Assembly (NCBI GenBank): GCA_041583775.1
Contig: JBFHFF010000003.1
Coordinates: 28,547 to 92,546 of the forward strand
Length of the DNA stretch: 64,000 nt
Direction of reading: 5' to 3'
DNA from: Candidatus Moraniibacteriota bacterium
Lineage (GTDB): Bacteria; Patescibacteriota; Minisyncoccia; Moranbacterales; DUUL01
Below are positions 1 to 64,000 of this stretch, piece after piece (within the stretch, counting starts at the first letter, position 1; each line of letters starts with the position of its first letter). The notes beneath the pieces were generated by a model, which saw only the letters and a program-made list of their open reading frames with translations, was not told where the DNA came from and did no database searches. The translations under genes were made by a program, and so were the position numbers.

Positions 1-318
1 GATACAGTCTGGGGGAGTTATATTGATAAAAAAACTAAGGTTTTCTGAGGAGTTTTCTGTTTGGGAAATAGGCGTCTCATTATTCAAGAGATTTTCAATA
101 ATATTATCTTCTTCTGTTAATTGATTGTTTTCAGAGGATTTTTGTGGAGTCAGTTGATTGCTTTGATTTAAATCCAGTTCCTTACCAGAATATTTTTCGT
201 CATTGGTTGTGTCACCCGTTCCACTTTTTTGTTTCAAAAAGAAATTGACAGGATAATAAATTGCTAAACAGAAAATTATTATAAATAGGATAATGAAGAT
301 TTTTTTAAACTTAGACAT
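1..318 (-). CDS. Partial CDS (N-terminal 106 aa; continues beyond the window start) for a membrane-anchored hypothetical protein. Translation: MSKFKKIFIILFIIIFCLAIYY... followed by a polar, Asn/Ser/Glu-rich low-complexity region.
   Basis: Reverse-complement translation from the ATG at 318..316 is open to the window edge. It has an N-terminal hydrophobic signal-anchor. It lies 11 nt downstream of the stop of the 330..2246 gene on the same strand, so it is probably co-transcribed. It is absent from the ORF track because it is truncated by the window edge. Confidence 0.45.
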   Translation of the reverse strand, partial: MSKFKKIFIILFIIIFCLAIYYPVNFFLKQKSGTGDTTNDEKYSGKELDLNQSNQLTPQKSSENNQLTEEDNIIENLLNNETPISQTENSSENLSFFINITPPDCI

Positions 319-329
319 AGATTTTGGGT

Positions 330-2246
330 TTAATAAAGCGGATCAAGGGAAATTCCTGTATAATAGTATTTCATAATTTTTTTATAATCCCAATCATGAT
401 CTTGTGCGAGTACTACAGATCCATTTGCTGATAAACCAACCATATGATTTCCCGCTGCTTCTAGTTCTGAGGTGGAAAGGTATGGATGTTTTCCATAAGA
501 GTCTGAAACTGATTTGCACCAAGGATAATCACTGGATCCCCAGCGTTCTTTGAAACTCCGTGTTCTCCCATCTGTCCATGAGCTATATGGCGTAAGGGCA
601 ATTTTACTATCATAAGTTGCAACAGATCCCCTAGTTGCTTCAGATGCTTTTTTGATATTTGAATGAGCTGATTCCCACTCATATCCATAATATATTTGAG
701 AACCAGAATCGCTACGAATTTTGAAACCAAGAGGGAGATATTTGGTGGCATTTTCGATGTACCATCTTCCATAGGTGCGGAAAATGGTTGTCATTACTTT
801 TGTATGTTCAATGTCCCCAGTTCCCGTGGTTTCTCCCATACCCCAAACATAATGTTCAAGTGGAAGAGTGTTTATCACCCAAATTTGTGTGACAGTGTCA
901 GATGTTCCGGCGATGATGTTACTTTCTTTATAATATCTAACAGTGATCTTCCCACGATATTCATCGAATGATGAATCTGGTCTGTGAGCATTAAATATCA
1001 TACTTGAATTGTCTCCGTCTGCTGCATCAAATGTCACAGATGTTTTGACTAGTGTTGATGAGATTGAGTCATATACCTCAAGATATCCATCAGAATCATA
1101 GGTGACCTTGGTTGTGGTGTCAGCTCCGATTTGAGCAAGAACATTCCCGTTTCTATCTTTGATGTTGTATGGTTTGTTGGCATCGATTCGAAATGGACTG
1201 TCCTGGATTCCAGATTTATCATAATACCAAAGGCCGACGGACATATCAGGGCCTAATCCGCTTGAAGCTAGATAATTTTTTTCGCCTTCGCTTATGGTGT
1301 AAAAATGATCACTTCCATTAAAAAGTCTGTAAACAGGGTAAGAATTAGTTACCTTAGAGGTGAAAGTGTAAAAGCCAACACCCTCATAGGAATAGGATGG
1401 ATTAGAACTAATAAGTGATTCTTTCTCGTTTTCGCTTGATGTATAGAAATGATCGCCGTTAGTTTTGTTATAAAACCTATAAATTGGTGAGGTGCCACTA
1501 ATCTGATTTTTGTATGCATAAAACGCAGCACCCTCATATTTGTAGGCAAAATTCGGAGTTGCAACAATTTTATTCTTTTCAGATTCATTTGATGTATAGA
1601 AATGATCTCCATTGATGACATTATAGAAACGATAAATAGGATCAGAATTATTTTCAGGAAGAGTGTTTAGCGCTGATGCCTCTCCTTCACTTGCTGTGTA
1701 GAAATGGTCACCATTCGCAATATTATAAAACCGATAAACATTTATTGTATTTTCAACTTGGGTTTTCAATGAGTAGAAGGCAACTCCTTCATATGTATAG
1801 ATAGAACTTAAATTATTTTGCACATTTGCTTTTTCCGTCTCATTTATTGTGTAGAAATGGTCACCATTTGTTTTGTTCAAAAAACGATAAACAGGGGAGG
1901 AGTTGTTTATGGCAGACGGATAAGCATAAAAGACTGTTCCTTCAAACGCATAGGAAGTCATTGAACTTATGATATTGTTTTTTTCTGATTCATTTGTTGT
2001 ATAGAAATGATCGCCATTGGTTTTGTTGTAAAAACGATAGACTGGTGTGGTATTTTCAACTTGAGTGGAATATGTATAAAAAGCAGTGCCTTCAGAGCGA
2101 TAGTCTGTAGGAGTTTCTGGATTTTTGTAGGCATAAAAAGATTCCCCCTCAAAAGAATAATTGGCTTGGGTTGGGAGTGCAGAGAAGATAAAAAATAGAA
2201 AAGATGCAAAAGAAAATAATGATAAAACAGTTGATTTGTAATACAT
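330..2246 (-). CDS. Secreted cell-wall-associated protein. Signal peptide, then about 13 tandem ~22-aa repeats of the type P(V/I)YRFYN.TNGDHFYT..E.EK (DUF5648-like), then a C-terminal SpoIID/LytB-like domain.
   Basis: N-terminal hydrophobic signal sequence. Repeats with the motif YRF(Y/L)NxxNGDHFYT are directly visible about 13 times. The C-terminal ~250 aa carries SpoIID/LytB-like blocks (LEHYVWGMGE, FRTYGRWY, GNHMVGLSANGSVVLAQ...YY.G). Confidence 0.6.
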   Translation of the reverse strand: MYYKSTVLSLFSFASFLFFIFSALPTQANYSFEGESFYAYKNPETPTDYRSEGTAFYTYSTQVENTTPVYRFYNKTNGDHFYTTNESEKNNIISSMTSYAFEGTVFYAYPSAINNSSPVYRFLNKTNGDHFYTINETEKANVQNNLSSIYTYEGVAFYSLKTQVENTINVYRFYNIANGDHFYTASEGEASALNTLPENNSDPIYRFYNVINGDHFYTSNESEKNKIVATPNFAYKYEGAAFYAYKNQISGTSPIYRFYNKTNGDHFYTSSENEKESLISSNPSYSYEGVGFYTFTSKVTNSYPVYRLFNGSDHFYTISEGEKNYLASSGLGPDMSVGLWYYDKSGIQDSPFRIDANKPYNIKDRNGNVLAQIGADTTTKVTYDSDGYLEVYDSISSTLVKTSVTFDAADGDNSSMIFNAHRPDSSFDEYRGKITVRYYKESNIIAGTSDTVTQIWVINTLPLEHYVWGMGETTGTGDIEHTKVMTTIFRTYGRWYIENATKYLPLGFKIRSDSGSQIYYGYEWESAHSNIKKASEATRGSVATYDSKIALTPYSSWTDGRTRSFKERWGSSDYPWCKSVSDSYGKHPYLSTSELEAAGNHMVGLSANGSVVLAQDHDWDYKKIMKYYYTGISLDPLY

Positions 2247-2362
2247 AGTGTATATTTGTTTTTTTATGTAAAATATGTTCTTAGAAGAATTTTATTTTCT
2301 TGATTATAACATATTTTGTTTTTAATAAACATAAACCGTTATGAGTTGTAAAAATTCAAAGA

Positions 2363-2401
2363 AAAAGGGATTGCGCATTTTTTAATACGCAATCCCTTTT
2401 G
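2363..2401. terminator. Rho-independent terminator hairpin (AAAAGGGATTGCG / CGCAATCCCTTTT) flanked by A/T runs on both strands
   Basis: Perfect 13-bp inverted repeat with a 12-nt loop and T-runs on either strand. It lies 30 nt downstream of the stop of the minus-strand gene 2434..3885. Confidence 0.7.
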
Positions 2402-2433
2402 ATTTATTACAGCCTACAATCTATGGACTATAT

Positions 2434-3885
2434 TTATTTCCATCTTGTGTAGCTGCTGAAATTGCTCCCAGTTGAAAGTGAAACATACCAACGTCCATCT
2501 GAGAAGAAAACAACAGCATCAGCCTTTTTATCATTATTAACATCAGCTAACATTTGATTTACTGATCCTGAGCCATGCCCACTTATCCATTGGGTGTAAC
2601 TGCCAAAAGAATTCCCAGTCGAAAGTGAAACATACCAACGTCCATCTGAGAAGAAAACCACAGCATCAGCTTTTCCGTCATTGTTAACGTCAGCTAAGAG
2701 TTGTCTTGTCGATCCAGAGCCATGCCCGCTTATCCATTTGGTATAAGTGCCAAGACTATAACCGAAACTACCTCCAGTCGAAAGTGACACATACCAACTG
2801 CCATTAAGGGCAAAAATTATAGAATCTTTTTTGCCGTCACCATTGACATCAGCAGTTAAAGATTTATCACCAGATTGTGGAATGTAAGCAATCTCTATCA
2901 TCGCAAATGTCGCTACAACCGTGTGGTTCTCGTTTGCATAAGAAACGGTGTATTGATCTGAAAATACTTGATCAATCACCGAAACACCGTTGTCTTTGAG
3001 TTCAGCTAGATAATACCCCTCACTGGCCGCTATGTTCAGCGTTGTGCTGCCCATATAGTCCAGTGCTACAAAACTTGGTGTTATCGAGCCACCATTTCCT
3101 GTGGTAGAAGCAGTTACTGAATAGCAACTACCGAAAACGGGCCTTATGATGTGGCTTTCAGCTGGACTATCAATGCTGTAGAAGCCATCAATAACCTGGT
3201 CGAAAACATCCATTTCGTTATCATACATACCGGTTAGGCACTTTCCAAAGTCTGGAGTTGTGTGAACCTCCATCCTTTCGCCTATGAATGAAGTTATATA
3301 GTCGATGGGGTAGATAGTCCCACCCTCAGCTTGCTGAGTATAAAGAACAATGTCTCCTGGTGCTCTTTGAAAGGTCACCGTGTCGGATTCTCCTCCCGAG
3401 AAGTTCGTCAAGTAATAAGTTTCTGACCCTTGGAATAGCTGTCCATTTACATCGATTACCGGCACGCAAGTACCAGTTTCAGTTTTTGACCCTAAATTTA
3501 TCGGGTTTTTGTTCTCTCCCCAGATAGTGTATGTGTTTGAACTCGCGGCAATTTTACCGCACACTATCTGGGAATACGGACCCATTTCTCCGTCCGATTT
3601 ATATGCTCTGATTGATAAGCATATCTCAGAACTATCAGGAACGGGCTCTAGTGTCACTGAAGTGACATTTCCCAACTTCACGGGTGAATCTCCTATTGAG
3701 AGACCCGTCCCATTGAACGGTTCTGTGTGTCCATCATCCAACCGGTACGAAATCTCATACCCAATCACCTCCGTGTCCGTGGCTGGAGTCCAAGAAAGCT
3801 CATACTCGCCTCCGAATGAACTGACTTGAAAAACTCCAAAAAACAGTACTGCTAACAATAAACTCAACATCCTTGTTTTTTTCAT
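2434..3885 (-). CDS. Secreted protein with an N-terminal fibronectin type III-like domain and three C-terminal FG-GAP/VCBS-like repeats
   Basis: Signal peptide MKKTRMLSLLLAVLFFGV. The FN3-like start reads SWTPATDTEVIGYEISYR. A ~48-aa unit is repeated three times almost identically, and a degenerate fourth copy lies upstream (ADVNGDGKKDSIIFALNGSWYVSLSTGGSFG). A strong Shine-Dalgarno (AAGGAGGAGG) precedes the start. Confidence 0.6.
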   Translation of the reverse strand: MKKTRMLSLLLAVLFFGVFQVSSFGGEYELSWTPATDTEVIGYEISYRLDDGHTEPFNGTGLSIGDSPVKLGNVTSVTLEPVPDSSEICLSIRAYKSDGEMGPYSQIVCGKIAASSNTYTIWGENKNPINLGSKTETGTCVPVIDVNGQLFQGSETYYLTNFSGGESDTVTFQRAPGDIVLYTQQAEGGTIYPIDYITSFIGERMEVHTTPDFGKCLTGMYDNEMDVFDQVIDGFYSIDSPAESHIIRPVFGSCYSVTASTTGNGGSITPSFVALDYMGSTTLNIAASEGYYLAELKDNGVSVIDQVFSDQYTVSYANENHTVVATFAMIEIAYIPQSGDKSLTADVNGDGKKDSIIFALNGSWYVSLSTGGSFGYSLGTYTKWISGHGSGSTRQLLADVNNDGKADAVVFFSDGRWYVSLSTGNSFGSYTQWISGHGSGSVNQMLADVNNDKKADAVVFFSDGRWYVSLSTGSNFSSYTRWK

Positions 3886-4020
3886 AGCCTCCTCCTTTTG
3901 TTGTGAGCAAAATAACTTTTGAAAAGTTACTTGCTCTGTTGAATTTCTCCCGTCCCTATTTTATGGTTTTAGGTTTTAAAAAAACTTTTCCTGCAATATC
4001 CAATCACAGGAACTATTATA

Positions 4021-4062
4021 ATTTTACTGACTTTGGAATAGTATGTCAAGAGTAAAATATAT
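4021..4062 (-). promoter_or_regulatory. Candidate sigma70-type promoter plus conserved operator-like motif upstream of the 2434..3885 gene. On the minus strand it reads CTCTTGACAtactattccaaagtcagTAAAATtataat.
   Basis: A TTGACA -35 element, a 17-nt spacer and a TAAAAT -10 element. The flanking CTTGACATA and AAGTCAGTAAA blocks recur almost verbatim upstream of the 4645..5004 gene (5086..5130). Confidence 0.5.
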
Positions 4063-4169
4063 CAATTGGTTTGAAATGTTATTTTTTTGAATTTAAAAAA
4101 GGAGCTTGTTAAAAAATAAACAAGCTCCCAAACAATTCCAATAAACAAATATGATTCAAACAATTTGCC

Positions 4170-4589
4170 TCAGAGGATTTTAAACTCTTTAATATAGACA
4201 GCCTTCCCCCCAGAGATTATTAGTTTTGCTTCGCTGGAGTGCCCAATTTCTTTTCGTTCCTCGCCAGGTCCAGATTCAAGTCCGAATCCCCTAAAATAAT
4301 AGGTTTCTCCCTCCTCTGGATCCTCCAGATAAAGGTGAACTAAAATCCTCCCATCTATTAGACCGCTGACTCGCTCTGTGTGGGAGAAGGGATATTCATT
4401 GACTTCGGAAGAGTATTTTATCGATACTTTTCCGTAACCAACTTCCACATAGGGCATATAAATACCAACTGGGGGTATGCAGGAAAAGGTAACTCCCAAT
4501 TTTCCTGCCACACAAAGCGTGCTTGTTGTGGCGATAAACACAACTAATAATAGCACTGTTAGTAAAAGTTTGTTTCTCATATCATTCAC
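4170..4589 (-). CDS. Small secreted protein with an FN3-like beta-sandwich C-terminus (GETYYFRGFGLESG)
   Basis: Signal peptide MRNKLLLTVLLLVVFIATTSTLCVA. It shares the G(E/T)TYYF...E(S/G)...S motif with the adjacent 4645..5004 product. It lies 55 nt downstream of that gene, so they are probably co-transcribed. Confidence 0.45.
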   Translation of the reverse strand: MNDMRNKLLLTVLLLVVFIATTSTLCVAGKLGVTFSCIPPVGIYMPYVEVGYGKVSIKYSSEVNEYPFSHTERVSGLIDGRILVHLYLEDPEEGETYYFRGFGLESGPGEERKEIGHSSEAKLIISGGKAVYIKEFKIL

Positions 4590-4644
4590 CTATTGTTTTC
4601 GTTGCGTGATAAAAAAACAACAATAAAGATTATGGCCCGTTTGT

Positions 4645-5004
4645 TCACAAGGCACGCATTTCCGTTATGTCTATAATCATGTTGCCCCCGAGAGGCACTT
4701 CATTAGAATACCCAGATTCCATGCCTTCAGTGTCGAAAGCGGTTGCGGCGAAATAGTAGGTTTCGCCCACTGTTAACTCACCGACATCAAGGGTCATAAT
4801 GACTCTCCCGTTGACAATCGCTGGGCTAGAAAAGGTAACAGTCTTTGTGTATGTATAAGAGCTGCTTCCCCAATGGATTTTATATCCCGCCAAATTCGTT
4901 TCGGTATTTGGAAGGCAACTGAATGTGATTGTTTGTGCCAAGCAGTTGTTGACACTTAAAATCACCAATAACAACACAAACGACAATCCTTTAAATTTTT
5001 TCAT
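4645..5004 (-). CDS. Small secreted FN3-like protein
   Basis: Signal peptide MKKFKGLSFVLLLVILSVNNCLA. The FN3-like signature GETYYFAATAFDTEGMESGYSNEV is present. A strong Shine-Dalgarno (AAGGAGGAATCGAGG ATG) precedes the start. Confidence 0.5.
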   Translation of the reverse strand: MKKFKGLSFVLLLVILSVNNCLAQTITFSCLPNTETNLAGYKIHWGSSSYTYTKTVTFSSPAIVNGRVIMTLDVGELTVGETYYFAATAFDTEGMESGYSNEVPLGGNMIIDITEMRAL

Positions 5005-5085
5005 CCTCGATTCCTCCTTGGAATTTTTTTAGTCAAAAATTTATTTCTTGACTATTTATTAAGGTACTTCATAAAAAGACATATG

Positions 5086-5130
5086 ATAACTTTACTGACT
5101 TTTTGTGTATATGTCAAGAATAAGATACTT
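5086..5130 (-). promoter_or_regulatory. Candidate sigma70-type promoter plus shared operator-like motif upstream of the 4645..5004 and 4170..4589 genes. On the minus strand it reads TTCTTGACAtatacacaaaaagtcagTAAAGTtatcat.
   Basis: A TTGACA -35 element, a 17-nt spacer and a TAAAGT -10 element. The CTTGACATA and AAGTCAGTAAAG blocks are shared with 4021..4062. Confidence 0.5.
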
Positions 5131-5318
5131 TTATTTAGAAATTTTTTATTTATTATATTGATAAAGAAGAGAGTTATTGATTTTTAAAAAAACACAATTA
5201 TTGATTTGTTAAAACGCTCGATTTAGGATATTATTAAAGAATGATAACATTTCTTTTTGCAAATGGTTTTGTTTTGTGTTGCTAAGAGAGAATGTTTTGT
5301 GTGAAATGAAAAAATGAA

Positions 5319-6479
5319 ATGAAAATTCTAACAATTGCAGCAACACCATATTTTTCAGACAGAGGATGTCATATCCGTATTTTTTATGAGGCAAAATATC
5401 TTCAGAAAATGGGGGCGACAATCACTTTGATTACATATCATCTAGGAAAAGATATTGGTGATTTTGATATCAAAAGAACAGGTGAAGTTTTGGGATATAA
5501 AAAAACTTCTCCTGGTTTTGCCTGGGGAAAACTTTGGCTTGACTTGAAACTATTGTGGCTTTGTTTTGTCGAACTTAGAAGGAATAGACCAGATATTATT
5601 CACGCTCATCTATATGAAGGTTTGGCAGTTGCTTATATGGCTAAATACTTAAGTTTAAAGGCCGATATACCAATAGTCTTTGACCTACAAGGGGATTTGA
5701 AGGGTGAATTGGAGGGGTATAATAAAAAAAACAGAACTCTTTTGAAGAATCTTTTTATTTGGCTTTCGAAAGTTTTTATCAATCTTGCTGATTTTATTGT
5801 TGTAAGTAGTGAGAATGTTCTTAGTTCAATTAGACCAATGTATCGTAAAAGGAAGAATATCGAAATTATCAGGGATGGCATTGATCTTGATGTTTTTAGA
5901 GAGCCAAAAAGACTCAATAAAGAAAATAGAGAAGAAATTAAGGAGCTCAAAGAGTGGAAAAAAGGGAAAAAATTGCTTATTTACACAGGTGGAATGGATG
6001 ACAGCAAGGGAGTTTCAGCTTTGATTTCTGAATTTTTAAAAACAAGAGAGGAGCTTGGAGATGATTGGCGATTGCTTTTGTATGGAAGCGGAAATAGTAA
6101 AGAAAGCTACGAGAAGATAGTTAAAGAATCTAATGCATGCGATGTTATTGTTTTTGCAAAGGAAAGAAGTTTTTTTGCATTGCCAAACTTTTTAAAATTG
6201 GCAGATGTTGCAATTGAACCAAAGAAGGATAGTACTGAAAGTAGCGGGAAGTTGATGAATTATATGGCGGCTGACTTGCCAATTATTTGTTTTGAAAATG
6301 AATTTAATAAACTAAGACTTGGTGGAAAGGGAAATTATGTAAAATCAATCTCAGAGATATCGAAAATTCTGAGGAAAAAAGATTTTCAAAAAATTCAGTA
6401 TAATTTAAAAAAAGAAAGTGAGGAGAATCAGGTTGAAAAACTATTTGAAATATTCAAAAAACTAACAAAAACTAAATAA
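5319..6479 (+). CDS. Glycosyltransferase, GT4 family (GT-B fold)
   Basis: The N-terminus KILTIAATPYFSDRGC is typical of GT4. The C-terminal half has a GGMDDSKG block and an E...E-type donor-binding region. It is adjacent to a second GT gene. Confidence 0.6.
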   Translation: MKILTIAATPYFSDRGCHIRIFYEAKYLQKMGATITLITYHLGKDIGDFDIKRTGEVLGYKKTSPGFAWGKLWLDLKLLWLCFVELRRNRPDIIHAHLYEGLAVAYMAKYLSLKADIPIVFDLQGDLKGELEGYNKKNRTLLKNLFIWLSKVFINLADFIVVSSENVLSSIRPMYRKRKNIEIIRDGIDLDVFREPKRLNKENREEIKELKEWKKGKKLLIYTGGMDDSKGVSALISEFLKTREELGDDWRLLLYGSGNSKESYEKIVKESNACDVIVFAKERSFFALPNFLKLADVAIEPKKDSTESSGKLMNYMAADLPIICFENEFNKLRLGGKGNYVKSISEISKILRKKDFQKIQYNLKKESEENQVEKLFEIFKKLTKTK

Positions 6480-6483
6480 GAAT

Positions 6484-7671
6484 ATGAAGCTTTTATTGAT
6501 TAAAGTTGGGAAGGCCTTTGCCACAATCAGGAAAGAAGGATTTATTAGAGGAGGGAAGCGAGTTTTTAAGGGATTTTTTTCACTTTTTGGACGAGTTAAA
6601 AAAGGTGATATTCTAATTGTTACTGGTGGGATAGGTGACAGTGCGAGATATCGTGCTTATCATGTTGCAGAGGAATTGAATTTGAACGGGATAAAAACCT
6701 CTGTTACAATTCAGGACAATCCCTTTTTGGCAAAATATCCTTTAGATTTTCAGATTTTAATTTTTCATAGAGTCCTTTTTACTCCTGCTGTGAAGAAGAT
6801 GATTCAAAAAGCAAAAGATTTAGGGAGGGAGATAATTTTCGATACAGACGATTTGGTTTACGATCCAAAGTTTTTAAAATTTATGGATTATTACAAGCAG
6901 ATGAATTCTTTAGAGAAAAAGCTCTATGAAAATGGTGTTGGCGGGGAAATTATTAAAGATGACTATGTAAAAGTTTGCACGACAACTACAACCTATCTCG
7001 CAGATAAACTAAAAGAAGAGAATAAAAATGTTTTCATTGTTCCCAATAAGTTATCAATGGAAGATTTGAGATGGTCAGTCGATGCACTTGAAATTGCTAA
7101 AAAAGAAAATGATGAAAAAAAAGATACCGTCGTAATCGGTTATTTTAGTGGAACAATAAGTCACAATAAGGATTTTGCAACAATTACAAAGCCACTCATT
7201 GCTATTTTGGAGAAGTTTTCCCAAGTTAAACTTTTTTTAGCGGGACCACTTAATCCTGAAGATGATCTAGTTTCTCGATTTGGTAAAAGAATAATCAACA
7301 CTCCGTATGTGGCAAGAAGGGAACATTTTAAAAATGTTGCGACTGTTGATATTAATATTTCTCCTCTAGAATTAGACAATCCTTTTTGTGAGGCAAAGAG
7401 TGAATTGAAATTTTTTGAGGCTGGAATTGTAAAAGTTCCTACCGTGGCTGTTGCAAATCAAACTTTTTCAGAAGTAATTGAGGATGGTTTAGATGGGTTT
7501 GTAGCAAAAAATGAAAAGGAATGGGAGGAAAAATTGGAAAAATTAATATTAAGCCAGGAGCTAAGGAGGGAGATGGGTCAGGCTGCTTATGAAAAAGTTG
7601 TAGAGAAATATACCACCAAGAATGCTAAAAATATGGTTTATTATGATTTTCTAAAAACAAAAATAAAGTAA
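6484..7671 (+). CDS. Glycosyltransferase, GT4/GT1-like
   Basis: C-terminal GT-B donor domain (FFEAGIVKVPTVAVANQTFSEVIEDGLDGFVAKNEKEWEEKL). It starts 5 nt after the stop of the upstream GT, so the two form an operon. Confidence 0.55.
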   Translation: MKLLLIKVGKAFATIRKEGFIRGGKRVFKGFFSLFGRVKKGDILIVTGGIGDSARYRAYHVAEELNLNGIKTSVTIQDNPFLAKYPLDFQILIFHRVLFTPAVKKMIQKAKDLGREIIFDTDDLVYDPKFLKFMDYYKQMNSLEKKLYENGVGGEIIKDDYVKVCTTTTTYLADKLKEENKNVFIVPNKLSMEDLRWSVDALEIAKKENDEKKDTVVIGYFSGTISHNKDFATITKPLIAILEKFSQVKLFLAGPLNPEDDLVSRFGKRIINTPYVARREHFKNVATVDINISPLELDNPFCEAKSELKFFEAGIVKVPTVAVANQTFSEVIEDGLDGFVAKNEKEWEEKLEKLILSQELRREMGQAAYEKVVEKYTTKNAKNMVYYDFLKTKIK

Positions 7672-7780
7672 TTTTCAGTTTACGATTAAATTCAAGGTAG
7701 AAATTCTGCCTTGAATTATTCCATTCTTATGATTTGGCTCTGGGCGTCTAATAGTGAGTTTAGGCTGTGAAAATAAGTTG

Positions 7781-8368
7781 CTAGACAATCCTTCCTAGCC
7801 AGAGAATAATAAAAATTCCAAAAACATTAAAAACAAAAGAGACTGAAGTAAATGTTCTAAACGAAAAGTCTTTCGAGGCATGAACTAGTGACATTGCGAA
7901 TTCATCAGGGAAAGGAAGTGCTGAAGCTATGCCAGCAAAAACTGGCAAAACATATTTTCGGATGAATCTAGGTGTGAATTTATCTAACTTTTCAATCATC
8001 CAGCGAAAAAGTTTAGTTTGTGAAGCTGAGTCAATTTCTTCAGCATATGAAATTCTGAGATATTCAAAAATCAAAAAATTTCCAATAATGGAACCAATAA
8101 TTGCAATTATTCCGGAAATAAAAAATGGCTGACTATTGCCGATTAGGAGCAATGTTGCAACTGCTGGGCCAAGTGTTAGTCCATGCGAGAAAAACATTCC
8201 AGCAAGAAAGGTTGCTAAAAACCCAAATTTTGTGATGAGTATATGAAAATTAAAATTGTTATCATCGGTATATATTAAAATTCCAAGTATAATTGAAAAT
8301 CCGAAAAGAATAAGTTTCGGATATTTGACTTCGATTAGTAATTTTTCAAATGTTGAAATTTTTTCCAT
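7781..8368 (-). CDS. Hypothetical polytopic membrane protein
   Basis: About 5 predicted hydrophobic helices. No recognisable catalytic motif. Confidence 0.4.
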   Translation of the reverse strand: MEKISTFEKLLIEVKYPKLILFGFSIILGILIYTDDNNFNFHILITKFGFLATFLAGMFFSHGLTLGPAVATLLLIGNSQPFFISGIIAIIGSIIGNFLIFEYLRISYAEEIDSASQTKLFRWMIEKLDKFTPRFIRKYVLPVFAGIASALPFPDEFAMSLVHASKDFSFRTFTSVSFVFNVFGIFIILWLGRIV

Positions 8369-8508
8369 TTTTGTTTTTTATAAATTTTGATATATTAATT
8401 TTGAATTAATTTGCTAATGTATGAATGTTTTATTGCCATTTTCATGCATTGTTGTTTTTTCATTTAATCTAACGGAGCTTGCCTTTGTGGGAATGATATC
8501 TGTTTAGT

Positions 8509-8538
8509 TAAATATGTAATTAATTACTTACATATTTA
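8509..8538. promoter_or_regulatory. Perfect 11-bp palindrome TAAATATGTAA-n8-TTACATATTTA (candidate operator)
   Basis: The inverted repeat is directly visible at 8509..8519 and 8528..8538. It sits in the 5' region of the minus-strand gene 7781..8368 and downstream of tRNA-Thr. Confidence 0.3.
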
Positions 8539-8712
8539 CTGGTTTTAATCGTTTGATTTATCCCCTTAGATTGAGAGGATGTTAGTTGTAGTCAGGAGCG
8601 TCGTGTTTTTGTCTAATCATTGGCAAGTTCAATCCACAGAACTTTAACCTATTCTAATTCTCACTTAATCTAAGAGGGGAGTAGGACTAGGCGCTAAATA
8701 CTCTAAACCTAG

Positions 8713-8785
8713 AGCTTCCTGTCAGGATCGAACTGACGACCTATGCGTTACGAGTGCATTGCTCTACCAACTGAGCTAAGGAAGC
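8713..8785 (-). tRNA. tRNA-Thr (anticodon CGU)
   Basis: Reverse complement folds as a canonical cloverleaf: acceptor GCTTCCT/AGGAAGC, D-arm GCTC-AGTTGGTA-GAGC, anticodon arm ATGCA-CTCGTAA-CGCAT (U33, anticodon CGT, A37), variable AGGTC, T-arm GTCAG-TTCGATC-CTGAC. One A-C mismatch at positions 31-39. No encoded CCA. Confidence 0.8.
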
Positions 8786-8853
8786 AAAAGTACCAAAGTC
8801 ATTGTATACTTATATTTTGATTTTTTCAACAATCTAATATATAATAATAACAT

Positions 8854-9952
8854 ATGACACTAGAAGAATTAAAGAAAAAAGCAAAAGAATTGAGAGATAA
8901 AATCGTCCAGATGGACGACTGTCTTTGACTTAGAAACACAAAGGAAAGAAATGAAGGAGTTGCAAAAAGATTCCGAGAGAGAAAATTTTTGGGATGATTC
9001 TAGGCAGGCGGGAATGGTAATGAAAAAAATCGAAAATATAAAAGAAGAAAGAGAAAGATGGGAGGATATACAAAATAGCAGTATTGGACTATTAGAATTT
9101 TTAGAGATTATAGATGAAAATGGAAAAGAAGATCTAGAAACAGCATTTATTCAATACGAAAAAACCTTAAAGAATTTTAAGTCTGTTGAGATTGAAAAGT
9201 TGTATAGTGGTGCATATGATAAGGGGGATGCAATTATTTCAATTCATGCAGGTGCTGGTGGTGATGATGCGCAGGATTGGGCGGAAATGCTTTTAAGGAT
9301 GTATCTAAGATTTTGTGAGAAGAAAAAATATAAAGTTAAGATTTTACAGGAAACAAAAGGGGCTGAGGCTGGGATTAAAAGTGTGATGTTTGAAGTTGGC
9401 GGAAAATTTGCATATGGGAATTTTAGTGCAGAGGCGGGGGTTCATAGACTTGTTCGTTTATCGCCATTTAATTCAGATAATTTGCGCCAGACATCCTTCG
9501 CTCTTTTGGAAGCAATTCCAATGATTGAGGATAGTGAAGAAATTATAGTAGATCCAAGTGAGTTAAAAGTCGATACATTCCGCTCTTCAGGAGCAGGAGG
9601 ACAATCTGTTAATACGACTGATTCTGCTGTTAGAGTCACTCATTTACCAACTAACACGGTAGTTAGTTGTCAAAATGAAAGATCTCAAATACAAAACAAG
9701 GAAAAAGCAATTGCTATTTTGAAATCAAAACTACTCCAAAAGCAAGAAAATGAAAAAATTGAAAGAGAAAAAAAATTGAAAGGAGAACATGTGTCCGCAG
9801 AGTGGGGAAGTCAAATTCGTTCATATGTTTTACATCCTTATAAAATGATCAAGGATCATAGAACGGATGAACAGACAGCTAATGTCGATTCAGTTTTAAA
9901 CGGAGATATTGAGATTTTTATTGAAAAATTTTTAAAAAAACAAGTTAAATAG
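8854..9952 (+). CDS. prfB: Peptide chain release factor 2 with programmed +1 ribosomal frameshift. Frame-0 segment 8854..8925 ends at CTT-TGA-C; the +1 frame continues from 8927.
   Basis: SPF motif for UGA/UAA recognition (RLVRLSPFNSDNLRQTSF), GGQ motif (SGAGGQSVNTTDSAVRVTHLPT) and the C-terminal SYVLHPY block. The short upstream ORF MTLEELKKKAKELRDKIVQMDDCL ends in the canonical shift heptamer CTT TGA C (8923..8929). After the +1 shift the reading frame matches the listed 8951..9952 ORF exactly. Confidence 0.85.
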
Positions 9953-9980
9953 TCCTAAGATAATAGATTAAAAAATAAAA

Positions 9981-10661
9981 ATGATAAGATTTGAGAATAT
10001 TTCGAAGGTTTATCCTGGAAGTTCTCCAGCCCTAGAAAATATCAATTTGCACATTAAAGAAGGCGAATTTGTTTCTGTGGTTGGGCACTCTGGTGCTGGA
10101 AAATCAACCTTACTTAAATTATTATACACAGAAGAGAGACCAACAACAGGGATAGTTTCTTTTGACAGTGCCAATCTGCTTGATTTAAAGAAGAAGGAAC
10201 TACCTTTGATGAGAAGACTTATTGGGACAGTTTTTCAAGATTATAAACTTTTACAGAAAAAAACACTGGCGGAGAATATTTCTTTTGCGCTTGAAGTTGC
10301 AGGTAAAAGTGATGAGGAGATTAACGAAACAGTTCCTAAGATTTTAGACATTGTAGGTTTGAGTGGGAAGGCAGAGCATTATCCACTGGAAGTTTCTGGA
10401 GGGGAACAGCAACGAGTTGCCTTGGCTAGGGCTTTGGTTAATAAGCCTAAAGTTCTTATTGCTGATGAGCCAACGGGAAATCTTGATCCAGTTTCAACAT
10501 GGGAAATTATGCAACTACTTTTAAAAATAAATGAATTTGGAACGACAGTACTTTTAGCGACTCATGATAAAGGAATTGTTGATAGAATAGCAAAAAGAGT
10601 TGTAGTGATGGAAGATGGAAGAATTGTTAGTGATAAACAAAAAGGAAGGTATCAAATTTAA
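9981..10661 (+). CDS. ftsE: Cell division ABC transporter ATP-binding protein FtsE
   Basis: Walker A (GHSGAGKST), ABC signature (VSGGEQQRVALARAL) and Walker B (LIADEPTGNLD). 226 aa. Immediately followed by ftsX. Confidence 0.85.
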   Translation: MIRFENISKVYPGSSPALENINLHIKEGEFVSVVGHSGAGKSTLLKLLYTEERPTTGIVSFDSANLLDLKKKELPLMRRLIGTVFQDYKLLQKKTLAENISFALEVAGKSDEEINETVPKILDIVGLSGKAEHYPLEVSGGEQQRVALARALVNKPKVLIADEPTGNLDPVSTWEIMQLLLKINEFGTTVLLATHDKGIVDRIAKRVVVMEDGRIVSDKQKGRYQI

Positions 10662-10671
10662 ATAAAAATAA

Positions 10672-11610
10672 ATGTGGATAAAATTAAGAAGAACATTTAA
10701 CTCTGGTGTAAAAAACTTTATAAGAAATGGCTGGCTCTCAATCGCAACTGTTAGTGTGATGGTTATTACGCTTTTTGTTGTTAATATACAATTGGCGATT
10801 ACGGGAGCAAATGACCTGCGCTTAAAAGATGTCCAGAATAGAGTAAACATTTCAATCGAAATTAAACCCGATACAACATTACCAGAATTGAACGATTTTC
10901 AAAGAGAACTCCAGGGTTACGAACAAATTTCATCAGTAGAATTAGTTGACAAAGAGGAAGCTTTGAATGAATTTAAGAGCTTTACTCAAAATGGAAGTAC
11001 GATTCAGAGTGGTATTGAAACACTTGGCGAAAACTTTCTATATGACACCTTAGTTGTGAAAACTAATGACCCTAGTCAGTATGAGGAGGTTGTTAAAAAA
11101 ATTGAGAATAGTGTGTCTGCAAAATATGTTGAAGAGATTAATTATCACAAATATAGAACCATTATTGATGGTTTGAGTAATGAATTAAAAACTACCAGAA
11201 AATTTTCACTAACCCTCGCAATAACACTTTCGCTCGTGGCTATTTTGGTGACATTTAATAGTATCAGAATTACGATGTATTCTTATAAACAAGAGATTGA
11301 GATTATGAAACTTGTAGGTGCATCGAATAATTATGTAAGATTTCCATTTATTTGGGAGGGAATTTTCTATGGTCTAGTTTCAGCTTTTATAGCAATTCCA
11401 CTTTCTTTTTTGTATTTGAAATTTATCACAAGCGGAGAAGCGAGTAGTTCGGTATTTGCTTTTTCGAATACGAAATTTTTGAAAGAATTTTTAGCAGTGT
11501 ATTTTATGAACAATCTTTTTGTTATCATCTCTTTGCAATTTGTCCTGGCTGTTGTTTTGGGAGTAGTGAGTTCTTTGATTGCGATGAGTAAATATCTTAA
11601 GAAATTCTAA
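10672..11610 (+). CDS. ftsX: Cell division permease FtsX
   Basis: N-terminal TM helix, a large periplasmic loop and three C-terminal TM helices (FtsX topology). Located downstream of ftsE. Confidence 0.8.
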   Translation: MWIKLRRTFNSGVKNFIRNGWLSIATVSVMVITLFVVNIQLAITGANDLRLKDVQNRVNISIEIKPDTTLPELNDFQRELQGYEQISSVELVDKEEALNEFKSFTQNGSTIQSGIETLGENFLYDTLVVKTNDPSQYEEVVKKIENSVSAKYVEEINYHKYRTIIDGLSNELKTTRKFSLTLAITLSLVAILVTFNSIRITMYSYKQEIEIMKLVGASNNYVRFPFIWEGIFYGLVSAFIAIPLSFLYLKFITSGEASSSVFAFSNTKFLKEFLAVYFMNNLFVIISLQFVLAVVLGVVSSLIAMSKYLKKF

Positions 11611-11688
11611 GTGCTCCTCTTGCAAAAGATTCTGATAATGATAAAATTTCAAGAGTCGTATGTTAATAAAGTTTAAATAAATAAAAAA

Positions 11689-12021
11689 ATGGGGATTACA
11701 GATTTTTTTAAAAAGAAGAAAGCGGATGATGAAGAGAGCGAAGGAAATAGCAGTGCTAACGAGAAGAAGGGCGTAGATTTTTCCGAGGCAATGACAAATA
11801 TTGATACCTCTCAACTTTCGATGAAGGAAAAAATTGGACTCAAGATGTTTCAAAAAATGTCTCCAAAAAAACAAGAAGAATTATTGCGTCAGGCAATGAA
11901 TCCTGGGGAAATTGCAAAGCACAAAGACAAAATTCTAAAGCAAATTGATGAAATGGTTAAGAACGGACAAATTGACAAGGGGCAAGCAGCAGCAGTCAAA
12001 AGCAAGATGGGCCTTAGATAG
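11689..12021 (+). CDS. Hypothetical small Lys/Glu-rich protein
   Basis: Open frame of 110 aa with a terminator hairpin downstream (12082..12110). No recognisable domain. Confidence 0.35.
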   Translation: MGITDFFKKKKADDEESEGNSSANEKKGVDFSEAMTNIDTSQLSMKEKIGLKMFQKMSPKKQEELLRQAMNPGEIAKHKDKILKQIDEMVKNGQIDKGQAAAVKSKMGLR

Positions 12022-12081
12022 AACTTTTGAGAAACATCAATTAATGATATTATTTAGGTCATTTGGATCCTAATTAACAAA

Positions 12082-12110
12082 AAAACAGGGTTAATTCTCT
12101 GTTTTTTTGT
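12082..12110 (+). terminator. Rho-independent terminator (AAAAAACAG-loop-CTGTTTTTTTG)
   Basis: Inverted repeat followed by a T-run, about 60 nt after the stop of 11689..12021. Confidence 0.55.
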
Positions 12111-12272
12111 ATTGATTTTAACAATGGAAAGTGATATTCTAAGTAGTGTAAATGTTTTTAAAGATTTATTAGATAAATAGACAAGGTAGTATGATTTTAG
12201 ATGTATTTATTTTTAAGAATAGATTAAACAAGGGATATTTACTGGTAGCTATATAAAAGCTAAAAAAAGATA

Positions 12273-13037
12273 ATGCTTGAAGTTAAAAATTTTTCTATAA
12301 AATCAAGGGAGGATAAGTCTATTCTACTTGATAAAGTTAGTTTTAGTGTTAAAAGAGGTGAAATACATTGTGTTTTGGGAATAAATGGGAGTGGAAAAAC
12401 GACTGTTGCATACTCAATTATGGGATTAGAAAGATATGAATATTTGAGTGGAAAAATCATTTTTGAGGGTCAGGATATAACAAAACTAAAACCTCACGAA
12501 AGGGCAAGAAAGGGAATTACAATTGCATTTCAAGAACCAGCAAGGTTCGAAGGTCTTTTAGTTAGTGATTTTCTGCGTGCTGGCAAAAAAAACGCAACAA
12601 AAACAGAAATTGAAAAGTCTTTAGTAACAGTTGGTTTAAAGCCCAAAGACTTCATCAATCGAAGGTTGGATGATAAACTTTCGGGAGGAGAGCGCAAAAG
12701 AATTGAGCTTGCATCTGTGATAATGATGAAGCCAAAGCTCATGATTTTAGATGAACCAGATGCATCATTGGATATTATTGTGTATAACGAGTTATATGAT
12801 TTAATGCTTAGAATTAAAGAAGAGCTTGGTTGCACAATTCTTTTAATCACACACAGAGAGGAAGCAGGAATGATTGCGGATGGAGCAACCCTTGTTTCTG
12901 GGGGCAAGATTGTTGCAACGGGACCGTTTAGACAGGTTATGCGAAAATATTGTGCAAGAGAGGGGAGGAGGGACAGTTGCATGGCTTTTAAAAACAAGAT
13001 GATAAGGGGCTTTGCAAAAAATAATTCAGAAAATTAA
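12273..13037 (+). CDS. sufC: Fe-S cluster assembly ATPase SufC
   Basis: Walker A (GINGSGKTT), ABC signature (LSGGERKRIELASV) and Walker B (LMILDEPDASLD). A soluble ABC ATPase of 254 aa, adjacent to a SufB/D-family gene. Confidence 0.8.
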   Translation: MLEVKNFSIKSREDKSILLDKVSFSVKRGEIHCVLGINGSGKTTVAYSIMGLERYEYLSGKIIFEGQDITKLKPHERARKGITIAFQEPARFEGLLVSDFLRAGKKNATKTEIEKSLVTVGLKPKDFINRRLDDKLSGGERKRIELASVIMMKPKLMILDEPDASLDIIVYNELYDLMLRIKEELGCTILLITHREEAGMIADGATLVSGGKIVATGPFRQVMRKYCAREGRRDSCMAFKNKMIRGFAKNNSEN

Positions 13038-13055
13038 GAATCGGGAATTTAAAAT

Positions 13056-13991
13056 ATGACAAAACTTTCAAAAGAATTTATAAAAACGGCCAAGATTTGC
13101 GGAATAGATCATGCGATTAACCAAAAAGGACATTTTTATGTTGATAAAAATAAAATTATCTCCGAGGAAATGCCAAAAGGTATCTCTGCTAAAACAAGAG
13201 AAACTAAGGAGGGTGTTGTTGCAGAAATTGTTGTCGAAAAAGGAGTCAAAATTAAAGAACCTTTGTTTTTTTGTTTTGGGATTAGTGGTAAGGAGGAAAG
13301 CCAGATGATTCAAACTAACTTGATTCTAAAAGAGGACTCAGAGGTGGAAATTTTAGCTCATTGTAGTTTTCCAAACGCGGTAAAGTCTTCTCATAAAATG
13401 GAGGCTAAATATGAAATTGGGAAAAATGCAAAGCTGGTTTATAAAGAACATCATTATCACGGAACATCGTCTGGAATTCTAGTGATGCCCAAATTAAAAG
13501 TTGTTGTTGATGAAGGAGGAATTTTTTTGAGTGATTTTATTCTTTCAAAGGGATCTGTTGGACAAGTTGGTATCGAAGTAGAAGTGCTCCTAGGGAAAGA
13601 TGCTAAAAGTGAGATAAATAGCAAGGTTTTTGGGAAAGGTGAGAAAGATGTGATTTCAATCATTGACAAAGTTACTATTGAGGGAGACAATAGTAAGAGT
13701 TTGGTGACAATGAGAGCTGCTGCGAAAGATGGAGGAAGAGTCTTTATGCAAGGAGAAACATATGCATTGGGTGCTGATTCCATCGGACACATTGATTGTC
13801 AGGAGATTGTTTCTGGAGAAAATTCTGTCGCAAAAGCTGTCCCAATTGTTGAAGTTTCAAATGATAGGGCGAGAGTTACTCACGAGGCCTCTGTTGGGAA
13901 AATAAATCAGAAAGAGTTGGAAACATTAATGACTCGTGGAATGGATGAGGAGGCAGCAACAGAACTTATCATTGAAGCTATGATGAGATAA
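13056..13991 (+). CDS. Short SufB/SufD-family Fe-S cluster assembly protein (minimal SufBC-type system)
   Basis: C-terminal SufBD-domain blocks (GDNSKSLVTMRAAAKDGGRVFMQGETYALG...HIDCQEIVSGENSVAKAVPIVEVSNDRARVTHEASVGKINQKELETLMTRGMDEEAATELI). Only 311 aa, where SufB/SufD are normally 430-480 aa. Immediately downstream of sufC. Confidence 0.7.
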   Translation: MTKLSKEFIKTAKICGIDHAINQKGHFYVDKNKIISEEMPKGISAKTRETKEGVVAEIVVEKGVKIKEPLFFCFGISGKEESQMIQTNLILKEDSEVEILAHCSFPNAVKSSHKMEAKYEIGKNAKLVYKEHHYHGTSSGILVMPKLKVVVDEGGIFLSDFILSKGSVGQVGIEVEVLLGKDAKSEINSKVFGKGEKDVISIIDKVTIEGDNSKSLVTMRAAAKDGGRVFMQGETYALGADSIGHIDCQEIVSGENSVAKAVPIVEVSNDRARVTHEASVGKINQKELETLMTRGMDEEAATELIIEAMMR

Positions 13992-14039
13992 GATGTTTAT
14001 TCGAGTGGTTTAAATAATTTAATAGTTAAGAATAAAAAA

Positions 14040-14246
14040 ATGAGTGAAAAAAAATTCGAACTTTCAATTGATTCTAATATTATGGAAGTGATCAGTAATT
14101 ATCCTAAGGCTGCAGAAATTTTTGCAAAAAATGGATTGCCATGTGTAGGATGTGCAGCTGCAAGGTTTGAAAGTATCGCTGATATAGTTGGTGAATTTGG
14201 AATTGATGGAGATGCCTTAGTTGAAGAAATCAAAAAGAGTAAATAG
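14040..14246 (+). CDS. DUF1858-type small redox-disulfide protein (CxxC)
   Basis: A 68-aa protein with a GLPCVGCAAA motif, typical of the hybrid-cluster-associated redox disulfide domain. Directly downstream of the Suf genes. Confidence 0.5.
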   Translation: MSEKKFELSIDSNIMEVISNYPKAAEIFAKNGLPCVGCAAARFESIADIVGEFGIDGDALVEEIKKSK

Positions 14247-14345
14247 AAATAAATAACAAACTAAAATAAAAGGGGAGAATTTCCGAAATAAAAAGCCGGA
14301 TTATTGGTTTTTTGCAAATTTTATCCAAAAGAATAAAACATCTTT

Positions 14346-15992
14346 ATGATATCAAGACTAAAAGAGAAAATCATGTACGGTGAGAAATCATCTCAATCAA
14401 TAACCCGTAGTGCAATATTAATTGCGGTGATGGGGATTGCGAGTAGGATTTTAGGTTTATTTCGTGACAGAATTCTTGCTTCTAAGTTTGGTGCTGGAGA
14501 TGTTTTGGATACATATTATGCTGCTTTTAAGATTCCCGATTTTATATATGGGATGTTGGTGCTCGGAGCACTTTCGGCTGCCTTTGTTCCGGTTTTTACT
14601 TCATTAATTTCGCAGGAACGAAAAAAAGAAGCTTGGAGACTCGCAAGAACAATGCTTTCTTTGGGGATTATTCTGTTGTCTCTTATTTCTGCAATTCTTT
14701 TTATTTTTTCACCAACTTTGGTGAAACTAATTGTTTTTGGGTTTGATGACCAAAAACAACAGCATGTAGTTGAATTGACCAGGATTATGCTCTTGTCACC
14801 AATCATTCTCGGAATGTCAGGTATAATAGGGGGAATTCTTAATTCATTTAAAAAATTCTTCTTTTATTCACTAGCTCCAATTTTCTATAATGTAGGAATT
14901 ATTATTGGGGCTTTATTTTTAACAGATTATTTTGGACCAATCGGTTTAGCTCTTGGTGTTGTTTTGGGGGCAGCACTGCATCTTTTAGTTCAGTTACCAG
15001 AAGTTATCCGTTGCGGTTTGCATTTTAGCCCTTTATTTGATTATAAAAGTAAGCAATTGCATCGTGTACTAATGCTTATGATTCCCAGAACAATGGGAAT
15101 TGCGATGACACAAATTAATCTTTTTGTTGTAACAATCTTAGCTTCAACACTAGAGCCTGGTAGTCTTGCAATTTTTAACTTTGCCAATAATCTGCAAAGT
15201 GTGCCATTAGGAGTTTTTGGGATTTCATTTGCAATTGCTTCTTTTCCAGCACTCTCTGGTCTTTGGGCTCAAAATAAAAAAGAGGAATTCATTTCTAAAT
15301 TTACAGGAACATTTAGGAAAATTTTATTTTTTATCATTCCATGTTCTGCGATGATATATATTTTGCGGGCTCAAATTGTGCGAGTTGTCTTGGGGTCGGG
15401 AGATTTCAGTTGGAGTGATACCACGCTTACACTAAGTGCGCTTGGTATTTTCGTTATGTCACTTTGGGCTCAAAGTGTTATTCCATTACTTGCAAGAACT
15501 TTTTATGCAACGCATGATACAAAAACGCCATTTTTTGTAGCACTTTTTTCAGAGGTAATCAATATTGGCTTAGCATTGTTTCTGATTAAAGATTTTGGAA
15601 TACTTGGTTTGGTTTCTGCTTTTTCGATATCAACAAGTGTAAACGCGTTATTATTATTTTTAATGTTGAAGGGTCGAGTCGGCAAATTTCACGAACAAGG
15701 AATTATCGTTTTTGGATTTAAAATATTTTCTGCAACAGCCATAATGATGGTTGTTGCACAGATATTAAAACATTTGGTGGGGGATGATTTATTTGGGGAG
15801 CAAAAAACTTTCCTTGGAGTGTTTACTCAATTAATACTATCATTGATAGGTAGTGGGGTTTCTTTTATTATTCTTGGGAAGATTCTAAAAATTGAAGAAA
15901 TGGATCATTTTGTAAAAGCGTTGAAAAATAAACTGTTTATTAAAAAACCACTTTCTGAAAACGAGAGAAATGAGGTGGGGGGAATTCTATAA
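14346..15992 (+). CDS. murJ: Lipid II flippase MurJ (MviN)
   Basis: 548 aa with about 14 TM helices and MurJ N-terminal blocks (RDRILASKFGAGDVLDTYYAAFKIPDFIYGMLVLGALSAAFVPVF). Confidence 0.8.
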   Translation: MISRLKEKIMYGEKSSQSITRSAILIAVMGIASRILGLFRDRILASKFGAGDVLDTYYAAFKIPDFIYGMLVLGALSAAFVPVFTSLISQERKKEAWRLARTMLSLGIILLSLISAILFIFSPTLVKLIVFGFDDQKQQHVVELTRIMLLSPIILGMSGIIGGILNSFKKFFFYSLAPIFYNVGIIIGALFLTDYFGPIGLALGVVLGAALHLLVQLPEVIRCGLHFSPLFDYKSKQLHRVLMLMIPRTMGIAMTQINLFVVTILASTLEPGSLAIFNFANNLQSVPLGVFGISFAIASFPALSGLWAQNKKEEFISKFTGTFRKILFFIIPCSAMIYILRAQIVRVVLGSGDFSWSDTTLTLSALGIFVMSLWAQSVIPLLARTFYATHDTKTPFFVALFSEVINIGLALFLIKDFGILGLVSAFSISTSVNALLLFLMLKGRVGKFHEQGIIVFGFKIFSATAIMMVVAQILKHLVGDDLFGEQKTFLGVFTQLILSLIGSGVSFIILGKILKIEEMDHFVKALKNKLFIKKPLSENERNEVGGIL

Positions 15993-16011
15993 TCAGTTGC
16001 GATAAGAAATA

Positions 16012-16048
16012 AAAAACGAGAAAGCTTAGCTTTTCTCGTTTTATTTTT
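16012..16048. terminator. Bidirectional rho-independent terminator (AACGAGAAAGC / GCTTTTCTCGTT + T-runs)
   Basis: Inverted repeat between convergent genes murJ (+) and 16115..16606 (-). Confidence 0.6.
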
Positions 16049-16114
16049 ATTCGAAAAGTATAATATTGCGGTATAAACAATTGTAAAAATAGTTAGTGAT
16101 TAATTGGAAGTCGT

Positions 16115-16606
16115 TTATAAAAAAATTGATTTAGCTAATCTGGTGGTTGTGTTGTAAATTGCTATACTGGGAGTATTATTCCACGAAAAAGATGCAGTGC
16201 CAGGATTTATATGAAGACTCCTGTTAACTTCCTTTATTAAGGGTTTGTGTGTGTGCCCAGAAAAAACAGCATCGTATTTTCCGGATTTGAGAAGTGAATT
16301 TAATAATGAAATTGAATCACCATGACACACGGCAATTCTCTGTTGATCAATCTTTTTTCCCATCCAATTTCCTGCGAAATAAACCTTCCCTATAGATTTT
16401 TTCTCATATTTAAATAAGCTCATATCATTATTTCCAAAAACAGAAAATATCTCACAGTTTAGTTTTTCAATTATTTCCAGAGGGAAAAGAGATGACCAAT
16501 CGCCACAATGAAAAACAATCTCAACTCCCGCGGTGTTGAATTTTTTGATAGCCTTTTCGAATAACACAGAGTCATCATGAGTATCTGAAATAATTCCAAT
16601 TAACAT
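16115..16606 (-). CDS. Metallophosphoesterase, YfcE/MJ0936 family
   Basis: Metallophosphatase motifs ISDTHDD, GDW, CHGDS and GHTHKP. 163 aa. Confidence 0.75.
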   Translation of the reverse strand: MLIGIISDTHDDSVLFEKAIKKFNTAGVEIVFHCGDWSSLFPLEIIEKLNCEIFSVFGNNDMSLFKYEKKSIGKVYFAGNWMGKKIDQQRIAVCHGDSISLLNSLLKSGKYDAVFSGHTHKPLIKEVNRSLHINPGTASFSWNNTPSIAIYNTTTRLAKSIFL

Positions 16607-16631
16607 ATTTAAGTGGGGTTAATTTAATGAT

Positions 16632-17102
16632 TTATCTTTTTGTTCTCAGTATTGTTCCAGCTGAAAATCCATGAGCGTATTTACCAAAAGGGATTCCGAA
16701 TTGTTTTGCCCAAGGATCTGCAATTATTTTTTTATTTTGACTAACCTTAATTTCAAGATATTGATGGGGTATTAAAAACCAAATGTTTGTGAGTTTTGTG
16801 TTTATGTCTGCATCTTTAAATTTACCGCTGTTTATCAAGATAGTTCTTAGAAGATAGTTCATTGTTGTGCAGTGTGCATAGCCTTTTGTTTCTAGAATGT
16901 CATCAATGTCAAGTTTATATAATCTGGTGAATTTCGAAAAAACATTTATTCTTTCACCAGAATTTTTAGAAACTACAAAATCAAAACAAGAATGAAGAAG
17001 TTCCTCTTTGTTTTTTTGTCTAGTTAGTTTTTGAATTTGAATCTCCAACTTTTTCGGAATATTTCTTGGAACTGGCAATTTGCGAAATAGATTTGGGATC
17101 AT
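16632..17102 (-). CDS. Small transglutaminase-like (Cys-His-Asp) domain protein. The true start is probably internal.
   Basis: Candidate catalytic Cys in GYAHCTTMNYLLRTIL, His in PHQYLEIKV and Asp in IIADPW, in the order typical of transglutaminase-like cysteine peptidase cores. The first 83 nt overlap the ABC-F gene, so an internal start is likely. Confidence 0.4.
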   Translation of the reverse strand: MIPNLFRKLPVPRNIPKKLEIQIQKLTRQKNKEELLHSCFDFVVSKNSGERINVFSKFTRLYKLDIDDILETKGYAHCTTMNYLLRTILINSGKFKDADINTKLTNIWFLIPHQYLEIKVSQNKKIIADPWAKQFGIPFGKYAHGFSAGTILRTKR

Positions 17103-18738
17103 TTTTTTGTTTTATCTTTATTTCTTTTGTTGCATGAGAATCATTTTTTGAAAGGAAGAGTTCTTTTTCTAGCTCAACATCATCAATAAAATCCTTGTCA
17201 TGTGAAATCACGATTATTGTCCCCGCGTAATCTTTCAGGGTATTTGTTAGTTGTGTGATGCCATTTAAATCAAGATTATTATTTGGTTCATCGAGGATTA
17301 ATAAGTCAGGTGCGATATCAGTTGCTAAGAGGCAAGCGAAAGCAGCGCGTACTCTTTCTCCACCACTTAGAAATTTAACCTTTTTATGAATGTCATTGTC
17401 ATAAAAAAGAAATCTTCCAAGTTGAACTCGTAATTCATCTTCTGAAAGATGTTTTGGTGCGTAGTCAATCACATTTTGAAGAATTGTTTTTTCGTTTTTC
17501 AAAAGTGTAATATTTTGATCAATCACACCAACTCTAGTTGCTAAGCTGGTGATTTCTCCAACAACTGGATCAAGTTCTTTTGTGAGTAATTTAATGAGTG
17601 TACTTTTTCCAGAGCCATTTTTTCCAGCAAAATGCCAGCGTTCTCCTCCTAAGATTTTTAAAGATAGTTTTTTCTTCCAGAGGTTGTCGCCATTTTCAAA
17701 TTGGTAATTAACATTTTTTGCAAAAATAAGTTTTTCGCCCTTTTCTATTTCAGAAGGTCGAAGTTCAATGTGCATCATTCCTTCAGCTATAACCATCGCA
17801 CGAGTTTTAATTAATTCGTCTTTGGCTCTGTCAATGCATTTTGCATGAACCTTCTTTAATTTTTTGAAGGTTTCTTCGGCACGCATTTTACGACGATTGA
17901 TGAAGAATTTGGAGAAGTTTCTGGCCTTTGCTTTTCTGGCGCCAATTCTTGAATTTTCACGATGTGCGTCAAGAGTGTCTTCTTGTTTTTTAATTGCTTT
18001 TCTGTAATCCCTTTCTGCTTGTCGAAATGCGGTCATTTTTGCTTTTTTCTCAATATCCCTTTGTCTTCTGTAAAAATCAAAATTACCTCCATAAATTTCA
18101 ACTTTGTTTTTTCTGATTTCAACTATTTCATCCATTAAGCGTAACAATTGCCTGTCGTGACTGATAATCAAGAGCTTCCCAGGATAATTTTTTATAAAGC
18201 TGTATAAAAAATCACGAGATTCCTGATCCAAATGATTTGTCGGTTCATCCATCAATGCTAAATCAGGTTTTTTTGTAAGTAGGGAGGTGAAAAACAACTT
18301 TGATGTTTCTCCTCCACTTAAGGATGAAATTTTTCTATCAAAATCTAAATGTCCCAGAGCTGCTTTTTCTAGCAAAGCTTGAGTTCTTTCTTTAATCTCC
18401 CAGTCATCATCTAATATTAGAAGCTCTTTGTTTGTTCCAACACCCTCCATAATATGCTCCAATGCCTTTATTTTCTGGGTTATTCCAAGAACATCGCTTA
18501 CACTTTGGTGAGCAAAAGATGCGAAATTTTGTGGAAGTTCTAAGAAATTACCCTCCTTGTTAACTTTTCCTTTTTGAGGCTTTAATTCGCCCAAAATAAC
18601 CTTTAATAAGGTTGATTTACCTGTTCCATTTTCACCAACCAACCCAGTTCTGTTTTTTTTAACTGAAAAATTTAGACCAGAAAAAAGAACATCACCATTT
18701 TGGTGTTTGTAGGAAAGATCTTTGATAGATAAAAACAC
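17020..18738 (-). CDS. ABC-F family ATPase (two tandem ABC domains, EttA/Uup-like translation factor)
   Basis: Two Walker A motifs (GENGTGKST and GKNGSGKST) and two LSGGE signature motifs. The linker and the Lys-rich C-terminal tail are typical of ABC-F proteins. Confidence 0.8.
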   Translation of the reverse strand: MFLSIKDLSYKHQNGDVLFSGLNFSVKKNRTGLVGENGTGKSTLLKVILGELKPQKGKVNKEGNFLELPQNFASFAHQSVSDVLGITQKIKALEHIMEGVGTNKELLILDDDWEIKERTQALLEKAALGHLDFDRKISSLSGGETSKLFFTSLLTKKPDLALMDEPTNHLDQESRDFLYSFIKNYPGKLLIISHDRQLLRLMDEIVEIRKNKVEIYGGNFDFYRRQRDIEKKAKMTAFRQAERDYRKAIKKQEDTLDAHRENSRIGARKAKARNFSKFFINRRKMRAEETFKKLKKVHAKCIDRAKDELIKTRAMVIAEGMMHIELRPSEIEKGEKLIFAKNVNYQFENGDNLWKKKLSLKILGGERWHFAGKNGSGKSTLIKLLTKELDPVVGEITSLATRVGVIDQNITLLKNEKTILQNVIDYAPKHLSEDELRVQLGRFLFYDNDIHKKVKFLSGGERVRAAFACLLATDIAPDLLILDEPNNNLDLNGITQLTNTLKDYAGTIIVISHDKDFIDDVELEKELFLSKNDSHATKEIKIKQKNDPKSISQIASSKKYSEKVGDSNSKTN

Positions 18739-18809
18739 AAACTTGATTATAAAAATTTATATTATAAGTGTAGCAGAGAATTGCTTATCTTTGCAACCTT
18801 TTTTAAGGT

Positions 18810-19328
18810 TTATTCAATTTCGATATCAAAAGTATTGAGAAGACTGATAACTTCAGGGAAAGAAAATTTTGTTTTTTTGAGAATGTTTTTTCCAGGGTCA
18901 AAAACATAATTTATCGCTCCACGAAAAGAAGTTTTTGTCATATTTGTATCATCAAATCTTGTTCCTTTTAGATCAGAGCCTCGAAAATCAACACCGGAAA
19001 GGTCGGTACCGAAAAAATCACAAAACTGAATCTGGCAATCTTGAAAATTAGCATCTTGAATTTTTAGATTTGAAAAAACAGAAGTTGATATCAAGCAATC
19101 GAAGAAATGGAAACTGAATAAAAAACGGCCACACTCCTCAAAATTCAAGCCCAATATTTTACAATTTTTAAATATTGCGTTTTGAAAACGAGCCCCATTT
19201 ATTTTGGTGTTGGAAAAATTACACTTTGAAAAAACACAATCCACAAAGATTGTGTTGGAAAGATTTTTTTCGCTGAAATTTATTTTTTCAAATGTTTGTG
19301 ATTCAAATTCTTGATTTTCAAAATTCAT
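18810..19328 (-). CDS. Pentapeptide-repeat protein
   Basis: Tandem A(D/N)LxG-type pentapeptide repeats visible throughout the ORF (FENQEFESQTFEKINFSEKNLSNTIFVDCVFSKCNFSNTKINGARFQNAIFKNC...). Confidence 0.7.
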   Translation of the reverse strand: MNFENQEFESQTFEKINFSEKNLSNTIFVDCVFSKCNFSNTKINGARFQNAIFKNCKILGLNFEECGRFLFSFHFFDCLISTSVFSNLKIQDANFQDCQIQFCDFFGTDLSGVDFRGSDLKGTRFDDTNMTKTSFRGAINYVFDPGKNILKKTKFSFPEVISLLNTFDIEIE

Positions 19329-19973
19329 TTATTTTTTCTTTCTCATTAAAAAATCCAAAATTCCTTGTATAAACTTCTTTTTCTCAAAGTTTATAAATAA
19401 AAACAAGAAAATTGCTAGGGCTAAAATTGCCCAGCCAGCAAATTTGATGTATTTCTCAATTTCTTCTGCAAGTCCTCCAAAAAAATAACCAAGCGCGACA
19501 AGAAAACCACTCCAAACTATTCCTCCTAAAGCAGAGAATTGCAGAAATTTTAAAAACTTCATTTTCATTGTTCCTGCAAGAATGAAGGTGATAAGACTAA
19601 GGCCTGTTGAAATTTTAACATAAAAAATTATTTTGGCACCCCTTTTCTCGAATCTATTTTCCAGGTATTCTATGGAGGATCGTTTTATCCGTAATTTTCT
19701 TTTGAATTTATCCAAGATTTTACGACCACCAAAGAAACCGATAAAATAAAAAATGATGTCACCAACAATATCTCCAAAAATGCTTAATATGTAGACTATG
19801 TGCCATTCAAAAAAGCCCAATGATGACAAAAAAGAAGCGATTATTGTGACGATTGGACCTTCGATAATCATTAAGAGAAGCATAATTGGATAACCCCAAA
19901 CTTGCAGTTGCCGGGTTAGGTCTTGATAAAAAGGATCCATAGAAGATGTGTTTGTTATTTTTATAAAAAACAA
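19329..19973 (-). CDS. DedA/VTT (SNARE-associated) family membrane protein
   Basis: VTT-domain core (GPIVTIIASFLSSLGFFEWHIVYILSIFGDIVGDIIFYFIG) and a polytopic topology. The stop is adjacent to the start of the pentapeptide-repeat gene. Confidence 0.65.
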   Translation of the reverse strand: MFFIKITNTSSMDPFYQDLTRQLQVWGYPIMLLLMIIEGPIVTIIASFLSSLGFFEWHIVYILSIFGDIVGDIIFYFIGFFGGRKILDKFKRKLRIKRSSIEYLENRFEKRGAKIIFYVKISTGLSLITFILAGTMKMKFLKFLQFSALGGIVWSGFLVALGYFFGGLAEEIEKYIKFAGWAILALAIFLFLFINFEKKKFIQGILDFLMRKKK

Positions 19974-20072
19974 TGTAATGTTATAAGTTTAGAATTTTTT
20001 CCAAAAATTTGCAATCTATGCTATAATATATTTAATAAAAAGTGTCTTTAAAGTAAGAAATAAAATAAACAT

Positions 20073-20444
20073 ATGGCGAATGAGAAGAAAACAGAAAAAG
20101 TAGATGACATTTTTGGAGGATTTTCACCGGTTCGGGATATTTTACTTCGATTTATTGGTAGTTTTTTTGGAAATTTTATTGATCAATTACAGGAAAATAT
20201 CACTGAGCGTGTTGAAGAAATTCAAGCTGATTTGAAAGTGAAGGCAGCACTATTTATCAAAAAGGCAATTCAGGCTTTTGTGATTTTCTTTCTCTTGACT
20301 TTTGGTGCAATTTTTCTATTTTTCGGCTTGGCAAATGTGTTGGATTATATTTTCAAAATTGAAGGGGCGGGATTTTTATTGGTGGGATCGGTGATGACAT
20401 TTTTGGGTCTTATAATTGCAGCTATCAGTATGAGGCAAAAATAG
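20073..20444 (+). CDS. YqjE/Phage_holin_3_6-like small membrane protein
   Basis: 123 aa with an N-terminal amphipathic segment and two TM helices. Immediately upstream of a YqjD/ElaB-like gene, as in the E. coli yqjD-yqjE neighbourhood. Confidence 0.4.
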   Translation: MANEKKTEKVDDIFGGFSPVRDILLRFIGSFFGNFIDQLQENITERVEEIQADLKVKAALFIKKAIQAFVIFFLLTFGAIFLFFGLANVLDYIFKIEGAGFLLVGSVMTFLGLIIAAISMRQK

Positions 20445-20470
20445 TTAATTTAAAAAGTAAACATAAAAAT

Positions 20471-20824
20471 ATGGAGAAAAAAGTAGATAAAAAAAGCAAT
20501 AAACAAGAGGTTGATTGTTGTGAAGATGACATTTTGTGTTGTGCAAAAGAGGGAATGAAAGATACTAAAAAAAGTTTCAATAAACTTAAGAATAAATTCA
20601 AAAATGAGGCACAAGAGCTGAAAGAGACCGCAACAAATGAGATGAAAAAACTTAAAAAAGATGTTGAAAAAGGAGCACAAAAAGTTGAAGACTATGCAAA
20701 AGAAAACCCTAAAAAAGCAGCAGCAATTTCAGCGGGAATTGGAGCGGCTCTAGGCGCAAGTCTTGCAGGTCTTCTTTTAAAAAAGAAGAAAAAAGTTGAT
20801 AAAAATAATAAAAAGAAGAAGTAA
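20471..20824 (+). CDS. ElaB/YqjD (DUF883)-like C-tail-anchored membrane protein
   Basis: Lys/Glu-rich coiled-coil N-terminus and a single C-terminal TM anchor (AAAISAGIGAALGASLAGLLL) followed by a poly-Lys tail. A terminator follows at 20845..20875. Confidence 0.45.
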   Translation: MEKKVDKKSNKQEVDCCEDDILCCAKEGMKDTKKSFNKLKNKFKNEAQELKETATNEMKKLKKDVEKGAQKVEDYAKENPKKAAAISAGIGAALGASLAGLLLKKKKKVDKNNKKKK

Positions 20825-20844
20825 AATTCTTGATTGTTGATTTT

Positions 20845-20875
20845 TTAAACGCTCATTATTTGAGCGTTTTTTATT
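20845..20875 (+). terminator. Rho-independent terminator (AAACGCTCA-ttatt-TGAGCGTTT + T-run)
   Basis: Perfect 9-bp inverted repeat plus TTTTATTT, 20 nt after the stop of 20471..20824. Confidence 0.65.
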
Positions 20876-20928
20876 TAAAAGAAAGTTTTTTTACTTGTAA
20901 AAAAAAATAAGTCGCTTATAATCTAGAT

Positions 20929-21645
20929 ATGAAAATATTTGAAAAATTTTTAGGAGGAAATACTCTTTATTATCCTGGGTGTCTTACAAAATTTGCTTGT
21001 AAGGATCAAATGGAGAAATACAAAAAAATCCTTTCCTTGGAAAAGATTGATTTTATTATGCTGAAAGATAACGAGTTGTGTTGTGGTTCTCCTGTAAAAA
21101 ATGCTGGAGCAAAAAAAGTGTTTGAAGATTTAGCTAGAAAAAACTTAGCTGTCTTTAGTGAACATAGTATTGATCGAATTATCACAAATTGTCCTTCTTG
21201 TGCGCTAGTTTTTAAAAAAGACTATAAGGAAATTTTAGGCAAAGAATGGGGCATTGAGGTTTTGCATATTTCTGAAGTTATTGACAAATCACTTTCTGTG
21301 TTAAAAAAAGTTGAAAATGGGGGAAGGGCGACATTTCATGACCCATGTCATCTTGGAAGAGCTTTGGGGATTTTTGAGCAGCCCAGAAATGTAATTAAGA
21401 AAGCTGGTTATGAGCTTGTGGAAATGGAATATTCGCGAGAAAAAAGTGTTTGTTGTGGAGCTGGTGGTGGTGTCAAAGGCAACAATCTTGAGCTTTCAAA
21501 TAGAATTGGAAAGGATAGAACAAAACAAGCAAAAGAGACTGGTGCTGATGTTTTGGTGACAAATTGTCCAATGTGCTTTAAACAATTGACAGAAAATGGG
21601 CAGGGAATGAAAGTTTTGGAGTTATGTGATTTGTTTGAGCTATAA
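20929..21645 (+). CDS. LutA/GlpC-like (Fe-S) oxidoreductase with two cysteine-rich CCG domains
   Basis: Two CCG-domain signatures (ELCCGSPV...NCPSCA and SVCCGAGGG...NCPMCFKQL). 238 aa, matching the size of LutA/YkgE. Confidence 0.65.
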   Translation: MKIFEKFLGGNTLYYPGCLTKFACKDQMEKYKKILSLEKIDFIMLKDNELCCGSPVKNAGAKKVFEDLARKNLAVFSEHSIDRIITNCPSCALVFKKDYKEILGKEWGIEVLHISEVIDKSLSVLKKVENGGRATFHDPCHLGRALGIFEQPRNVIKKAGYELVEMEYSREKSVCCGAGGGVKGNNLELSNRIGKDRTKQAKETGADVLVTNCPMCFKQLTENGQGMKVLELCDLFEL

Positions 21646-21699
21646 AGTAAGCCAATAAAGAAAACTGTAATTTAAATAAAAATAGAAAAAGAAAAATAA

Positions 21700-22257
21700 A
21701 TGAAACAGTTTAGTATCGAAATTATAGAAGGTGCAGAATGTGTGGTGAGGAAGAACAGTTTAGCTAAGAAAGTTTCAATTAAAATAAATACAAGAGGTGA
21801 GGTGAGAGCCACAATTCCTTGGTGGGTTTCCAAGAAAAACGCAATCTCTTTTGTTCAAGAAAACAAAGGTTGGATTTTGAATAAATTGGAAAAAATGAAG
21901 AATATAAAGGCTGAGAGTATTTTGCAACTGGGAGATAGAGAAGATTATTTAATTCATAAAAAAACTGCAAAAGATTTTGTTTTGGGAAGACTGGAATATT
22001 TTAATCAGTTTTATGGTTTTTCGTTTGAGCGAGTTGCAATTAGGGATCAGCGCACAAGATGGGGAAGTTGTAGTGGGAAGAGGAATCTGAACTTTAACTA
22101 TCGCATTATTCATCTTCCGGGAGAGTATGCGGACTATTTAATTGTTCATGAGTTGTGCCATCTTAAACAAATGAATCACTCTAGTGATTTTTGGAAATTA
22201 GTAGCTCAAACTATTCCAGATTATCGCAGGATTTCAAAAGAATTGCGTAGAATGTAG
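21700..22257 (+). CDS. YgjP-like (DUF45/M48-type) zinc metallohydrolase
   Basis: HEXXH motif in VHELCHLKQMNHSSDFW, the hallmark of this family. 185 aa. Confidence 0.7.
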   Translation: MKQFSIEIIEGAECVVRKNSLAKKVSIKINTRGEVRATIPWWVSKKNAISFVQENKGWILNKLEKMKNIKAESILQLGDREDYLIHKKTAKDFVLGRLEYFNQFYGFSFERVAIRDQRTRWGSCSGKRNLNFNYRIIHLPGEYADYLIVHELCHLKQMNHSSDFWKLVAQTIPDYRRISKELRRM

Positions 22258-22268
22258 AAGTTAGAAAT

Positions 22269-23366
22269 CTAGGCTAAGCGCTTTAAAATTTCAATTCCTT
22301 TTTCTAATTCAGAAAAAGGAACCGCAAAAGAGATACGAAAGTAACCCTTTTTTTCAGAGAAAGCTTCACTGGGCACAACAAGAAGTTTATTTTCTAAAAG
22401 ATTTTTGATGAAGTTTTCTTTATTTTCAGGAATTTTCAAGAAAGCATAAAAAGCTCCCTCGGGAACCCTAAATTCGAATTTATTTTTCAAAGAATCGCAC
22501 AAGAAGTCGCGATTTTTTTTATAATATTCTGTAAATTCTGAAATATCTAGTTCAAACTGCTCTGTTAGTGCTCTTTGAGCAAAGGATGGGGCGCAGACAA
22601 AAGTATATTGTTGTAATTTATTAATTGCCTCGATAATTTCAACAGGAGCATGCAAATAACCAACACGCCAGCCTGTAACAGAGTGGCTTTTTGAGAAACC
22701 GTTTAGGGTGATAGTATTATTGTAAACACTTCCAATGCTAAAAAAGTCACCTTCATAATTGAAGCGTTCATAGATTTCGTCGGATAGGATTAGAAGATTT
22801 TTTTCTTCTGCAATTTTTACAACTCCTCGTAGATTTTTTTCTGAATAAACAGCACCAGTTGGGTTATTTGGAGAGTTGATGATAATCATCTTTGTTTTTT
22901 TCGTTATCAACTTCTTCAAATTTTCAAGGTTTAAATCGAAGTTTGGATATGTATCGAGATAGACAATTTTAGCACCTAGATAATTTAAAACTTGTTTATA
23001 TAAAACGAAATATGGATCTGGCAAAATAACCTCATCACCAGGGTTGATTGTTGCGCTGAGTGCAAGAAAAATTCCTCCAGCCGCTCCGGTTGTTATCATA
23101 ACTTCTTCCAAGTTTGCTTTTATTTGGTTTTCCGTTCTGAGTTTTTTAGTAATTTTCTCTCTCAATTCCATAGAGCCTAAAGTCGGAAAGTACGCATTGT
23201 GGTCTTCGTCAATAGCTTTTTTTGCCGACTCTTTTAACGCCTGAGGTGTCTTGAAATGAGGTTGGCCGATAGAGAGATTTGTATATTCTCCTTTATTTTT
23301 AGTAGCTAATTCAAACACTTTACGGATACCAGATTCTTCAATTTGATTTATTCTTTTTGATAGCAT
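22269..23366 (-). CDS. Class I/II PLP-dependent aminotransferase (aspartate/aromatic aminotransferase-like). Start assigned at the internal Met (MLSKRINQIEESGIRK); the track ORF extends to 23423.
   Basis: SGIRKVF N-terminal block, NSPNNPTG, and the PLP lysine in FSKSHSVTGWRVGY. The internal start avoids overlap with tyrA and matches the family N-terminus. Confidence 0.75.
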   Translation of the reverse strand: MLSKRINQIEESGIRKVFELATKNKGEYTNLSIGQPHFKTPQALKESAKKAIDEDHNAYFPTLGSMELREKITKKLRTENQIKANLEEVMITTGAAGGIFLALSATINPGDEVILPDPYFVLYKQVLNYLGAKIVYLDTYPNFDLNLENLKKLITKKTKMIIINSPNNPTGAVYSEKNLRGVVKIAEEKNLLILSDEIYERFNYEGDFFSIGSVYNNTITLNGFSKSHSVTGWRVGYLHAPVEIIEAINKLQQYTFVCAPSFAQRALTEQFELDISEFTEYYKKNRDFLCDSLKNKFEFRVPEGAFYAFLKIPENKENFIKNLLENKLLVVPSEAFSEKKGYFRISFAVPFSELEKGIEILKRLA

Positions 23367-23367
23367 T

Positions 23368-24432
23368 TTATTTTTGATAATTATAACTTTCTTTGAAAAT
23401 AACATCGTAGAGCTTTTCCACAAAGTCTGAGTTTAGTTTTGTGGCCTGTTTTCTTTTTTGAATAATTTCTTTTTCTCGTTTAGTATCAACAATCGTTAGC
23501 CTGTTTCTTTTCTTGTATGCACCTATTTTCTTTGCACAAGTCATTCTTTCTTCTAAGAGAGTAAAAATTTTTTGATCAATTGAATTAATCAACTTTCGGT
23601 TTGAATTAAACTCATTTGTTGTGCTCGCTTCTAAGATTTTCCCTTCAATTAAATCACAAGCTCTTAGGAATTCGACCCTAATTTTCGAAGAATAAGAATT
23701 ATAATTGTTCATATCATAAAAAAGCTGCCAGTCATCATTGTTGGTGTGGGGCAAGATTCTTAATAGATCTGTATATCCAGGGGTAAAAATTTCTTGTTCC
23801 CCGATCCCAGCCTTAGTAAGGGAGCGTCCCAAAAAATGAACAAAACTCAGGGTTTTAGCATTTTGTTTGTCATGTTCTTTGGGTGAGACTATTAAGACTT
23901 TTAGTTTAAGCTTTTCTAGGAAAATTTTCAAAGAAGCTAGTTTCTCTTCAGAAACTCTTATTGGACATAAAACTACTTGTTTATTTTCTAATTCAAAATA
24001 TTTTTTATTAAGATTGAATTTTGTTGTTACCGAACCAAACATAGGATGGGATCCAATAATTTCATTTTCTTTTGGAAGATATTTTTTTAACCATTTGCAC
24101 GGCAACTCTTTAACAGAGCAGGTGTCAATTATGGTTGTTTTTGGTTTTAATAAGGGGGCTATTTTTTTAATCAAATTTTCTGTTTTTGAGATAGGAACTG
24201 ATAGAAGAAGATAGTCACAATCAATAACCTCCTTAAAATCAACCAATTTAATTCCTATTTTATTGGCTATTTCTAAATCCGCATCCCTTTTTCGATAATG
24301 GAAAACCTTTACATCAAAAAAACTACTTAAAACAGTCGCCATTAAAACACCAAATCTACCAAAACCAATTATTCCAATTTCAATCTTATTTTTCATATAA
24401 ATGTCAAACTTAATTTCTTTTAGTTGCAGCAA
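23368..24432 (-). CDS. tyrA: Bifunctional prephenate dehydrogenase / chorismate mutase, with the AroQ-type CM domain at the C-terminus
   Basis: N-terminal Rossmann motif (IGIIGFGRFGVLMA) and the TyrA catalytic region. The C-terminal ~85 aa (RKLINSIDQKIFTLLEERMTCAKKIGAYKKRNRLTIVDTKREKEIIQ) match the chorismate mutase type II helix-bundle pattern. Confidence 0.7.
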   Translation of the reverse strand: MLQLKEIKFDIYMKNKIEIGIIGFGRFGVLMATVLSSFFDVKVFHYRKRDADLEIANKIGIKLVDFKEVIDCDYLLLSVPISKTENLIKKIAPLLKPKTTIIDTCSVKELPCKWLKKYLPKENEIIGSHPMFGSVTTKFNLNKKYFELENKQVVLCPIRVSEEKLASLKIFLEKLKLKVLIVSPKEHDKQNAKTLSFVHFLGRSLTKAGIGEQEIFTPGYTDLLRILPHTNNDDWQLFYDMNNYNSYSSKIRVEFLRACDLIEGKILEASTTNEFNSNRKLINSIDQKIFTLLEERMTCAKKIGAYKKRNRLTIVDTKREKEIIQKRKQATKLNSDFVEKLYDVIFKESYNYQK

Positions 24433-24979
24433 TAAAGCTAGTAAAATTGAATTTTAAATCTTGAACGCCTTCTTCTAAAATGTCTAAATTGTATAGTTTG
24501 GCGCAATTGCTTGAAGCAATTACAGCGGTACTTGGATCTAGTGTTCCGGAACTGAGATCATTTGCAGCGCTTGCCGTGTCTGTGTATTCCTCAAGTTCTG
24601 TTTCGGTCCATTTTCTTTTTAGGTACATTCTGCACTGTTTGAGTGCTTGTGGATGTGAGGCAATTTTATTTATAGCGGAAGTATTTGCCCCGGGTTTTAC
24701 TAAAAGACAGTGTTTGATGTCAATTTCAAAGATATTTTCAATATCAAAGTTGTGTTTTGACATAGCAACAACAGCTTCGTGAACAATTCCCCCATTTGAG
24801 TTTTCAATTGGAAAGATTGCCTTATCGATTTTTTCAGCTTCTAATTCAGTTAATGTTTTTTCAACGCTAAGTAAATAGAGTAATTCAAAATCATTAATAT
24901 TGTTCTCCAAGCAGTAATGTTTCGCCGCCTCTTCTGAAAAACTGCCTTCATTACCAGATACTCCTATTTTTATAGTCAT
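24410..24979 (-). CDS. pheA: Prephenate dehydratase (PDT domain only, no ACT regulatory domain)
   Basis: PDT blocks PIENSNGG, SHPQALKQC, TASAAN, AVIASS and AKLYNLDIL, plus an NFTSF relative of the TRF motif. 189 aa. Overlaps tyrA by 23 nt. Confidence 0.7.
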   Translation of the reverse strand: MTIKIGVSGNEGSFSEEAAKHYCLENNINDFELLYLLSVEKTLTELEAEKIDKAIFPIENSNGGIVHEAVVAMSKHNFDIENIFEIDIKHCLLVKPGANTSAINKIASHPQALKQCRMYLKRKWTETELEEYTDTASAANDLSSGTLDPSTAVIASSNCAKLYNLDILEEGVQDLKFNFTSFIAATKRN

Positions 24980-25128
24980 CCTGTTATTTTTAATTTTTAA
25001 AACAATATAAGTTTAGCCAAATTTTTTCAAAAGAACAAGGAATGTATCGAATAGTTCCTTCTTTTGAATTGCAAAAAGAATTACGACAAGCTATTATTGA
25101 GGTGTATTATAAGAAATGACTCTTTGAT

Positions 25129-25851
25129 ATGCCAAAAATTATATTTGATATTGAGACTGTTGGGGAAAACTGGAAGACAATGGATAAAAAAACGCAAGAA
25201 ATAATTAAACAGAGGGTTATTAAAGTTGTTGGTGATGTAAAAAATAAAAAGGCCATAAAAGAAGCTTTGCTTGCTGAAATTGAAACATTTAGCCATTCTC
25301 CATTGACGGGACAAATTATTTCGATTGGAATGCTAGATATAGACACCAAAAAAGGCGCTGTTTATTTTCAGTCACCTGATGTAGAAATTGAAGATTTCGA
25401 GGAAGATGGGATTAAATACAAATTGATGACAGAAAAAGAAATTATTGAAGGTTTCTGGCAGATTGCAAAGCATGCAGATGAGTTCATTAGTTTTAATGGA
25501 AGATCCTTTGATATTCCCCATATTCTAATCAGGGGAGCTGTTCATAGTATTCGTCCATCAAAAGATTTGATGGCGAGCAGATATATAAATATGCAAAAAA
25601 CTGGGTCAAAACACATTGATCTTTTAGACCAGCTTACTTTTTATGGTAGTATCTCAAACAATGAAGGTGATTCGCATATGTGGACACGCGCTTTTGGAAT
25701 TAAAGATGTAAAGGAAAAAGATATTGATAGTGAAGATGTTGTGAAAATGTTTGCTGATAAAAAATATTTGGAAATTGCTCAATATAATGCTAGTAATTTA
25801 CATTTAACCAGAGAGTTATTTGAACACTGGGAAAAGTATTTAAGGTTCTAA
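25129..25851 (+). CDS. RNase H-like 3'-5' exonuclease (YprB / PolB-exonuclease-domain-like)
   Basis: Exo I-like FDIET, Exo II-like FNGRSFDIPHI, and a later acidic HIDLLD block. 240 aa. Confidence 0.55.
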   Translation: MPKIIFDIETVGENWKTMDKKTQEIIKQRVIKVVGDVKNKKAIKEALLAEIETFSHSPLTGQIISIGMLDIDTKKGAVYFQSPDVEIEDFEEDGIKYKLMTEKEIIEGFWQIAKHADEFISFNGRSFDIPHILIRGAVHSIRPSKDLMASRYINMQKTGSKHIDLLDQLTFYGSISNNEGDSHMWTRAFGIKDVKEKDIDSEDVVKMFADKKYLEIAQYNASNLHLTRELFEHWEKYLRF

Positions 25852-25861
25852 ATATAGAAAA

Positions 25862-26188
25862 ATGTTGGTTTTTAATTTTTTCTTAAAGATTTTTATTGTA
25901 ATTTTAGTGGGGACTATTTTTCTTCTAATTGTTGGGAAAATTCCTCCAAGTGGTGCAATTGGCTTTCGACCAATTGACGATGGATGTTATGGGATCGGAT
26001 TTGAAAATAAAGAGGTTTATGATAAATTTCCAAAAGGAAAAATTAGAATAGAATCTTTTAATCTTGAATATTATGTTCCTAATGAATCAGAAAAAAAATC
26101 TCCAGATGGATTTTGCTTAGGAAAAAATTTTTGGGATAAGAAAAAATGGGAAGAAGAAAAGAAACTTCAAATTAATCAAGTAAAATAG
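25862..26188 (+). CDS. Small membrane-anchored protein, paralog A (N-terminal TM, conserved Cys pair)
   Basis: One N-terminal TM helix. The shared core with 26267..26563 is (I/L)GFRP(I/V)(D/Q)D(G/E)C(Y/F)GI...NLEY(Y/D)VP....GFCLG(K/Q). Confidence 0.45.
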   Translation: MLVFNFFLKIFIVILVGTIFLLIVGKIPPSGAIGFRPIDDGCYGIGFENKEVYDKFPKGKIRIESFNLEYYVPNESEKKSPDGFCLGKNFWDKKKWEEEKKLQINQVK

Positions 26189-26266
26189 AGATGAAGAGGG
26201 TGTGAATAGGGAATTTAATGGAGTTGATTGTTAAAGGACTGAATAATAAAATAATATAAAATAAAA

Positions 26267-26563
26267 ATGTTTAAATTAATTGGATTGATTTTAAAAATAG
26301 CAATTATTATTTTTGTTTTAGGTTTTGTTCATAGATATATTTCAGAGCGATGGGATTTGGGGTCACTTGGCTTTAGACCTGTTCAAGATGAGTGTTTTGG
26401 AATTATAATAGAAGCTGATGATGTTTATAAATCCTATGATTCACTTCCTTTTTTACCAAAAGGACAGCTAAAAACGAAATATTTTAATTTAGAATATGAT
26501 GTCCCGAGAAGTAAGGCCGAGGCTATGAATGGTTTTTGTTTGGGGCAAGATAAGAAAAAATAA
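26267..26563 (+). CDS. Small membrane-anchored protein, paralog B
   Basis: Same architecture and conserved motifs as 25862..26188 (LGFRPVQDECFGI...NLEYDVP...GFCLGQDKKK). This is a tandem duplicate. Confidence 0.45.
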   Translation: MFKLIGLILKIAIIIFVLGFVHRYISERWDLGSLGFRPVQDECFGIIIEADDVYKSYDSLPFLPKGQLKTKYFNLEYDVPRSKAEAMNGFCLGQDKKK

Positions 26564-26572
26564 TTAAAAACT

Positions 26573-27832
26573 ATGACAGAATTTTTTGAAGATAGTGCTA
26601 GAAACGCTATTCAAAAGACTATTGCAGATTCCCGAAGGAAAAGAAATGTTCTTTTTGATGAAATGGGAATTGCAGAAGAGGATTTTAAGTCAGAGGTGAC
26701 AGAAATTCGTAAAAAAATATTTTCAAATTTTGAGAAAAACCTAAATGAGGCAAAAGTAAACTTTAAGAAAAAAGGTTTTATTTTGCACGAAGCAAAAGAA
26801 GTGAAGGATGTCGGGGTGATTTTGAAGGATGTTTTAAGTGACTCAAAGATAATTGCAAGAACCAAAACAAATACAGGAAGAGAGATTGGGTTGGATGGTT
26901 TTCTGAGTGAATTTGATAGCTTCGAAACTGACCTAGGTGATTATATTGTTGAACTATTCAATGAAGAGGACCAACACTATGTTCTTCCTGCAATTCATGT
27001 CAATGCTAAAAAAATAGCTCAAAAAATAAAAGAAGTTTTCAATGAAGACATTGAGGCCGATCCAACAAAATTAACACATTTTTTATGTTCAAAAATTAGA
27101 GAAAAAATCTTGAAGGCTGACACTGGGATAACTGGTGCAAATTTTATTACAAAAAAGGGTCAAGTTGTTTTGCTTGAGAATGAAGGAAATATTTCATTGG
27201 TTTCAAGACTTCCTAAAAAACACATCGTTATTGTTGGTATTGATAAGTTGGTTGAAACTGTTGAAGATGCAACAAAGTTATGTAGGGCTGCAGCTATGTT
27301 TGGAACTGGTCAAGATATCACGCAGTATATTTCTATTATTTCAGGACCCTCAAAAACCGCTGACATTGAATCGCAACTCGTTGTAGGTGCGCAGGGTGCA
27401 AAAGAGGTGCATATTATTCTTATTGACAATATGCGTAGAAATATGCTCAAAGAAGGACTTGGTGATATGTTGAGATGTATAAATTGTGGCTCTTGTATTA
27501 ATTTTTGTCCAGTATATCATCAAAAAGGGAATAAATTCGGTGGAGGGAAATACATTGGGGCAAGAGGGATTATTAACACTGCTTTTCGTGATTCTTCTTT
27601 GTTATCAAAAGAGAAGGGTAGTTTTGATTGTATGCTTTGCGGAGCATGCTATGTAAACTGTCCAATGAAAATTGAATTGCCAAGAATGATTAGAGATGTC
27701 AGGCAAAAACAAAATAAAAAAGGAGAGCAAACAAAAGAAAACAGGCAAATGATTGAGAATATCGAGAAAAATGGCAATCCATTTGGTGAAATTTCGGAAA
27801 AGGAGGTTCCAGACAAGCTTTATTGTTGCTAG
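26573..27832 (+). CDS. LutB-like iron-sulfur protein (LUD/DUF162 domain + 2x[4Fe-4S] ferredoxin motifs)
   Basis: C-terminal CINCGSCINFCPVY and CMLCGACYVNCPMK ferredoxin-type cluster motifs. The preceding ~300 aa match the LutB/YkgF arrangement (LUD domain). Confidence 0.55.
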   Translation: MTEFFEDSARNAIQKTIADSRRKRNVLFDEMGIAEEDFKSEVTEIRKKIFSNFEKNLNEAKVNFKKKGFILHEAKEVKDVGVILKDVLSDSKIIARTKTNTGREIGLDGFLSEFDSFETDLGDYIVELFNEEDQHYVLPAIHVNAKKIAQKIKEVFNEDIEADPTKLTHFLCSKIREKILKADTGITGANFITKKGQVVLLENEGNISLVSRLPKKHIVIVGIDKLVETVEDATKLCRAAAMFGTGQDITQYISIISGPSKTADIESQLVVGAQGAKEVHIILIDNMRRNMLKEGLGDMLRCINCGSCINFCPVYHQKGNKFGGGKYIGARGIINTAFRDSSLLSKEKGSFDCMLCGACYVNCPMKIELPRMIRDVRQKQNKKGEQTKENRQMIENIEKNGNPFGEISEKEVPDKLYCC

Positions 27833-28102
27833 ATGTTGGGTATAATTTTTTCAAGTAGCCCTTTAAGTTATTTAAAGTTTTTTTGATTTTCATTGACAAA
27901 TGAACACTGAAGGTGATACCATTTAAGCTAGAAACAGAAGAAAAAATAAAAATGAAAAAATTTTAATAAGTAAAAGAAGAATCGCTTGGTAAGGGAAAGT
28001 GGTGTGGTTGTGTTATTGCTTTAATTCTAGCAAGCAATTATTTATTAGTTGAGGAAAATGGGTTTAGTTTTAGGATAGATAATATGATTAATTTTTTGTT
28101 CC

Positions 28103-28798
28103 ATGTATTACGATAAATTTATCGAATTTGCGATTATACGAGGTGGAGTACCGGATGCAACGGTTGTGCTTATTTTAATGTTGCCAATTGTTGTTACGAT
28201 AATAGCGTTTTTTAGACAAGTGATTGGAATTAAGGCATTTGGTATTTACACCCCTGCCCTTATAACATTTGCATTTGCTGCGATTGGCTCAGAAGCAGAA
28301 AGTGTTTGGAAGGGTGGTGTCTACGGAGTCACCATTTTCATTGCTGTTATTTTTGTGGGGACAATGGTGAGATATGTTTTGAAGGGATTTCGCCTTTTAT
28401 ATCTTCCAAGAGTGGCACTGCTTATTACTATTGTTTCGTTATCAACTCTAGTTCTTTTAATAATTGGGGGAATGTCTCAAAGGACTGGGTTAGCAAGCGT
28501 TTCCATTTTTCCGATTTTGATTATGATTGCACTTGTTGAAAAATTTGTAGCAACTCAAATCGAAAAAGGTGCTAGAGCTGCAATCATTCTTTCATTTGAA
28601 ACATTGTTAATTTCATTAGTTTGTTATGCTGTTTTGACATGGGAGTCTTTGATTAGATTTGTATCGGTACATTCCTGGGTCGTGCTTTTTACAATTATAA
28701 TAAATATCTTTCTTGGAAAATGGACGGGACTTCGTTTAAGTGAAATGTTTAGATTTAAAGATGTTATCAAAAATGCTGAACACAATGATAAGAACTAA
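28103..28798 (+). CDS. Polytopic (about 7 TM) membrane protein of the type associated with RimK-like ligase/protease systems (7TM_transglut-like)
   Basis: 231 aa with about 6-7 hydrophobic helices. Its 3' end overlaps the ATP-grasp/protease gene. This is the canonical 7TM partner position in the three-component ATP-grasp/retropepsin systems. Confidence 0.5.
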   Translation: MYYDKFIEFAIIRGGVPDATVVLILMLPIVVTIIAFFRQVIGIKAFGIYTPALITFAFAAIGSEAESVWKGGVYGVTIFIAVIFVGTMVRYVLKGFRLLYLPRVALLITIVSLSTLVLLIIGGMSQRTGLASVSIFPILIMIALVEKFVATQIEKGARAAIILSFETLLISLVCYAVLTWESLIRFVSVHSWVVLFTIIINIFLGKWTGLRLSEMFRFKDVIKNAEHNDKN

Positions 28799-30176
28799 GG
28801 GAATTCTGGGAATGAATGCCCGGAACCTAAAATATATAAGACCATACAATCTTAAGGGTCCAAAGCGTTTAGCAGATGATAAACTTCGTTGCAAGAACGT
28901 TTTTAAAAAAGGTGGAATTCCAGTGCCAGAGTTGATTGCTAAAATTAAAACAAAAGAAGAGCTTGATAAATTTGATTTCTCTTCTTTGCCAAACAGTTTC
29001 GTTTTGAAACCGAACTTTGGTTTTGGTGGGGAGGGAATTTTGGTTGTTTATGGAAAGAAAAAAAAGAAAGATAATGTTTGGGTGAAAGCAAATAGAGATC
29101 CGGTAACGGAGGATGACTTAAGAACTCACATTTGGAATATTTTAGATGGTTCTTTTTCTCGAACTAACACTGCTGATATTGCATTTTTCGAAGAAAGAAT
29201 TCAACTTTTAAAACTTTTTAAGCCGTATGCATTTAAGGGAATTCCTGATATTCGCGTAATTGTTTTCAATCGCGTTCCAGTTATGGCAATGCTCAGACTT
29301 CCAACAGAAGCTTCTGGTGGAACTTCAAACGTTCATCAAGGAGGAATCGCTGTTGGAATTGATATGGCTACAGGTGTAACAACAACAGCCATTCAATATA
29401 ACCGTACAGTTGAATATGCCCCAGGAACAAGATTGCTTTTGAGCGGAATCAGAATTCCAAATTGGAAGGAGATATTAAGGTTAGCAATCAAATCACAGGA
29501 TGTTTCAAAATTGGGCTATTTAGGTGCTGATATTGCAATTGATAGAATTAAGGGACCAGTTTTTATGGAAATCAACGCCCGTCCAGGTCTTGCAATTCAA
29601 AATGCCAACCAAGATGGACTTCTTTCCCGTCTTCAGAGAGTTGAGGGCTTGAAAGTGAAAACTGTTTCACAGGGCGCCGCTTTAGCACAGAATCTTTTTG
29701 GAGGAGAAATCGAAGAAGAGATTGAGGAGCTCTCGGGAAAGAAAATTATTGGCTTGATTGAGAAAGTGAAACTGAAAAGTACTGACGGAAGGATTATCGA
29801 AATAGAAGCAAAGATAGATACAGGGGCAGATTCTTCTTCAATTGACACTGAGTTGGCAAGACAACTAGGTTTTGGCTCGACAATTGATGAGTTTCATAAG
29901 ATAGATATTTCTGGATATGATATTTTGCCCGAAAAAGAGAAAAAAATAAAAGAAGATTTTATGAAAAAATTTGGAGAACAAGTTCCAAATTTAGAAAATA
30001 TTGCAGTTGTTTTTTCTTCCTCAGGAAAATCAATTCGTCCTGTTGTTAAATGTTTATTCTCCATGGATGATGAGGTAGTAATATCCAAGATGAATATTAC
30101 AGATAGAAGTAAATTGAAATACCAAATGATTGTTGGAAGAAAGGATTTGAAGAAATTTTTAATTGAAATCAGCTAA
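28785..30176 (+). CDS. Alpha-L-glutamate-ligase-like ATP-grasp enzyme fused to a C-terminal retropepsin-like aspartic protease domain (DUF785/Zn_protease type). The track ORF starts at 28740; an internal start at MIRTKGILGMNARN is likely.
   Basis: The N-terminus (GILGMNARNLKYIRPYN...DDKL...K) matches the rimK-related ligase family start. ATP-grasp core (GFGGEGI, ...EINARPG). C-terminal ~140 aa carry a retropepsin-like aspartyl-protease DTGA motif (GRIIEIEAKIDTGADSSSID). Confidence 0.7.
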   Translation: MIRTKGILGMNARNLKYIRPYNLKGPKRLADDKLRCKNVFKKGGIPVPELIAKIKTKEELDKFDFSSLPNSFVLKPNFGFGGEGILVVYGKKKKKDNVWVKANRDPVTEDDLRTHIWNILDGSFSRTNTADIAFFEERIQLLKLFKPYAFKGIPDIRVIVFNRVPVMAMLRLPTEASGGTSNVHQGGIAVGIDMATGVTTTAIQYNRTVEYAPGTRLLLSGIRIPNWKEILRLAIKSQDVSKLGYLGADIAIDRIKGPVFMEINARPGLAIQNANQDGLLSRLQRVEGLKVKTVSQGAALAQNLFGGEIEEEIEELSGKKIIGLIEKVKLKSTDGRIIEIEAKIDTGADSSSIDTELARQLGFGSTIDEFHKIDISGYDILPEKEKKIKEDFMKKFGEQVPNLENIAVVFSSSGKSIRPVVKCLFSMDDEVVISKMNITDRSKLKYQMIVGRKDLKKFLIEIS

Positions 30177-30192
30177 TCCTTGAAAGAAAAAA

Positions 30193-31845
30193 ATGTTTAA
30201 AGAAAATCAATTTCTGAGAAAAATTAGTGAAAGAGAGGGGAATAATGGGAAAGTAGTTGAATATTCCGAGAAAGCATATGATGATTTGGATGAAAATGTT
30301 AAAAATAGATTTTTAGAAAAAAAACAAAAAGAACTTGGTTTCAGCTATGTTAACGGTGGAGAAGAGACCTCTATTTTGATTTCTGGCTCACACGCCGCAG
30401 ATTTAGCAAAAACTAGTTTAAACATAGATAAAGATGAGATAGAATTCCTAAACAAGGAAGAGGAAAGAGGAGAGAGATATCGAATGGATGATGATGAAAA
30501 GTTGATGATAGGGAAACATTATATTAACGCTTCAGTGAGGGAGAAAAAAATAGGAGAATACAAGGCAGATTCTGGTGTTAGTGCAATGGGTATCGAATTG
30601 CAAGACGATTTAATATTAAAAGATTCAAAGAGGGCTCCAAACTTATTGTTATATGAACTGCCACAAGTTTTTTCGGAACCAAACAAGGTTGATTCAAAAA
30701 GTAGGCCAATGGCAGTGGTTGATTTGTCTGTGTATAATAAATTTGGAATTCATAAGTTAGAACAATTTATAACAAGAAAAGGAGTGAGTTCCATAACCTC
30801 AGAAGAAGTAGCGCTTGTTAGGAGAGGAGACTATTCTAAAATTTCCGAAGATGAAATTGACTTAGATAAGAAAGGGGCCCTATTGGAGTGTGAAAAAATT
30901 GTTCAGGATTCAAAAGGGGACGAAGGAAAATATAGAAAAATCATAGCTTCTTTGGGAATTTTAAAAATTCACAGGAAATATTATGAGAAACAAGAAGAAT
31001 TATTATATGGAAATCCAGATGCTAAATTCCCAATAAATCTGGATATACACACAGCGTTTGATTCTCTAAAACAAGAAGAAGGCTTTGACGCTATCATAGG
31101 GTCACGAATGGGAAGTAGCGTTAGTGACCCAGAAGTTGAAATGCTATTCTCTTTAATTCTGAAAAAACATGGATTTAAAGTAAATCTTTCAAGTTTTAAC
31201 AATTTCCCCATAAAAGCTGGTGAAAAAGAAAAGGATGGGCTCAGGAGACTCTTGGAATCGACAAAAGCAATTTTGAGTCAGGAACAAGTGCAATTGCTTG
31301 ATGGAACTGAAGAAATGAAACAAAAGGAAGATGTCCTGGCACATTTAGATATTTTATTTGATAGAAGATTGGAAAAAATGGGAGATTCTAGAAAGCTTTT
31401 GTTAAGATTTTTAGACTGGAAAGATAAGCAAAACTTAGTTAATGAAAATAGTACAGATGATGAAATTAGGGATATTGCAAAGAAAGTTTTTCTAGAGGAA
31501 GCTACTGAATTTTCCTTGGAAAATCTTGTTCTTTTATTAAAACAAAACCTAGTTAATTTATTTTTAAGTGGCAAAACTCATGATGATCGCTTTAGAGGTG
31601 GTTTAATGGGCCTTTCATCTTTGCAGGATAAATTTGATGCCAAGGATAAATATGAAAAAGCTAGGGGTAGTAAAATTAATCCAGAGATTTTTCAAATAGA
31701 AATTATTGCAAGTATCATGAAGAATAAAAGCAAAAGAAAGGATTTTGAAGATGCTATAGAAGAATTTTTTAGTTTGGTGCAACAGAAAGATTTTGAGCCC
31801 AAAGAAGTGTTGAAAAAAATAATAAATCAACAGAATTTTAAATGA
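30193..31845 (+). CDS. Hypothetical 550-aa acidic/charged protein with no recognisable domain, embedded in the ATP-grasp operon
   Basis: Open frame with an ATGA stop/start overlap to the next ATP-grasp gene. Highly Glu/Lys/Asp-rich. No motifs recognised. Confidence 0.45.
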   Translation: MFKENQFLRKISEREGNNGKVVEYSEKAYDDLDENVKNRFLEKKQKELGFSYVNGGEETSILISGSHAADLAKTSLNIDKDEIEFLNKEEERGERYRMDDDEKLMIGKHYINASVREKKIGEYKADSGVSAMGIELQDDLILKDSKRAPNLLLYELPQVFSEPNKVDSKSRPMAVVDLSVYNKFGIHKLEQFITRKGVSSITSEEVALVRRGDYSKISEDEIDLDKKGALLECEKIVQDSKGDEGKYRKIIASLGILKIHRKYYEKQEELLYGNPDAKFPINLDIHTAFDSLKQEEGFDAIIGSRMGSSVSDPEVEMLFSLILKKHGFKVNLSSFNNFPIKAGEKEKDGLRRLLESTKAILSQEQVQLLDGTEEMKQKEDVLAHLDILFDRRLEKMGDSRKLLLRFLDWKDKQNLVNENSTDDEIRDIAKKVFLEEATEFSLENLVLLLKQNLVNLFLSGKTHDDRFRGGLMGLSSLQDKFDAKDKYEKARGSKINPEIFQIEIIASIMKNKSKRKDFEDAIEEFFSLVQQKDFEPKEVLKKIINQQNFK

Positions 31846-33617
31846 AAATTTCAGTAATAACCAAAAAAGAAACTTGGCAAACAAGGGAGTTGCAGAAAGA
31901 GTCTCGTAAAATGGGAATAGAGTTGGAGCTGAGAGATTTGGAGAATCTAAACCAGGGGATTGATGAGCTTGGGGATGTTGTGTTTTGGAGAGCAAATTCA
32001 ATGAATCTGTTCGATGGCGGAGCAGCTACAATTTCTCTTATCAAAAAGAGTGGTAGAATTATTGTGAGTCAAGGTATTTCAGAATTTCCATTTATTAGGA
32101 ACAAGCTTTTTCAGCAGAAATTTATAGAGGGTTTCAGTGGTATTAACACTATTGAAACATTTACTTTTGCAAACAAAGAAGATCTTGCCAGCTCTTTAGA
32201 AGAAGGAATTTTAAATTTTCCTTTTGTTCAAAAACCAGCAGTAGGCAGAAGAGGCGAGGGTGTTAAACTAATAGATTCTTGTGAATCTATGGAAAAACAA
32301 AGAGGTGAATATAGTAAAGTTGTTTATCAAAATTTTATAAAAAACAAAGGTGATTTTAGAGTGTTGGTATTGGGAGGAAAACCTCTCGGCGCAATAAAAA
32401 GGGTTGCAAGAAAAGGAAGCTTTTTAAATAATTTTTCTAAGGGAGGGACTTGCACCAACATTGATGATAAGGAAGTTAGAGAAATTTTGTTTGGAATTGC
32501 GATTAAAGTTGCTTCATATTTTAAATTAGCTTTTTGTGGTGTAGATATTATTTTTGATGAAAATAAAAAAAAGTATTTCTTCTTGGAAGTAAATACTCTC
32601 CCTCAATGGGAGGGTTTTCAGGGTGCTACAAATATTAATGTTTCTTTTGAGTTGCTGAATTTTTTTAAAGTTATGCACGAGAGGGGGAGAAGGGGTAGTA
32701 GAGAATTGGTATCCGAATATTATGAGGATAATTTAGACAAGCTTAGTTTTGAGAAGTCTTTTCATTATATTTCACGTTTGTTTCTTTGGGAAAACAGAAA
32801 AGAACTGTCAGTAAAATTAGAGTGTTTTAAGCAGGGTTTTATTGGTGAAACAGAAGATGATATTTTGGGAAATTTTAGAAAAACTTTTTCTGAAGTTGAA
32901 AAATATCAAGAAAGAGTGAAAAATGATATTTCAGCCAGAGAAAAATATATCAAAAAGTATCCTTTGCTGGGAGTTTATAATAGAATATTGTTTCAAGCGC
33001 TTATATCTAAAACAGTCTATAAAAAGGATGTGGCTGATATAGTTTCAAAAGTTTTGGACAGGGAACATGCTCTTAAAATGAGAGATGAACTCATGGGAGA
33101 TGAGGAGGCACTAAAATCTCTTTCTACGCATGCAATTAATTTTCTTTATTTTTCACAAGAGATTTTTGGTAAATTTTTTGAAGTCGATGTAAAAAAGTTA
33201 CACAGAATTTCAATTAGCGATTTTGGGAAGAGCGATGAGAGTTTGCTGCTTAAAATTTATTTCTTAACACACTGTATTATTGGTGAGTCGAGATTTTATT
33301 CTCAAGCAGTTAATGATGAAAAGGGTATTTATACAGAGATGATAAAAGCACTTGAAGAAATTATTAAAGAAAATTATTTTAGAGTTAGTTTGGACAATAA
33401 AATGGAGTTTCTTGTTTGTTCAAGAATGTGTGGCTTTAAGTCCTCAGTTGAGAAAATTTTGATTGCAGAGGCAGAAAGCTCTATGTCAGAAATTGGAAAC
33501 TATATTGTTGATATTTTAAATGCAAAAGGGGGGGATAAAAGAAAAAAAGATTTTTGGAACTCAGAACATAGAAATGTTTTATATTTAATGGCTACAAGTA
33601 AACTAAAAAAATGGTAA
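31842..33617 (+). CDS. RimK-family ATP-grasp ligase with a ~300-aa C-terminal all-helical extension of unknown function
   Basis: N-terminal ~290 aa are RimK-like (MKISVITKKETWQTRELQKESRKMGIELELRD...GDFRVLVLGGKPLGAIKRVARKGSFLNNFSKGGTCTNI...FFLEVNTLPQWEGF). The C-terminal 300 aa have no recognisable motif. Confidence 0.65.
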   Translation: MKISVITKKETWQTRELQKESRKMGIELELRDLENLNQGIDELGDVVFWRANSMNLFDGGAATISLIKKSGRIIVSQGISEFPFIRNKLFQQKFIEGFSGINTIETFTFANKEDLASSLEEGILNFPFVQKPAVGRRGEGVKLIDSCESMEKQRGEYSKVVYQNFIKNKGDFRVLVLGGKPLGAIKRVARKGSFLNNFSKGGTCTNIDDKEVREILFGIAIKVASYFKLAFCGVDIIFDENKKKYFFLEVNTLPQWEGFQGATNINVSFELLNFFKVMHERGRRGSRELVSEYYEDNLDKLSFEKSFHYISRLFLWENRKELSVKLECFKQGFIGETEDDILGNFRKTFSEVEKYQERVKNDISAREKYIKKYPLLGVYNRILFQALISKTVYKKDVADIVSKVLDREHALKMRDELMGDEEALKSLSTHAINFLYFSQEIFGKFFEVDVKKLHRISISDFGKSDESLLLKIYFLTHCIIGESRFYSQAVNDEKGIYTEMIKALEEIIKENYFRVSLDNKMEFLVCSRMCGFKSSVEKILIAEAESSMSEIGNYIVDILNAKGGDKRKKDFWNSEHRNVLYLMATSKLKKW

Positions 33618-34501
33618 AAAACTTCCTAATACTCTCGAGTGAGGGTGTGAAATTTGACTTTAGAAACAAAAGATTATCAGAAGAGATAGAAAAGAAAGGG
33701 TCCAGATTCGATATTGTTTTTGTTCAGGATCTTAGTATTTCTTGTGATAAAGTCGTTTTCAGAGATGAAGAAATAGATTTTTATAAATATGATTATATTA
33801 TCTCGGTAGGAACTCCTGATGCAAATCTTTACATAATTGATTTAGCAACTAAAAAAAATCCAAAAATTAAAGCCTGGCCAAATGTCCAGAACCATGGAAT
33901 GGTAGATAAATTTACAGAAGGAACGACTCTTGAGGCTATTGGAATCCCAATTCCGAAGACCACCCTCCTCGCTTTTTTGGAAGATGATTATATAAATAAA
34001 GAGGCTGAAATTGTCGGAGGTTTTCCTTGTGTGGCCAAAAAAGTTACAGGTGCTTCTGGAGATTATGTTGAGTTGGTTAATTCTTCTGATGAAATAAAAA
34101 AGTTTATTGAAAAACTTTCGGTTCCAAGCATAATTGGCAAAAGAAATATAATTTTACAAGAATATATAGAAGAGTCAAAGGGGACAGACTTTAGAGTTTA
34201 CTGTGTTGGAGATAAAGTTCTTGGTGCAATAAAAAGAACCGCCAAAGACGGCGGATTTAAAGCAAATGTCTCTTTGGGTGGAGATGCCGAAAAGGCTGAA
34301 ATTTCGAAAGAAATGAAGGAATATGCCCAAAAGATCATGCAAGCTAGTGGGCTTATGTTTGCTGGTATAGATTTTATCAAAAGCAATAGAGGTTATTTAG
34401 TTTTGGAGATAAATATATCAGCAAACTTTCAAGGATTTGAAACTGCAACCGGAGTTAATGTCGCAGGAGAAATTATTGAGAAATTCTTGGCATATGAATA
34501 G
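33611..34501 (+). CDS. RimK-family ATP-grasp ligase, paralog 3
   Basis: 296 aa, RimK-sized. ATP-grasp blocks GTDFRVYCVGDKVLGAIKRTAKDGGFKANVSLGG and GYLVLEINISANFQGFE. 7-nt overlap with the upstream gene. Confidence 0.75.
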   Translation: MVKNFLILSSEGVKFDFRNKRLSEEIEKKGSRFDIVFVQDLSISCDKVVFRDEEIDFYKYDYIISVGTPDANLYIIDLATKKNPKIKAWPNVQNHGMVDKFTEGTTLEAIGIPIPKTTLLAFLEDDYINKEAEIVGGFPCVAKKVTGASGDYVELVNSSDEIKKFIEKLSVPSIIGKRNIILQEYIEESKGTDFRVYCVGDKVLGAIKRTAKDGGFKANVSLGGDAEKAEISKEMKEYAQKIMQASGLMFAGIDFIKSNRGYLVLEINISANFQGFETATGVNVAGEIIEKFLAYE

Positions 34502-34529
34502 GCGTAATTATTATTCTTAAATAACACAC

Positions 34530-35423
34530 ATGAAGCATTTTTTAATTATATTCAAGGATAAAGTGAAAAGCGGATATAGAATTGATAGAGTTGTCACAGA
34601 GATAAAAAACGCTGGGCACGATGTTGATTTGGTTTGTAGTGTTGGAATGAAAATTACGGCTGCAGGCTTTTTGGTAGACAATAAAATTTTGAATTTGGCT
34701 AAGTACGATATCGTTTTTTCGATTGGCAATGGTGAACTACAGCATCAGCTTGCTACAGTTATTTCCTGTTATACCAAATCAGTTTTCTGGCCTGATAAAG
34801 AAGCTCTTTTTTATGATGATAAATTTAATGAAGCAGTTTTTATGGAGTCAATTGGTGTGCCTAAGCCGAAAACAATATTATTGACAAGTACGAAAAGTAA
34901 AGATATTGATGATTTGATTAAAGAGGTCGAGGGGTACCCATGCATTATTAAAAAAGCTATGGGCTCAGGAGGAGAATTTGTCGAGCTAGCGAATTCTAGC
35001 TCTGATGTATTGGATTTTTTAGATAAAGTGCCACATCCAAGTATAAGTGGAAAAAGAAACATTATTTTGCAAGAATACATAAAAGAATCAAAAGGCACTG
35101 ATTTTAGGGTTTTTTGTGTGGGAGAAAAAGTTCTCGGTACAATTAAAAGGACATCCAGAAACGGTGGATTTAAGGCAAATGTTTCTTTAGGAGGAAAAGC
35201 AGAGAAAGTTGAAATTTCTAAAGAGATGAAGGCATATGCTAAAAAGATTATGAAAGAGAGTAAACTTCTGATTGCTGGGATTGATTTCATAAAAAGCAAT
35301 AGAGGTTATTTAGTTTTGGAGATAAATATATCACCCGGTATTGAAGGTTTTGAAAAGGCAACCGGAGTTAATGTAGCTAAAAAGATTGTTTTAGGACTTC
35401 TCGAAAGAACACAACAAAAATAG
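34530..35423 (+). CDS. RimK-family ATP-grasp ligase, paralog 4 (recent tandem duplicate of 33611..34501)
   Basis: 297 aa. The C-terminal half is largely identical to paralog 3 (GTDFRVFCVGEKVLGTIKRTSRNGGFKANVSLGGKAEKVEISKEMKAYAKKIM...IDFIKSNRGYLVLEINIS). Confidence 0.75.
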   Translation: MKHFLIIFKDKVKSGYRIDRVVTEIKNAGHDVDLVCSVGMKITAAGFLVDNKILNLAKYDIVFSIGNGELQHQLATVISCYTKSVFWPDKEALFYDDKFNEAVFMESIGVPKPKTILLTSTKSKDIDDLIKEVEGYPCIIKKAMGSGGEFVELANSSSDVLDFLDKVPHPSISGKRNIILQEYIKESKGTDFRVFCVGEKVLGTIKRTSRNGGFKANVSLGGKAEKVEISKEMKAYAKKIMKESKLLIAGIDFIKSNRGYLVLEINISPGIEGFEKATGVNVAKKIVLGLLERTQQK

Positions 35424-35486
35424 CTGGCAAAAATAAAACAAACTTGTTAGAATAAAGAGAATAAAAATATTAACAAATTTTAATAT

Positions 35487-37919
35487 ATGTTGTTAGTGAA
35501 ACTAGCGTTTCTTGCTATAGGAGTTTGGATATTGGCAAAGCTATTGCTGTCAAATAAAAACTTTAGAAATATGGGGAAGAAAAAAAATCGTAAAATGGAG
35601 ACTGATGAGAAAAAAGCGGAAAAGAAAAATCTCCTTAAAAAAATTCTCTGGGCCTCATTCTATTTTGGTGGGGTGGTTTTTTTGCTTGTAGTTGCTGCAA
35701 TTAGCTACTCCTTTGTTAAATATGCAAAGGATTTGCCGAACCCAGAAAAAGTCAATAGTCGTGTCGTTGCTGAATCGACAAAGATTTTTGATAGAACAGG
35801 AGATGTTTTGTTGTATGAAGTTTTCGGAGAAGAAAAAAGAACTATAATCCCAATGGAAGAAATTCCCGATTCAGTTAAATATGCAACAATCTCTTTAGAA
35901 GATAATATTTTTTACTCACATAATGGTTTTGACACAGGCGGTCTTATTAAGGCTGTTTGTCATGAGGTTTCTTCAAGGATTGGATTGGGAGATTTAGGCG
36001 GTCTTTGTCCTCAAAGAGGTGGTTCTACCATTACTCAACAATTTATCAAAAATTCAATTTTAACATCTGAAAGAAGCTATGAAAGAAAATTAAAAGAGCT
36101 TATTTTAGCAGTGGAAATGGAACAGAAATTTTCTAAGGATGAGATTTTGAGAATGTATCTAAACGAGATTCCCTATGGTTCCAATGCTTATGGTATTGAG
36201 GCCGCAGCACAAACCTTTTTCGGAGTACATGCAAGGGAATTAACATTAGCACAATCAGCTTTGTTGGCTGGGTTGCCCAATGCTTCAACTTTTTATTCTC
36301 CCCATGGTTCGAATACTGATCGTTTATTGGTTCGTTGGAAGAAAGCTTTGAATTTGATGACCGATTTGGGTTATATAACAAGAGAGCAGGCAGACGCAGC
36401 AATGACAGAGGATATTTTAGGTCAGATAAAACCAATAAAGGCGGATATCAAGGCGCCTCATTTTGCATTATATGTCAGGGAGAAATTGATTGAGGAATTT
36501 GGCGAAGAAAAATTGAAAGAAAAAGGCTTGAAAATTTATACAACACTTGATTGGGACCTGCAACAACTTGGTGAACGAGTTGTTAAAGAAGGTGTCGAAA
36601 AAAATGGCGAAAGGTATGGATTTACAAATTCAGCATTAGTTGCAACAAATCCTAAAAATGGACAAGTTTTGGCAATGGTTGGGTCAAAGGATTATTTTGA
36701 TGAATCAATTGATGGGAATGTTAATGTTACGACGCGTTTGAGACAGCCTGGTTCGTCTGTGAAGCCATATGTATATGCGCAAGCTTTTGCTGAAGGTTTT
36801 CAGCCAGATACAATGCTTTATGATGTCGAGACTAAGTTTTCTGAATCTGAAAATGAAGACGAAGAATATAAACCACAGAATTATGATGGTAAATTTAGAG
36901 GACCAGTAACTATGAAACAAGCATTGGCAACCTCGCTTAATGTTCCAGCAGTTAAAACACTATATCTAGCGGGAATGAAGCCAACAATAAAATTGATGAA
37001 TTCTATGGGGATAACAACTCTTACCGATCCTTCTCGTTATGGACTTTCCTTGGTGTTGGGAGGTGGAGAAGTTAAATTGATTGAACATGTTGGAGCTTTT
37101 GGAGTTTTTGCAAACGAGGGTGTAAAACAGGAGCAATCAGTTATTTTGAAAGTAGAAGATGCAGACGGGAATATTTTAAGGGAATTTAAAGAAAGCGAGG
37201 GAAAGCAAGTTTTGGATAAAAAAGTTGCTGCACAAATTTGTTCTATTTTATCTGATAACAACCTAAGAGCATCCGCATTTGGAGTGCAAAATCCTTTGAA
37301 TATCGAGGGAAAAAGTGTAATTGCAAAAACTGGAACAACAAATGAATATCGTGATGGTTGGTTAGTTGGAGCTTCTCGTTCTTTGGCAGCTGGTGTTTGG
37401 TCTGGGAATAACGATAATACAGCTATGAAAGTTGGAGCTGCTGGTGCAAACATTTCTGGTCCAACTTGGCACGCTTTTATGGAGGAGGCACTAAAGAATT
37501 ATCAAGATGAAGAGTTCCCAAAAATAGAAGATATAGAAGCAGAGTCTGATGGTGACAGTGAGGAGGGGCAGGATGATGAAGAAAAAGTGAGTTATGAAAA
37601 GAAGACAGGTATGTTATATGGGAAAGTTGATTTTGTTCAACAAGTTAAAGTTTGTAAATATGACGATGGTAAATATTGTTTAGAAAATAGTAGCTGTCCC
37701 GAGAAAAAAGTTGAAAAGAAAAAATATTTCACAGGACATACTATTTTATATTATATAGACAAGGACGACCCAACCGGGGATGCTCCAAAAGATCCAAATA
37801 AGGATCCTCAATATAAAAATTGGGAAAAGGCGGTTACGAAGTGGGGAGAGGAGCATGCTGATGACAAAGGGCGTGATTTGCCCCCAGAAAAGGAATGCAA
37901 GGACAGTTATTTTGACTAG
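35487..37919 (+). CDS. Class A penicillin-binding protein (bifunctional transglycosylase/transpeptidase, PBP1A-like) with a Cys-containing C-terminal extension
   Basis: GT51 motifs (EDNIFYSHNGFD, GGSTITQQFIKN, RMYLNEIPYG). Transpeptidase motifs (SSVKP, SLN, KTGTT). An N-terminal TM anchor. A ~130-aa C-terminal tail with Cys residues. Confidence 0.8.
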   Translation: MLLVKLAFLAIGVWILAKLLLSNKNFRNMGKKKNRKMETDEKKAEKKNLLKKILWASFYFGGVVFLLVVAAISYSFVKYAKDLPNPEKVNSRVVAESTKIFDRTGDVLLYEVFGEEKRTIIPMEEIPDSVKYATISLEDNIFYSHNGFDTGGLIKAVCHEVSSRIGLGDLGGLCPQRGGSTITQQFIKNSILTSERSYERKLKELILAVEMEQKFSKDEILRMYLNEIPYGSNAYGIEAAAQTFFGVHARELTLAQSALLAGLPNASTFYSPHGSNTDRLLVRWKKALNLMTDLGYITREQADAAMTEDILGQIKPIKADIKAPHFALYVREKLIEEFGEEKLKEKGLKIYTTLDWDLQQLGERVVKEGVEKNGERYGFTNSALVATNPKNGQVLAMVGSKDYFDESIDGNVNVTTRLRQPGSSVKPYVYAQAFAEGFQPDTMLYDVETKFSESENEDEEYKPQNYDGKFRGPVTMKQALATSLNVPAVKTLYLAGMKPTIKLMNSMGITTLTDPSRYGLSLVLGGGEVKLIEHVGAFGVFANEGVKQEQSVILKVEDADGNILREFKESEGKQVLDKKVAAQICSILSDNNLRASAFGVQNPLNIEGKSVIAKTGTTNEYRDGWLVGASRSLAAGVWSGNNDNTAMKVGAAGANISGPTWHAFMEEALKNYQDEEFPKIEDIEAESDGDSEEGQDDEEKVSYEKKTGMLYGKVDFVQQVKVCKYDDGKYCLENSSCPEKKVEKKKYFTGHTILYYIDKDDPTGDAPKDPNKDPQYKNWEKAVTKWGEEHADDKGRDLPPEKECKDSYFD

Positions 37920-38077
37920 AAATTATTTTTCATTGATTTTGAATTAGATTTGATTTAGGAGGTGATTTTTTAAATTCATCTATTGTTTTAGTTATATAAA
38001 TTAAGAGAATCTAAATAAATCTTGACAATAATTTTAGGCTAGTTACAATATAAAGTAATTAGCAGACAAGAAGCTAG

Positions 38078-39877
<1,800 letters not shown>

Positions 39878-39905
39878 TATTCTGAAAAACAATTTTGAAA
39901 AATAA

Positions 39906-39945
39906 AAGACAGCCTAGCAAATTTCGTTGAGCTGTCTTTTTAGTA
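39906..39945 (+). terminator. Rho-independent terminator (AAAAGACAGC-loop-GCTGTCTTTTT)
   Basis: 10-bp inverted repeat plus a T-run, 30 nt after the groEL stop. Confidence 0.7.
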
Positions 39946-40087
39946 AAAATTTAAACCTTAAAGCGGAATAAACTTATTATTAAACTTCTAAATGTTAGAC
40001 AGAAGATTGACTATAGAAGAGTGTGTATTGATTAATGTTATGTAATTATTACTTAACATCTTTAAGTTTTAATTTAAAATATTGAAA

Positions 40088-40816
40088 CTATGCATTTATT
40101 TTCATTTCAAGTATGACGGGTAGATGGTCTGAAAGTTGATTGTTCAAGACTCTTGTTTTGGTCTTTAGATCCTTTGATAGAAGAAATATATCCAAGTTTT
40201 TTTTCGGCTTAAAGGCCGGAAAAGTAGGTTCTTTACAAGAAAGTCTTAAATTTGATTTTTCCATTAAAGAGTTGATTTCAATAAGTCCCTTAAAAATGTT
40301 AAAATCACCACAAACTATCTTCGATTCAATTTTTTTAAAAGTTTGATGTATTTCTTCAAATTGTTTTGCTCTAACTTTTTTATTTAAAGAAAAATGTACC
40401 AAGAAGAGGCTAGTATTATTTGGAAGGATGACCTCGTAGAGTAATTTTTTTGTTCCATTTTTTAAATAATGTTTTTTGAAAATTAAACTTTCTTTAGCAA
40501 TTATGGCATTACCTCTGATTTCAAAAGGTTTGATTTTTCTTAGAAAACTCTTTTTTCCATATTTATTAGCAATATCATAAAAAGGATAATTATTATTAGC
40601 GAAAGATAGAATTTGTTTCCCTTTTTTAATTTCTGTAAGACAAATAAGGTCTGGTTTTTCTTCAAAAATAAGTTTCTTTAATTCATCAAGTACCTCAGCT
40701 TCCTTCCTTTTGGATAAAAGGGAATATCGATGAAATTTTGTAATATAATCTCTTGTTGACCCATTAAGTTTTGTGCAATATCCAAGATTTAATAAAAGGA
40801 TTTTATAATCTTTCAA
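40088..40816 (-). CDS. Endonuclease/exonuclease/phosphatase (EEP) family protein
   Basis: C-terminal LSDHLPVILEM catalytic His block, plus the N-terminal metal-binding blocks (ICLTE) of the EEP fold. Confidence 0.65.
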   Translation of the reverse strand: MKDYKILLLNLGYCTKLNGSTRDYITKFHRYSLLSKRKEAEVLDELKKLIFEEKPDLICLTEIKKGKQILSFANNNYPFYDIANKYGKKSFLRKIKPFEIRGNAIIAKESLIFKKHYLKNGTKKLLYEVILPNNTSLFLVHFSLNKKVRAKQFEEIHQTFKKIESKIVCGDFNIFKGLIEINSLMEKSNLRLSCKEPTFPAFKPKKNLDIFLLSKDLKTKTRVLNNQLSDHLPVILEMKINA

Positions 40817-41361
40817 GTATTTTTTGTGTTAATTTTATTTTTCAATCTGTGTCATTCAAGTTTAACATGCCTTTTTAAATTTAAGAAGGGTTTTCTTGAT
40901 TTTGGTGAGACTCTCGATTAATCATCAAATAATGGTTTCCGATATCTTCTTTCGGGGATGGCTATTCTTTTAAACCCAATTGGATTTAGGTTAAATATTT
41001 TATGAGTATTTTATTTTTCTCGAGTTATTTTTTCTCGAGTTTATCAAAATGAATAACCCTTTCGTTTTTACAAAAAGAGTGAATGTGTTTTGTTTCAGAG
41101 ATTATAATCGCGACATAATTAGGAAGTCCATCTTTTTTATTATTAAATACCCCTTATTTTAATATATCTGAAAAATTCTTCCATTGACTTTACCCTTATT
41201 CCAAAGTAAGATTGACATAGATAATTCCCATAAAAAAGGTTTTTATAAAAAAATTAAGTTAAAATAATTTAACTATGAATAGTTAAAAATAGTTCCCTAC
41301 TTATTTTTGATATAGAAAAAATCAATAGAATTTAATGAATTTGTGAATTTAGAAATCCCAA

Positions 41362-43146
41362 ATGAAGAATATTAGAAATTTTTGTATTATTGCTCATATA
41401 GATCATGGAAAATCAACTTTGGCTGATCGTCTTTTGGAGATGACCGAAACCGTTGAAAAAAGGAAGGTATATGAACAAATGATGGACACGATGGAGCTTG
41501 AACAAGAAAAGGGTATTACGATCAAGTTGCAACCGGCGACAATGAAATATAAGGAATATACTTTAAACCTAATCGATACGCCAGGTCATGTTGATTTTGG
41601 CTATGAAGTTTCTCGTTCGCTGGCAGCTGTAGAGGGGGCTATTTTACTTGTTGACTGTACTCAGGGGGTACAAGCTCAGACGCTTGCAAATTTATACCAA
41701 GCAATTGATCAGGATTTGGAAATTATTCCAGTTTTGAATAAAATTGATTTGCCAAATGCTGATATTGAGAAAACTAAAAAAGAAATTGTGCACATTCTTG
41801 GATGTGATGAAAAGGATATTCTTTGTGTTAGTGGAAAAACAGGGGAAGGCGTTGACTTGCTCTTAGATGAAATTGTTCAAAAAGTTCCTTCGCCAGAAGG
41901 AGATGAGAATGCCCCATTAAGGGCGATGATTTTTGATTCTAAATATGATTCATATAAAGGAGTGTTGGCTTATGTGAGAATTGTTGATGGAAGTGTGAAG
42001 GCAGAAGATGATATAAGATTGATAGTTGGTGGAAGAGACGCTCATGTTATTGAAGTAGGAAAATTTACACCAGCACTTGTAAAGCTGGAATCTTTAAACA
42101 CAGGTGATATTGGGTATATCGCAACTGGGTTGAAAAGCGTTGATCAGTGTAAGGTGGGGGATACAATAAGTTTTCAAGCAAGCGTTAAAAAAGGTGAAGT
42201 CAAAACTTTACCTGGATATAAAGATGTGAGACCAATGGTTTATGCCAGTTTCTATCCAACGGATGGGGAAGATTATAACCAGTTTCGCGATGCATTGGAT
42301 AAATTGAAGCTTAACGATGCTTCGCTGGTATTTGAAGGGGAAAGCTCCATGGCTCTAGGCAGAGGCTTTAGGATAGGCTTTTTGGGGCTTCTACACCTAG
42401 AGATTATTCGAGAGAGACTTTTGCGAGAGTTTGGTTTTGAGCCAGTTATTACCACTCCAAGTGTTGTATATGAAATTGTTCTTTCAAATGGAGAGGATAA
42501 GAAAATTTATGCAGCAGCTGAGATGCCAGAAGCAAATCTAATAAAAGAGATTCGTGAGCCACATGTTAAATTAGACATCATCACTCCTTCTCAATATCTA
42601 GGTAGTGTGATGGAGCTTGTGCGAACTGTGACAAGAGCTAAATATCTAAGCACTGAATATATTGATGAAACAAGATTAGTGCTTTCTTTTGATGCACCGC
42701 TTGCAGAAGTGATTGTGAATTTGCACGATGGGATTCAGTCAGCGACAAGTGGGTTTGCATCTTTTTCGTATGAAGTAAGTGGATATGTCCAAGCAGATCT
42801 TGTTAAGATGGATATCTATGTTGCAGAAGAAAAAATAGAAGCTTTTTCACAAATTGTGCCAAGGGAGAAAGTCGCCACGGAAGGAAACAGGATTGTAAAG
42901 AAATTGAAAGATGTAATTCCAAGACAAAATTTTTTGGTGAAATTACAAGCTGCTGTGGGCGGAAAGATGGTGGGGCGTGAAAACATTACTCCATATAGAA
43001 AAGATGTTACTGGCTATCTATATGGTGGTGATATTACAAGAAAGAGGAAACTTTTAGAGAAACAAAAGAGGGGAAAAAAGAGAATGAAGGGTGTGGGAAA
43101 GGTTGATATTCCGCAAAAAGCATTTTTGGAAGTTTTAAAAAGATAG
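41362..43146 (+). CDS. lepA: Elongation factor 4 (LepA)
   Basis: GTPase motifs (AHIDHGKST, DTPGH, NKID) and the LepA-specific C-terminal domain. 594 aa. Confidence 0.9.
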   Translation: MKNIRNFCIIAHIDHGKSTLADRLLEMTETVEKRKVYEQMMDTMELEQEKGITIKLQPATMKYKEYTLNLIDTPGHVDFGYEVSRSLAAVEGAILLVDCTQGVQAQTLANLYQAIDQDLEIIPVLNKIDLPNADIEKTKKEIVHILGCDEKDILCVSGKTGEGVDLLLDEIVQKVPSPEGDENAPLRAMIFDSKYDSYKGVLAYVRIVDGSVKAEDDIRLIVGGRDAHVIEVGKFTPALVKLESLNTGDIGYIATGLKSVDQCKVGDTISFQASVKKGEVKTLPGYKDVRPMVYASFYPTDGEDYNQFRDALDKLKLNDASLVFEGESSMALGRGFRIGFLGLLHLEIIRERLLREFGFEPVITTPSVVYEIVLSNGEDKKIYAAAEMPEANLIKEIREPHVKLDIITPSQYLGSVMELVRTVTRAKYLSTEYIDETRLVLSFDAPLAEVIVNLHDGIQSATSGFASFSYEVSGYVQADLVKMDIYVAEEKIEAFSQIVPREKVATEGNRIVKKLKDVIPRQNFLVKLQAAVGGKMVGRENITPYRKDVTGYLYGGDITRKRKLLEKQKRGKKRMKGVGKVDIPQKAFLEVLKR

Positions 43147-43221
43147 ATTTTTATTTTGTCGTTTTTTGGCAGTTAAATGAAAAATAAAGTTTTAGGAAAA
43201 ATAAAAATATAATAAATAAAT

Positions 43222-44751
43222 ATGTTTGAAAATATTAAAATTCCAAACAACCCAAATCAAGAATTGGGGAGGAATAGAAGACGCGAAGAATTTTCGAGAA
43301 GCCAAAAAAATGAAGGTGAGAGTCTGTTGGACAGAAGAAGTCTTTTGAAAGCAGGACTTGCGATGGCCACAGTTTATGGCATAGGAGATTCATTGGTTGG
43401 TTTATTAGAGAGAGAAAGCGCTGAGGATGAAAAGGATGACAAAGAAGAAGTCTTCAGGGAAAGTTCGGAAGGTTTGCCAACAGAGGAACAATTGAAAATT
43501 GAAGATGATGACAAAATAGCAATTGGCGACACAATCAAACATCAACTTGAAAAGGGCGGTGAAATAAAATTAGATATGTCAACAAAAAAAGCTCTTTATG
43601 TCAGTTGGATGCAAAAATATAGAAAGAGGCCAGAGGGTTGGCCGGAAATGGATAAATGGACAGGAAGTAACCATTTAGGTCTTTTGCAGTCAATGGAAAA
43701 GATGCAACCCTGGATTGGATTAATAAAGGAGGAATTTGCAAAAATTGGTGTTCCTGAAAAATATGCATATCTTGCAATTCCAGAGTCTCATTTTGATATT
43801 AGTGCAAATTCAAGAGCGAGGGCTGGAGGACCATATCAATTTACAGCAGGAACAGCAGAAGGTTACGGGTTAGCAGTTGGTGGTGGAATTGATGAGCGTC
43901 GTGATCCAATTGAGAGTGCAAGGGCTTGTGCTGAGCATTTAAAATATAGTTATGAAAGATTTAATAATGATTGGGACTTGGCATTCTCCGATTATAATGG
44001 TGGGTTTACCCAAGAATATGAGAAATTTCGTCCTAAAAAAGAAGATAGAAACTATCAAGATTATCTTGCTTGGCGAGAAGGAAGATTGAACGAGTTTGTT
44101 TCAAGGGATCATTATGAACATGAGGTCACGAGTAATGACGGTAATCTTGGCAATATTGCAGGATACTATGGATTATCAACAGATGAATTGTTGAATATAA
44201 ACGGATTAACAAATGATCAGATTAAAATTGGGCAAGTATTGAAACTTCCTGATACAGTCTCTGTTAAACTTTTTAAATTGCGTGATTCACTTGAAAATTT
44301 AAATTACCCAGAAAAGTTTTATGCAGTTTTGGATGTTATTGAGGAAGAAGAATTGGAAAAAAAATTTCCTGCTAGGCCATTAAGTTTTTATGAAAAAAGA
44401 ATCCCTAAGGTTTCTACGGAGGAATTTTCGCATATTATTAAAAAGGGGGAGGGTTTGTTTGGGATAGCTAGAAAAATCCAAGCAAGAACAATGGAAAGAG
44501 GTTCGAAAGTAAAATTTTCAGCTTCTAAAATTCAAAAGTTAATTGAAACGCAAAATGGGATTTTTAATTCTAGAACAATTCGTCCGGGGAAGGAATTAAA
44601 AGTTGAACTTCCCCTAGAAGAAGGAATTTCGCTTGCAAAAATTGCAGTTACAAATAAAATTCCAATAGAGAAATTGATTGAAATTAATCCATCAATTATT
44701 GATAGAAATATCATTTTGGAGGAGGGAATTAAAATTAGGATTCCAAGATAA
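43222..44751 (+). CDS. Lytic transglycosylase (SLT domain) with C-terminal LysM repeats and a twin-arginine-like N-terminal signal
   Basis: SLT catalytic region (AIPESHFDISANSRARAGGPYQFTAGTAEGYGL). At least two LysM-like segments (HIIKKGEGLFGIARKI...; ...ISLAKIAVTNKIPIEKLIEINP). An RRSLLKAGLAMATVYG motif before a hydrophobic stretch. Confidence 0.65.
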   Translation: MFENIKIPNNPNQELGRNRRREEFSRSQKNEGESLLDRRSLLKAGLAMATVYGIGDSLVGLLERESAEDEKDDKEEVFRESSEGLPTEEQLKIEDDDKIAIGDTIKHQLEKGGEIKLDMSTKKALYVSWMQKYRKRPEGWPEMDKWTGSNHLGLLQSMEKMQPWIGLIKEEFAKIGVPEKYAYLAIPESHFDISANSRARAGGPYQFTAGTAEGYGLAVGGGIDERRDPIESARACAEHLKYSYERFNNDWDLAFSDYNGGFTQEYEKFRPKKEDRNYQDYLAWREGRLNEFVSRDHYEHEVTSNDGNLGNIAGYYGLSTDELLNINGLTNDQIKIGQVLKLPDTVSVKLFKLRDSLENLNYPEKFYAVLDVIEEEELEKKFPARPLSFYEKRIPKVSTEEFSHIIKKGEGLFGIARKIQARTMERGSKVKFSASKIQKLIETQNGIFNSRTIRPGKELKVELPLEEGISLAKIAVTNKIPIEKLIEINPSIIDRNIILEEGIKIRIPR

Positions 44752-44775
44752 TGGATGTTGCATTGTTTGAGTCAA

Positions 44776-44805
44776 AAAAAGAAGCCCAGTGCTTCTTTTT
44801 TTACT
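44776..44805. terminator. Bidirectional rho-independent terminator (AAAAAAAGAAGC-ccagt-GCTTCTTTTTTT)
   Basis: Inverted repeat with A/T runs on both sides, between convergent genes 43222..44751 (+) and 44832..45233 (-). Confidence 0.7.
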
Positions 44806-44831
44806 CAAACTAGATTATTAATTATTTTGAC

Positions 44832-45233
44832 TTATCGACTTTCAATAAACCCAAAATGTTTCAATGTTGGAATTATGTTTGGAGCGATCTCTTTATTTTC
44901 TAAATTGTTAAAATCGATCCATTCCCATTTCAAAATCTCCTCTCCGGGAACTATCTCTCCTACTCTTTTTGAAAGAAAATGAACAAGGATGATATCGAAA
45001 ACTCCTTCGGGCGTTTCTTTCTTTGTGTGTAGAAAAAAAGGTTTTTCATCGAGAATCTCGATGTCAATTCCCACTTCTTCTTTTGCTCTTCGGATTGCAG
45101 TTTCTATTAGATCTTCATTTTCTTTTATTTTTCCTCCGCAAAATTTCCAAAATTTATCGTCTCCATGTTGATTTAGGAGAACTTTTTCATTTTCAACGAT
45201 TACTGGTCCTGATGCAATGATTATTTTTTGCAT
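44832..45233 (-). CDS. Nudix hydrolase
   Basis: Nudix box GGKIKENEDLIETAIRRAKEEVGI (GX5EX7REUXEEXGU). Confidence 0.75.
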   Translation of the reverse strand: MQKIIIASGPVIVENEKVLLNQHGDDKFWKFCGGKIKENEDLIETAIRRAKEEVGIDIEILDEKPFFLHTKKETPEGVFDIILVHFLSKRVGEIVPGEEILKWEWIDFNNLENKEIAPNIIPTLKHFGFIESR

Positions 45234-45278
45234 AGATTTATTTTTAATTGTTAAAAAATTTTAAAACCACAATGAAAA

Positions 45279-46874
45279 TCACTTAAGTTTTTTTGTCATA
45301 TATTCATCCTCTAGTGTGTATCCAAATTTTTTATAATATTCTCTTACGCCAACTCCTGAAATAATGGCGATTTTTTTAAAGGAGAATTCTTCTTTGGCTA
45401 TTTTTTCTGCTTCTAATAGAAGTTTTTTGCCAAGCCCAATATGTTGAGGGGAGTGTATATCCTTTTCATCTATTTTAGCAAGTTTTCCAAAAGTATGCAC
45501 CTCTCTAATGAGCGCACTTTTAGAAAGCGCGGGGATTATGTTTCCGAGTTGGCTATTTATAGATGGAATTCTGAGCCTTAGCATTGCATACAACTTCATT
45601 TTGTCAGGAGAAACATATTGTAGAAAGATTTCTTTCCCTCCAGAGGCATCGTAGTCAATCCTGTCTAGAATAATATTATCTTCTGTTGTAAAGCTAGAAC
45701 GGACCTCGCGACAACGAATGCATTCGCAATGAACCCCTTCTTGTTGCAAGATTTGACGCATATTAGAAATATTTGGACCAGCGATGATTGATTCCTCGGG
45801 AATATCGCGAATAAGGCGTGTTATTCTTACGAATTGGGGTATAGTGGCTTTAATTTTCTTAAGAAGTTCCTTGTTCTGGTTGTTTGTAAGAGGTTTATAT
45901 TTACCTTGTTTCCAAAGCTTGAACAATTCAGAATTGTCAGTGACCACACAAGGATAAATTTTCATCAAGTCTGGCATAAATCTTTCGTCTGTGAAAAGTT
46001 TCTTGAACATTTCTAGGTCTTTTTTTGGTGTACTGCCATACATGCCAGGCATCATATGATAGTTAATTTTAAAACCAGCATCCTTGAGGAGTGCTGTAGC
46101 ATCCACTGTTGCTGTAATTGAATGTCCTCGTTTGTTTTTCTTTAAGATTTCATCAAATATGTTTTGGACTCCAATCTCTACTCTTGTTGCTCCAAGTTTT
46201 CTGAATTTTAAAATTTCCTTTGGAGTTATGTAATCCTGCCTTGTTTCAAGAGTTAATCCAATTATGCGGTTTTTTGTTTTTTCGTTTCTCTCTTTTTCTT
46301 TTTCTAATGAAGTTCTTTTTTTATTTTCTAAAAGATTTTCAGGGAAATCATTAGCAGCGCGAAAACATTCTTTAACAAACCAATATTGATATTGTGGGGT
46401 AAAATATGAAAAAGTTCCTCCCATCACAATCATTTCAAGTTTTTCTGTTGAATGTCCATTGAGTTGTAATGCTGTCATTCTGGAATGTACTTGTTTGTAT
46501 GGATGAAAATCTGTTTTTATTGCACGCATCACAGCTGGCTCATTAGAGAGATAGCTTTTGGGCATATTTTCTTCATCTGGGCAATAAATGCATTTTCCAG
46601 GACATTTACTTGGTTTCGTTAAAACAGCAATAACCGCGACCCCTGAGAGAGTACGAATTTTTTTTGTGATAAGAAGTTTTTCGAGTTTTTCGTTTGAATT
46701 AATTTCATTGTTCTTAATCATCTCAAAATATACTTTGCTGATATCAGCATTCTTGATGAAAGAAGTTTTTTCTTTGATAGCGAAATCTTTTTTAATTCTT
46801 TCCAAAGACTCAGCCGTTGAGAGTTGAGATGACAGGGCTTTTAAAATAAACTTTTTTATGGTAGATTTTCTCAT
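45279..46874 (-). CDS. Elp3-like protein (radical SAM + GNAT acetyltransferase; tRNA U34 carboxymethyl-modification enzyme family)
   Basis: Radical-SAM cysteine cluster (KCPGKCIYCPDE), a central Elp3-specific region, and a C-terminal GNAT fold (IGLGKKLLLEAEKIAKEE...ISGVGVREYYKKFGY). 531 aa, a typical Elp3 length. Confidence 0.75.
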   Translation of the reverse strand: MRKSTIKKFILKALSSQLSTAESLERIKKDFAIKEKTSFIKNADISKVYFEMIKNNEINSNEKLEKLLITKKIRTLSGVAVIAVLTKPSKCPGKCIYCPDEENMPKSYLSNEPAVMRAIKTDFHPYKQVHSRMTALQLNGHSTEKLEMIVMGGTFSYFTPQYQYWFVKECFRAANDFPENLLENKKRTSLEKEKERNEKTKNRIIGLTLETRQDYITPKEILKFRKLGATRVEIGVQNIFDEILKKNKRGHSITATVDATALLKDAGFKINYHMMPGMYGSTPKKDLEMFKKLFTDERFMPDLMKIYPCVVTDNSELFKLWKQGKYKPLTNNQNKELLKKIKATIPQFVRITRLIRDIPEESIIAGPNISNMRQILQQEGVHCECIRCREVRSSFTTEDNIILDRIDYDASGGKEIFLQYVSPDKMKLYAMLRLRIPSINSQLGNIIPALSKSALIREVHTFGKLAKIDEKDIHSPQHIGLGKKLLLEAEKIAKEEFSFKKIAIISGVGVREYYKKFGYTLEDEYMTKKLK

Positions 46875-46942
46875 AGAGATTGCAAAGGGAGATGAATTAT
46901 TTTTTACTTTCTTTATTATTCAACTTATTAAGACAAATGTAA

Positions 46943-47635
46943 ATGATGGGGCATTATGAAATTCGTAAAGAGTTAAAGGAATTCTATAATCAAATAGCTG
47001 AAAATTTTTCTAGTACTAGGAAATATTGGTGGAGAGATCTTAACTTTATCAAAAAATATCTAAAGAGTGAAGGAAAGATTTTGGATTTTGGTTGTGGTAA
47101 CGGAAGGCTTGTTGATTTTTTGGAGGGAACTGAGCTTGATTATGTTGGGGTAGATACTTCCCATAAACTAATAGAAATAGCAAGAAAAGAATATCCATCA
47201 AAATCTTTTGTGAAAATTGAAGATGAGAAAAGGTTACCATTCGATGATAACGAGTTTGATATGGTTTTTTCAATTGCAGTTTTTCATCATTTTACTCCTA
47301 AAATGACCGACAACGCTTTAATGGAAATCAACAGGGTTATAAAAAAAGATGGGATTTTGATTTTGACGATTTGGAATCTTTGGAATCCCAAGTACCTTAA
47401 CTTTTTATTTAGAAGCTTTTTTTTGGGAAAGTTTGATCTAAGTGCTAAAATATCATTTAAATATAAAAATCAAACAAAGTGGAGATTTTGCTATTGGTGG
47501 ACCAAAAAAAGAATTACCAAGAAAGTCAAAAGTTTTGGGTTTAGAATTATTGATAGTGGGTTTACCTTTGGTGAAAAAAAGAAAACCAAAAAGAAATTTA
47601 AACGAAATATTTTTGTTGTGGCTGAAAAGAAATAG
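46943..47635 (+). CDS. Class I SAM-dependent methyltransferase, Trm9/ALKBH8-MTase-like
   Basis: SAM motif I (ILDFGCGNGRL), post-I (YVGVDTS), and a FDMVFSIAVFHHF block matching the Trm9 family SIAV(I/F)HHF signature. Divergently transcribed from the Elp3 gene. Confidence 0.55.
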   Translation: MMGHYEIRKELKEFYNQIAENFSSTRKYWWRDLNFIKKYLKSEGKILDFGCGNGRLVDFLEGTELDYVGVDTSHKLIEIARKEYPSKSFVKIEDEKRLPFDDNEFDMVFSIAVFHHFTPKMTDNALMEINRVIKKDGILILTIWNLWNPKYLNFLFRSFFLGKFDLSAKISFKYKNQTKWRFCYWWTKKRITKKVKSFGFRIIDSGFTFGEKKKTKKKFKRNIFVVAEKK

Positions 47636-47823
47636 TTTTGAGGAATTTTTTCGAAAATAATTGCAAAAAATAAAAGAGGTTTATAGATTTCACAATATTG
47701 TTATTTGTGATATAATTAATTAAGAAAGTGTTAACAGGAAAACAGTTGTTCGTGACTGGTTCTTTGTGTGATGAAAAACACACCCAAAAATATAAATAAA
47801 AAGAATCTATTATAAGCTAAAAA

Positions 47824-49146
47824 GTGCAAATAAAGAAGCCCAAAGTATTAATGTTTGGTTGGGAATTCCCACCGTATAGTGTGGGTGGTCTTGGTGTTGC
47901 TTGTTATGGCCTAACTAAGAGTATGACAAAGCTTGGTATGGAAATCACCTTTGTTGTTCCGAAAGCTCCGAAAAACGCTAAAAACCACTTCCTAAATTTG
48001 TTAGTCGCTGATAGGATAGCGATAGGGATGAGTGATGTGGAGGAGATCGAGGGAATTAATTTGCAAAAAGTTGATTCTTTGTTAATGCCCTATATGGACG
48101 CTAAAAAATATTCTTCATTGGTTGAATATTTGAAAAAAAGAGGTGGAACAATTGAAAATTTTATTTATTCAAGTGAGTCTAAGGACTTTGATTCTAAAAA
48201 TCAATATGGCCTAAACCTATATGAAGAAGTTTGGCGATATGCAAATAAAGCTGCTATAATAGCAAGAAAGGAGAATTTTGATGTAATTCATGTGCATGAC
48301 TGGATGACTTTTCAAGCAGGAATAATTGCAAAAGAAATTAGTGGAAAACCCCTTGTTATTCACATTCACAATACAGCTTTTGATAGAAGCGGGGGGCATC
48401 CTGGACGAAGAGAATTTGAAATTGAAAAAGAAGGTTTCGAGAAAGCCGACAGAATCATTGCAATTAGTAATTATGTAAAAAATAAATTGCTAAAACATTA
48501 CGGAGTGGATCCTAACAAAATTATTGTTGCACACAATGGAATTGACGCGGAGGATTATTGTTTTAAAAACTCAGAAAGAAATATTAATAACAAAATAGTT
48601 TTGTATGCAGGAAGAGTTACTTTACAAAAAGGACCAGAATACTTTGTAAAAGCAGCTGCAAAAATTTGTCAAACAAGAGATGACATCACATTTATTTTAG
48701 CTGGTGGTGGTGATATGTTAATCAGTATGATTGAACTCGCTGCCCATTTAAAAATTTCCGATAAATTTGTTTTTACTGATTGGTATAGCAAACAAGAGGG
48801 GGAGAAATTAATGAATATGGCTGATGTATTTGTAATGCCTTCAGTATCAGAACCATTTGGACTCGTTCCTCTTGAGGCAATGTTGCAACGCACGCCAACG
48901 ATAATCTCAAAGCAGTCTGGAGTAAGTGAGGTCTTGGAAAATTCTTTAAAAGTTGATTTTTGGGATATAGATGAGCTGGCAAATAAAATAGCATCAGTGT
49001 TGGATTATGATTCTCTTAGAAGTCATCTTGTTGAAATGGGAGAGAAAGAGGCAAAATCAATGACATGGGACAAGGCCGCTTTGGAATGTAAAAGAGTTTT
49101 TGAAAAATTGATTTATGAACACAAGATGTCAGAAAATTGTTACTAA
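47824..49146 (+). CDS. Glycogen/alpha-glucan synthase-like glycosyltransferase (short archaeal-type GT-B)
   Basis: N-terminal FPPYSVGGLGVACYGL, analogous to the K-T-G-G-L donor motif of glycogen synthases. C-terminal EPFGLVPLEAM. 440 aa. Followed by GH57 and GH15 genes. Confidence 0.55.
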   Translation: MQIKKPKVLMFGWEFPPYSVGGLGVACYGLTKSMTKLGMEITFVVPKAPKNAKNHFLNLLVADRIAIGMSDVEEIEGINLQKVDSLLMPYMDAKKYSSLVEYLKKRGGTIENFIYSSESKDFDSKNQYGLNLYEEVWRYANKAAIIARKENFDVIHVHDWMTFQAGIIAKEISGKPLVIHIHNTAFDRSGGHPGRREFEIEKEGFEKADRIIAISNYVKNKLLKHYGVDPNKIIVAHNGIDAEDYCFKNSERNINNKIVLYAGRVTLQKGPEYFVKAAAKICQTRDDITFILAGGGDMLISMIELAAHLKISDKFVFTDWYSKQEGEKLMNMADVFVMPSVSEPFGLVPLEAMLQRTPTIISKQSGVSEVLENSLKVDFWDIDELANKIASVLDYDSLRSHLVEMGEKEAKSMTWDKAALECKRVFEKLIYEHKMSENCY

Positions 49147-49167
49147 CTAATTTTACCAAGAGATAAG

Positions 49168-50379
49168 ATGCCAAATATTTGTTTTTATTTTCAAGTTCAT
49201 CAACCATATAGAGTTAAAAACTATAAAGTTTTTGACATTGGAAAGGATCATGAGTATTTTAATGATAACTCTGAAGGTGATTTGAATAATAGCTGGATTA
49301 TTCAAAAAGTTGCTAGAAAATGTTATTTACCAACAAATAAACTTCTATTAGAGTTACTGAAAAAACACCCTGAATTTAGGATAAGCTTTTCCTTTTCCGG
49401 TGTTTATCTCGATCAATTGGAACGATTTGCTCCAGCAGTTCTAAGTTCATTTCAAGACTTAGTTGCAACTGGAAGGGCTGAGGTCTTGAGTGAAACCTAT
49501 TATCATTCATTGGCATTTTTATATTCAAAAGATGAATTTGTTTTCCAAGTGGAAAAGCACAAGGATAAGGTGGCAAAGTTATTTGGTGTTAAGCCAACAG
49601 TTTTTCGTAATACCGAATTGATATATAACAATGATTTAGCGAAAAAAGTCGAATCAATGGGCTATAAGGGGGTTATAGCCGAGGGTGCGGACAAGGTATT
49701 GTCATGGAAGAGCCCAAATTTTCTTTATGAGGCCGCAGGATGTGATAATTTGAAGTTATTGTTGAAAAATTACAAATTATCTGATGATATAGCATTTCGT
49801 TTTTCGGATCACAATTGGGCAGAGCATCCATTGTCAGCAAAGACTTTTGCTGATTGGGTTTCAAATCACAACGGGGAAGGAGAGCTTATAAATTTATTTA
49901 TGGATTATGAGACATTTGGAGAGCATCAATGGGAGGATTCTGGGATATTTGATTTTCTTCGGCATCTTCCAGACTTTGTTTTACAAAATCCTTCAAATGG
50001 ATTCATAACTCCAAGCGAAGCCATTGAAACTCTTGAAAGTAGAGGCAAAATAGATTTTTTTGATTTTATTTCATGGGCTGATGAAGAGAGGGATCTTTCT
50101 GCTTGGCGCTCAAATGTTTTACAGACTGATGCCCTAGAAAAGGTTTATGCAATTGAAAAAGATGTTTTGAATACTAAAGATGAAAAAATAATTGATGATT
50201 GGAGGAAGCTGCAAACTTCTGACCATTTCTATTATATGTGTACAAAATATTTTGCCGATGGTGATGTTCATAAATATTTTAATCCATACGAAACTCCGCA
50301 TGATGCATTTATTTCTTTTATGAACGCTTTAAGTGATATGAAAATTAGAGTTAATAGGCACAATGTGGCAAATGTTTAA
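49168..50379 (+). CDS. Glycoside hydrolase family 57 protein (alpha-glucan-acting)
   Basis: The N-terminal FYFQVHQPYR block is the GH57 hallmark. (beta/alpha)7-barrel catalytic region. 403 aa. Confidence 0.6.
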   Translation: MPNICFYFQVHQPYRVKNYKVFDIGKDHEYFNDNSEGDLNNSWIIQKVARKCYLPTNKLLLELLKKHPEFRISFSFSGVYLDQLERFAPAVLSSFQDLVATGRAEVLSETYYHSLAFLYSKDEFVFQVEKHKDKVAKLFGVKPTVFRNTELIYNNDLAKKVESMGYKGVIAEGADKVLSWKSPNFLYEAAGCDNLKLLLKNYKLSDDIAFRFSDHNWAEHPLSAKTFADWVSNHNGEGELINLFMDYETFGEHQWEDSGIFDFLRHLPDFVLQNPSNGFITPSEAIETLESRGKIDFFDFISWADEERDLSAWRSNVLQTDALEKVYAIEKDVLNTKDEKIIDDWRKLQTSDHFYYMCTKYFADGDVHKYFNPYETPHDAFISFMNALSDMKIRVNRHNVANV

Positions 50380-50441
50380 AGAATAAATAAAAAAGTTAAA
50401 ATTGAATCAAATCAAAATATTTAAATTTTATTAAAAACAAA

Positions 50442-50948
50442 ATGAGTTTATTTAAAAGACTTATTGTTCAGTCAGAAGAAGATGAAAATGGGGACAATAA
50501 TAATGATGTAGTGACAAAAGAAGATATTAAGGAGGTGTCAACGGAAGATGTTGTAGTAAAAGAGCAAGCCATCCAGAAAGAGCTAATAGAAGAAGATACA
50601 GTGGCTCAAGAAAATAAAATGGAGAAGTTATTGCGGGGCAATGATAGTGAAGAAAAAGAAGAGGAGATGGAGCAAAAAGATGTTGTCAAAAAAATAAGAG
50701 TTTTCGATACATCCCCGAATGAAGATTTTTGGTTTCACTATGGACCAGTTGTAAAAAATCTTGCCGAACTAAGGGATGCTTTTTTGCAGATTGATGATAA
50801 TCTTTATAATTATCACGCAAACGGAAATGAAAACGATTTTGAAGTTTGGATTAAAGATGTTTTTGGATATGAAGAGTTAGCTAAAAAAATCGGGAGTGCT
50901 AAGACTAGAAAAAAAGCTCATAAGATACTAGAAGATGCAGTGGAATAA
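50442..50948 (+). CDS. Hypothetical acidic protein (Glu/Asp-rich N-terminus, conserved C-terminal ~70 aa)
   Basis: Open 168-aa frame between the GH57 and GH15 genes. No recognisable motif. Confidence 0.35.
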   Translation: MSLFKRLIVQSEEDENGDNNNDVVTKEDIKEVSTEDVVVKEQAIQKELIEEDTVAQENKMEKLLRGNDSEEKEEEMEQKDVVKKIRVFDTSPNEDFWFHYGPVVKNLAELRDAFLQIDDNLYNYHANGNENDFEVWIKDVFGYEELAKKIGSAKTRKKAHKILEDAVE

Positions 50949-51023
50949 GAATTGGAAGGAAAGTATATTTTAGCTAATTGGTTTTTAAAAAGATGATAAA
51001 ATAAGTTTTGAGACAAAAGTAAA

Positions 51024-52985
51024 ATGCCAAAATCTTTAGTACTAGGAAACGGAAACATGCTTTTATGCTTTGACAACAAAGCGCGTGTTTGTGACTTTTA
51101 TTATCACTATGTTGGCTTGGAAAATCATGCTGGCAGTGGTTGTGTCCATAGAATTGGAATTATGATTGATGGTCAGTTTTCATGGATTGAAGAGTCTGCT
51201 TGGAAAGTTGAGATGGCGTATCAAAAAGACTCTTTAGTTTCAAAAGTTAGTATGAATAATGAGCAACTTGGAATCAGACTTAATTTTAGAGATGCGGTGT
51301 ATAATGAAAAGTGTATCTTTCTAAGAAAGGTTACTGTGGAAAATTTATGGGATAACAAGAGACAAATAAAAATATTTTTTCATCAACAATTTAGAATCTA
51401 TGATACTGAGAGAAGAGATACTGGTTATTATGATCCTGATAGAAAAGTAATAACTCACTATGAGGGGCGAAGAGTTTTTGTTGTTGGTGGAAGACAAGGG
51501 CAAAAGAGTTTTGATGATTATTGTGTTGGTAATTATGGCATTGAAGGCAAGATAGGGACCTGGAAAGATGCTGAAGATGGTATATTAGAAAAAAACCCAA
51601 TTGAGCATGGGCCAGTTGACTCTGTTATTGCCTTCACTTTCGAAGTTGAGGGGAATGGTAGAAAAACTGTTAATTATTGGATTGCTGCAGCTAAAGTATT
51701 AGCAGAAGCTAGGAATTTACATGAGTATGTTCTGGCAAGAACGCCCAATCATTTATTGGAATCAACAGAAGATTATTGGAGGGCTTGGGTGAATAAAAAT
51801 AAGATAGATTTTAAAAATCTGGATGAGGAATCAATTGATTTATTTAAAAGATCTTTATTGGTAATAAGTACACACTCAGGTAATGAAGGTGGGATAGTGG
51901 CATCCGCTGATTCAGATATGTTGCAATACGGGCGTGATACATATGCATATGTATGGCCAAGAGATGGAGCTTTTGTTGCCATGTCATTAATTCAAACTAA
52001 ACATTTTTCAATTGCCAGAAAGTTTTTTGAATTTTGTAATGATGTAATTAGTGAGGATGGTTATTTCTTTCATAAATATCGAAGTGATAAATCAATCGGA
52101 AGTTCTTGGCATCCTTGGTCTAGAGACGGGAAAAAACAACTTGCAATTCAAGAAGATGAAACTGCTTTAATATTGTATTCGCTTTGGGAGTATTATGAGG
52201 CAAGTTTAAATATCGAATTTATTGAAAGTGTTTATAACTCATTGATTAAAAAAGCAGCTGAGTTTATGTATCACTATCGAGATAAAAGAACTGGCTTGCC
52301 AAAAGAGAGTTATGATTTATGGGAGCAAGATTACGGGATATCAACATTTACTTCCAGTACAGTGTATGGGGGTCTTATGGCAGCAAGTAAGTTTGCTGAA
52401 GTGCTTGGTAAAGAGGAGGACGCAAAGAAATATAGTCACGAAGCAGAGGAAATAAAAACTCTTATTATAAAATATTTGCATAACAGCAATAATGGTTATT
52501 TTTACAAGAGAATTACTTCGAGTAAAGAGGATTTTGGTTTTGATGACACGATTGATATCAGTAGTTTTTTCGGTTTGTTTTATTTTGGTATAATTGACAT
52601 TGACGATCCGATGCTTGGTGATGCTTTTGATGTCGTTGAAAGAGAACTTTTTTGTAAAACTAAAATTGGTGGAGTGATGAGATATGTTGGTGATAAATAT
52701 CACCAAGTTCATAATGATATGACCGGAAATCCATGGATTATTACAACTCTTTGGGTTGCTCAATATCGAATAAAGAAGGCAAAAAATATTAATGATTTAA
52801 ATGAAGTTAAAAATATTTTTAAATGGGTTTGTGATAGAATGACAACTGCAGGTATTTTGCCGGAACAGGTAAATTCAGACACGGGAGAGCATCTTTCTGC
52901 GGCACCGCTTACATGGAGCCATTCTGAATATGTGACAACAGTTATTCAATATTTAAACAAAAGAGAAGAAATCGAGAATCATTAG
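51024..52985 (+). CDS. GH15 family glucoamylase/glucodextranase-like enzyme (archaeal-type, with N-terminal beta-sandwich domain)
   Basis: (alpha/alpha)6-barrel region with YVWPRDGAFVAMSL and LWEQDYG-type acid/base blocks typical of GH15. N-terminal GNGNMLLCFD domain. 653 aa. Confidence 0.6.
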   Translation: MPKSLVLGNGNMLLCFDNKARVCDFYYHYVGLENHAGSGCVHRIGIMIDGQFSWIEESAWKVEMAYQKDSLVSKVSMNNEQLGIRLNFRDAVYNEKCIFLRKVTVENLWDNKRQIKIFFHQQFRIYDTERRDTGYYDPDRKVITHYEGRRVFVVGGRQGQKSFDDYCVGNYGIEGKIGTWKDAEDGILEKNPIEHGPVDSVIAFTFEVEGNGRKTVNYWIAAAKVLAEARNLHEYVLARTPNHLLESTEDYWRAWVNKNKIDFKNLDEESIDLFKRSLLVISTHSGNEGGIVASADSDMLQYGRDTYAYVWPRDGAFVAMSLIQTKHFSIARKFFEFCNDVISEDGYFFHKYRSDKSIGSSWHPWSRDGKKQLAIQEDETALILYSLWEYYEASLNIEFIESVYNSLIKKAAEFMYHYRDKRTGLPKESYDLWEQDYGISTFTSSTVYGGLMAASKFAEVLGKEEDAKKYSHEAEEIKTLIIKYLHNSNNGYFYKRITSSKEDFGFDDTIDISSFFGLFYFGIIDIDDPMLGDAFDVVERELFCKTKIGGVMRYVGDKYHQVHNDMTGNPWIITTLWVAQYRIKKAKNINDLNEVKNIFKWVCDRMTTAGILPEQVNSDTGEHLSAAPLTWSHSEYVTTVIQYLNKREEIENH

Positions 52986-53042
52986 ATATTGGTTTAAAAA
53001 GATAAATTTAGAATATAATTTAAAAGTAAGTAGATTATACAA

Positions 53043-53276
53043 ATGAAAATCAAAATTGATCAAGAAAGGTGCGTTGGTTGTGGTAGGTGCGCGGAGATGT
53101 GTCCATCAGTTTTTAAATTAAACGAAGAGGGGAAAGCGATTGTGCTTAATGATAAAATAGAGGAGTGTGAACAGGAGCCAACAGGAGAAGAGTGTGCAAT
53201 TGTTAGTGATGTTGTTAAGAAAACTGCTGATGAATGTATTGTTGAGGCGATCGATATCGATATGGAAATAAGTTAA
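53043..53276 (+). CDS. Small [4Fe-4S] ferredoxin
   Basis: CVGCGRCAEMCP cluster motif plus a distal Cys. 77 aa and acidic. Confidence 0.6.
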   Translation: MKIKIDQERCVGCGRCAEMCPSVFKLNEEGKAIVLNDKIEECEQEPTGEECAIVSDVVKKTADECIVEAIDIDMEIS

Positions 53277-53321
53277 ATTTTTCAACAATATTTAAAATTA
53301 TCTCTAGAATTATTATAAATT

Positions 53322-53350
53322 AAAAAACCCAAAAAATCTGGGTTTTTTAA
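53322..53350. terminator. Bidirectional rho-independent terminator (AAAAAACCCA-aaaaatct-GGGTTTTTT)
   Basis: Inverted repeat with flanking A/T runs, between convergent ferredoxin (+) and gpmI (-). Confidence 0.65.
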
Positions 53351-53395
53351 TTTATAGTATAAGATTAGACGACAAAGTGAGTCTTTTTTTAAAAA

Positions 53396-54985
53396 TTATT
53401 GTTTCGTTGATAGTACATCCAAAAGATCTTGTCCTGTCATTTCTGGGTCTCTCTGGATTTCTAGCAATTTTAAAATTGTAGGTGCAAGGTCAACTAACAT
53501 TCCTTCAATTGGAGGGAGTGAGACCTCTTCCAATGGCTGGTTACGATGATTAGTGGCATTGACATACCAGCAAGGGACGGGGTTGGTTGAGTGTTCCGTG
53601 TCTCTTTCTCCCGTTCTTAGATTTACCATTTCCTCAACATTGCCATGATCAGCTGTTATTATAAGACAACCATTTTCTTCTAGTACAGTTGTAATCAATC
53701 TGTCGAGACATTTATCAGTTACTTCAAGAGCCTTAACTGCAGCGTTTATGTCACCAGTATGTCCAACCATATCAGGGTTGGCATAATTTACTAAAATAAA
53801 ATCATAGTTTTTGTTTTTATTTCTGATTGCTTCAATGAGCTTATCTGTCACTTCATGGGCACTCATTTCTGGAATTTCAGCATAAGAAGAGACACTTTTT
53901 GAGAGAACTGGGATTCGATCTTCCCCCTTGTATGGTTTTTCTGTCCCACCGTTAAAAAAATAAGTAACATGAGCAAATTTTTCTGTTTCAGCAATTCTAA
54001 GTTGAGAAAGTCCATTTTCTTCAAATATTTGTCCTAGTCTTGTAGTAATTTCTTGAGCAGGAAAGGCGATGTTTTCGCAAAGACCTTTTTCATACTCAGC
54101 AAAACAAGCGAAAAATAAATTTTCAACCCTTTTTGCTTTTTCAAAATTTTTAAAATCTTTTTCTTCAAAAGCTTGTGTGATTTGTCTTGCTCGATCTTTT
54201 CTGAAATTGAAAAAAATTACCGCATCATTTTCTTTGATGTTTCCAACCGGTTCACCATTTGAGTCTGTTATTACAATTGGCTTGATATACTCATCCGTTA
54301 CATCCTCATTATATTGTTTTTTTATTCCTTCTATGGGATCAACTTCTTTAACTCCCTCACCTTCTGTCATCGCCCTGAATCCCTTTTCAATTCGGTCCCA
54401 ATTTGTATTTCTGTCCATTGTGAAATACCTTCCAGTGAGACTTGCAATTTTACCAACTCCTAAGCTAGCAGATTTTTTTTGTATTTTTTGAATAAAATCA
54501 ACAGCAGCCTTTGGGGCAGTATCGCGCCCATCTGTGATTCCATGGATGAATACATTCTCAAGCTTTTGTTCACTTGCAAATTCCAATAGTGCACTTAGAT
54601 GATCTATGTGAGAATGTACAGCACCGTTGCTGATCATTCCCATAAAATGAAGGTTGGAGTTGTGTTTTTTTGTCCATTCAACGGCTTCTAGGAAAACATC
54701 ATTTTTGAAGAATTTACCATTTTCAATAGCGGCTGTAATGACGGGCAGGAATTGATAGATAATTTGACCAGTTCCCATTGTTTGATGTCCAACCTCAGAA
54801 TTTCCATAAATTCCCCAAGGTAAACCGACAGACATTCCAGACGCCTGAAGTAATGTCTTTGGGTAATATCTGTTTAATTTGTCAATTGTTGGTAGGTTGG
54901 AGATTGGTATTGGATTTCCTTGCTGATTATTCCATTCACCCCAACCATCAAGCACAACAAGTACAACAGGCTTTTGTTTCGCCAT
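53396..54985 (-). CDS. gpmI: 2,3-bisphosphoglycerate-independent phosphoglycerate mutase
   Basis: iPGM N-terminal block (VLVVLDGWG) and metal-binding/phosphoserine region (TADHGN). 529 aa. Confidence 0.85.
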   Translation of the reverse strand: MAKQKPVVLVVLDGWGEWNNQQGNPIPISNLPTIDKLNRYYPKTLLQASGMSVGLPWGIYGNSEVGHQTMGTGQIIYQFLPVITAAIENGKFFKNDVFLEAVEWTKKHNSNLHFMGMISNGAVHSHIDHLSALLEFASEQKLENVFIHGITDGRDTAPKAAVDFIQKIQKKSASLGVGKIASLTGRYFTMDRNTNWDRIEKGFRAMTEGEGVKEVDPIEGIKKQYNEDVTDEYIKPIVITDSNGEPVGNIKENDAVIFFNFRKDRARQITQAFEEKDFKNFEKAKRVENLFFACFAEYEKGLCENIAFPAQEITTRLGQIFEENGLSQLRIAETEKFAHVTYFFNGGTEKPYKGEDRIPVLSKSVSSYAEIPEMSAHEVTDKLIEAIRNKNKNYDFILVNYANPDMVGHTGDINAAVKALEVTDKCLDRLITTVLEENGCLIITADHGNVEEMVNLRTGERDTEHSTNPVPCWYVNATNHRNQPLEEVSLPPIEGMLVDLAPTILKLLEIQRDPEMTGQDLLDVLSTKQ

Positions 54986-55076
54986 AGAGTTTTGTTTTTT
55001 AAAACATATATTCTTAATATTGAAAAAAGAATATTAGTTTATTTTAATATAATTCAAAATTTATTTTTTGATATTT

Positions 55077-55532
55077 TTAATTTTCAATTACTTCCTCTTC
55101 TTTTTTGATTTCAGTTTCTGTTTCTAACTCAATTGGTTCTGGCGCTTTTTGTGGTGAAGGTTTTTCGTCAATTTGTTTGGCGCTTGTTTTTTTGAAGGAA
55201 ACTGCAAAATTAGGTTCGTATAAATTGTTGTATTCATCAACAACTTCAATCGGTTTGCCTTCCATTAAAGTTGTCATCGCTATGTCACTTTGGATTTGTT
55301 TTAAATCTGCAATTGTTAGTTTTAAATCTTCAATTTTATCCCAGCGACTTCCCATTTGGGATTGTGTAATTGTTTCAAGTTCCTTTTTTCGCATTTTTAG
55401 CTCCTCTAACTGTTCGGATAATTCTTGATATTCTTGATTTTGTCCTAGAGCATCTTTGTATTCAGAGCGAATTTCAGATTGTTCTCTTTTTGCTTCTTTC
55501 AATTCATTGAAGATTTCTTGAATCTCTTTCAT
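55077..55532 (-). CDS. Hypothetical coiled-coil protein
   Basis: Heptad-rich Glu/Lys/Gln sequence of 151 aa. No motif recognised. Confidence 0.35.
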   Translation of the reverse strand: MKEIQEIFNELKEAKREQSEIRSEYKDALGQNQEYQELSEQLEELKMRKKELETITQSQMGSRWDKIEDLKLTIADLKQIQSDIAMTTLMEGKPIEVVDEYNNLYEPNFAVSFKKTSAKQIDEKPSPQKAPEPIELETETEIKKEEEVIEN

Positions 55533-55674
55533 TTTTGTTTTTTTAAAACTTGGTTAAAAATAAAACTCTCTTGATATTTTTTAAAATATCTTAAAGTAGT
55601 TTTTAGTAAAATTTCAAATATAATTATATCTTATTTTTTTGCCCTGAACAAATTCTAGATAAGGGTAAAGAATG

Positions 55675-56460
55675 TTATTTTTCAATAAGTGTTATTTTTT
55701 CAATAATAACAGGTTCTGTTGGTCTGTCTCCTGATTGAGTTGGAGTTGTTTCTATCTTTTTAACAACATCCATACCGTTAGTGACAAAGCCAAAATTTGT
55801 ATGCTTTCCATCCAACCAACTAGTCTCATCTTTTGTGACGATGAAAAATTGTGAACCATTTGTGTCTGGACCAGAGTTTGCCATAGCAAGAGATCCACTT
55901 ATCAACTTATGAGAGTTTATCTCGTCAGGAAAAGAATAGCCAGGGTCACCAGTTCCCCAGGTATTTGGTGCATTATCATTTTTCGAATTTTGATCTCCTG
56001 CCTGAATCATAAAATCTTCTATGACTCTATGGAATTTTGTATTATCATAAAAGCCCTCACTCGCTAATTTCATAAAATTATTTACAGTAGCAGGGGAGTC
56101 ATCTGAATAAAATTCAACTTCAATTTTTCCAAAATTTGTCTCAATTTGAGCTCCTTTATATTTGTCTTTATAGTCTAATGATGACAATTCCGTTAGTTCC
56201 ATTGTTTTTTTTGTTAGTTGTTTATTTGCAGAATCTTGTGAAGTCTGTGTTTTTGAGGAACTCTGAGTTTGTTTTTTAGTTCCCAAAGCTTCTTGTTGTC
56301 TTTTTTGTTGCGCTTCTAATTCGTATTCGCTTATTTTAGAATTTTTATTTTCTCCGATGTTTTTTCCTGTAATTTTTTCATTTGGTAAATTTGAGGAAGA
56401 ACACCCAGATATAATTAGAGCAAAAAGCCCTAAAAATGCACCATTTACTAGTATTTTCAT
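55675..56460 (-). CDS. Lipoprotein peptidyl-prolyl cis-trans isomerase (cyclophilin type)
   Basis: Lipobox (LIISGCSS) and a cyclophilin core (FHRVIEDFMIQAGD...GSQFFIV). Confidence 0.8.
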   Translation of the reverse strand: MKILVNGAFLGLFALIISGCSSSNLPNEKITGKNIGENKNSKISEYELEAQQKRQQEALGTKKQTQSSSKTQTSQDSANKQLTKKTMELTELSSLDYKDKYKGAQIETNFGKIEVEFYSDDSPATVNNFMKLASEGFYDNTKFHRVIEDFMIQAGDQNSKNDNAPNTWGTGDPGYSFPDEINSHKLISGSLAMANSGPDTNGSQFFIVTKDETSWLDGKHTNFGFVTNGMDVVKKIETTPTQSGDRPTEPVIIEKITLIEK

Positions 56461-56727
56461 TTTTATTTCAGTAATATTAATAAATAAGACATTAAATAGT
56501 ATAGACTATTTTCTTTTTATAATCCAGTGCTAAAATTTTAAAAGTTAATAAAACCTGTTTAAGGATTGACTTTTATTGGACAATACCCCATAATATAATT
56601 GTATGTAAGGTTATACGGTTTTTTCTGATAAGATTTGGACTTAGTGTGTGCGATTTTTGTTGCCAAATTAATTTAGACAAACAGATAACGGAACTTGCAA
56701 ACAGGTATAAATTTTTTAAGTGTACAC

Positions 56728-57021
56728 ATGGAACAAGAAGTTAACAAGAAAAAACTTTTCGTAGGAAACATTAGCTACGGAGTAACAGATGAATCATTAG
56801 CAGAACATTTTGCACAAGTTGGAACAGTTGAATCAGCAAAGATCATCGTTGATAAAATGACTGGTCGTTCAAAAGGATTCGGATTCGTTGAAATGTCAAC
56901 TGAAGAAGAGGCTCAAAAAGCAATTGCTGAGTTAGATCAAAAAGAACTTGATGGACGAGAATTGAATGTAAATGAAGCTCAACCACCAAAGAGACATTAC
57001 GAAAATAGAGGGAATTTCTAG
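56728..57021 (+). CDS. RRM-type RNA-binding protein. The track ORF begins at 56695; the internal Met at MEQEVNKKKLFVGN is more likely.
   Basis: RNP-2 (KLFVGNISY) and RNP-1 (KGFGFVEM) motifs. Confidence 0.7.
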   Translation: MEQEVNKKKLFVGNISYGVTDESLAEHFAQVGTVESAKIIVDKMTGRSKGFGFVEMSTEEEAQKAIAELDQKELDGRELNVNEAQPPKRHYENRGNF

Positions 57022-57556
57022 ATATTGTCTATCTGAGGACATGGAGGGAAAAGACAGGGAGCGCACAGCCCTGTTTTTGTTTGCTTGAAAATTGAAATAT
57101 CCAGAACAATATAAAGGTTTATAGGGTTGGTAATGTTTGTAAAGTTAGGATGTATGATAAATTCCAAATTCCAATTTACAATTTATGTTGAATTTTCAAT
57201 AAAAAATTCAACATAACAACTAAACGAAGGAGGTTGTCATTCCCGAGAAGTTGGGAATCTATTGGAATGAATAACGAAAAATATAGCACGAGACGCAAAA
57301 GCCATGCTTTTTTGTATTAAGAAAGATTCAAGCTAGAATGGTTTGTACCAAAAATTACTAAATATAGCATAATGGATCCCCATATGCACGGGGATGAAAA
57401 ACCAAAACATGCGTGTATTAGAAAATTTGCGTTGGAGCGGGTTTGTAACCCAGTCCCATATTTCAAGTCAACATTGTTGTATCTTCACTATGTCTTAAGA
57501 TAAAAGGTCTGAGTTACGAACTCTGACTATCACAAAAACAGGATTAACTTAAAATA

Positions 57557-57590
57557 AAAGGTACCTCTAAAGGTACCTTTTATTTTGTTG
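57557..57590. terminator. Bidirectional rho-independent terminator (AAAAGGTACC-tctaa-GGTACCTTTT + T-run)
   Basis: Perfect 10-bp inverted repeat, 10 nt downstream of the stop of the minus-strand gene 57601..57930. It also closes the long non-coding stretch that begins at 57040. Confidence 0.7.
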
Positions 57591-57600
57591 AAAAGAAATT

Positions 57601-57930
57601 CTATTTTGGTCGAATTGCAACTAGAATTGAGGTTATTGTGAGTCCTGCAAATCCCCCGTATAACAATGCTTGGATGTTTGTGATTTTTAACTTAGCAATA
57701 TCAAGATAAGCCAAAGCTGAAGTCAATAAAAGGAGTATAAATAAAGTGAAGAATATTTGATAGACTGGCACAACTTCTTTTTTTGTTTCAAATAAGAAAG
57801 GGAGCACTGCTAGAAAAAGAGCAGTTGCAGCAAAAGACCACATAAAGAAATTAAAAAAATCACTTTCAAATAGATTTATTGTGGCAATGAATCCGCAAGC
57901 GATCGGAATAAGAAGGATAATAATTCGCAT
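57601..57930 (-). CDS. Hypothetical small membrane protein (3-4 TM)
   Basis: Hydrophobic 109-aa ORF with a terminator immediately downstream. Confidence 0.35.
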   Translation of the reverse strand: MRIIILLIPIACGFIATINLFESDFFNFFMWSFAATALFLAVLPFLFETKKEVVPVYQIFFTLFILLLLTSALAYLDIAKLKITNIQALLYGGFAGLTITSILVAIRPK

Positions 57931-58072
57931 TTTGTTTTATTTATTCTGAATGTCATTATTATAACATTTATTTGAGGGAAATAAAATAAGAAGAGCACTC
58001 CTTGAAAAAAACCATTAATTGGGATAAGCTTATCAATGATCGTTAGATGAATTTTAAACAAAATCACATATT

Positions 58073-61000
58073 ATGAAAAAAGGAAGAATTGTTCCACAAT
58101 ATAATTTTGCTAAAATCGAGAAAAAATGGCAAAAATCTTGGCAAGAGAAAAAAGTTTATGAGGTTGATATAAATAACGCCAAAAAACCTTTTTATAATTT
58201 GATGATGTTTCCGTATCCTTCAGCAGAAGGGTTGCATGTTGGAGGAGTTTATACTTATACGGGAGTTGATGCTTTTGGAAGATTTAAAAGAATGCAAGGG
58301 TATGATGTTTTTGAGCCAATGGGGTTAGATGGTTTTGGAATTCATAGTGAAAATTATGCAATGAAAATTGGTGAACACATTGATGATGTTTCAAAGCGAA
58401 CAGAGAAAAACTTTTATCGACAACTTTCTTCAATTGGAAATATGTTTGATTGGTCAAGAACAGTTGAGACCTATAAACCAGAGTACTACCGTTGGACGCA
58501 ATGGTTGTTTTTGCAACTTTTTAAAAAAGGATTGGCATATCAAAAGAAAGCCAAAGTGAATTGGTGTCCTTCTTGTAAAACTGTTCTTTCTGATGAACAA
58601 GTGATTCAAGGGCAATGTGAGCGATGTGACAGTTTTGTAGAAAAAAGAGAATTAAAACAATGGTTTTTTCGTATCACAAAATATGCAGATCGACTTTTGA
58701 AAAATTTAGATTGGATTGATTGGCCAGAAGATGTAAAAACTAATCAAAGAAATTGGATTGGTAAAAGCGAGGGGGCAAATATCAAGTTTCAAGTTGAAGT
58801 TGCTGGTGAGAACAAGGGTGAATTGGAAGTTTTTACAACTCGTCCAGATACGCTTTTCGGTGCGACTTATATGGTTTTAGCTCCAGAACACGAATTAGTT
58901 CAAAGTGCAAAAGAGGTTATTGAAAATTGGAGTGAGGTGGATAAATATGTCAAAAAAGCAATTAGCAAATCGGAGCAGGAAAGAAAAAATGATGAGAAAA
59001 CTAAAACAGGGGTTGAGTTGAAAGGAATCTCGGCTATCAACCCTGCAAGTGGGGAAAAAATCCCTGTTTGGGTTGCTGACTATGTCTTGGCAGGATATGG
59101 AACAGGAGCAATTATGGCTGTTCCAGCACATGATGCTCGTGATTTTGAATTTGCAAAGAAATTTGGTATTGAAGTTAAATGTGTTGTTGAACCTAAAGAT
59201 TCCAAAACAGGACTTATTTTTAGACTAGGTACTCCAAAAGAGGATCCACAAGAAAAATTAGAAAAAATTTATAAAGGAGAGGAATGTTATGAGGGACTTG
59301 GTGTTTCAATGAATTCAGGATTTTTAAATGGAAAATCAACAACCGAAGCGAAAGCCGAAATGTTGGAATGGTTGGAGAAAAAAAATGTTGGTAAAAAATC
59401 AATTGACTTTAAACTTCGAGATTGGTGTGTTTCTCGTCAGAGATATTGGGGACCTCCAATTCCGATTGTGTGGTGCAAAGAATGTGCGAAGAATCAAAAC
59501 AAACGAAAAGTTTTGATGATTCACGGATTTGAAGGCGTTGGAGACGGAAATTGGTTTCCTCACCTAAAAAAAGAGCTTGAAGAAAAAGGTTGTGAGGTCT
59601 TCACTCCAACATTAGAAACTAATACCAAGCCAGATTTAGAACAATGGATGAAACAATTAAAGCCATATTTGGACAAGTTGGACGAAAATAGTGTTATTAT
59701 TGGTCACAGCCTTGGTTCAAAGGCAATTTTGCATTTATTGGAAGGAAACAAACAAAAAGTTGATAAAATTTTCTTAGTCGCTTCCGCAATTGGCAATCTA
59801 AAGAGAGATTGGAAATGGTTGGCAGATCGATGGAAAAATTCAGATGTAGAGTCTTTGCGCAAATTCTGGGAAGCAGAATTGGATTGGAGCAAGATCAATC
59901 CAAAAGTGAATGAATCTTTTGCAATCGTTTCAAAAGATGATCTATATGTTGATGTTAGTAATTATGAAGCGATGGAGCTTGATGGTTTGAATGTTGAAAT
60001 TTGGGATGGACATAGACACTTTCAACAAACAGAAAATGCTGCATTAAAAGATTTTATTTTCGAAAACCTATTTAGTAATAGCGAAGCGGTTGCAGTTCCT
60101 GTTCCAGACAATCAGTTGCCAGTAAAATTGCCGCCAATGAAAGATTTTCTCCCTGAAGGAACCGGGAAAGGTCCTTTGGCAAAGAATGCTGAGTTTGTGA
60201 AAACAACTTGCCCTGTTTGCGGGGCTGACGCAGAAAGAGAAACTGATGTTTCGGATCCTTTTGTGGATTCTTCTTGGTATTTTTTTAGATATCCGTCAAC
60301 AGAGTTTGATGATGTTGCTTTTGATAAAGAAAGGACTAAGAAATGGCTTCCCGTAGACAGCTATATTGGTGGCAAAGAACACACAGTTTTGCATCTTTTG
60401 TATTCTAGATTTATAACTATGGTGCTTAAGGATTCGGGATATATTGATTTTGATGAGCCATATAAAAAATTCTTTGGGCACGGATTGATTACTAAAGAAG
60501 GTGCTAAAATGTCAAAATCAAAAGGAAATGTTGTAAATCCAGATGTTATGATTGAAAAATATGGGGCTGATACAACAAGAATGTATTTGAGATTTTTAGG
60601 AGACTTTTCTCAGGGAGGGGATTGGCGAGATTCTGGAATAGAAGGTATGAATAGATTTACGAAAAGACTTTGGTCACTCTTTTTTGAACTAGAAGGAAAT
60701 GGAAAAGGGGTTGATGATTTTTCAATGATAGATAAAACAATTAAAGTTGTTGGCGAGGACTTGGAAAAACTTTCATTTAATACTGCCGTTGCTCGTTTGA
60801 TGGAGTTTGTGAATTGGGTAAAAGAGAATAAAAATCAATTCAATGAAAAACAAGTTAAAAAAATCAAAGAAACGATGGCACTTATATTTGCCCCGATGAT
60901 GCCACATATAGCAGAGGAATTTTGGCAAGAAATTGGAGGGGAAAGCTTTGTTTGTGAGCAAAGATGGCCAAACTATGATAAGGACAAAATCATTGATAAT

Positions 61001-61186
61001 GAGATTGAACTTGTGATTCAGGTAAATGGAAAACTTCGAGATAAAATCAAAACACCACGAGATATTACTGAAAATGAAGCAAAAAAAATATCTTTGGAAA
61101 GCGAAAATATACAGAAATTTATCAATGGGAAAGAAGTAAGAAAAGTAATATATGTGCCAGGAAAGCTTGTGAATATAGTTATTTAA
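58073..61186 (+). CDS. leuS: Leucyl-tRNA synthetase carrying an inserted ~200-aa YdeN/RBBP9-type alpha/beta serine hydrolase domain (about 59486..60094), with HIGH motif variant HVGG
   Basis: LeuRS blocks throughout: FPYPSAEGLHVGG, the first zinc knuckle CPSCKT...CERCDS, the CP1 editing domain with TTRPDT and AVPAHDARDFEFA, then RDWCVSRQRYWGPPIPIV, VPDNQLPVKLPP, GAKMSKSKGN and the anticodon-binding C-terminus. After WCKEC lies a complete Ser-hydrolase fold (VLMIHGFEGVGDGNWFPHL...VIIGHSLGS...IFLVASA...SKDDLYVDV...WDGHRHFQ) before CPVCGA. Confidence 0.85.
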   Translation: MKKGRIVPQYNFAKIEKKWQKSWQEKKVYEVDINNAKKPFYNLMMFPYPSAEGLHVGGVYTYTGVDAFGRFKRMQGYDVFEPMGLDGFGIHSENYAMKIGEHIDDVSKRTEKNFYRQLSSIGNMFDWSRTVETYKPEYYRWTQWLFLQLFKKGLAYQKKAKVNWCPSCKTVLSDEQVIQGQCERCDSFVEKRELKQWFFRITKYADRLLKNLDWIDWPEDVKTNQRNWIGKSEGANIKFQVEVAGENKGELEVFTTRPDTLFGATYMVLAPEHELVQSAKEVIENWSEVDKYVKKAISKSEQERKNDEKTKTGVELKGISAINPASGEKIPVWVADYVLAGYGTGAIMAVPAHDARDFEFAKKFGIEVKCVVEPKDSKTGLIFRLGTPKEDPQEKLEKIYKGEECYEGLGVSMNSGFLNGKSTTEAKAEMLEWLEKKNVGKKSIDFKLRDWCVSRQRYWGPPIPIVWCKECAKNQNKRKVLMIHGFEGVGDGNWFPHLKKELEEKGCEVFTPTLETNTKPDLEQWMKQLKPYLDKLDENSVIIGHSLGSKAILHLLEGNKQKVDKIFLVASAIGNLKRDWKWLADRWKNSDVESLRKFWEAELDWSKINPKVNESFAIVSKDDLYVDVSNYEAMELDGLNVEIWDGHRHFQQTENAALKDFIFENLFSNSEAVAVPVPDNQLPVKLPPMKDFLPEGTGKGPLAKNAEFVKTTCPVCGADAERETDVSDPFVDSSWYFFRYPSTEFDDVAFDKERTKKWLPVDSYIGGKEHTVLHLLYSRFITMVLKDSGYIDFDEPYKKFFGHGLITKEGAKMSKSKGNVVNPDVMIEKYGADTTRMYLRFLGDFSQGGDWRDSGIEGMNRFTKRLWSLFFELEGNGKGVDDFSMIDKTIKVVGEDLEKLSFNTAVARLMEFVNWVKENKNQFNEKQVKKIKETMALIFAPMMPHIAEEFWQEIGGESFVCEQRWPNYDKDKIIDNEIELVIQVNGKLRDKIKTPRDITENEAKKISLESENIQKFINGKEVRKVIYVPGKLVNIVI

Positions 61187-61203
61187 TAATTCTGTTTTGG
61201 TAG

Positions 61204-63075
61204 ATGAACACTGAAAAGAAAAGAAAAAAGAAGAAAATTTTAGACCAAATTAATTTTCCACGAGATATCAAAAAAGTAGCAGAAGGGGATTTGAAAATTC
61301 TTTGTAACGAAGTTCGCAATTTTGTTATTGAAACAGTTTCAAAAACAGGCGGGCATTTTGGTTCTAATTTAGGTGTTGTAGAACTAACAGTTGCTTTGCA
61401 TCGTGTCTTTGATACACCAAGAGATCTTTTGGTTTGGGATGTCGGACATCAAGCCTATCCTCACAAAATACTCACCGGGAGAAAAGATCAGATGTGTACT
61501 ATTCGAAAAAAAGGAGGGCTTTCTCCATTTCCTCGGAGAAGTGAAAGTGAATATGATGCTCTTAGTGTGGGACACTCAAGCACTTCAATTAGCGCTGCAA
61601 TTGGAATGGCTCTTGCGAATAAAGGTGAAGTGAAGCCACCAAAAGTAATTGCCGTTATTGGCGATGCAGCACTTACGGGAGGAATGGCGATGGAAGCGCT
61701 TAATCATGCAGGGGATACAAAGGCTGATATTCTTGTCGTGCTTAATGATAATAAAATGTCAATTTCTCCGAATGTAGGAGGAATGAGGAAATATCTTACA
61801 AGAATTATTTCATCAGAACCTTATTTGAAACTAAGAGATAAGGGTGAGAAGGCCTTGGATAAATTTTCTCCTAAGATACAAGATTTAGTTCGCAGGGCGG
61901 ATTCGTATACCAGGGGACTTATAACGAGAGGGACTTTGTTTGAGGAGTTGGGCTTTAAATATTATGGACCAATTGATGGTCATGACATCGAACTTCTTAC
62001 TCAAGTTTTGGAAAATTTAAAGAAAATTGAGGGTCCTAAACTTTTGCATTTGGTAACAACAAAAGGGAAAGGATGTAAATTTGCAGAGGATGACGAATTC
62101 TCTTTGCATGCTGTTAAGCCCTTCGATCCAGTTACTGGGAAAAGATGTGAGAATAAAAAGCCAAAATTAACTTATACAAAAGTTTTTTCAGAGTGGGTTT
62201 GTGATAAGGCCAAAGATGATAAAAATTTACATGCTATTACTCCAGCGATGTGCGAGGGGTCTGGTTTGTCTGAATTTAGCCATAAATTTCCCAACAGATA
62301 TCATGATGTCGGAATTGCTGAACAACATGCAGTGACTTTTGCTGCAGGAATTGCTTGTGAAAAAAAGAAGCCAGTTGTAGCAATATATTCATCTTTCTTG
62401 CAACGGGCATATGATCAGCTTATTCATGATGTTGCGTTGCAAAAACTAGATATACTTTTTGCAATTGATAGGGCGGGAATCGTTGGAGCTGATGGAGCTA
62501 CTCATACCGGAGGATTTGATCTAGCTTTTTTACGCTCCATTCCAGAATTTATTGTGATGGTTCCATCTTCTGAAGATGAATGTTTTGCGATGCTTGATTT
62601 TGGTTATCATCAAGCAGGTCCAGTAGCGGTTAGATATCCACGAGGATGTGGTAATGGAGAATATCAAAATAAAAAGACAGTTTCAATTGAACTTGGAAAG
62701 GCTAAGATTCTATCTCGGGGGAAAAAGATTGCAATATTGGCCTTTGGTCCAATGGTAGAGATTTCTAGAAAAGCAGTGGAAAAACTAGGAGCAACTCTGG
62801 TGGATATGAGGTTTGTTAAACCTTTAGATGAGAAATTATTAAAAAAGCTTGCAAAAACACATAAATATTTTATTACGGTTGAGGATGGTGTAGTTTTGGG
62901 AGGTGCTGGAAGTGCAATTAATGAATTTGTGATGAAGGAGAAATTAAGTGTAAAGGTTGATAATCTTGGACTTCCTGATTGTTTTGTTTCACATGGGAGA
63001 AGGGAGGAAATTCTAGAAGAGGTAGGGCTTTCGAAAGATGGCATTTTGAAGAGTGTAAGAGAATTTGTGGGGTAG
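61204..63075 (+). CDS. dxs: 1-deoxy-D-xylulose-5-phosphate synthase
   Basis: The N-terminal LCNEVRNFVIETVSKTGGHFGSNLGVVELTVALH block is DXS-specific. ThDP-binding GDAALTGGMAMEALNHAG. Transketolase-like C-terminal domains. 623 aa. Confidence 0.9.
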   Translation: MNTEKKRKKKKILDQINFPRDIKKVAEGDLKILCNEVRNFVIETVSKTGGHFGSNLGVVELTVALHRVFDTPRDLLVWDVGHQAYPHKILTGRKDQMCTIRKKGGLSPFPRRSESEYDALSVGHSSTSISAAIGMALANKGEVKPPKVIAVIGDAALTGGMAMEALNHAGDTKADILVVLNDNKMSISPNVGGMRKYLTRIISSEPYLKLRDKGEKALDKFSPKIQDLVRRADSYTRGLITRGTLFEELGFKYYGPIDGHDIELLTQVLENLKKIEGPKLLHLVTTKGKGCKFAEDDEFSLHAVKPFDPVTGKRCENKKPKLTYTKVFSEWVCDKAKDDKNLHAITPAMCEGSGLSEFSHKFPNRYHDVGIAEQHAVTFAAGIACEKKKPVVAIYSSFLQRAYDQLIHDVALQKLDILFAIDRAGIVGADGATHTGGFDLAFLRSIPEFIVMVPSSEDECFAMLDFGYHQAGPVAVRYPRGCGNGEYQNKKTVSIELGKAKILSRGKKIAILAFGPMVEISRKAVEKLGATLVDMRFVKPLDEKLLKKLAKTHKYFITVEDGVVLGGAGSAINEFVMKEKLSVKVDNLGLPDCFVSHGRREEILEEVGLSKDGILKSVREFVG

Positions 63076-63139
63076 GAGTAAAAGTGAATATTATATGTTT
63101 ATTATATAATAATGAGAAATTAATATTTTCGTTATTGTT

Positions 63140-63172
63140 TAAGTCATGAAAATATTTAAAAACATGACTTTG
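63140..63172. promoter_or_regulatory. Inverted repeat AAGTCATG-n17-CATGACTT in the cas12a upstream region (candidate operator or leader hairpin); a TATAAT box lies at 63243..63248
   Basis: Perfect 8-bp inverted repeat directly visible. A TTATAATG -10-like element sits about 30 nt before the Cas12a ATG. Confidence 0.3.
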
Positions 63173-63279
63173 ATTGGCAATGTTTATATCCATTCCAAAG
63201 TTGTTTTATTTGTATATTTAGTAAAAATAGTTAAAAAGAGTTATAATGTATTTGATTATAAACCTTTAACAACAAAAAG

Positions 63280-64000
63280 ATGGATCCTCAAATGTTTAAA
63301 GATTTTACAAATCTCTACGAATTATCTAAGACACTTAGATTTGAATTAAGGCCGACAGGTAAAATAATTGATTCTATAGATTTAAAAACAGGAGAGATCA
63401 AAAAGATAACAATGACCGAAAAGATGTTATTGGAGAACGGGGTTTTTGATAATGACAAGTTAATTCAGGAAAAATATAAAAAAACGAAACCATATTTTGA
63501 TAGATTGCACAGAGAATTTGTTGAAGAATCGTTGTCGGATATTTTACTAAGAGAATTAGATGATTATGAAATCATTTTATCTGATTGGAAAAAGGATAAA
63601 AAAAATAAAGATAAACAAAAAAGATTACAAATTAAGGAAGCTGAATTAAGAAAGCAGGTGGTTAATTTTTTTAATGAAAAAGCGAGAGAGTGGATTCAGC
63701 GATATAGCAACTTGAGGTTTAAAGGTGAGGGAGTAGAATTGTTTTTTGAAGAAGGTGTATTTGCTTTACTAAAGGAAAAATATGGAAAAGAGGATGATGC
63801 AAATATTAAAAACGAGAAGTTTAATAAAGTTGTTTCGATTTTTGATTCTTGGAGGGGTTTTACTGGGTATTTTAAAAAATTTCAAGAAACAAGAAAGAAT
63901 TTTTATAAGGATGATGGTACATCTACAGCATTGGCTACAAGAATAATTGATCAAAATTTAAGAAGATTTACTGATAATTTGCAAGATTTTAAAAGAGTTA
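63280..64000 (+). CDS. cas12a: Type V-A CRISPR effector Cas12a (Cpf1), N-terminal ~240 aa; the gene continues beyond the window end
   Basis: Translation MDPQMFKDFTNLYELSKTLRFELRPTGKI... carries the Cas12a N-terminal hallmark (F-T-N-L-Y-x-L/V-SKTLRFEL-x-P-x-GKT). Later FTGYFKKFQETRKNFYKDDGTSTALATRIIDQNLRRF matches the Cas12a WED/REC1 block (T/S-x-F-x-x-x-RKN-x-Y/F...STA..(H/T)RI(V/A)D-N...F). It is absent from the ORF track only because it is truncated by the window edge. Confidence 0.85.
   Translation, partial: MDPQMFKDFTNLYELSKTLRFELRPTGKIIDSIDLKTGEIKKITMTEKMLLENGVFDNDKLIQEKYKKTKPYFDRLHREFVEESLSDILLRELDDYEIILSDWKKDKKNKDKQKRLQIKEAELRKQVVNFFNEKAREWIQRYSNLRFKGEGVELFFEEGVFALLKEKYGKEDDANIKNEKFNKVVSIFDSWRGFTGYFKKFQETRKNFYKDDGTSTALATRIIDQNLRRFTDNLQDFKRV

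Follow-up and report, generated by a model that had tools for sequence, protein, structure and literature searches.

Within a 64,000-nucleotide stretch of DNA from a Candidatus Moraniibacteriota bacterium (the window), a gene for Elp3 and a gene for a Trm9-type methyltransferase lie next to each other in divergent orientation, and together they probably constitute a conserved two-step module for modification of tRNA U34 in Patescibacteria, with Elp3 predicted to form cm5U34 and the methyltransferase predicted to convert it to mcm5U34. Trm9 and wobble modifications of the mcm5U type are ascribed to eukaryotes and, from 2018 onwards, to archaea as well; detection of mcm5U or cm5U in tRNA from a bacterium is not known to us. 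Each of the two genes adds a new member to a known family, in a domain of life where it was not expected. The pair was kept across many related genomes, and this conservation suggests that these bacteria probably make mcm5U, a modification that no bacterium has yet been shown to contain. According to a review from 2020, bacterial Elp3 belongs to one clade (Dehalococcoides) and there is no evidence of xcm5U in bacteria, direct evidence for xcm5U34 derivatives being lacking even for Dehalococcoides (PMC7663514). A Trm9 from a bacterium was not encountered in the literature that we covered.

Elp3 and the divergent gene pair

The open reading frame (ORF) at 45279..46874 (-) starts with ATG and encodes a protein of 531 aa with radical SAM and GNAT/KAT domains. 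The sequence-only reading had called it a full-length Elp3 homolog, which was borne out by the exact ORF and by the match to the NCBIfam model TIGR01211 (569.9 bits, with a cutoff of 350), in which residues 12-530 aligned with positions 5-522 of the 522-position model. The best match in the PDB was MinElp3 (6iaz, 1e-125), and DmcElp3 (5l7j) matched at 5e-118. Pfam reported Radical_SAM and Radical_SAM_C and no separate acetyltransferase match on this protein; the whole KAT domain still aligned with MinElp3 through residue 530. In 81 CPR Elp3 orthologs, the radical-SAM [4Fe-4S] cysteines C91, C95 and C98 (spacing CX3CX2C), the Zn-site triad C383, C385 and C388 in the interdomain linker, the acetyl-CoA motif Q477-H478-x-G480-x-G482 (QHxGxG) and the C-terminal tyrosine pair Y513-Y514 were all invariant; prokaryotic Elp3 is known to carry three Zn-binding cysteines of this kind in its linker (PMC6367351). 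The N-terminal stretch ahead of the radical-SAM core comprises approximately 76 residues, with 18 K+R versus 9 D+E, and judged by its sequence is a basic extension of the archaeal/eukaryotic type. MinElp3 needs such an extension to bind tRNA, and DmcElp3 is without one (PMC6367351). The window Elp3 is predicted to be a tRNA U34 C5-carboxymethylase with cm5U34 as its product. Bacterial Elp3 homologs had been described as sporadic, which understated their distribution: Elp3 is widespread in Patescibacteria, and 253 relatives were confirmed in species-representative genomes with patterns derived from the single window protein.

The methyltransferase gene occupies 46943..47635 (+), starts with ATG and encodes 230 aa. 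Its identification as a class I SAM methyltransferase was correct, with exact coordinates and strand, and the 68-nt gap between the divergent ORFs (46875..46942) was likewise read from the sequence as described. The lengths of the two ORFs in sequence of 34% G+C are far beyond chance, and both proteins have hundreds of homologs. The spacer presumably holds both start regions. Its earlier description as a divergent promoter region can stand as a statement of position only: sigma-70-like matches numbered 14, versus 11.6 ± 3.6 in shuffled sequence, and a promoter and terminator scan across 44700..47900 gave counts no higher than those in shuffled sequence. Because promoter-like matches were not above chance, no specific promoter is claimed.

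The gene pair was conserved in related genomes, as its reading as a unit had supposed. The methyltransferase gene was divergent from and adjacent to Elp3 in 56 of the 74 assessable Elp3 loci, at a distance of 20 to 338 nt (spacers of about 0 to 338 nt) and with methyltransferase identities of 29 to 81% across the paired loci, and was absent within 10 kb of Elp3 in 7 of these 74. When look-ups were started from the methyltransferase, Elp3 was adjacent in seven of eight; one family member (P0099) was not beside Elp3. Pairing persisted down to approximately 29% identity of the methyltransferase and 44% identity of Elp3, with other neighbours changing, and the pairwise distances of the two proteins were correlated (Mantel r 0.84; 0 of 2,000 permutations as high). 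Clustering of Elp3 and Trm9 is known in Sulfolobus (PMC2584109).

Downstream of Elp3 by 45 nt and on the same strand lies a gene for a NUDIX hydrolase (44832..45233 (-); 133 aa; Pfam NUDIX, 6.7e-17). A NUDIX gene with the same position and strand was present within 500 nt in 30 of the 74 assessable Elp3 loci and within approximately 2 kb in 37 of 74, and in the Moraniibacteriota-like clade NUDIX often accompanies the pair as a third component. No specific NCBIfam model for a NUDIX subfamily reached its cutoff, and the nearest structures were the Nudix domains of Dcp2 and of MutT-type proteins. When the flanking ORFs were clustered all against all, no third universal neighbour emerged; besides the NUDIX gene, an RlmN-like gene recurred (21 of 80 loci), and the remaining clusters were rejected as antisense shadow ORFs inside the Elp3 or methyltransferase gene. 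No gene for MnmE, MnmG or MnmA was found within the 64-kb window.

Family assignment of the methyltransferase

Pfam matched the methyltransferase with the generic models Methyltransf_11, Methyltransf_25 and Methyltransf_12 only (Methyltransf_11 at 5.7e-22), and Ubie_methyltran reached 28.6 bits over the core only. The NCBIfam model for UbiE/MenG (TIGR01934) gave 51.8 bits and did not reach its cutoff of 158.35, nor did the best NCBIfam match, the DVU_1556 family (NF045667), with 69.8 bits and a cutoff of 155. Because Pfam and NCBIfam are without a Trm9-specific model, these scans were unable to decide the Trm9 question. Four tests were applied to it, namely, a search of the PDB with the family profile, a profile-profile comparison, a reciprocal search with a calibrated fungal HMM and an assessment of the conservation of essential residues; by these the methyltransferase grouped with Trm9. 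It did not group with UbiE, RlmA or any other curated family, all of its NCBIfam matches being far under their cutoffs. The Trm9/ALKBH8-like block that had been noticed in the protein was also upheld, since FDMVFSIAVFHHF is present and lines up with FDFAISIAVIHHL, the consensus of fungal Trm9.

When the PDB was searched with the CPR family profile, YlTrm9 of Yarrowia (5cm2_Z) ranked first (5.7e-23; 84.8 bits), aligned near full length over profile positions 26-229, and the uncharacterised PH0226 was the runner-up (81.1 bits). Alignment of the family with fungal Trm9 by hhalign gave a probability of 100% and an E value of 1.8e-39 over 208 columns, beginning at the N-terminal (V/F)YxxIAxxFSxTR helix. 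For the reciprocal comparison, in which fungal Trm9 was used and no archaeal Trm9 was included, a fungal-only Trm9 HMM was searched against 1,753 ORFs of at least 100 aa from the window and 80 Elp3 loci. The window methyltransferase scored 84.8 bits (E 4.8e-25), and 70 ORFs matched at 58 to 111 bits, with no others at E ≤ 10; among the matches listed, all were methyltransferase-sized and on the strand opposite Elp3, mostly within a few hundred nucleotides. In the calibration, with a profile of this kind, every non-Trm9 methyltransferase in the PDB scored 43 bits or lower, over the Rossmann core only.

An AlphaFold model of the methyltransferase (pLDDT 94.9) had a Rossmann-like strand order, and Foldseek against the PDB again ranked 5cm2_Z first (6.8e-15, with 3sm3 at 8.2e-15). 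Because this margin over other small methyltransferases is negligible, the fold is consistent with Trm9 and is not discriminating. Identity was only 26% to YlTrm9 and about 25% to Trm9/ALKBH8 enzymes at large. The JGI pipeline independently labels some family members TRM9 or ALKBH8, and most members are named 'UbiE' or 'class I SAM-dependent methyltransferase' in their sources. On these comparisons the methyltransferase is specifically Trm9-like despite its generic Pfam and NCBIfam matches, and it is predicted to be a tRNA (carboxymethyluridine34-5-O)-methyltransferase that converts cm5U to mcm5U. The assignment corrects a systematic mis-annotation, under the two names just given, of several hundred proteins.

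Trm112, active-site residues and alternative readings

Trm112 is required in every characterised case of Trm9, those of yeast, human ALKBH8 and H. volcanii (PMC4678810, PMC6144793). The two form an obligate heterodimer held by a hydrophobic patch and a beta-zipper. A search for Trm112-like ORFs across the 64-kb window and the 10-kb flanks of Elp3 at the 80 loci found none, a weak negative obtained by scanning small ORFs with a regular expression (CxxC plus (I/V)Px(L/M)) and by tblastn with an approximate E. coli YcaR query. At the positions that contact Trm112, V59 was replaced by K or R and F78 by D or E in nearly all family members, and P112 was mixed and mostly polar; V102 (L/I/V), A110 and F116 (F) were apolar. 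Hence, 2 to 3 of 6 hydrophobic contact positions were charged or polar. With no Trm112 nearby and a Trm112-binding surface that is partly charged, the methyltransferase may work alone, without a Trm112 activator, and this is the weakest part of the explanation that we propose. Alternatively, an unlinked Trm112-like activator could be encoded elsewhere, and the enzyme would then be a canonical Trm9-Trm112 holoenzyme, and not a stand-alone protein, in a module that makes cm5U-derived modifications. Such a holoenzyme would accord with the need for Trm112 in every characterised Trm9, with the occurrence of Trm112 orthologues in bacteria (PMC6144793) and with the hydrophobic character that interface positions V102 and F116 have retained, and the search covered 64 kb of the source genome and 10-kb flanks elsewhere. 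We consider it possible and somewhat doubtful, in view of the failure to find a Trm112-like ORF in the window or any of the 80 loci and of the substitutions at V59, F78 and P112, which fit a solvent-exposed surface and not one buried by a partner.

Residues R26, D71, H115, H116, W144, F172, R181 and N222 of the window methyltransferase correspond to R29, D72, H115, H116, W145, W168, R241 and N271 of ScTrm9. Alanine mutants of ScTrm9 R29, D72, H116, W145, W168, R241, Y243 and N271 abolish or cripple activity (PMC4678810). Seven of these eight essential residues were kept: six are the same as in ScTrm9 and do not vary among 46 family members, and the seventh, at the position of W168, is either F or W across the same 46. 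Motif I (LDFGCGNGR) and D71, the SAM-ribose-binding acidic residue (ScTrm9 D72), were invariant in the family. The positions of ScTrm9 K31, R122, Q149 and D270, alanine mutants of which are wild-type-like in the zymocin assay (PMC4678810), were freely variable. The essential residue that was not kept is Y243, which aligns with C183 in a column of C (18), H (18), I, L and V, with Y occurring once.

The replacement of Y243 by Cys or His across the family and a W144-R181 segment that differs from its fungal Trm9 counterpart would suit a methyltransferase that shares the tRNA position of Elp3 and performs non-Trm9 chemistry there, on another atom of the xcm5 side chain or base or on another Elp3 product, and does not yield mcm5U. 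H. volcanii without Trm9 converts cm5U to unidentified derivatives (PMC6144793), which indicates that the map of xcm5U chemistry of the archaeal type is still incomplete. We nevertheless judge a different chemistry to be improbable. The equivalents of R29 (R26), R241 (R181), H116 and W145 are invariant, and the published Trm9 model puts R241 close enough to the cm5U carboxylate for a hydrogen bond, with R29 having a role in tRNA binding and catalysis (PMC4678810). In addition, ScTrm9 Y243A has reduced but measurable activity (PMC4678810), and the loss of Y243 therefore need not alter the reaction.

A generic, UbiE-like class I methyltransferase, functionally unconnected with Elp3 and placed beside it by conserved synteny or because the two share a promoter region, would account for the generic Pfam and NCBIfam matches, the names that most members carry and the failure of the fold search to separate Trm9 from other small methyltransferases, but it is very improbable given curated-family scores that are all far under their cutoffs, a pairing that survives deep divergence of both proteins when other neighbours change, fungal Trm9 HMM scores for the family that exceed those of all other solved methyltransferases (58 to 111 versus at most 43 bits) and the retention of tRNA- and cm5U-binding residues and not of SAM-binding ones alone.

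The proposed pathway and comparison with known systems

The reading that we favour is the two-step module leading through cm5U34 to mcm5U34. In the first step, Elp3 would act alone, in archaeal fashion, as suggested by its family membership and intact catalytic motifs: SAM and the [4Fe-4S] cluster would give rise to a 5'-deoxyadenosyl radical, and acetyl-CoA bound by the KAT domain would provide the carboxymethyl group on C5 of U34, resulting in cm5U34. In the second step, to which the Trm9-specific similarity, the kept active-site residues and the gene linkage all point, the 230-aa methyltransferase would use SAM to methyl-esterify the cm5U carboxylate, resulting in mcm5U34, which may be thiolated on to mcm5s2U. 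Formation of mcm5U by HvoTrm9 is dependent on cm5U (PMC6144793).

Full-length archaeal-type Elp3 is widespread in Patescibacteria and tightly coupled to a predicted Trm9 orthologue with a conserved active site, and both steps of the pathway can be predicted for an entire bacterial radiation. More tentatively, and with less confidence than we place in the module itself, a large part of the CPR might decode with mcm5U or mcm5s2U by means of a compact Elp3 and a Trm112-independent Trm9, often with a dedicated NUDIX protein, in replacement of MnmE/MnmG; we would sooner doubt this extension than adopt it. If true, an mcm5U system would be known in bacteria for the first time, as would a Trm9 able to function without Trm112. 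The enzymes are small, probably soluble and predicted to consist of single subunits, and could allow Elp3/Trm9 chemistry in E. coli without Elongator or Trm112. The module also bears on the tuning of decoding in streamlined symbionts and on a possible exchange of the pathway between archaea and CPR bacteria.

The window Elp3 shares with archaeal MinElp3 (Methanocaldococcus infernus, 6IAZ/6IA8) the basic N-terminal extension, the radical-SAM domain, the Zn-Cys linker and the KAT domain, and both would be stand-alone proteins, other Elongator subunits not being expected; it differs in its bacterial host and in the cysteine spacing, which is CX3CX2C in the window Elp3 and CX4CX2C in MinElp3 (a one-residue alignment gap). 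To our knowledge, DmcElp3 (Dehalococcoides mccartyi, 5L7J) is the sole characterised bacterial Elp3. It has in common with the CPR proteins its bacterial origin, the two-domain core and the Zn-binding cysteines (PMC6367351), whereas the N-terminal extension is present in CPR Elp3 and missing from DmcElp3. The activity of DmcElp3 is very weak (PMC6367351, PMC7663514), and the part of the literature that was covered made no mention of a partner methyltransferase for it.

Compared with Trm9/ALKBH8 (yeast Trm9-Trm112, 5CM2; H. volcanii HVO_1032), the methyltransferase has the same class I fold, about equal length and the same motifs, namely, the (V/F)YxxIAxxFSxTRxxxW helix, GCGNG(K/R), the acidic D72 equivalent, SIAVxHH, VW(A/N)L, R(Y/F)xHxF and the C-terminal N, as well as genomic linkage to Elp3, as in Sulfolobus. 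It differs from Trm9 in its patescibacterial host, in the Cys or His in place of Y243 and in its charged or polar Trm112-contact positions, and it differs from ALKBH8 in being without an AlkB or RRM fusion. The module would share with the bacterial MnmE/MnmG (with MnmC) xnm5U34 pathway its site, C5 of U34, and its role in tuning wobble decoding (PMC7663514), but the enzymes are unrelated, MnmE/MnmG using GTP, FAD, methylene-THF and glycine as cofactors and giving cmnm5U and mnm5U as products.

Gene pair, its surroundings, and its conservation

Reading of the sequence confirmed both ORFs at the coordinates and on the strands claimed by the sequence-only reading, with Elp3 (531 aa) at 45279..46874 (−) and the methyltransferase (230 aa) at 46943..47635 (+), and 68 nt between their facing start codons. 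The G+C content of the window was 34%, its sole tRNA was tRNA-Thr(CGU), and the genes flanking the pair were bacterial (LepA, SLT/LysM transglycosylase, GroEL, PBP1, MurJ, FtsEX, RF, LeuRS, and DXS). The closest relatives of both proteins were encoded in Moraniibacteriota/Parcubacteria metagenome-assembled genomes (MAGs), with identities of 84% (Elp3) and 81% (methyltransferase) between the window proteins and those of the related locus L001, which places the source among the CPR/Patescibacteria. A methyltransferase of identical sequence is recorded on four contigs, the longest on record being 142 kb, and its neighbours were the same on the 3 contigs read, which stem from three sequencing runs.

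The methyltransferase gene is followed directly by a glycogen/starch-type cluster (47824..52985, +) with a GT5/GT4 synthase, a GH57 enzyme, a GH15 glucoamylase-like protein, and, at 50442..50948, an acidic 168-aa protein without a family match. The leucyl-tRNA synthetase (58073..61186, +; 1,037 aa) carries, in an unusual architecture, an inserted serine-hydrolase/alpha-beta-hydrolase domain (Pfam Ser_hydrolase, 6.6e-16, residues 480 to 630) between its editing and anticodon-binding domains. A gene run at 28103..35423 (+) resembles a ligase cluster of the peptide or polyglutamate type; it encodes three RimK-like ATP-grasp ligases, a 7TM_transglut membrane protein, an ATP-grasp protein associated with sugar transfer, and a 550-aa protein without a Pfam or NCBIfam match.

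Conservation of the pair was assessed by scanning one genome per species with patterns from the window Elp3 alone, which yielded 253 Elp3 relatives; the best 80 of these loci were nearly all from Patescibacteria (Moraniibacteriota, Parcubacteria/Paceibacterota, and Azam-, Portnoy-, and Buchananbacteria). The methyltransferase was upstream of Elp3 and divergent at <500 nt in 56/80 loci and at 0.8 to 2.7 kb in another 5; a copy of the family lay downstream in 6, none was present within 10 kb in 7, and 6 had <900 nt of upstream sequence and were not assessable. The divergent, adjacent arrangement was thus found in 56 of the 74 assessable loci (76%), with a spacing of 20 to 338 nt (median, 136) and identities to the window proteins of 29% to 81% (methyltransferase) and 44% to 84% (Elp3). 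When starting from the methyltransferase, 7/8 family members (all except P0099) had a head-to-head 514- to 540-aa Radical_SAM plus Radical_SAM_C protein, at distances from a two-base start-codon overlap up to a 68-nt gap. These counts bear out conservation of the pair in related genomes; further neighbours varied between loci. Pairwise distances of Elp3 and methyltransferase were correlated (Mantel r, 0.84; 0/2,000 permutations as high; 70 loci), which fits co-inheritance as a unit, although vertical inheritance would produce a correlation between any two genes. Several loci (L007, L008, L013, L040, L051, L077, and others) were from MAGs labelled "uncultured Bdellovibrionales," "Candidatus Saccharibacteria," or "Candidatus Udaeobacter"; their Elp3 was 44 to 60% identical to the Moraniibacteriota protein and the gene arrangement was unchanged. 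Unreliable labels could account for this, or the module could be present beyond Parcubacteria-type lineages.

A 133-aa NUDIX hydrolase gene (44832..45233, −) follows Elp3 after 45 nt in the same orientation; it was found in this position in 30/74 assessable loci and within about 2 kb in 37/74. The NUDIX proteins were unusually conserved (42 to 84% identity), and the window protein matched no specific NCBIfam subfamily above its cutoff. They may act on a by-product or cofactor of Elp3 or serve unrelated housecleaning. In 21/80 loci an RlmN-like radical-SAM methyltransferase gene (rRNA/tRNA m2A) was convergent with and just downstream of Elp3 (e.g., L008, 12197..13249 [−]; L088, 1332..2375; L090, 1388..2437; L091, 719..1762, all outside the window), forming a local RNA-modification gene cluster in those lineages. 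At one locus only (L088, 4675..5610, +), the Trm9-like gene is overlapped at its 3′ end by a gene whose 311-aa product weakly matches ThiI (PP-loop) and the RNA-binding domain NFACT-R_2; this product is a possible tRNA thiolation enzyme and would suit an mcm5s2U pathway.

Trm9-like character of the methyltransferase

Whether the methyltransferase, called Trm9-like in the sequence-only reading, is specifically so was addressed by five tests: profile ranking against the PDB, Foldseek, profile-profile comparison, a reciprocal HMM search, and functional residues. Fold alone was non-discriminating, since in Foldseek the AlphaFold model (pLDDT, 94.9) matched Yarrowia Trm9 (5cm2_Z) best with a negligible lead; the other four tests backed the assignment. 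A profile of 46 CPR family members likewise ranked 5cm2_Z first in the PDB (5.7e-23), with an alignment spanning the N-terminal TRxxW block through the C terminus, while the remaining matches covered mainly the Rossmann core (PH0226 and 3sm3 reaching further). Compared with a profile of 30 aligned proteins from a collection of authentic fungal Trm9 sequences, many of them bearing the name tRNA (carboxymethyluridine(34)-5-O)-methyltransferase, it gave 100% probability (E, 1.8e-39; 208 columns).

Comparison of Trm9 with generic models, also proposed from the sequence alone, pointed the same way. The curated libraries alone were not decisive: Pfam matched only Methyltransf_11/25/12 and similar models, nothing more specific, and all NCBIfam matches were far under cutoffs. 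An HMM built from fungal Trm9 only gave the window protein 84.8 bits (E, 4.8e-25); a profile of this kind gave non-Trm9 PDB methyltransferases at most 43 bits (PH0226, 38 bits), over the core only. Among the 1,753 ORFs of ≥100 aa from the window and 80 Elp3 loci, the fungal HMM matched 70 (58 to 111 bits, near full length) and no further ORF at E ≤ 10; besides the window methyltransferase, these were single ORFs from 69 loci. All matches listed were methyltransferase sized and on the strand opposite Elp3, mostly at most a few hundred nucleotides away. Independently assigned JGI pipeline names were TRM9 or ALKBH8 for a few family members and UbiE for the majority.

In yeast Trm9, alanine mutants of R29, D72, H116, W145, W168, R241, Y243, and N271 are zymocin resistant and lose activity (PMC4678810); these positions correspond to R26, D71, H116, W144, F172, R181, C183, and N222 in the window protein. 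Six of the eight were invariant in 46/46 family members, the W168 position was always F or W, and Y243, replaced by C or H, was the sole essential residue lost. Positions K31, R122, Q149, and D270, at which alanine mutants are wild-type-like in the zymocin assay, varied freely; two further such positions did not, with H throughout at H115 and W in 44/46 at E148. The published Trm9 model places R241 close enough to the cm5U carboxylate for a hydrogen bond, and the kinetics give R29, H115, and Y243 a role in binding tRNA and in catalysis, not in SAM binding (PMC4678810).

Elp3 protein

By sequence, the window Elp3 is a full-length, archaeal-type enzyme, as judged from family and structure matches, invariant catalytic motifs, and a basic extension. 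It scored 569.9 bits with TIGR01211 (ELP3, NCBIfam; cutoff, 350) over nearly the entire model and matched solved structures from Methanocaldococcus infernus (MinElp3; 1e-125), Dehalococcoides mccartyi (DmcElp3; 5e-118), and yeast and human (~1e-91), the scores against MinElp3 and DmcElp3 being similar; the pair may have been retained since ancient times or received from archaea. Across 81 aligned CPR orthologs, radical-SAM C91/C95/C98, the prokaryotic Zn-site C383/C385/C388, the acetyl-CoA motif QHxGxG (477 to 482), and Y513-Y514 were invariant. The radical-SAM cysteines (residues 91..98; DNA, ~46581..46604) have the canonical CX3CX2C spacing in all 81 sequences, whereas MinElp3 has CX4CX2C in the alignment, a one-residue gap. 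All 81 orthologs carry a basic extension of ~76 residues ahead of the radical-SAM core. Such an N-terminal extension is required for tRNA binding by archaeal Elp3; DmcElp3, the sole characterised bacterial Elp3, lacks it entirely (PMC6367351).

Predicted mcm5U34 route and known systems

The canonical two-step route was the best-supported reading. Stand-alone Elp3 would carboxymethylate C5 of U34 in archaeal fashion, cm5U34 formation being predicted from its family membership, and a Trm9-type enzyme would methyl-esterify this product to mcm5U34. We consider it likely that the methyltransferase acts on cm5U34 as a Trm9-type partner to Elp3. Trm9-specific similarity, kept residues, and the conserved pair support the two-step interpretation of the sequence-only reading; the steps themselves we infer.

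MinElp3 makes cm5U in vitro (PMC7663514). HvoTrm9-Trm112 of H. volcanii is cm5U dependent in vitro with yeast tRNAs, and mcm5U in vivo requires both HvoTrm9 and HvoTrm112 (PMC6144793). The requirement of eukaryotic and haloarchaeal Trm9 for Trm112 (PMC4678810, PMC6144793) stems from a hydrophobic patch (V59, F78, V102, A110, P112, and F116 in Yarrowia Trm9) that this partner shields. No Trm112-like ORF was found in the window or the 80 Elp3 loci with 10-kb flanks. By alignment at 26% identity, the CPR family has K/R at V59, D/E at F78, and mostly polar residues at P112, and keeps apolar residues at V102, A110, and F116. The ORF search, made in incomplete genomes, and this low-identity alignment hint that the CPR methyltransferase may stand alone, without Trm112.

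Full-text literature searches returned no paper tying Elp3 to Patescibacteria/CPR and no description of a bacterial Trm9; one from 2026 goes no further than calling Elp3 conserved in "numerous bacteria." Each of the two proteins falls into a known family with known predicted chemistry, and the novelty lies in the context. In Sulfolobus, the Elp3 and Trm9 genes are clustered (PMC2584109), and the pair described here would be a testable, previously unremarked extension of this well-known pathway into bacteria, across a whole bacterial radiation.

Follow-up and report, generated by a model that had tools for sequence, protein, structure and literature searches.

Organisation of the locus

The window analysed here is a 64-kb stretch of DNA, and an earlier note on it had placed the start of a Cas12a (Cpf1) gene at its right edge. 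The features at that edge, in window coordinates, are as follows.

61204..63075, plus strand: dxs, 623 aa, the left flank of the inserted module.
63076..63279, plus strand: intergenic region between dxs and cas12a, presumed to serve as cas12a promoter/5′ UTR; the low-GC insertion of ~6.5 kb has its left edge here.
63141-63148 and 63163-63170: perfect 8-nt inverted repeat within the dxs-cas12a intergenic region.
63280..64000, plus strand: cas12a, first 240 codons, encoding WED-I and the greater part of REC1; no other part of the locus is inside the window.
63304..63363, plus strand: conserved WED-I N-terminal Cas12a motif FTNLYELSKTLRFELRPTGK, codons 9-28, cited in the earlier note.
63364..63414, plus strand: lineage-specific 17-residue insertion IIDSIDLKTGEIKKITM, codons 29-45, between WED-I and REC1.
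63871..63960, plus strand: REC1 block FKKFQETRKNFYKDDGTSTALATRIIDQNL, codons 198-227, likewise cited in the earlier note, a signature common to the whole CPR Cas12a clade.

The cas12a ATG lies at 63280, 204 nt past the dxs stop at 63075, and opens a single stop-free frame (63280-63999; 240 codons, 240 aa) that begins MDPQMFKDFTNLYELSKTLRFELRPTGK and stays open to base 64000. The 240-aa fragment matches NCBIfam TIGR04330 (cas_Cpf1) with E=1e-33 and 116 bits, under the cut-off of 300 because only 240 of ~1300 residues are present, and Pfam REC1 (PF18501) with E=1.8e-25; 26 solved Cas12a chains match it as well, at E-values of 1.8e-21 to 2.2e-6. This resemblance to Cas12a is far beyond chance and bears out the assignment of the earlier note, whose N-terminal signature and downstream block are both present in the translation, letter for letter, at residues 9-28 and 198-227. 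The first of these aligns with the N-terminal ends of 25 clade members and of Cas12a chains with solved structures, and the second, as FxKFxETRKNFYKxDGTSTAxATRIIDQNL, is possessed by the whole CPR Cas12a clade. The 17-residue insertion that follows LSKTLRFEL is seen only in this Cas12a and in P0037, a protein 65% identical to it.

To follow the locus past the edge, the exact Dxs protein (61204-63072) was looked up in public assemblies, which led to two Logan contigs. The first (L001) covers 21.9 kb, at record positions 4686-26557, of a contig of 42,457 bp from SRR29257461, and matches window positions 51204-64000 with 0 mismatches over 12,797 nt, a window coordinate being the L001 coordinate + 51203. 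The second (L002) is a complete 8,905-bp contig from SRR29257458, identical to L001 throughout. The following features were located on L001 (window equivalents in brackets).

12077-16156 (63280-67359): cas12a, full, 1359 aa.
16228-16773 (67431-67976): cas4, 181 aa; TIGR04328, 214 bits against a cut-off of 70.
16790-17743 (67993-68946): cas1, 317 aa; TIGR04329, 325.7 bits against 300.
17750-18028 (68953-69231): cas2, 92 aa; TIGR01573, 47.7 bits against 24.5.
18029-18246 (69232-69449): leader, 218 nt.
18171-18236 (69374-69439): conserved leader hairpin.
18247-18282 (69450-69485): repeat 1.
18283-18310 (69486-69513): spacer.
18311-18346 (69514-69549): degenerate repeat 2.
From 18544 (69747): FtsA-like gene, after a 515-nt gap following cas2.

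The gene order is cas12a-cas4-cas1-cas2, with the type-V Cas4, type-V Cas1 and Cas2 models all over their curated cut-offs. The earlier note had expected a type V-A locus with cas4, cas1, cas2 and an array past the right edge, and all of these are found on L001, directly after cas12a. Scans for sigma-70 consensus promoters and for terminators gave chance-level results around cas12a and in the leader; the exception in the promoter scan is a TG-extended -10 element before ftsA, which is kept in relatives.

The full-length Cas12a protein

When the contig is extended, as had been suggested as a check, the reading frame meets no early stop; it continues for 1359 aa, and REC1 and PI-like domains are joined in it by RuvC and Nuc. 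The full-length protein scores 788.2 bits against TIGR04330 (cut-off 300), and its Pfam layout comprises REC1 (67-322), Cpf1_PI-like (730-806) and RuvC_1 (928-1358) enclosing NUC (1115-1292), with no other family matched. It thus has a single RuvC-like nuclease domain split by Nuc, together with REC and PI, and is without HNH. A protein search with the 240-aa fragment returned short N-terminal fragments only, the family becoming visible with the full-length query.

Alignment to FnCas12a identifies the RuvC residues D/E/D that were to be looked for, with D917/E1006/D1255 of FnCas12a falling on D950/E1035/D1310 (native numbering), and places the Nuc residue R1218 on R1254. The PAM-contacting AsCas12a residues K548/K607/M604 are kept as K617/K679/M676, the lysines lying in GWDKNKE and MIPKCST. 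Nuc carries an insertion of ~25 residues.

The segment that would process pre-crRNA is different. The FnCas12a RNase residues H843, K852 and K869 are without positional equivalents, K869 aligning with D903 and no His standing opposite H843, and the WED-III segment that bears this triad in FnCas12a is 11-15 residues shorter here. H904 and several Lys lie near the missing RNase positions. The short WED-III segment is found across the CPR clade in three variants, with a basic H/K/R directly after the K869 position; H904 itself is conserved in many members of the clade, others having K or R there. Because clade relatives keep long canonical arrays, we infer that pre-crRNA processing is probably retained in the CPR Cas12a clade with shifted residues.

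Repeat, spacer and array

Repeat 1 is the 36-nt CTCTAATCCATATATAAGATTTCTACTTTTGTAGAT, with the 3′ end TCTACTTTTGTAGAT, and is predicted to fold into a 5-bp stem UCUAC/GUAGA with a 4-nt UUUU loop at -4.8 kcal/mol. Judged by its sequence it is a perfect canonical handle, fitting the published V-A repeat motif UCUAC[N3-5]GUAGAU, in which a 4-nt loop is commonest (PMC7757703). A repeat of ~36 nt with a handle stem, which had been named as a further thing to look for, is therefore present in the form of repeat 1, ending UCUAC-UUUU-GUAGAU. Repeat 2 is the same over the first 27-28 nt and then degenerates, so that its 3′ end makes a handle stem impossible. The array as assembled consists of one intact repeat, one spacer and one degenerate repeat. 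The 64-kb window, including the region upstream of cas12a, holds no CRISPR repeats or handle-like motifs. No plausible anti-repeat or tracrRNA was found in the locus; the only inverted repeat match, 13/14 nt at L001 18078-18091, falls in an AT-rich conserved box of the leader and is at the level estimated for chance in an 800-nt AT-rich region.

The 28-nt spacer CCAACTGACGGCAGTGGGCGGCTTTTTT has a GC content of 57% against 34% for the host genome, which hints at a foreign origin. The exact 22-mer taken from it gave 0 matches in IMG/VR and 0 in JGI metagenomes, and BLASTN against GenBank phages and PLSDB plasmids gave chance-level partial matches only (E>=0.4). At <=3 mismatches there were 0 matches in the window, and a scan for partial or seed matches over 73 kb of host sequence, the cas12a promoter among it, gave none; the best non-self match was 11-12/16 without a seed. 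With one spacer only, followed by a degenerate repeat, the immune memory in this assembly is minimal.

The single spacer admits of more than one explanation. The array may be unrepresentative, with longer arrays carried by other cells or in the other sample and the contig recording one simple path among them, a reading to which we give a substantial chance, somewhat short of even. The contig from SRR29257458 ends at L001 18276, 31 nt after the first base common to both repeats, and a k=31 de Bruijn assembly such as Logan breaks there when more than one upstream sequence leads into the full repeat; taken together, the end point and this property of the assembler suggest extra repeat copies in SRR29257458. 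A metagenome locus with the identical 36-nt repeat (L090) also has it in at least 4 copies. Against this, the contig from SRR29257461 passes through the array unbroken, and L090 belongs to a different species, its cas2 having ~79% nucleotide identity.

A second explanation is that the repeat, spacer and degenerate repeat form a CreR-type regulatory mini-array, by which Cas12a would repress a host or cas promoter via partial complementarity, and the architecture does resemble the V-A creR of Moraxella bovoculi (10.1101/2023.03.10.532045). We consider this improbable, as the array stands in the normal position behind a conserved leader and not upstream of cas12a, where there is no handle-like motif, the spacer has no seed or partial match in 63000-63330 (the cas12a promoter) or across the 73 kb, and its GC content hints at foreign DNA.

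The leader hairpin

The leader of this array contains a hairpin of ~66 nt (L001 18171-18236) with a folding energy of -19.5 kcal/mol and z = -2.6. Among the metagenome loci, 18 distinct leaders have the same architecture, in which a stem (P1) of 15-22 bp closes on AAAAG/CUUUU and encloses an invariant GUCG, a hairpin (P2) of 4-7 bp and a UUUGYAUC that is likewise invariant. Its position is fixed at 27-29 nt, one spacer-length, upstream of repeat 1.

P1 and P2 both covary, the arms varying in sequence among loci yet remaining complementary. The mean pairing energy of the distal arms is -15.6 kcal/mol for cognate and -7.3 kcal/mol for non-cognate combinations. In alignment A2, 87.3% of cells pair, as against 70.7 +/- 1.3 in shuffles (0/500 reaching the observed value) and 35-59% in slid controls, and double changes are seen at 15/20 pairs where 8.2 were expected. 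Covarying positions include G-U pairs, and the folding energy is lower on the array strand; both observations point to a hairpin that would act as RNA in the crRNA sense. A covariance model (R1) finds the element in these leaders only, and places it between cas2 and repeat 1 in three CPR Cas12a loci fetched independently by protein similarity, at 39.6-59.4 bits; one of these loci is in a Campbellbacteria MAG and another in a complete Peregrinibacteria genome. Rfam assigned no family to the leader and array region, returning only sub-threshold chance matches (mir-2059, 23.9 bits against 90, and rliE).

Candidates for the motif in viral contigs were rejected because they were without stems and without arrays; the 103 pattern matches there are close to the estimated chance number, and the best covariance scores are 24-36 bits. 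As a primary reading we also rejected a self-targeting crRNA-like guide, since the pseudo-repeat of the leader element has no UCUAC/GUAGA stem and CGAC, not TTTV, flanks the sequence that would be the protospacer. The repeat-like elements described in V-A loci (10.1101/2023.03.10.532045; 10.1101/2023.03.03.530964) lie upstream of cas12a and differ from the leader hairpin.

Several roles can be put forward for the hairpin. It could be a former repeat-spacer unit that has become fixed and is reused as a cis-acting leader RNA, or it could stand between cas operon and array as an attenuator or insulator; it could equally be a ruler or spacing signal for spacer integration, and a structured 5′ leader of the pre-crRNA is a further candidate. 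We offer only tentatively, as possible and short of likely, the wider proposal that the hairpin is a functional and hitherto undescribed RNA component of the type V-A systems of CPR and that the CPR Cas12a clade processes pre-crRNA with a relocated catalytic His/Lys set.

Host and insertion site

Over the part present on its contig, the LeuRS of a Candidatus Moraniibacteriota MAG is 94% identical to the one encoded in the window; for other Moranbacteria/Patescibacteria genomes the identity is 62-88%. The description of the gene as Parcubacteria-type holds in the broad sense, the host being Moraniibacteriota by LeuRS and every named close relative of the Cas12a coming from CPR/Patescibacteria.

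In the two closest genomes with enough flank, UBA2772 (L007) and SI034_bin78 (L008), LeuRS, Dxs and the FtsA-like gene are adjacent and there are no cas genes; the dxs-ftsA gap measures ~155 nt, of which L001 conserves the ftsA-proximal part. The GC content of the module is 27% against 34.5% in the flanks, and in 1-kb windows it is 25-28% in six windows over the cas module against 31-38% in the flanks. Because dxs lies next to ftsA in these two relatives and the GC content of the module is low, the ~6.5-kb module is, as judged from sequence comparison, a lineage-specific insertion, and the insertion is most simply explained as a horizontal gain.

Discussion

The explanation that best fits these observations, and one in which we have high confidence, is that an intact cas12a opens a complete type V-A module of ~6.5 kb, cas12a-cas4-cas1-cas2-leader-array, between dxs and ftsA in a Moraniibacteriota genome. 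The integrity of the gene, its domain architecture, the RuvC, Nuc and PAM-contact residues, the structure of the repeat, the V-type adaptation genes and the insertion context are directly observed, and on such features the locus is probably a working one.

By analogy with known Cas12a systems we propose a model for its PAM, processing, cleavage and current activity. The leader would drive transcription of a pre-crRNA, in which Cas12a would recognise the 3′ stem-loop of the repeat (UCUAC-UUUU-GUAGA-U) and cut upstream of it. The predicted product is one crRNA, consisting of a handle of ~20 nt and the spacer, which begins CCAACUGACGGCAGUGGGCGGC. So guided, Cas12a would bind dsDNA beside a T-rich 5′ PAM, where the single RuvC site would carry out cleavage with the help of Nuc, and Cas4-Cas1-Cas2 would insert new spacers at the leader-repeat junction.

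That the locus is instead a decaying remnant, the system having been lost and its cas12a surviving truncated or catalytically dead, is most improbable: the array has a single spacer, and the locus of the closest relative (L003) has lost cas4/cas1/cas2 and has mutated repeats, so decay does occur in this lineage, but here the cas12a ORF is unbroken at 1359 aa in two assemblies, every RuvC, Nuc and PAM-contact residue is kept, the three adaptation genes score over their curated cut-offs and the handle of repeat 1 is perfect and canonical.

The type V-A system described here is, then, complete and of an ordinary kind; its array is minimal, and it is newly inserted into a genome of Moranbacteria. 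A further complete Cas12a system is thereby on record for Moranbacteria, a CPR lineage in which CRISPR-Cas is uncommon, and the rarity that the earlier note had ascribed to CPR agrees with the published occurrence of CRISPR-Cas in ~2.4% of Parcubacteria/Microgenomates (PMC6509639). The clean gain by insertion between two housekeeping genes is useful for understanding how reduced-genome episymbionts gain and lose defence. With no other public protein more than 65% identical to it, the effector is a new orthologue, and its canonical catalytic and PAM residues make it a candidate nuclease for tool screening. Specialists will be unsurprised by the system itself, as knowledge of Cas12a in Parcubacteria, Dojkabacteria and Roizmanbacteria dates from 2015 (PMC6509639) and hundreds of CPR homologues are public; some discovery value lies in the covarying leader hairpin of CPR V-A arrays and in the non-canonical RNase segment of the clade.

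Comparison with known systems

The closest Cas12a is P0037 (MFZ2188163.1), from a Candidatus Moraniibacteriota MAG, with 65% identity over the full length, and no public protein exceeds this value apart from the same gene in other assemblies. More than 100 other Cas12a homologues have 48-59% full-length identity, all named ones coming from CPR phyla; relatives are found in Peregrinibacteria, Campbellbacteria, Uhrbacteria, Gottesmanbacteria, Dojkabacteria and Roizmanbacteria. The protein is accordingly a new orthologue in a known, populated clade. A cluster look-up of the close homologues gave no label naming PbCpf1 (Parcubacteria bacterium GW2011_GWC2_44_17); the earlier note had taken the pairing of the two motifs to be particularly close to the Cpf1 of a Parcubacteria bacterium. 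The P0037 locus has a near-identical repeat, its 25 3′ nucleotides being identical, in an 11-repeat array with mutated repeats; it is without cas4/cas1/cas2 and lies at another genomic site. The order cas12a-cas4-cas1-cas2-array is the same in L283-L285; of the relatives fetched by protein similarity, 3/4 show it, and their complete arrays number 29 and 48 repeats. [quoted passage not shown]

FnCas12a, AsCas12a and LbCas12a (5NFV, 5B43, 5XUS and others) share with this protein the domain order, the RuvC D/E/D, the Nuc Arg and the PAM-contacting Lys/Met, FnCas12a matching its C-terminal 509 aa at E=6e-90 and AsCas12a the WED-II/PI region at 1e-68. In contrast to these three, it carries the N-terminal and Nuc insertions. 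The LIKDKRF of FnCas12a is VIDHKRY here (K869 replaced by D903, followed by H904), and the HPA...IANKN motif is missing. The handle of the FnCas12a repeat is AAUUUCUACUGUUGUAGAU, from which the handle described here differs only in the loop and the 5′-most base.

In the V-A CreR of Moraxella bovoculi the first repeat is intact and has a full handle, and the second is extensively degenerated (Liu et al., 10.1101/2023.03.10.532045); standalone repeat units adjoining cas12a have been described (Shmakov et al., 10.1101/2023.03.03.530964). The likeness to our array lies in the succession of intact repeat, spacer and degenerate repeat; those units are located upstream of cas12a, whereas the present array follows cas2 behind a leader and is without complementarity to the cas12a promoter. 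The nearest parallels are the CPR type V-A relatives, which have the same short WED-III segment and the same leader hairpin; the single-spacer array and the insertion of ~25 residues in Nuc are among the features that set the present locus apart from them.

A conserved hairpin in the leader of CPR V-A arrays

In CPR V-A arrays, repeat 1 is preceded, at a fixed distance of 27-29 nt, by a conserved and covarying leader hairpin whose elements follow the order P1-GUCG-P2-UUUGYAUC-P1', P1 and P2 being its stems. On L001, the longer public contig that carries the complete locus, the hairpin and the array's sole spacer are placed as follows:

L001 18171-18236 (window-equivalent 69374-69439, beyond the window), leader hairpin
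L001 18283-18310 (window-equivalent 69486-69513), sole spacer

The hairpin recurs in the locus of the closest Cas12a relative (L003), in metagenome loci with related repeats (L090, L092, L093, L115, L123, L124, L129-L134, L157, L161, L169, L170, L172, L173) and in V-A loci fetched through protein similarity (L283-L285). Two boxes stand farther upstream. One, AAACC..GTCTTTAT, is conserved and shares part of its sequence with a small variable hairpin; the other is a GTATAAAT box. Arrays with GTTTAGAA-type repeats have different leaders, laid out as three hairpins. Rfam holds no family for the leader hairpin, and the consulted papers on repeat-like elements of V-A loci make no mention of it.

The single spacer and the size of the array

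As the sole spacer is GC-rich (57%), capable of forming a small hairpin (CCA.CUG/CAG.GG) and terminated by six T, it resembles a weak intrinsic terminator, one that would fix the 3' terminus of the sole crRNA. L002, a second assembly (sample SRR29257458) identical to L001 throughout its length, ends at the equivalent of L001 18276 (window-equivalent 69479), within repeat 1 and exactly one 31-mer past the point where the shared repeat sequence begins. The position of this break hints at additional repeat copies, and therefore at more spacers, in that sample.

The dxs-cas12a intergenic region and related loci

63141-63170, perfect 8-nt inverted repeat, AAGTCATG-N14-CATGACTT

This repeat lies between dxs and cas12a, with about 110 nt separating it from the cas12a start downstream. 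It may be an operator or, alternatively, the stem of the dxs terminator.

The closest Cas12a relative (L003 8001-13017) has another genomic context, with a PD-(D/E)XK gene on one side and Rrf2 on the other. Because its locus is without cas4/cas1/cas2 and several of its 11 repeats carry point mutations, it appears no longer able to acquire spacers. Genes with Bro-N, RhuM or Fic domains directly adjoin cas12a in three of four related loci:

L282 10903-15856
L283 1718-2566
L284 5662-6669

In L282 such genes, together with a 1009-aa protein without a family match, are placed between cas12a and cas4.

Other features of the window

58073-61186, LeuRS (1037 aa), inserted part at about residues 474-675
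2466-2753, tandem duplication within a minus-strand ORF (2434-3885, 483 aa)

The LeuRS contains an internal Ser_hydrolase (PF06821)/alpha-beta-hydrolase domain. Its insertion-bearing form (3.1-3.5 kb) is found in the closest Moranbacteria/Patescibacteria relatives (L006-L010), and alignments to more distant CPR LeuRS pass over the inserted residues. In L003 a standalone Ser_hydrolase gene adjoins a class-I aaRS gene (PF00749, tRNA-synt_1c). The duplication comprises two copies, 85% identical, of a 147-nt unit.

Cas12a compared with characterized enzymes

63364-63414, 17-residue insertion IIDSIDLKTGEIKKITM, Cas12a residues 29-45
L001 14720-14797 (beyond the window), RNase-region segment, Cas12a residues 882-907

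The insertion, between the LSKTLRFEL motif and REC1, is common only to this Cas12a and its 65%-identical Moraniibacteriota relative; 24 other clade members lack it, as do, in PDB alignments, solved Cas12a chains, FnCas12a and AsCas12a among them. When the whole CPR Cas12a clade is aligned, H843 and K869, which are RNase residues of FnCas12a, have no positional equivalents in it, and the RNase-region segment takes three forms: ...V(I/V)(D/N)HKRY, ...AF(H/Q)K(N/R)R(Y/F) and ...I(I/V)(K/N)(N/K)KRY.
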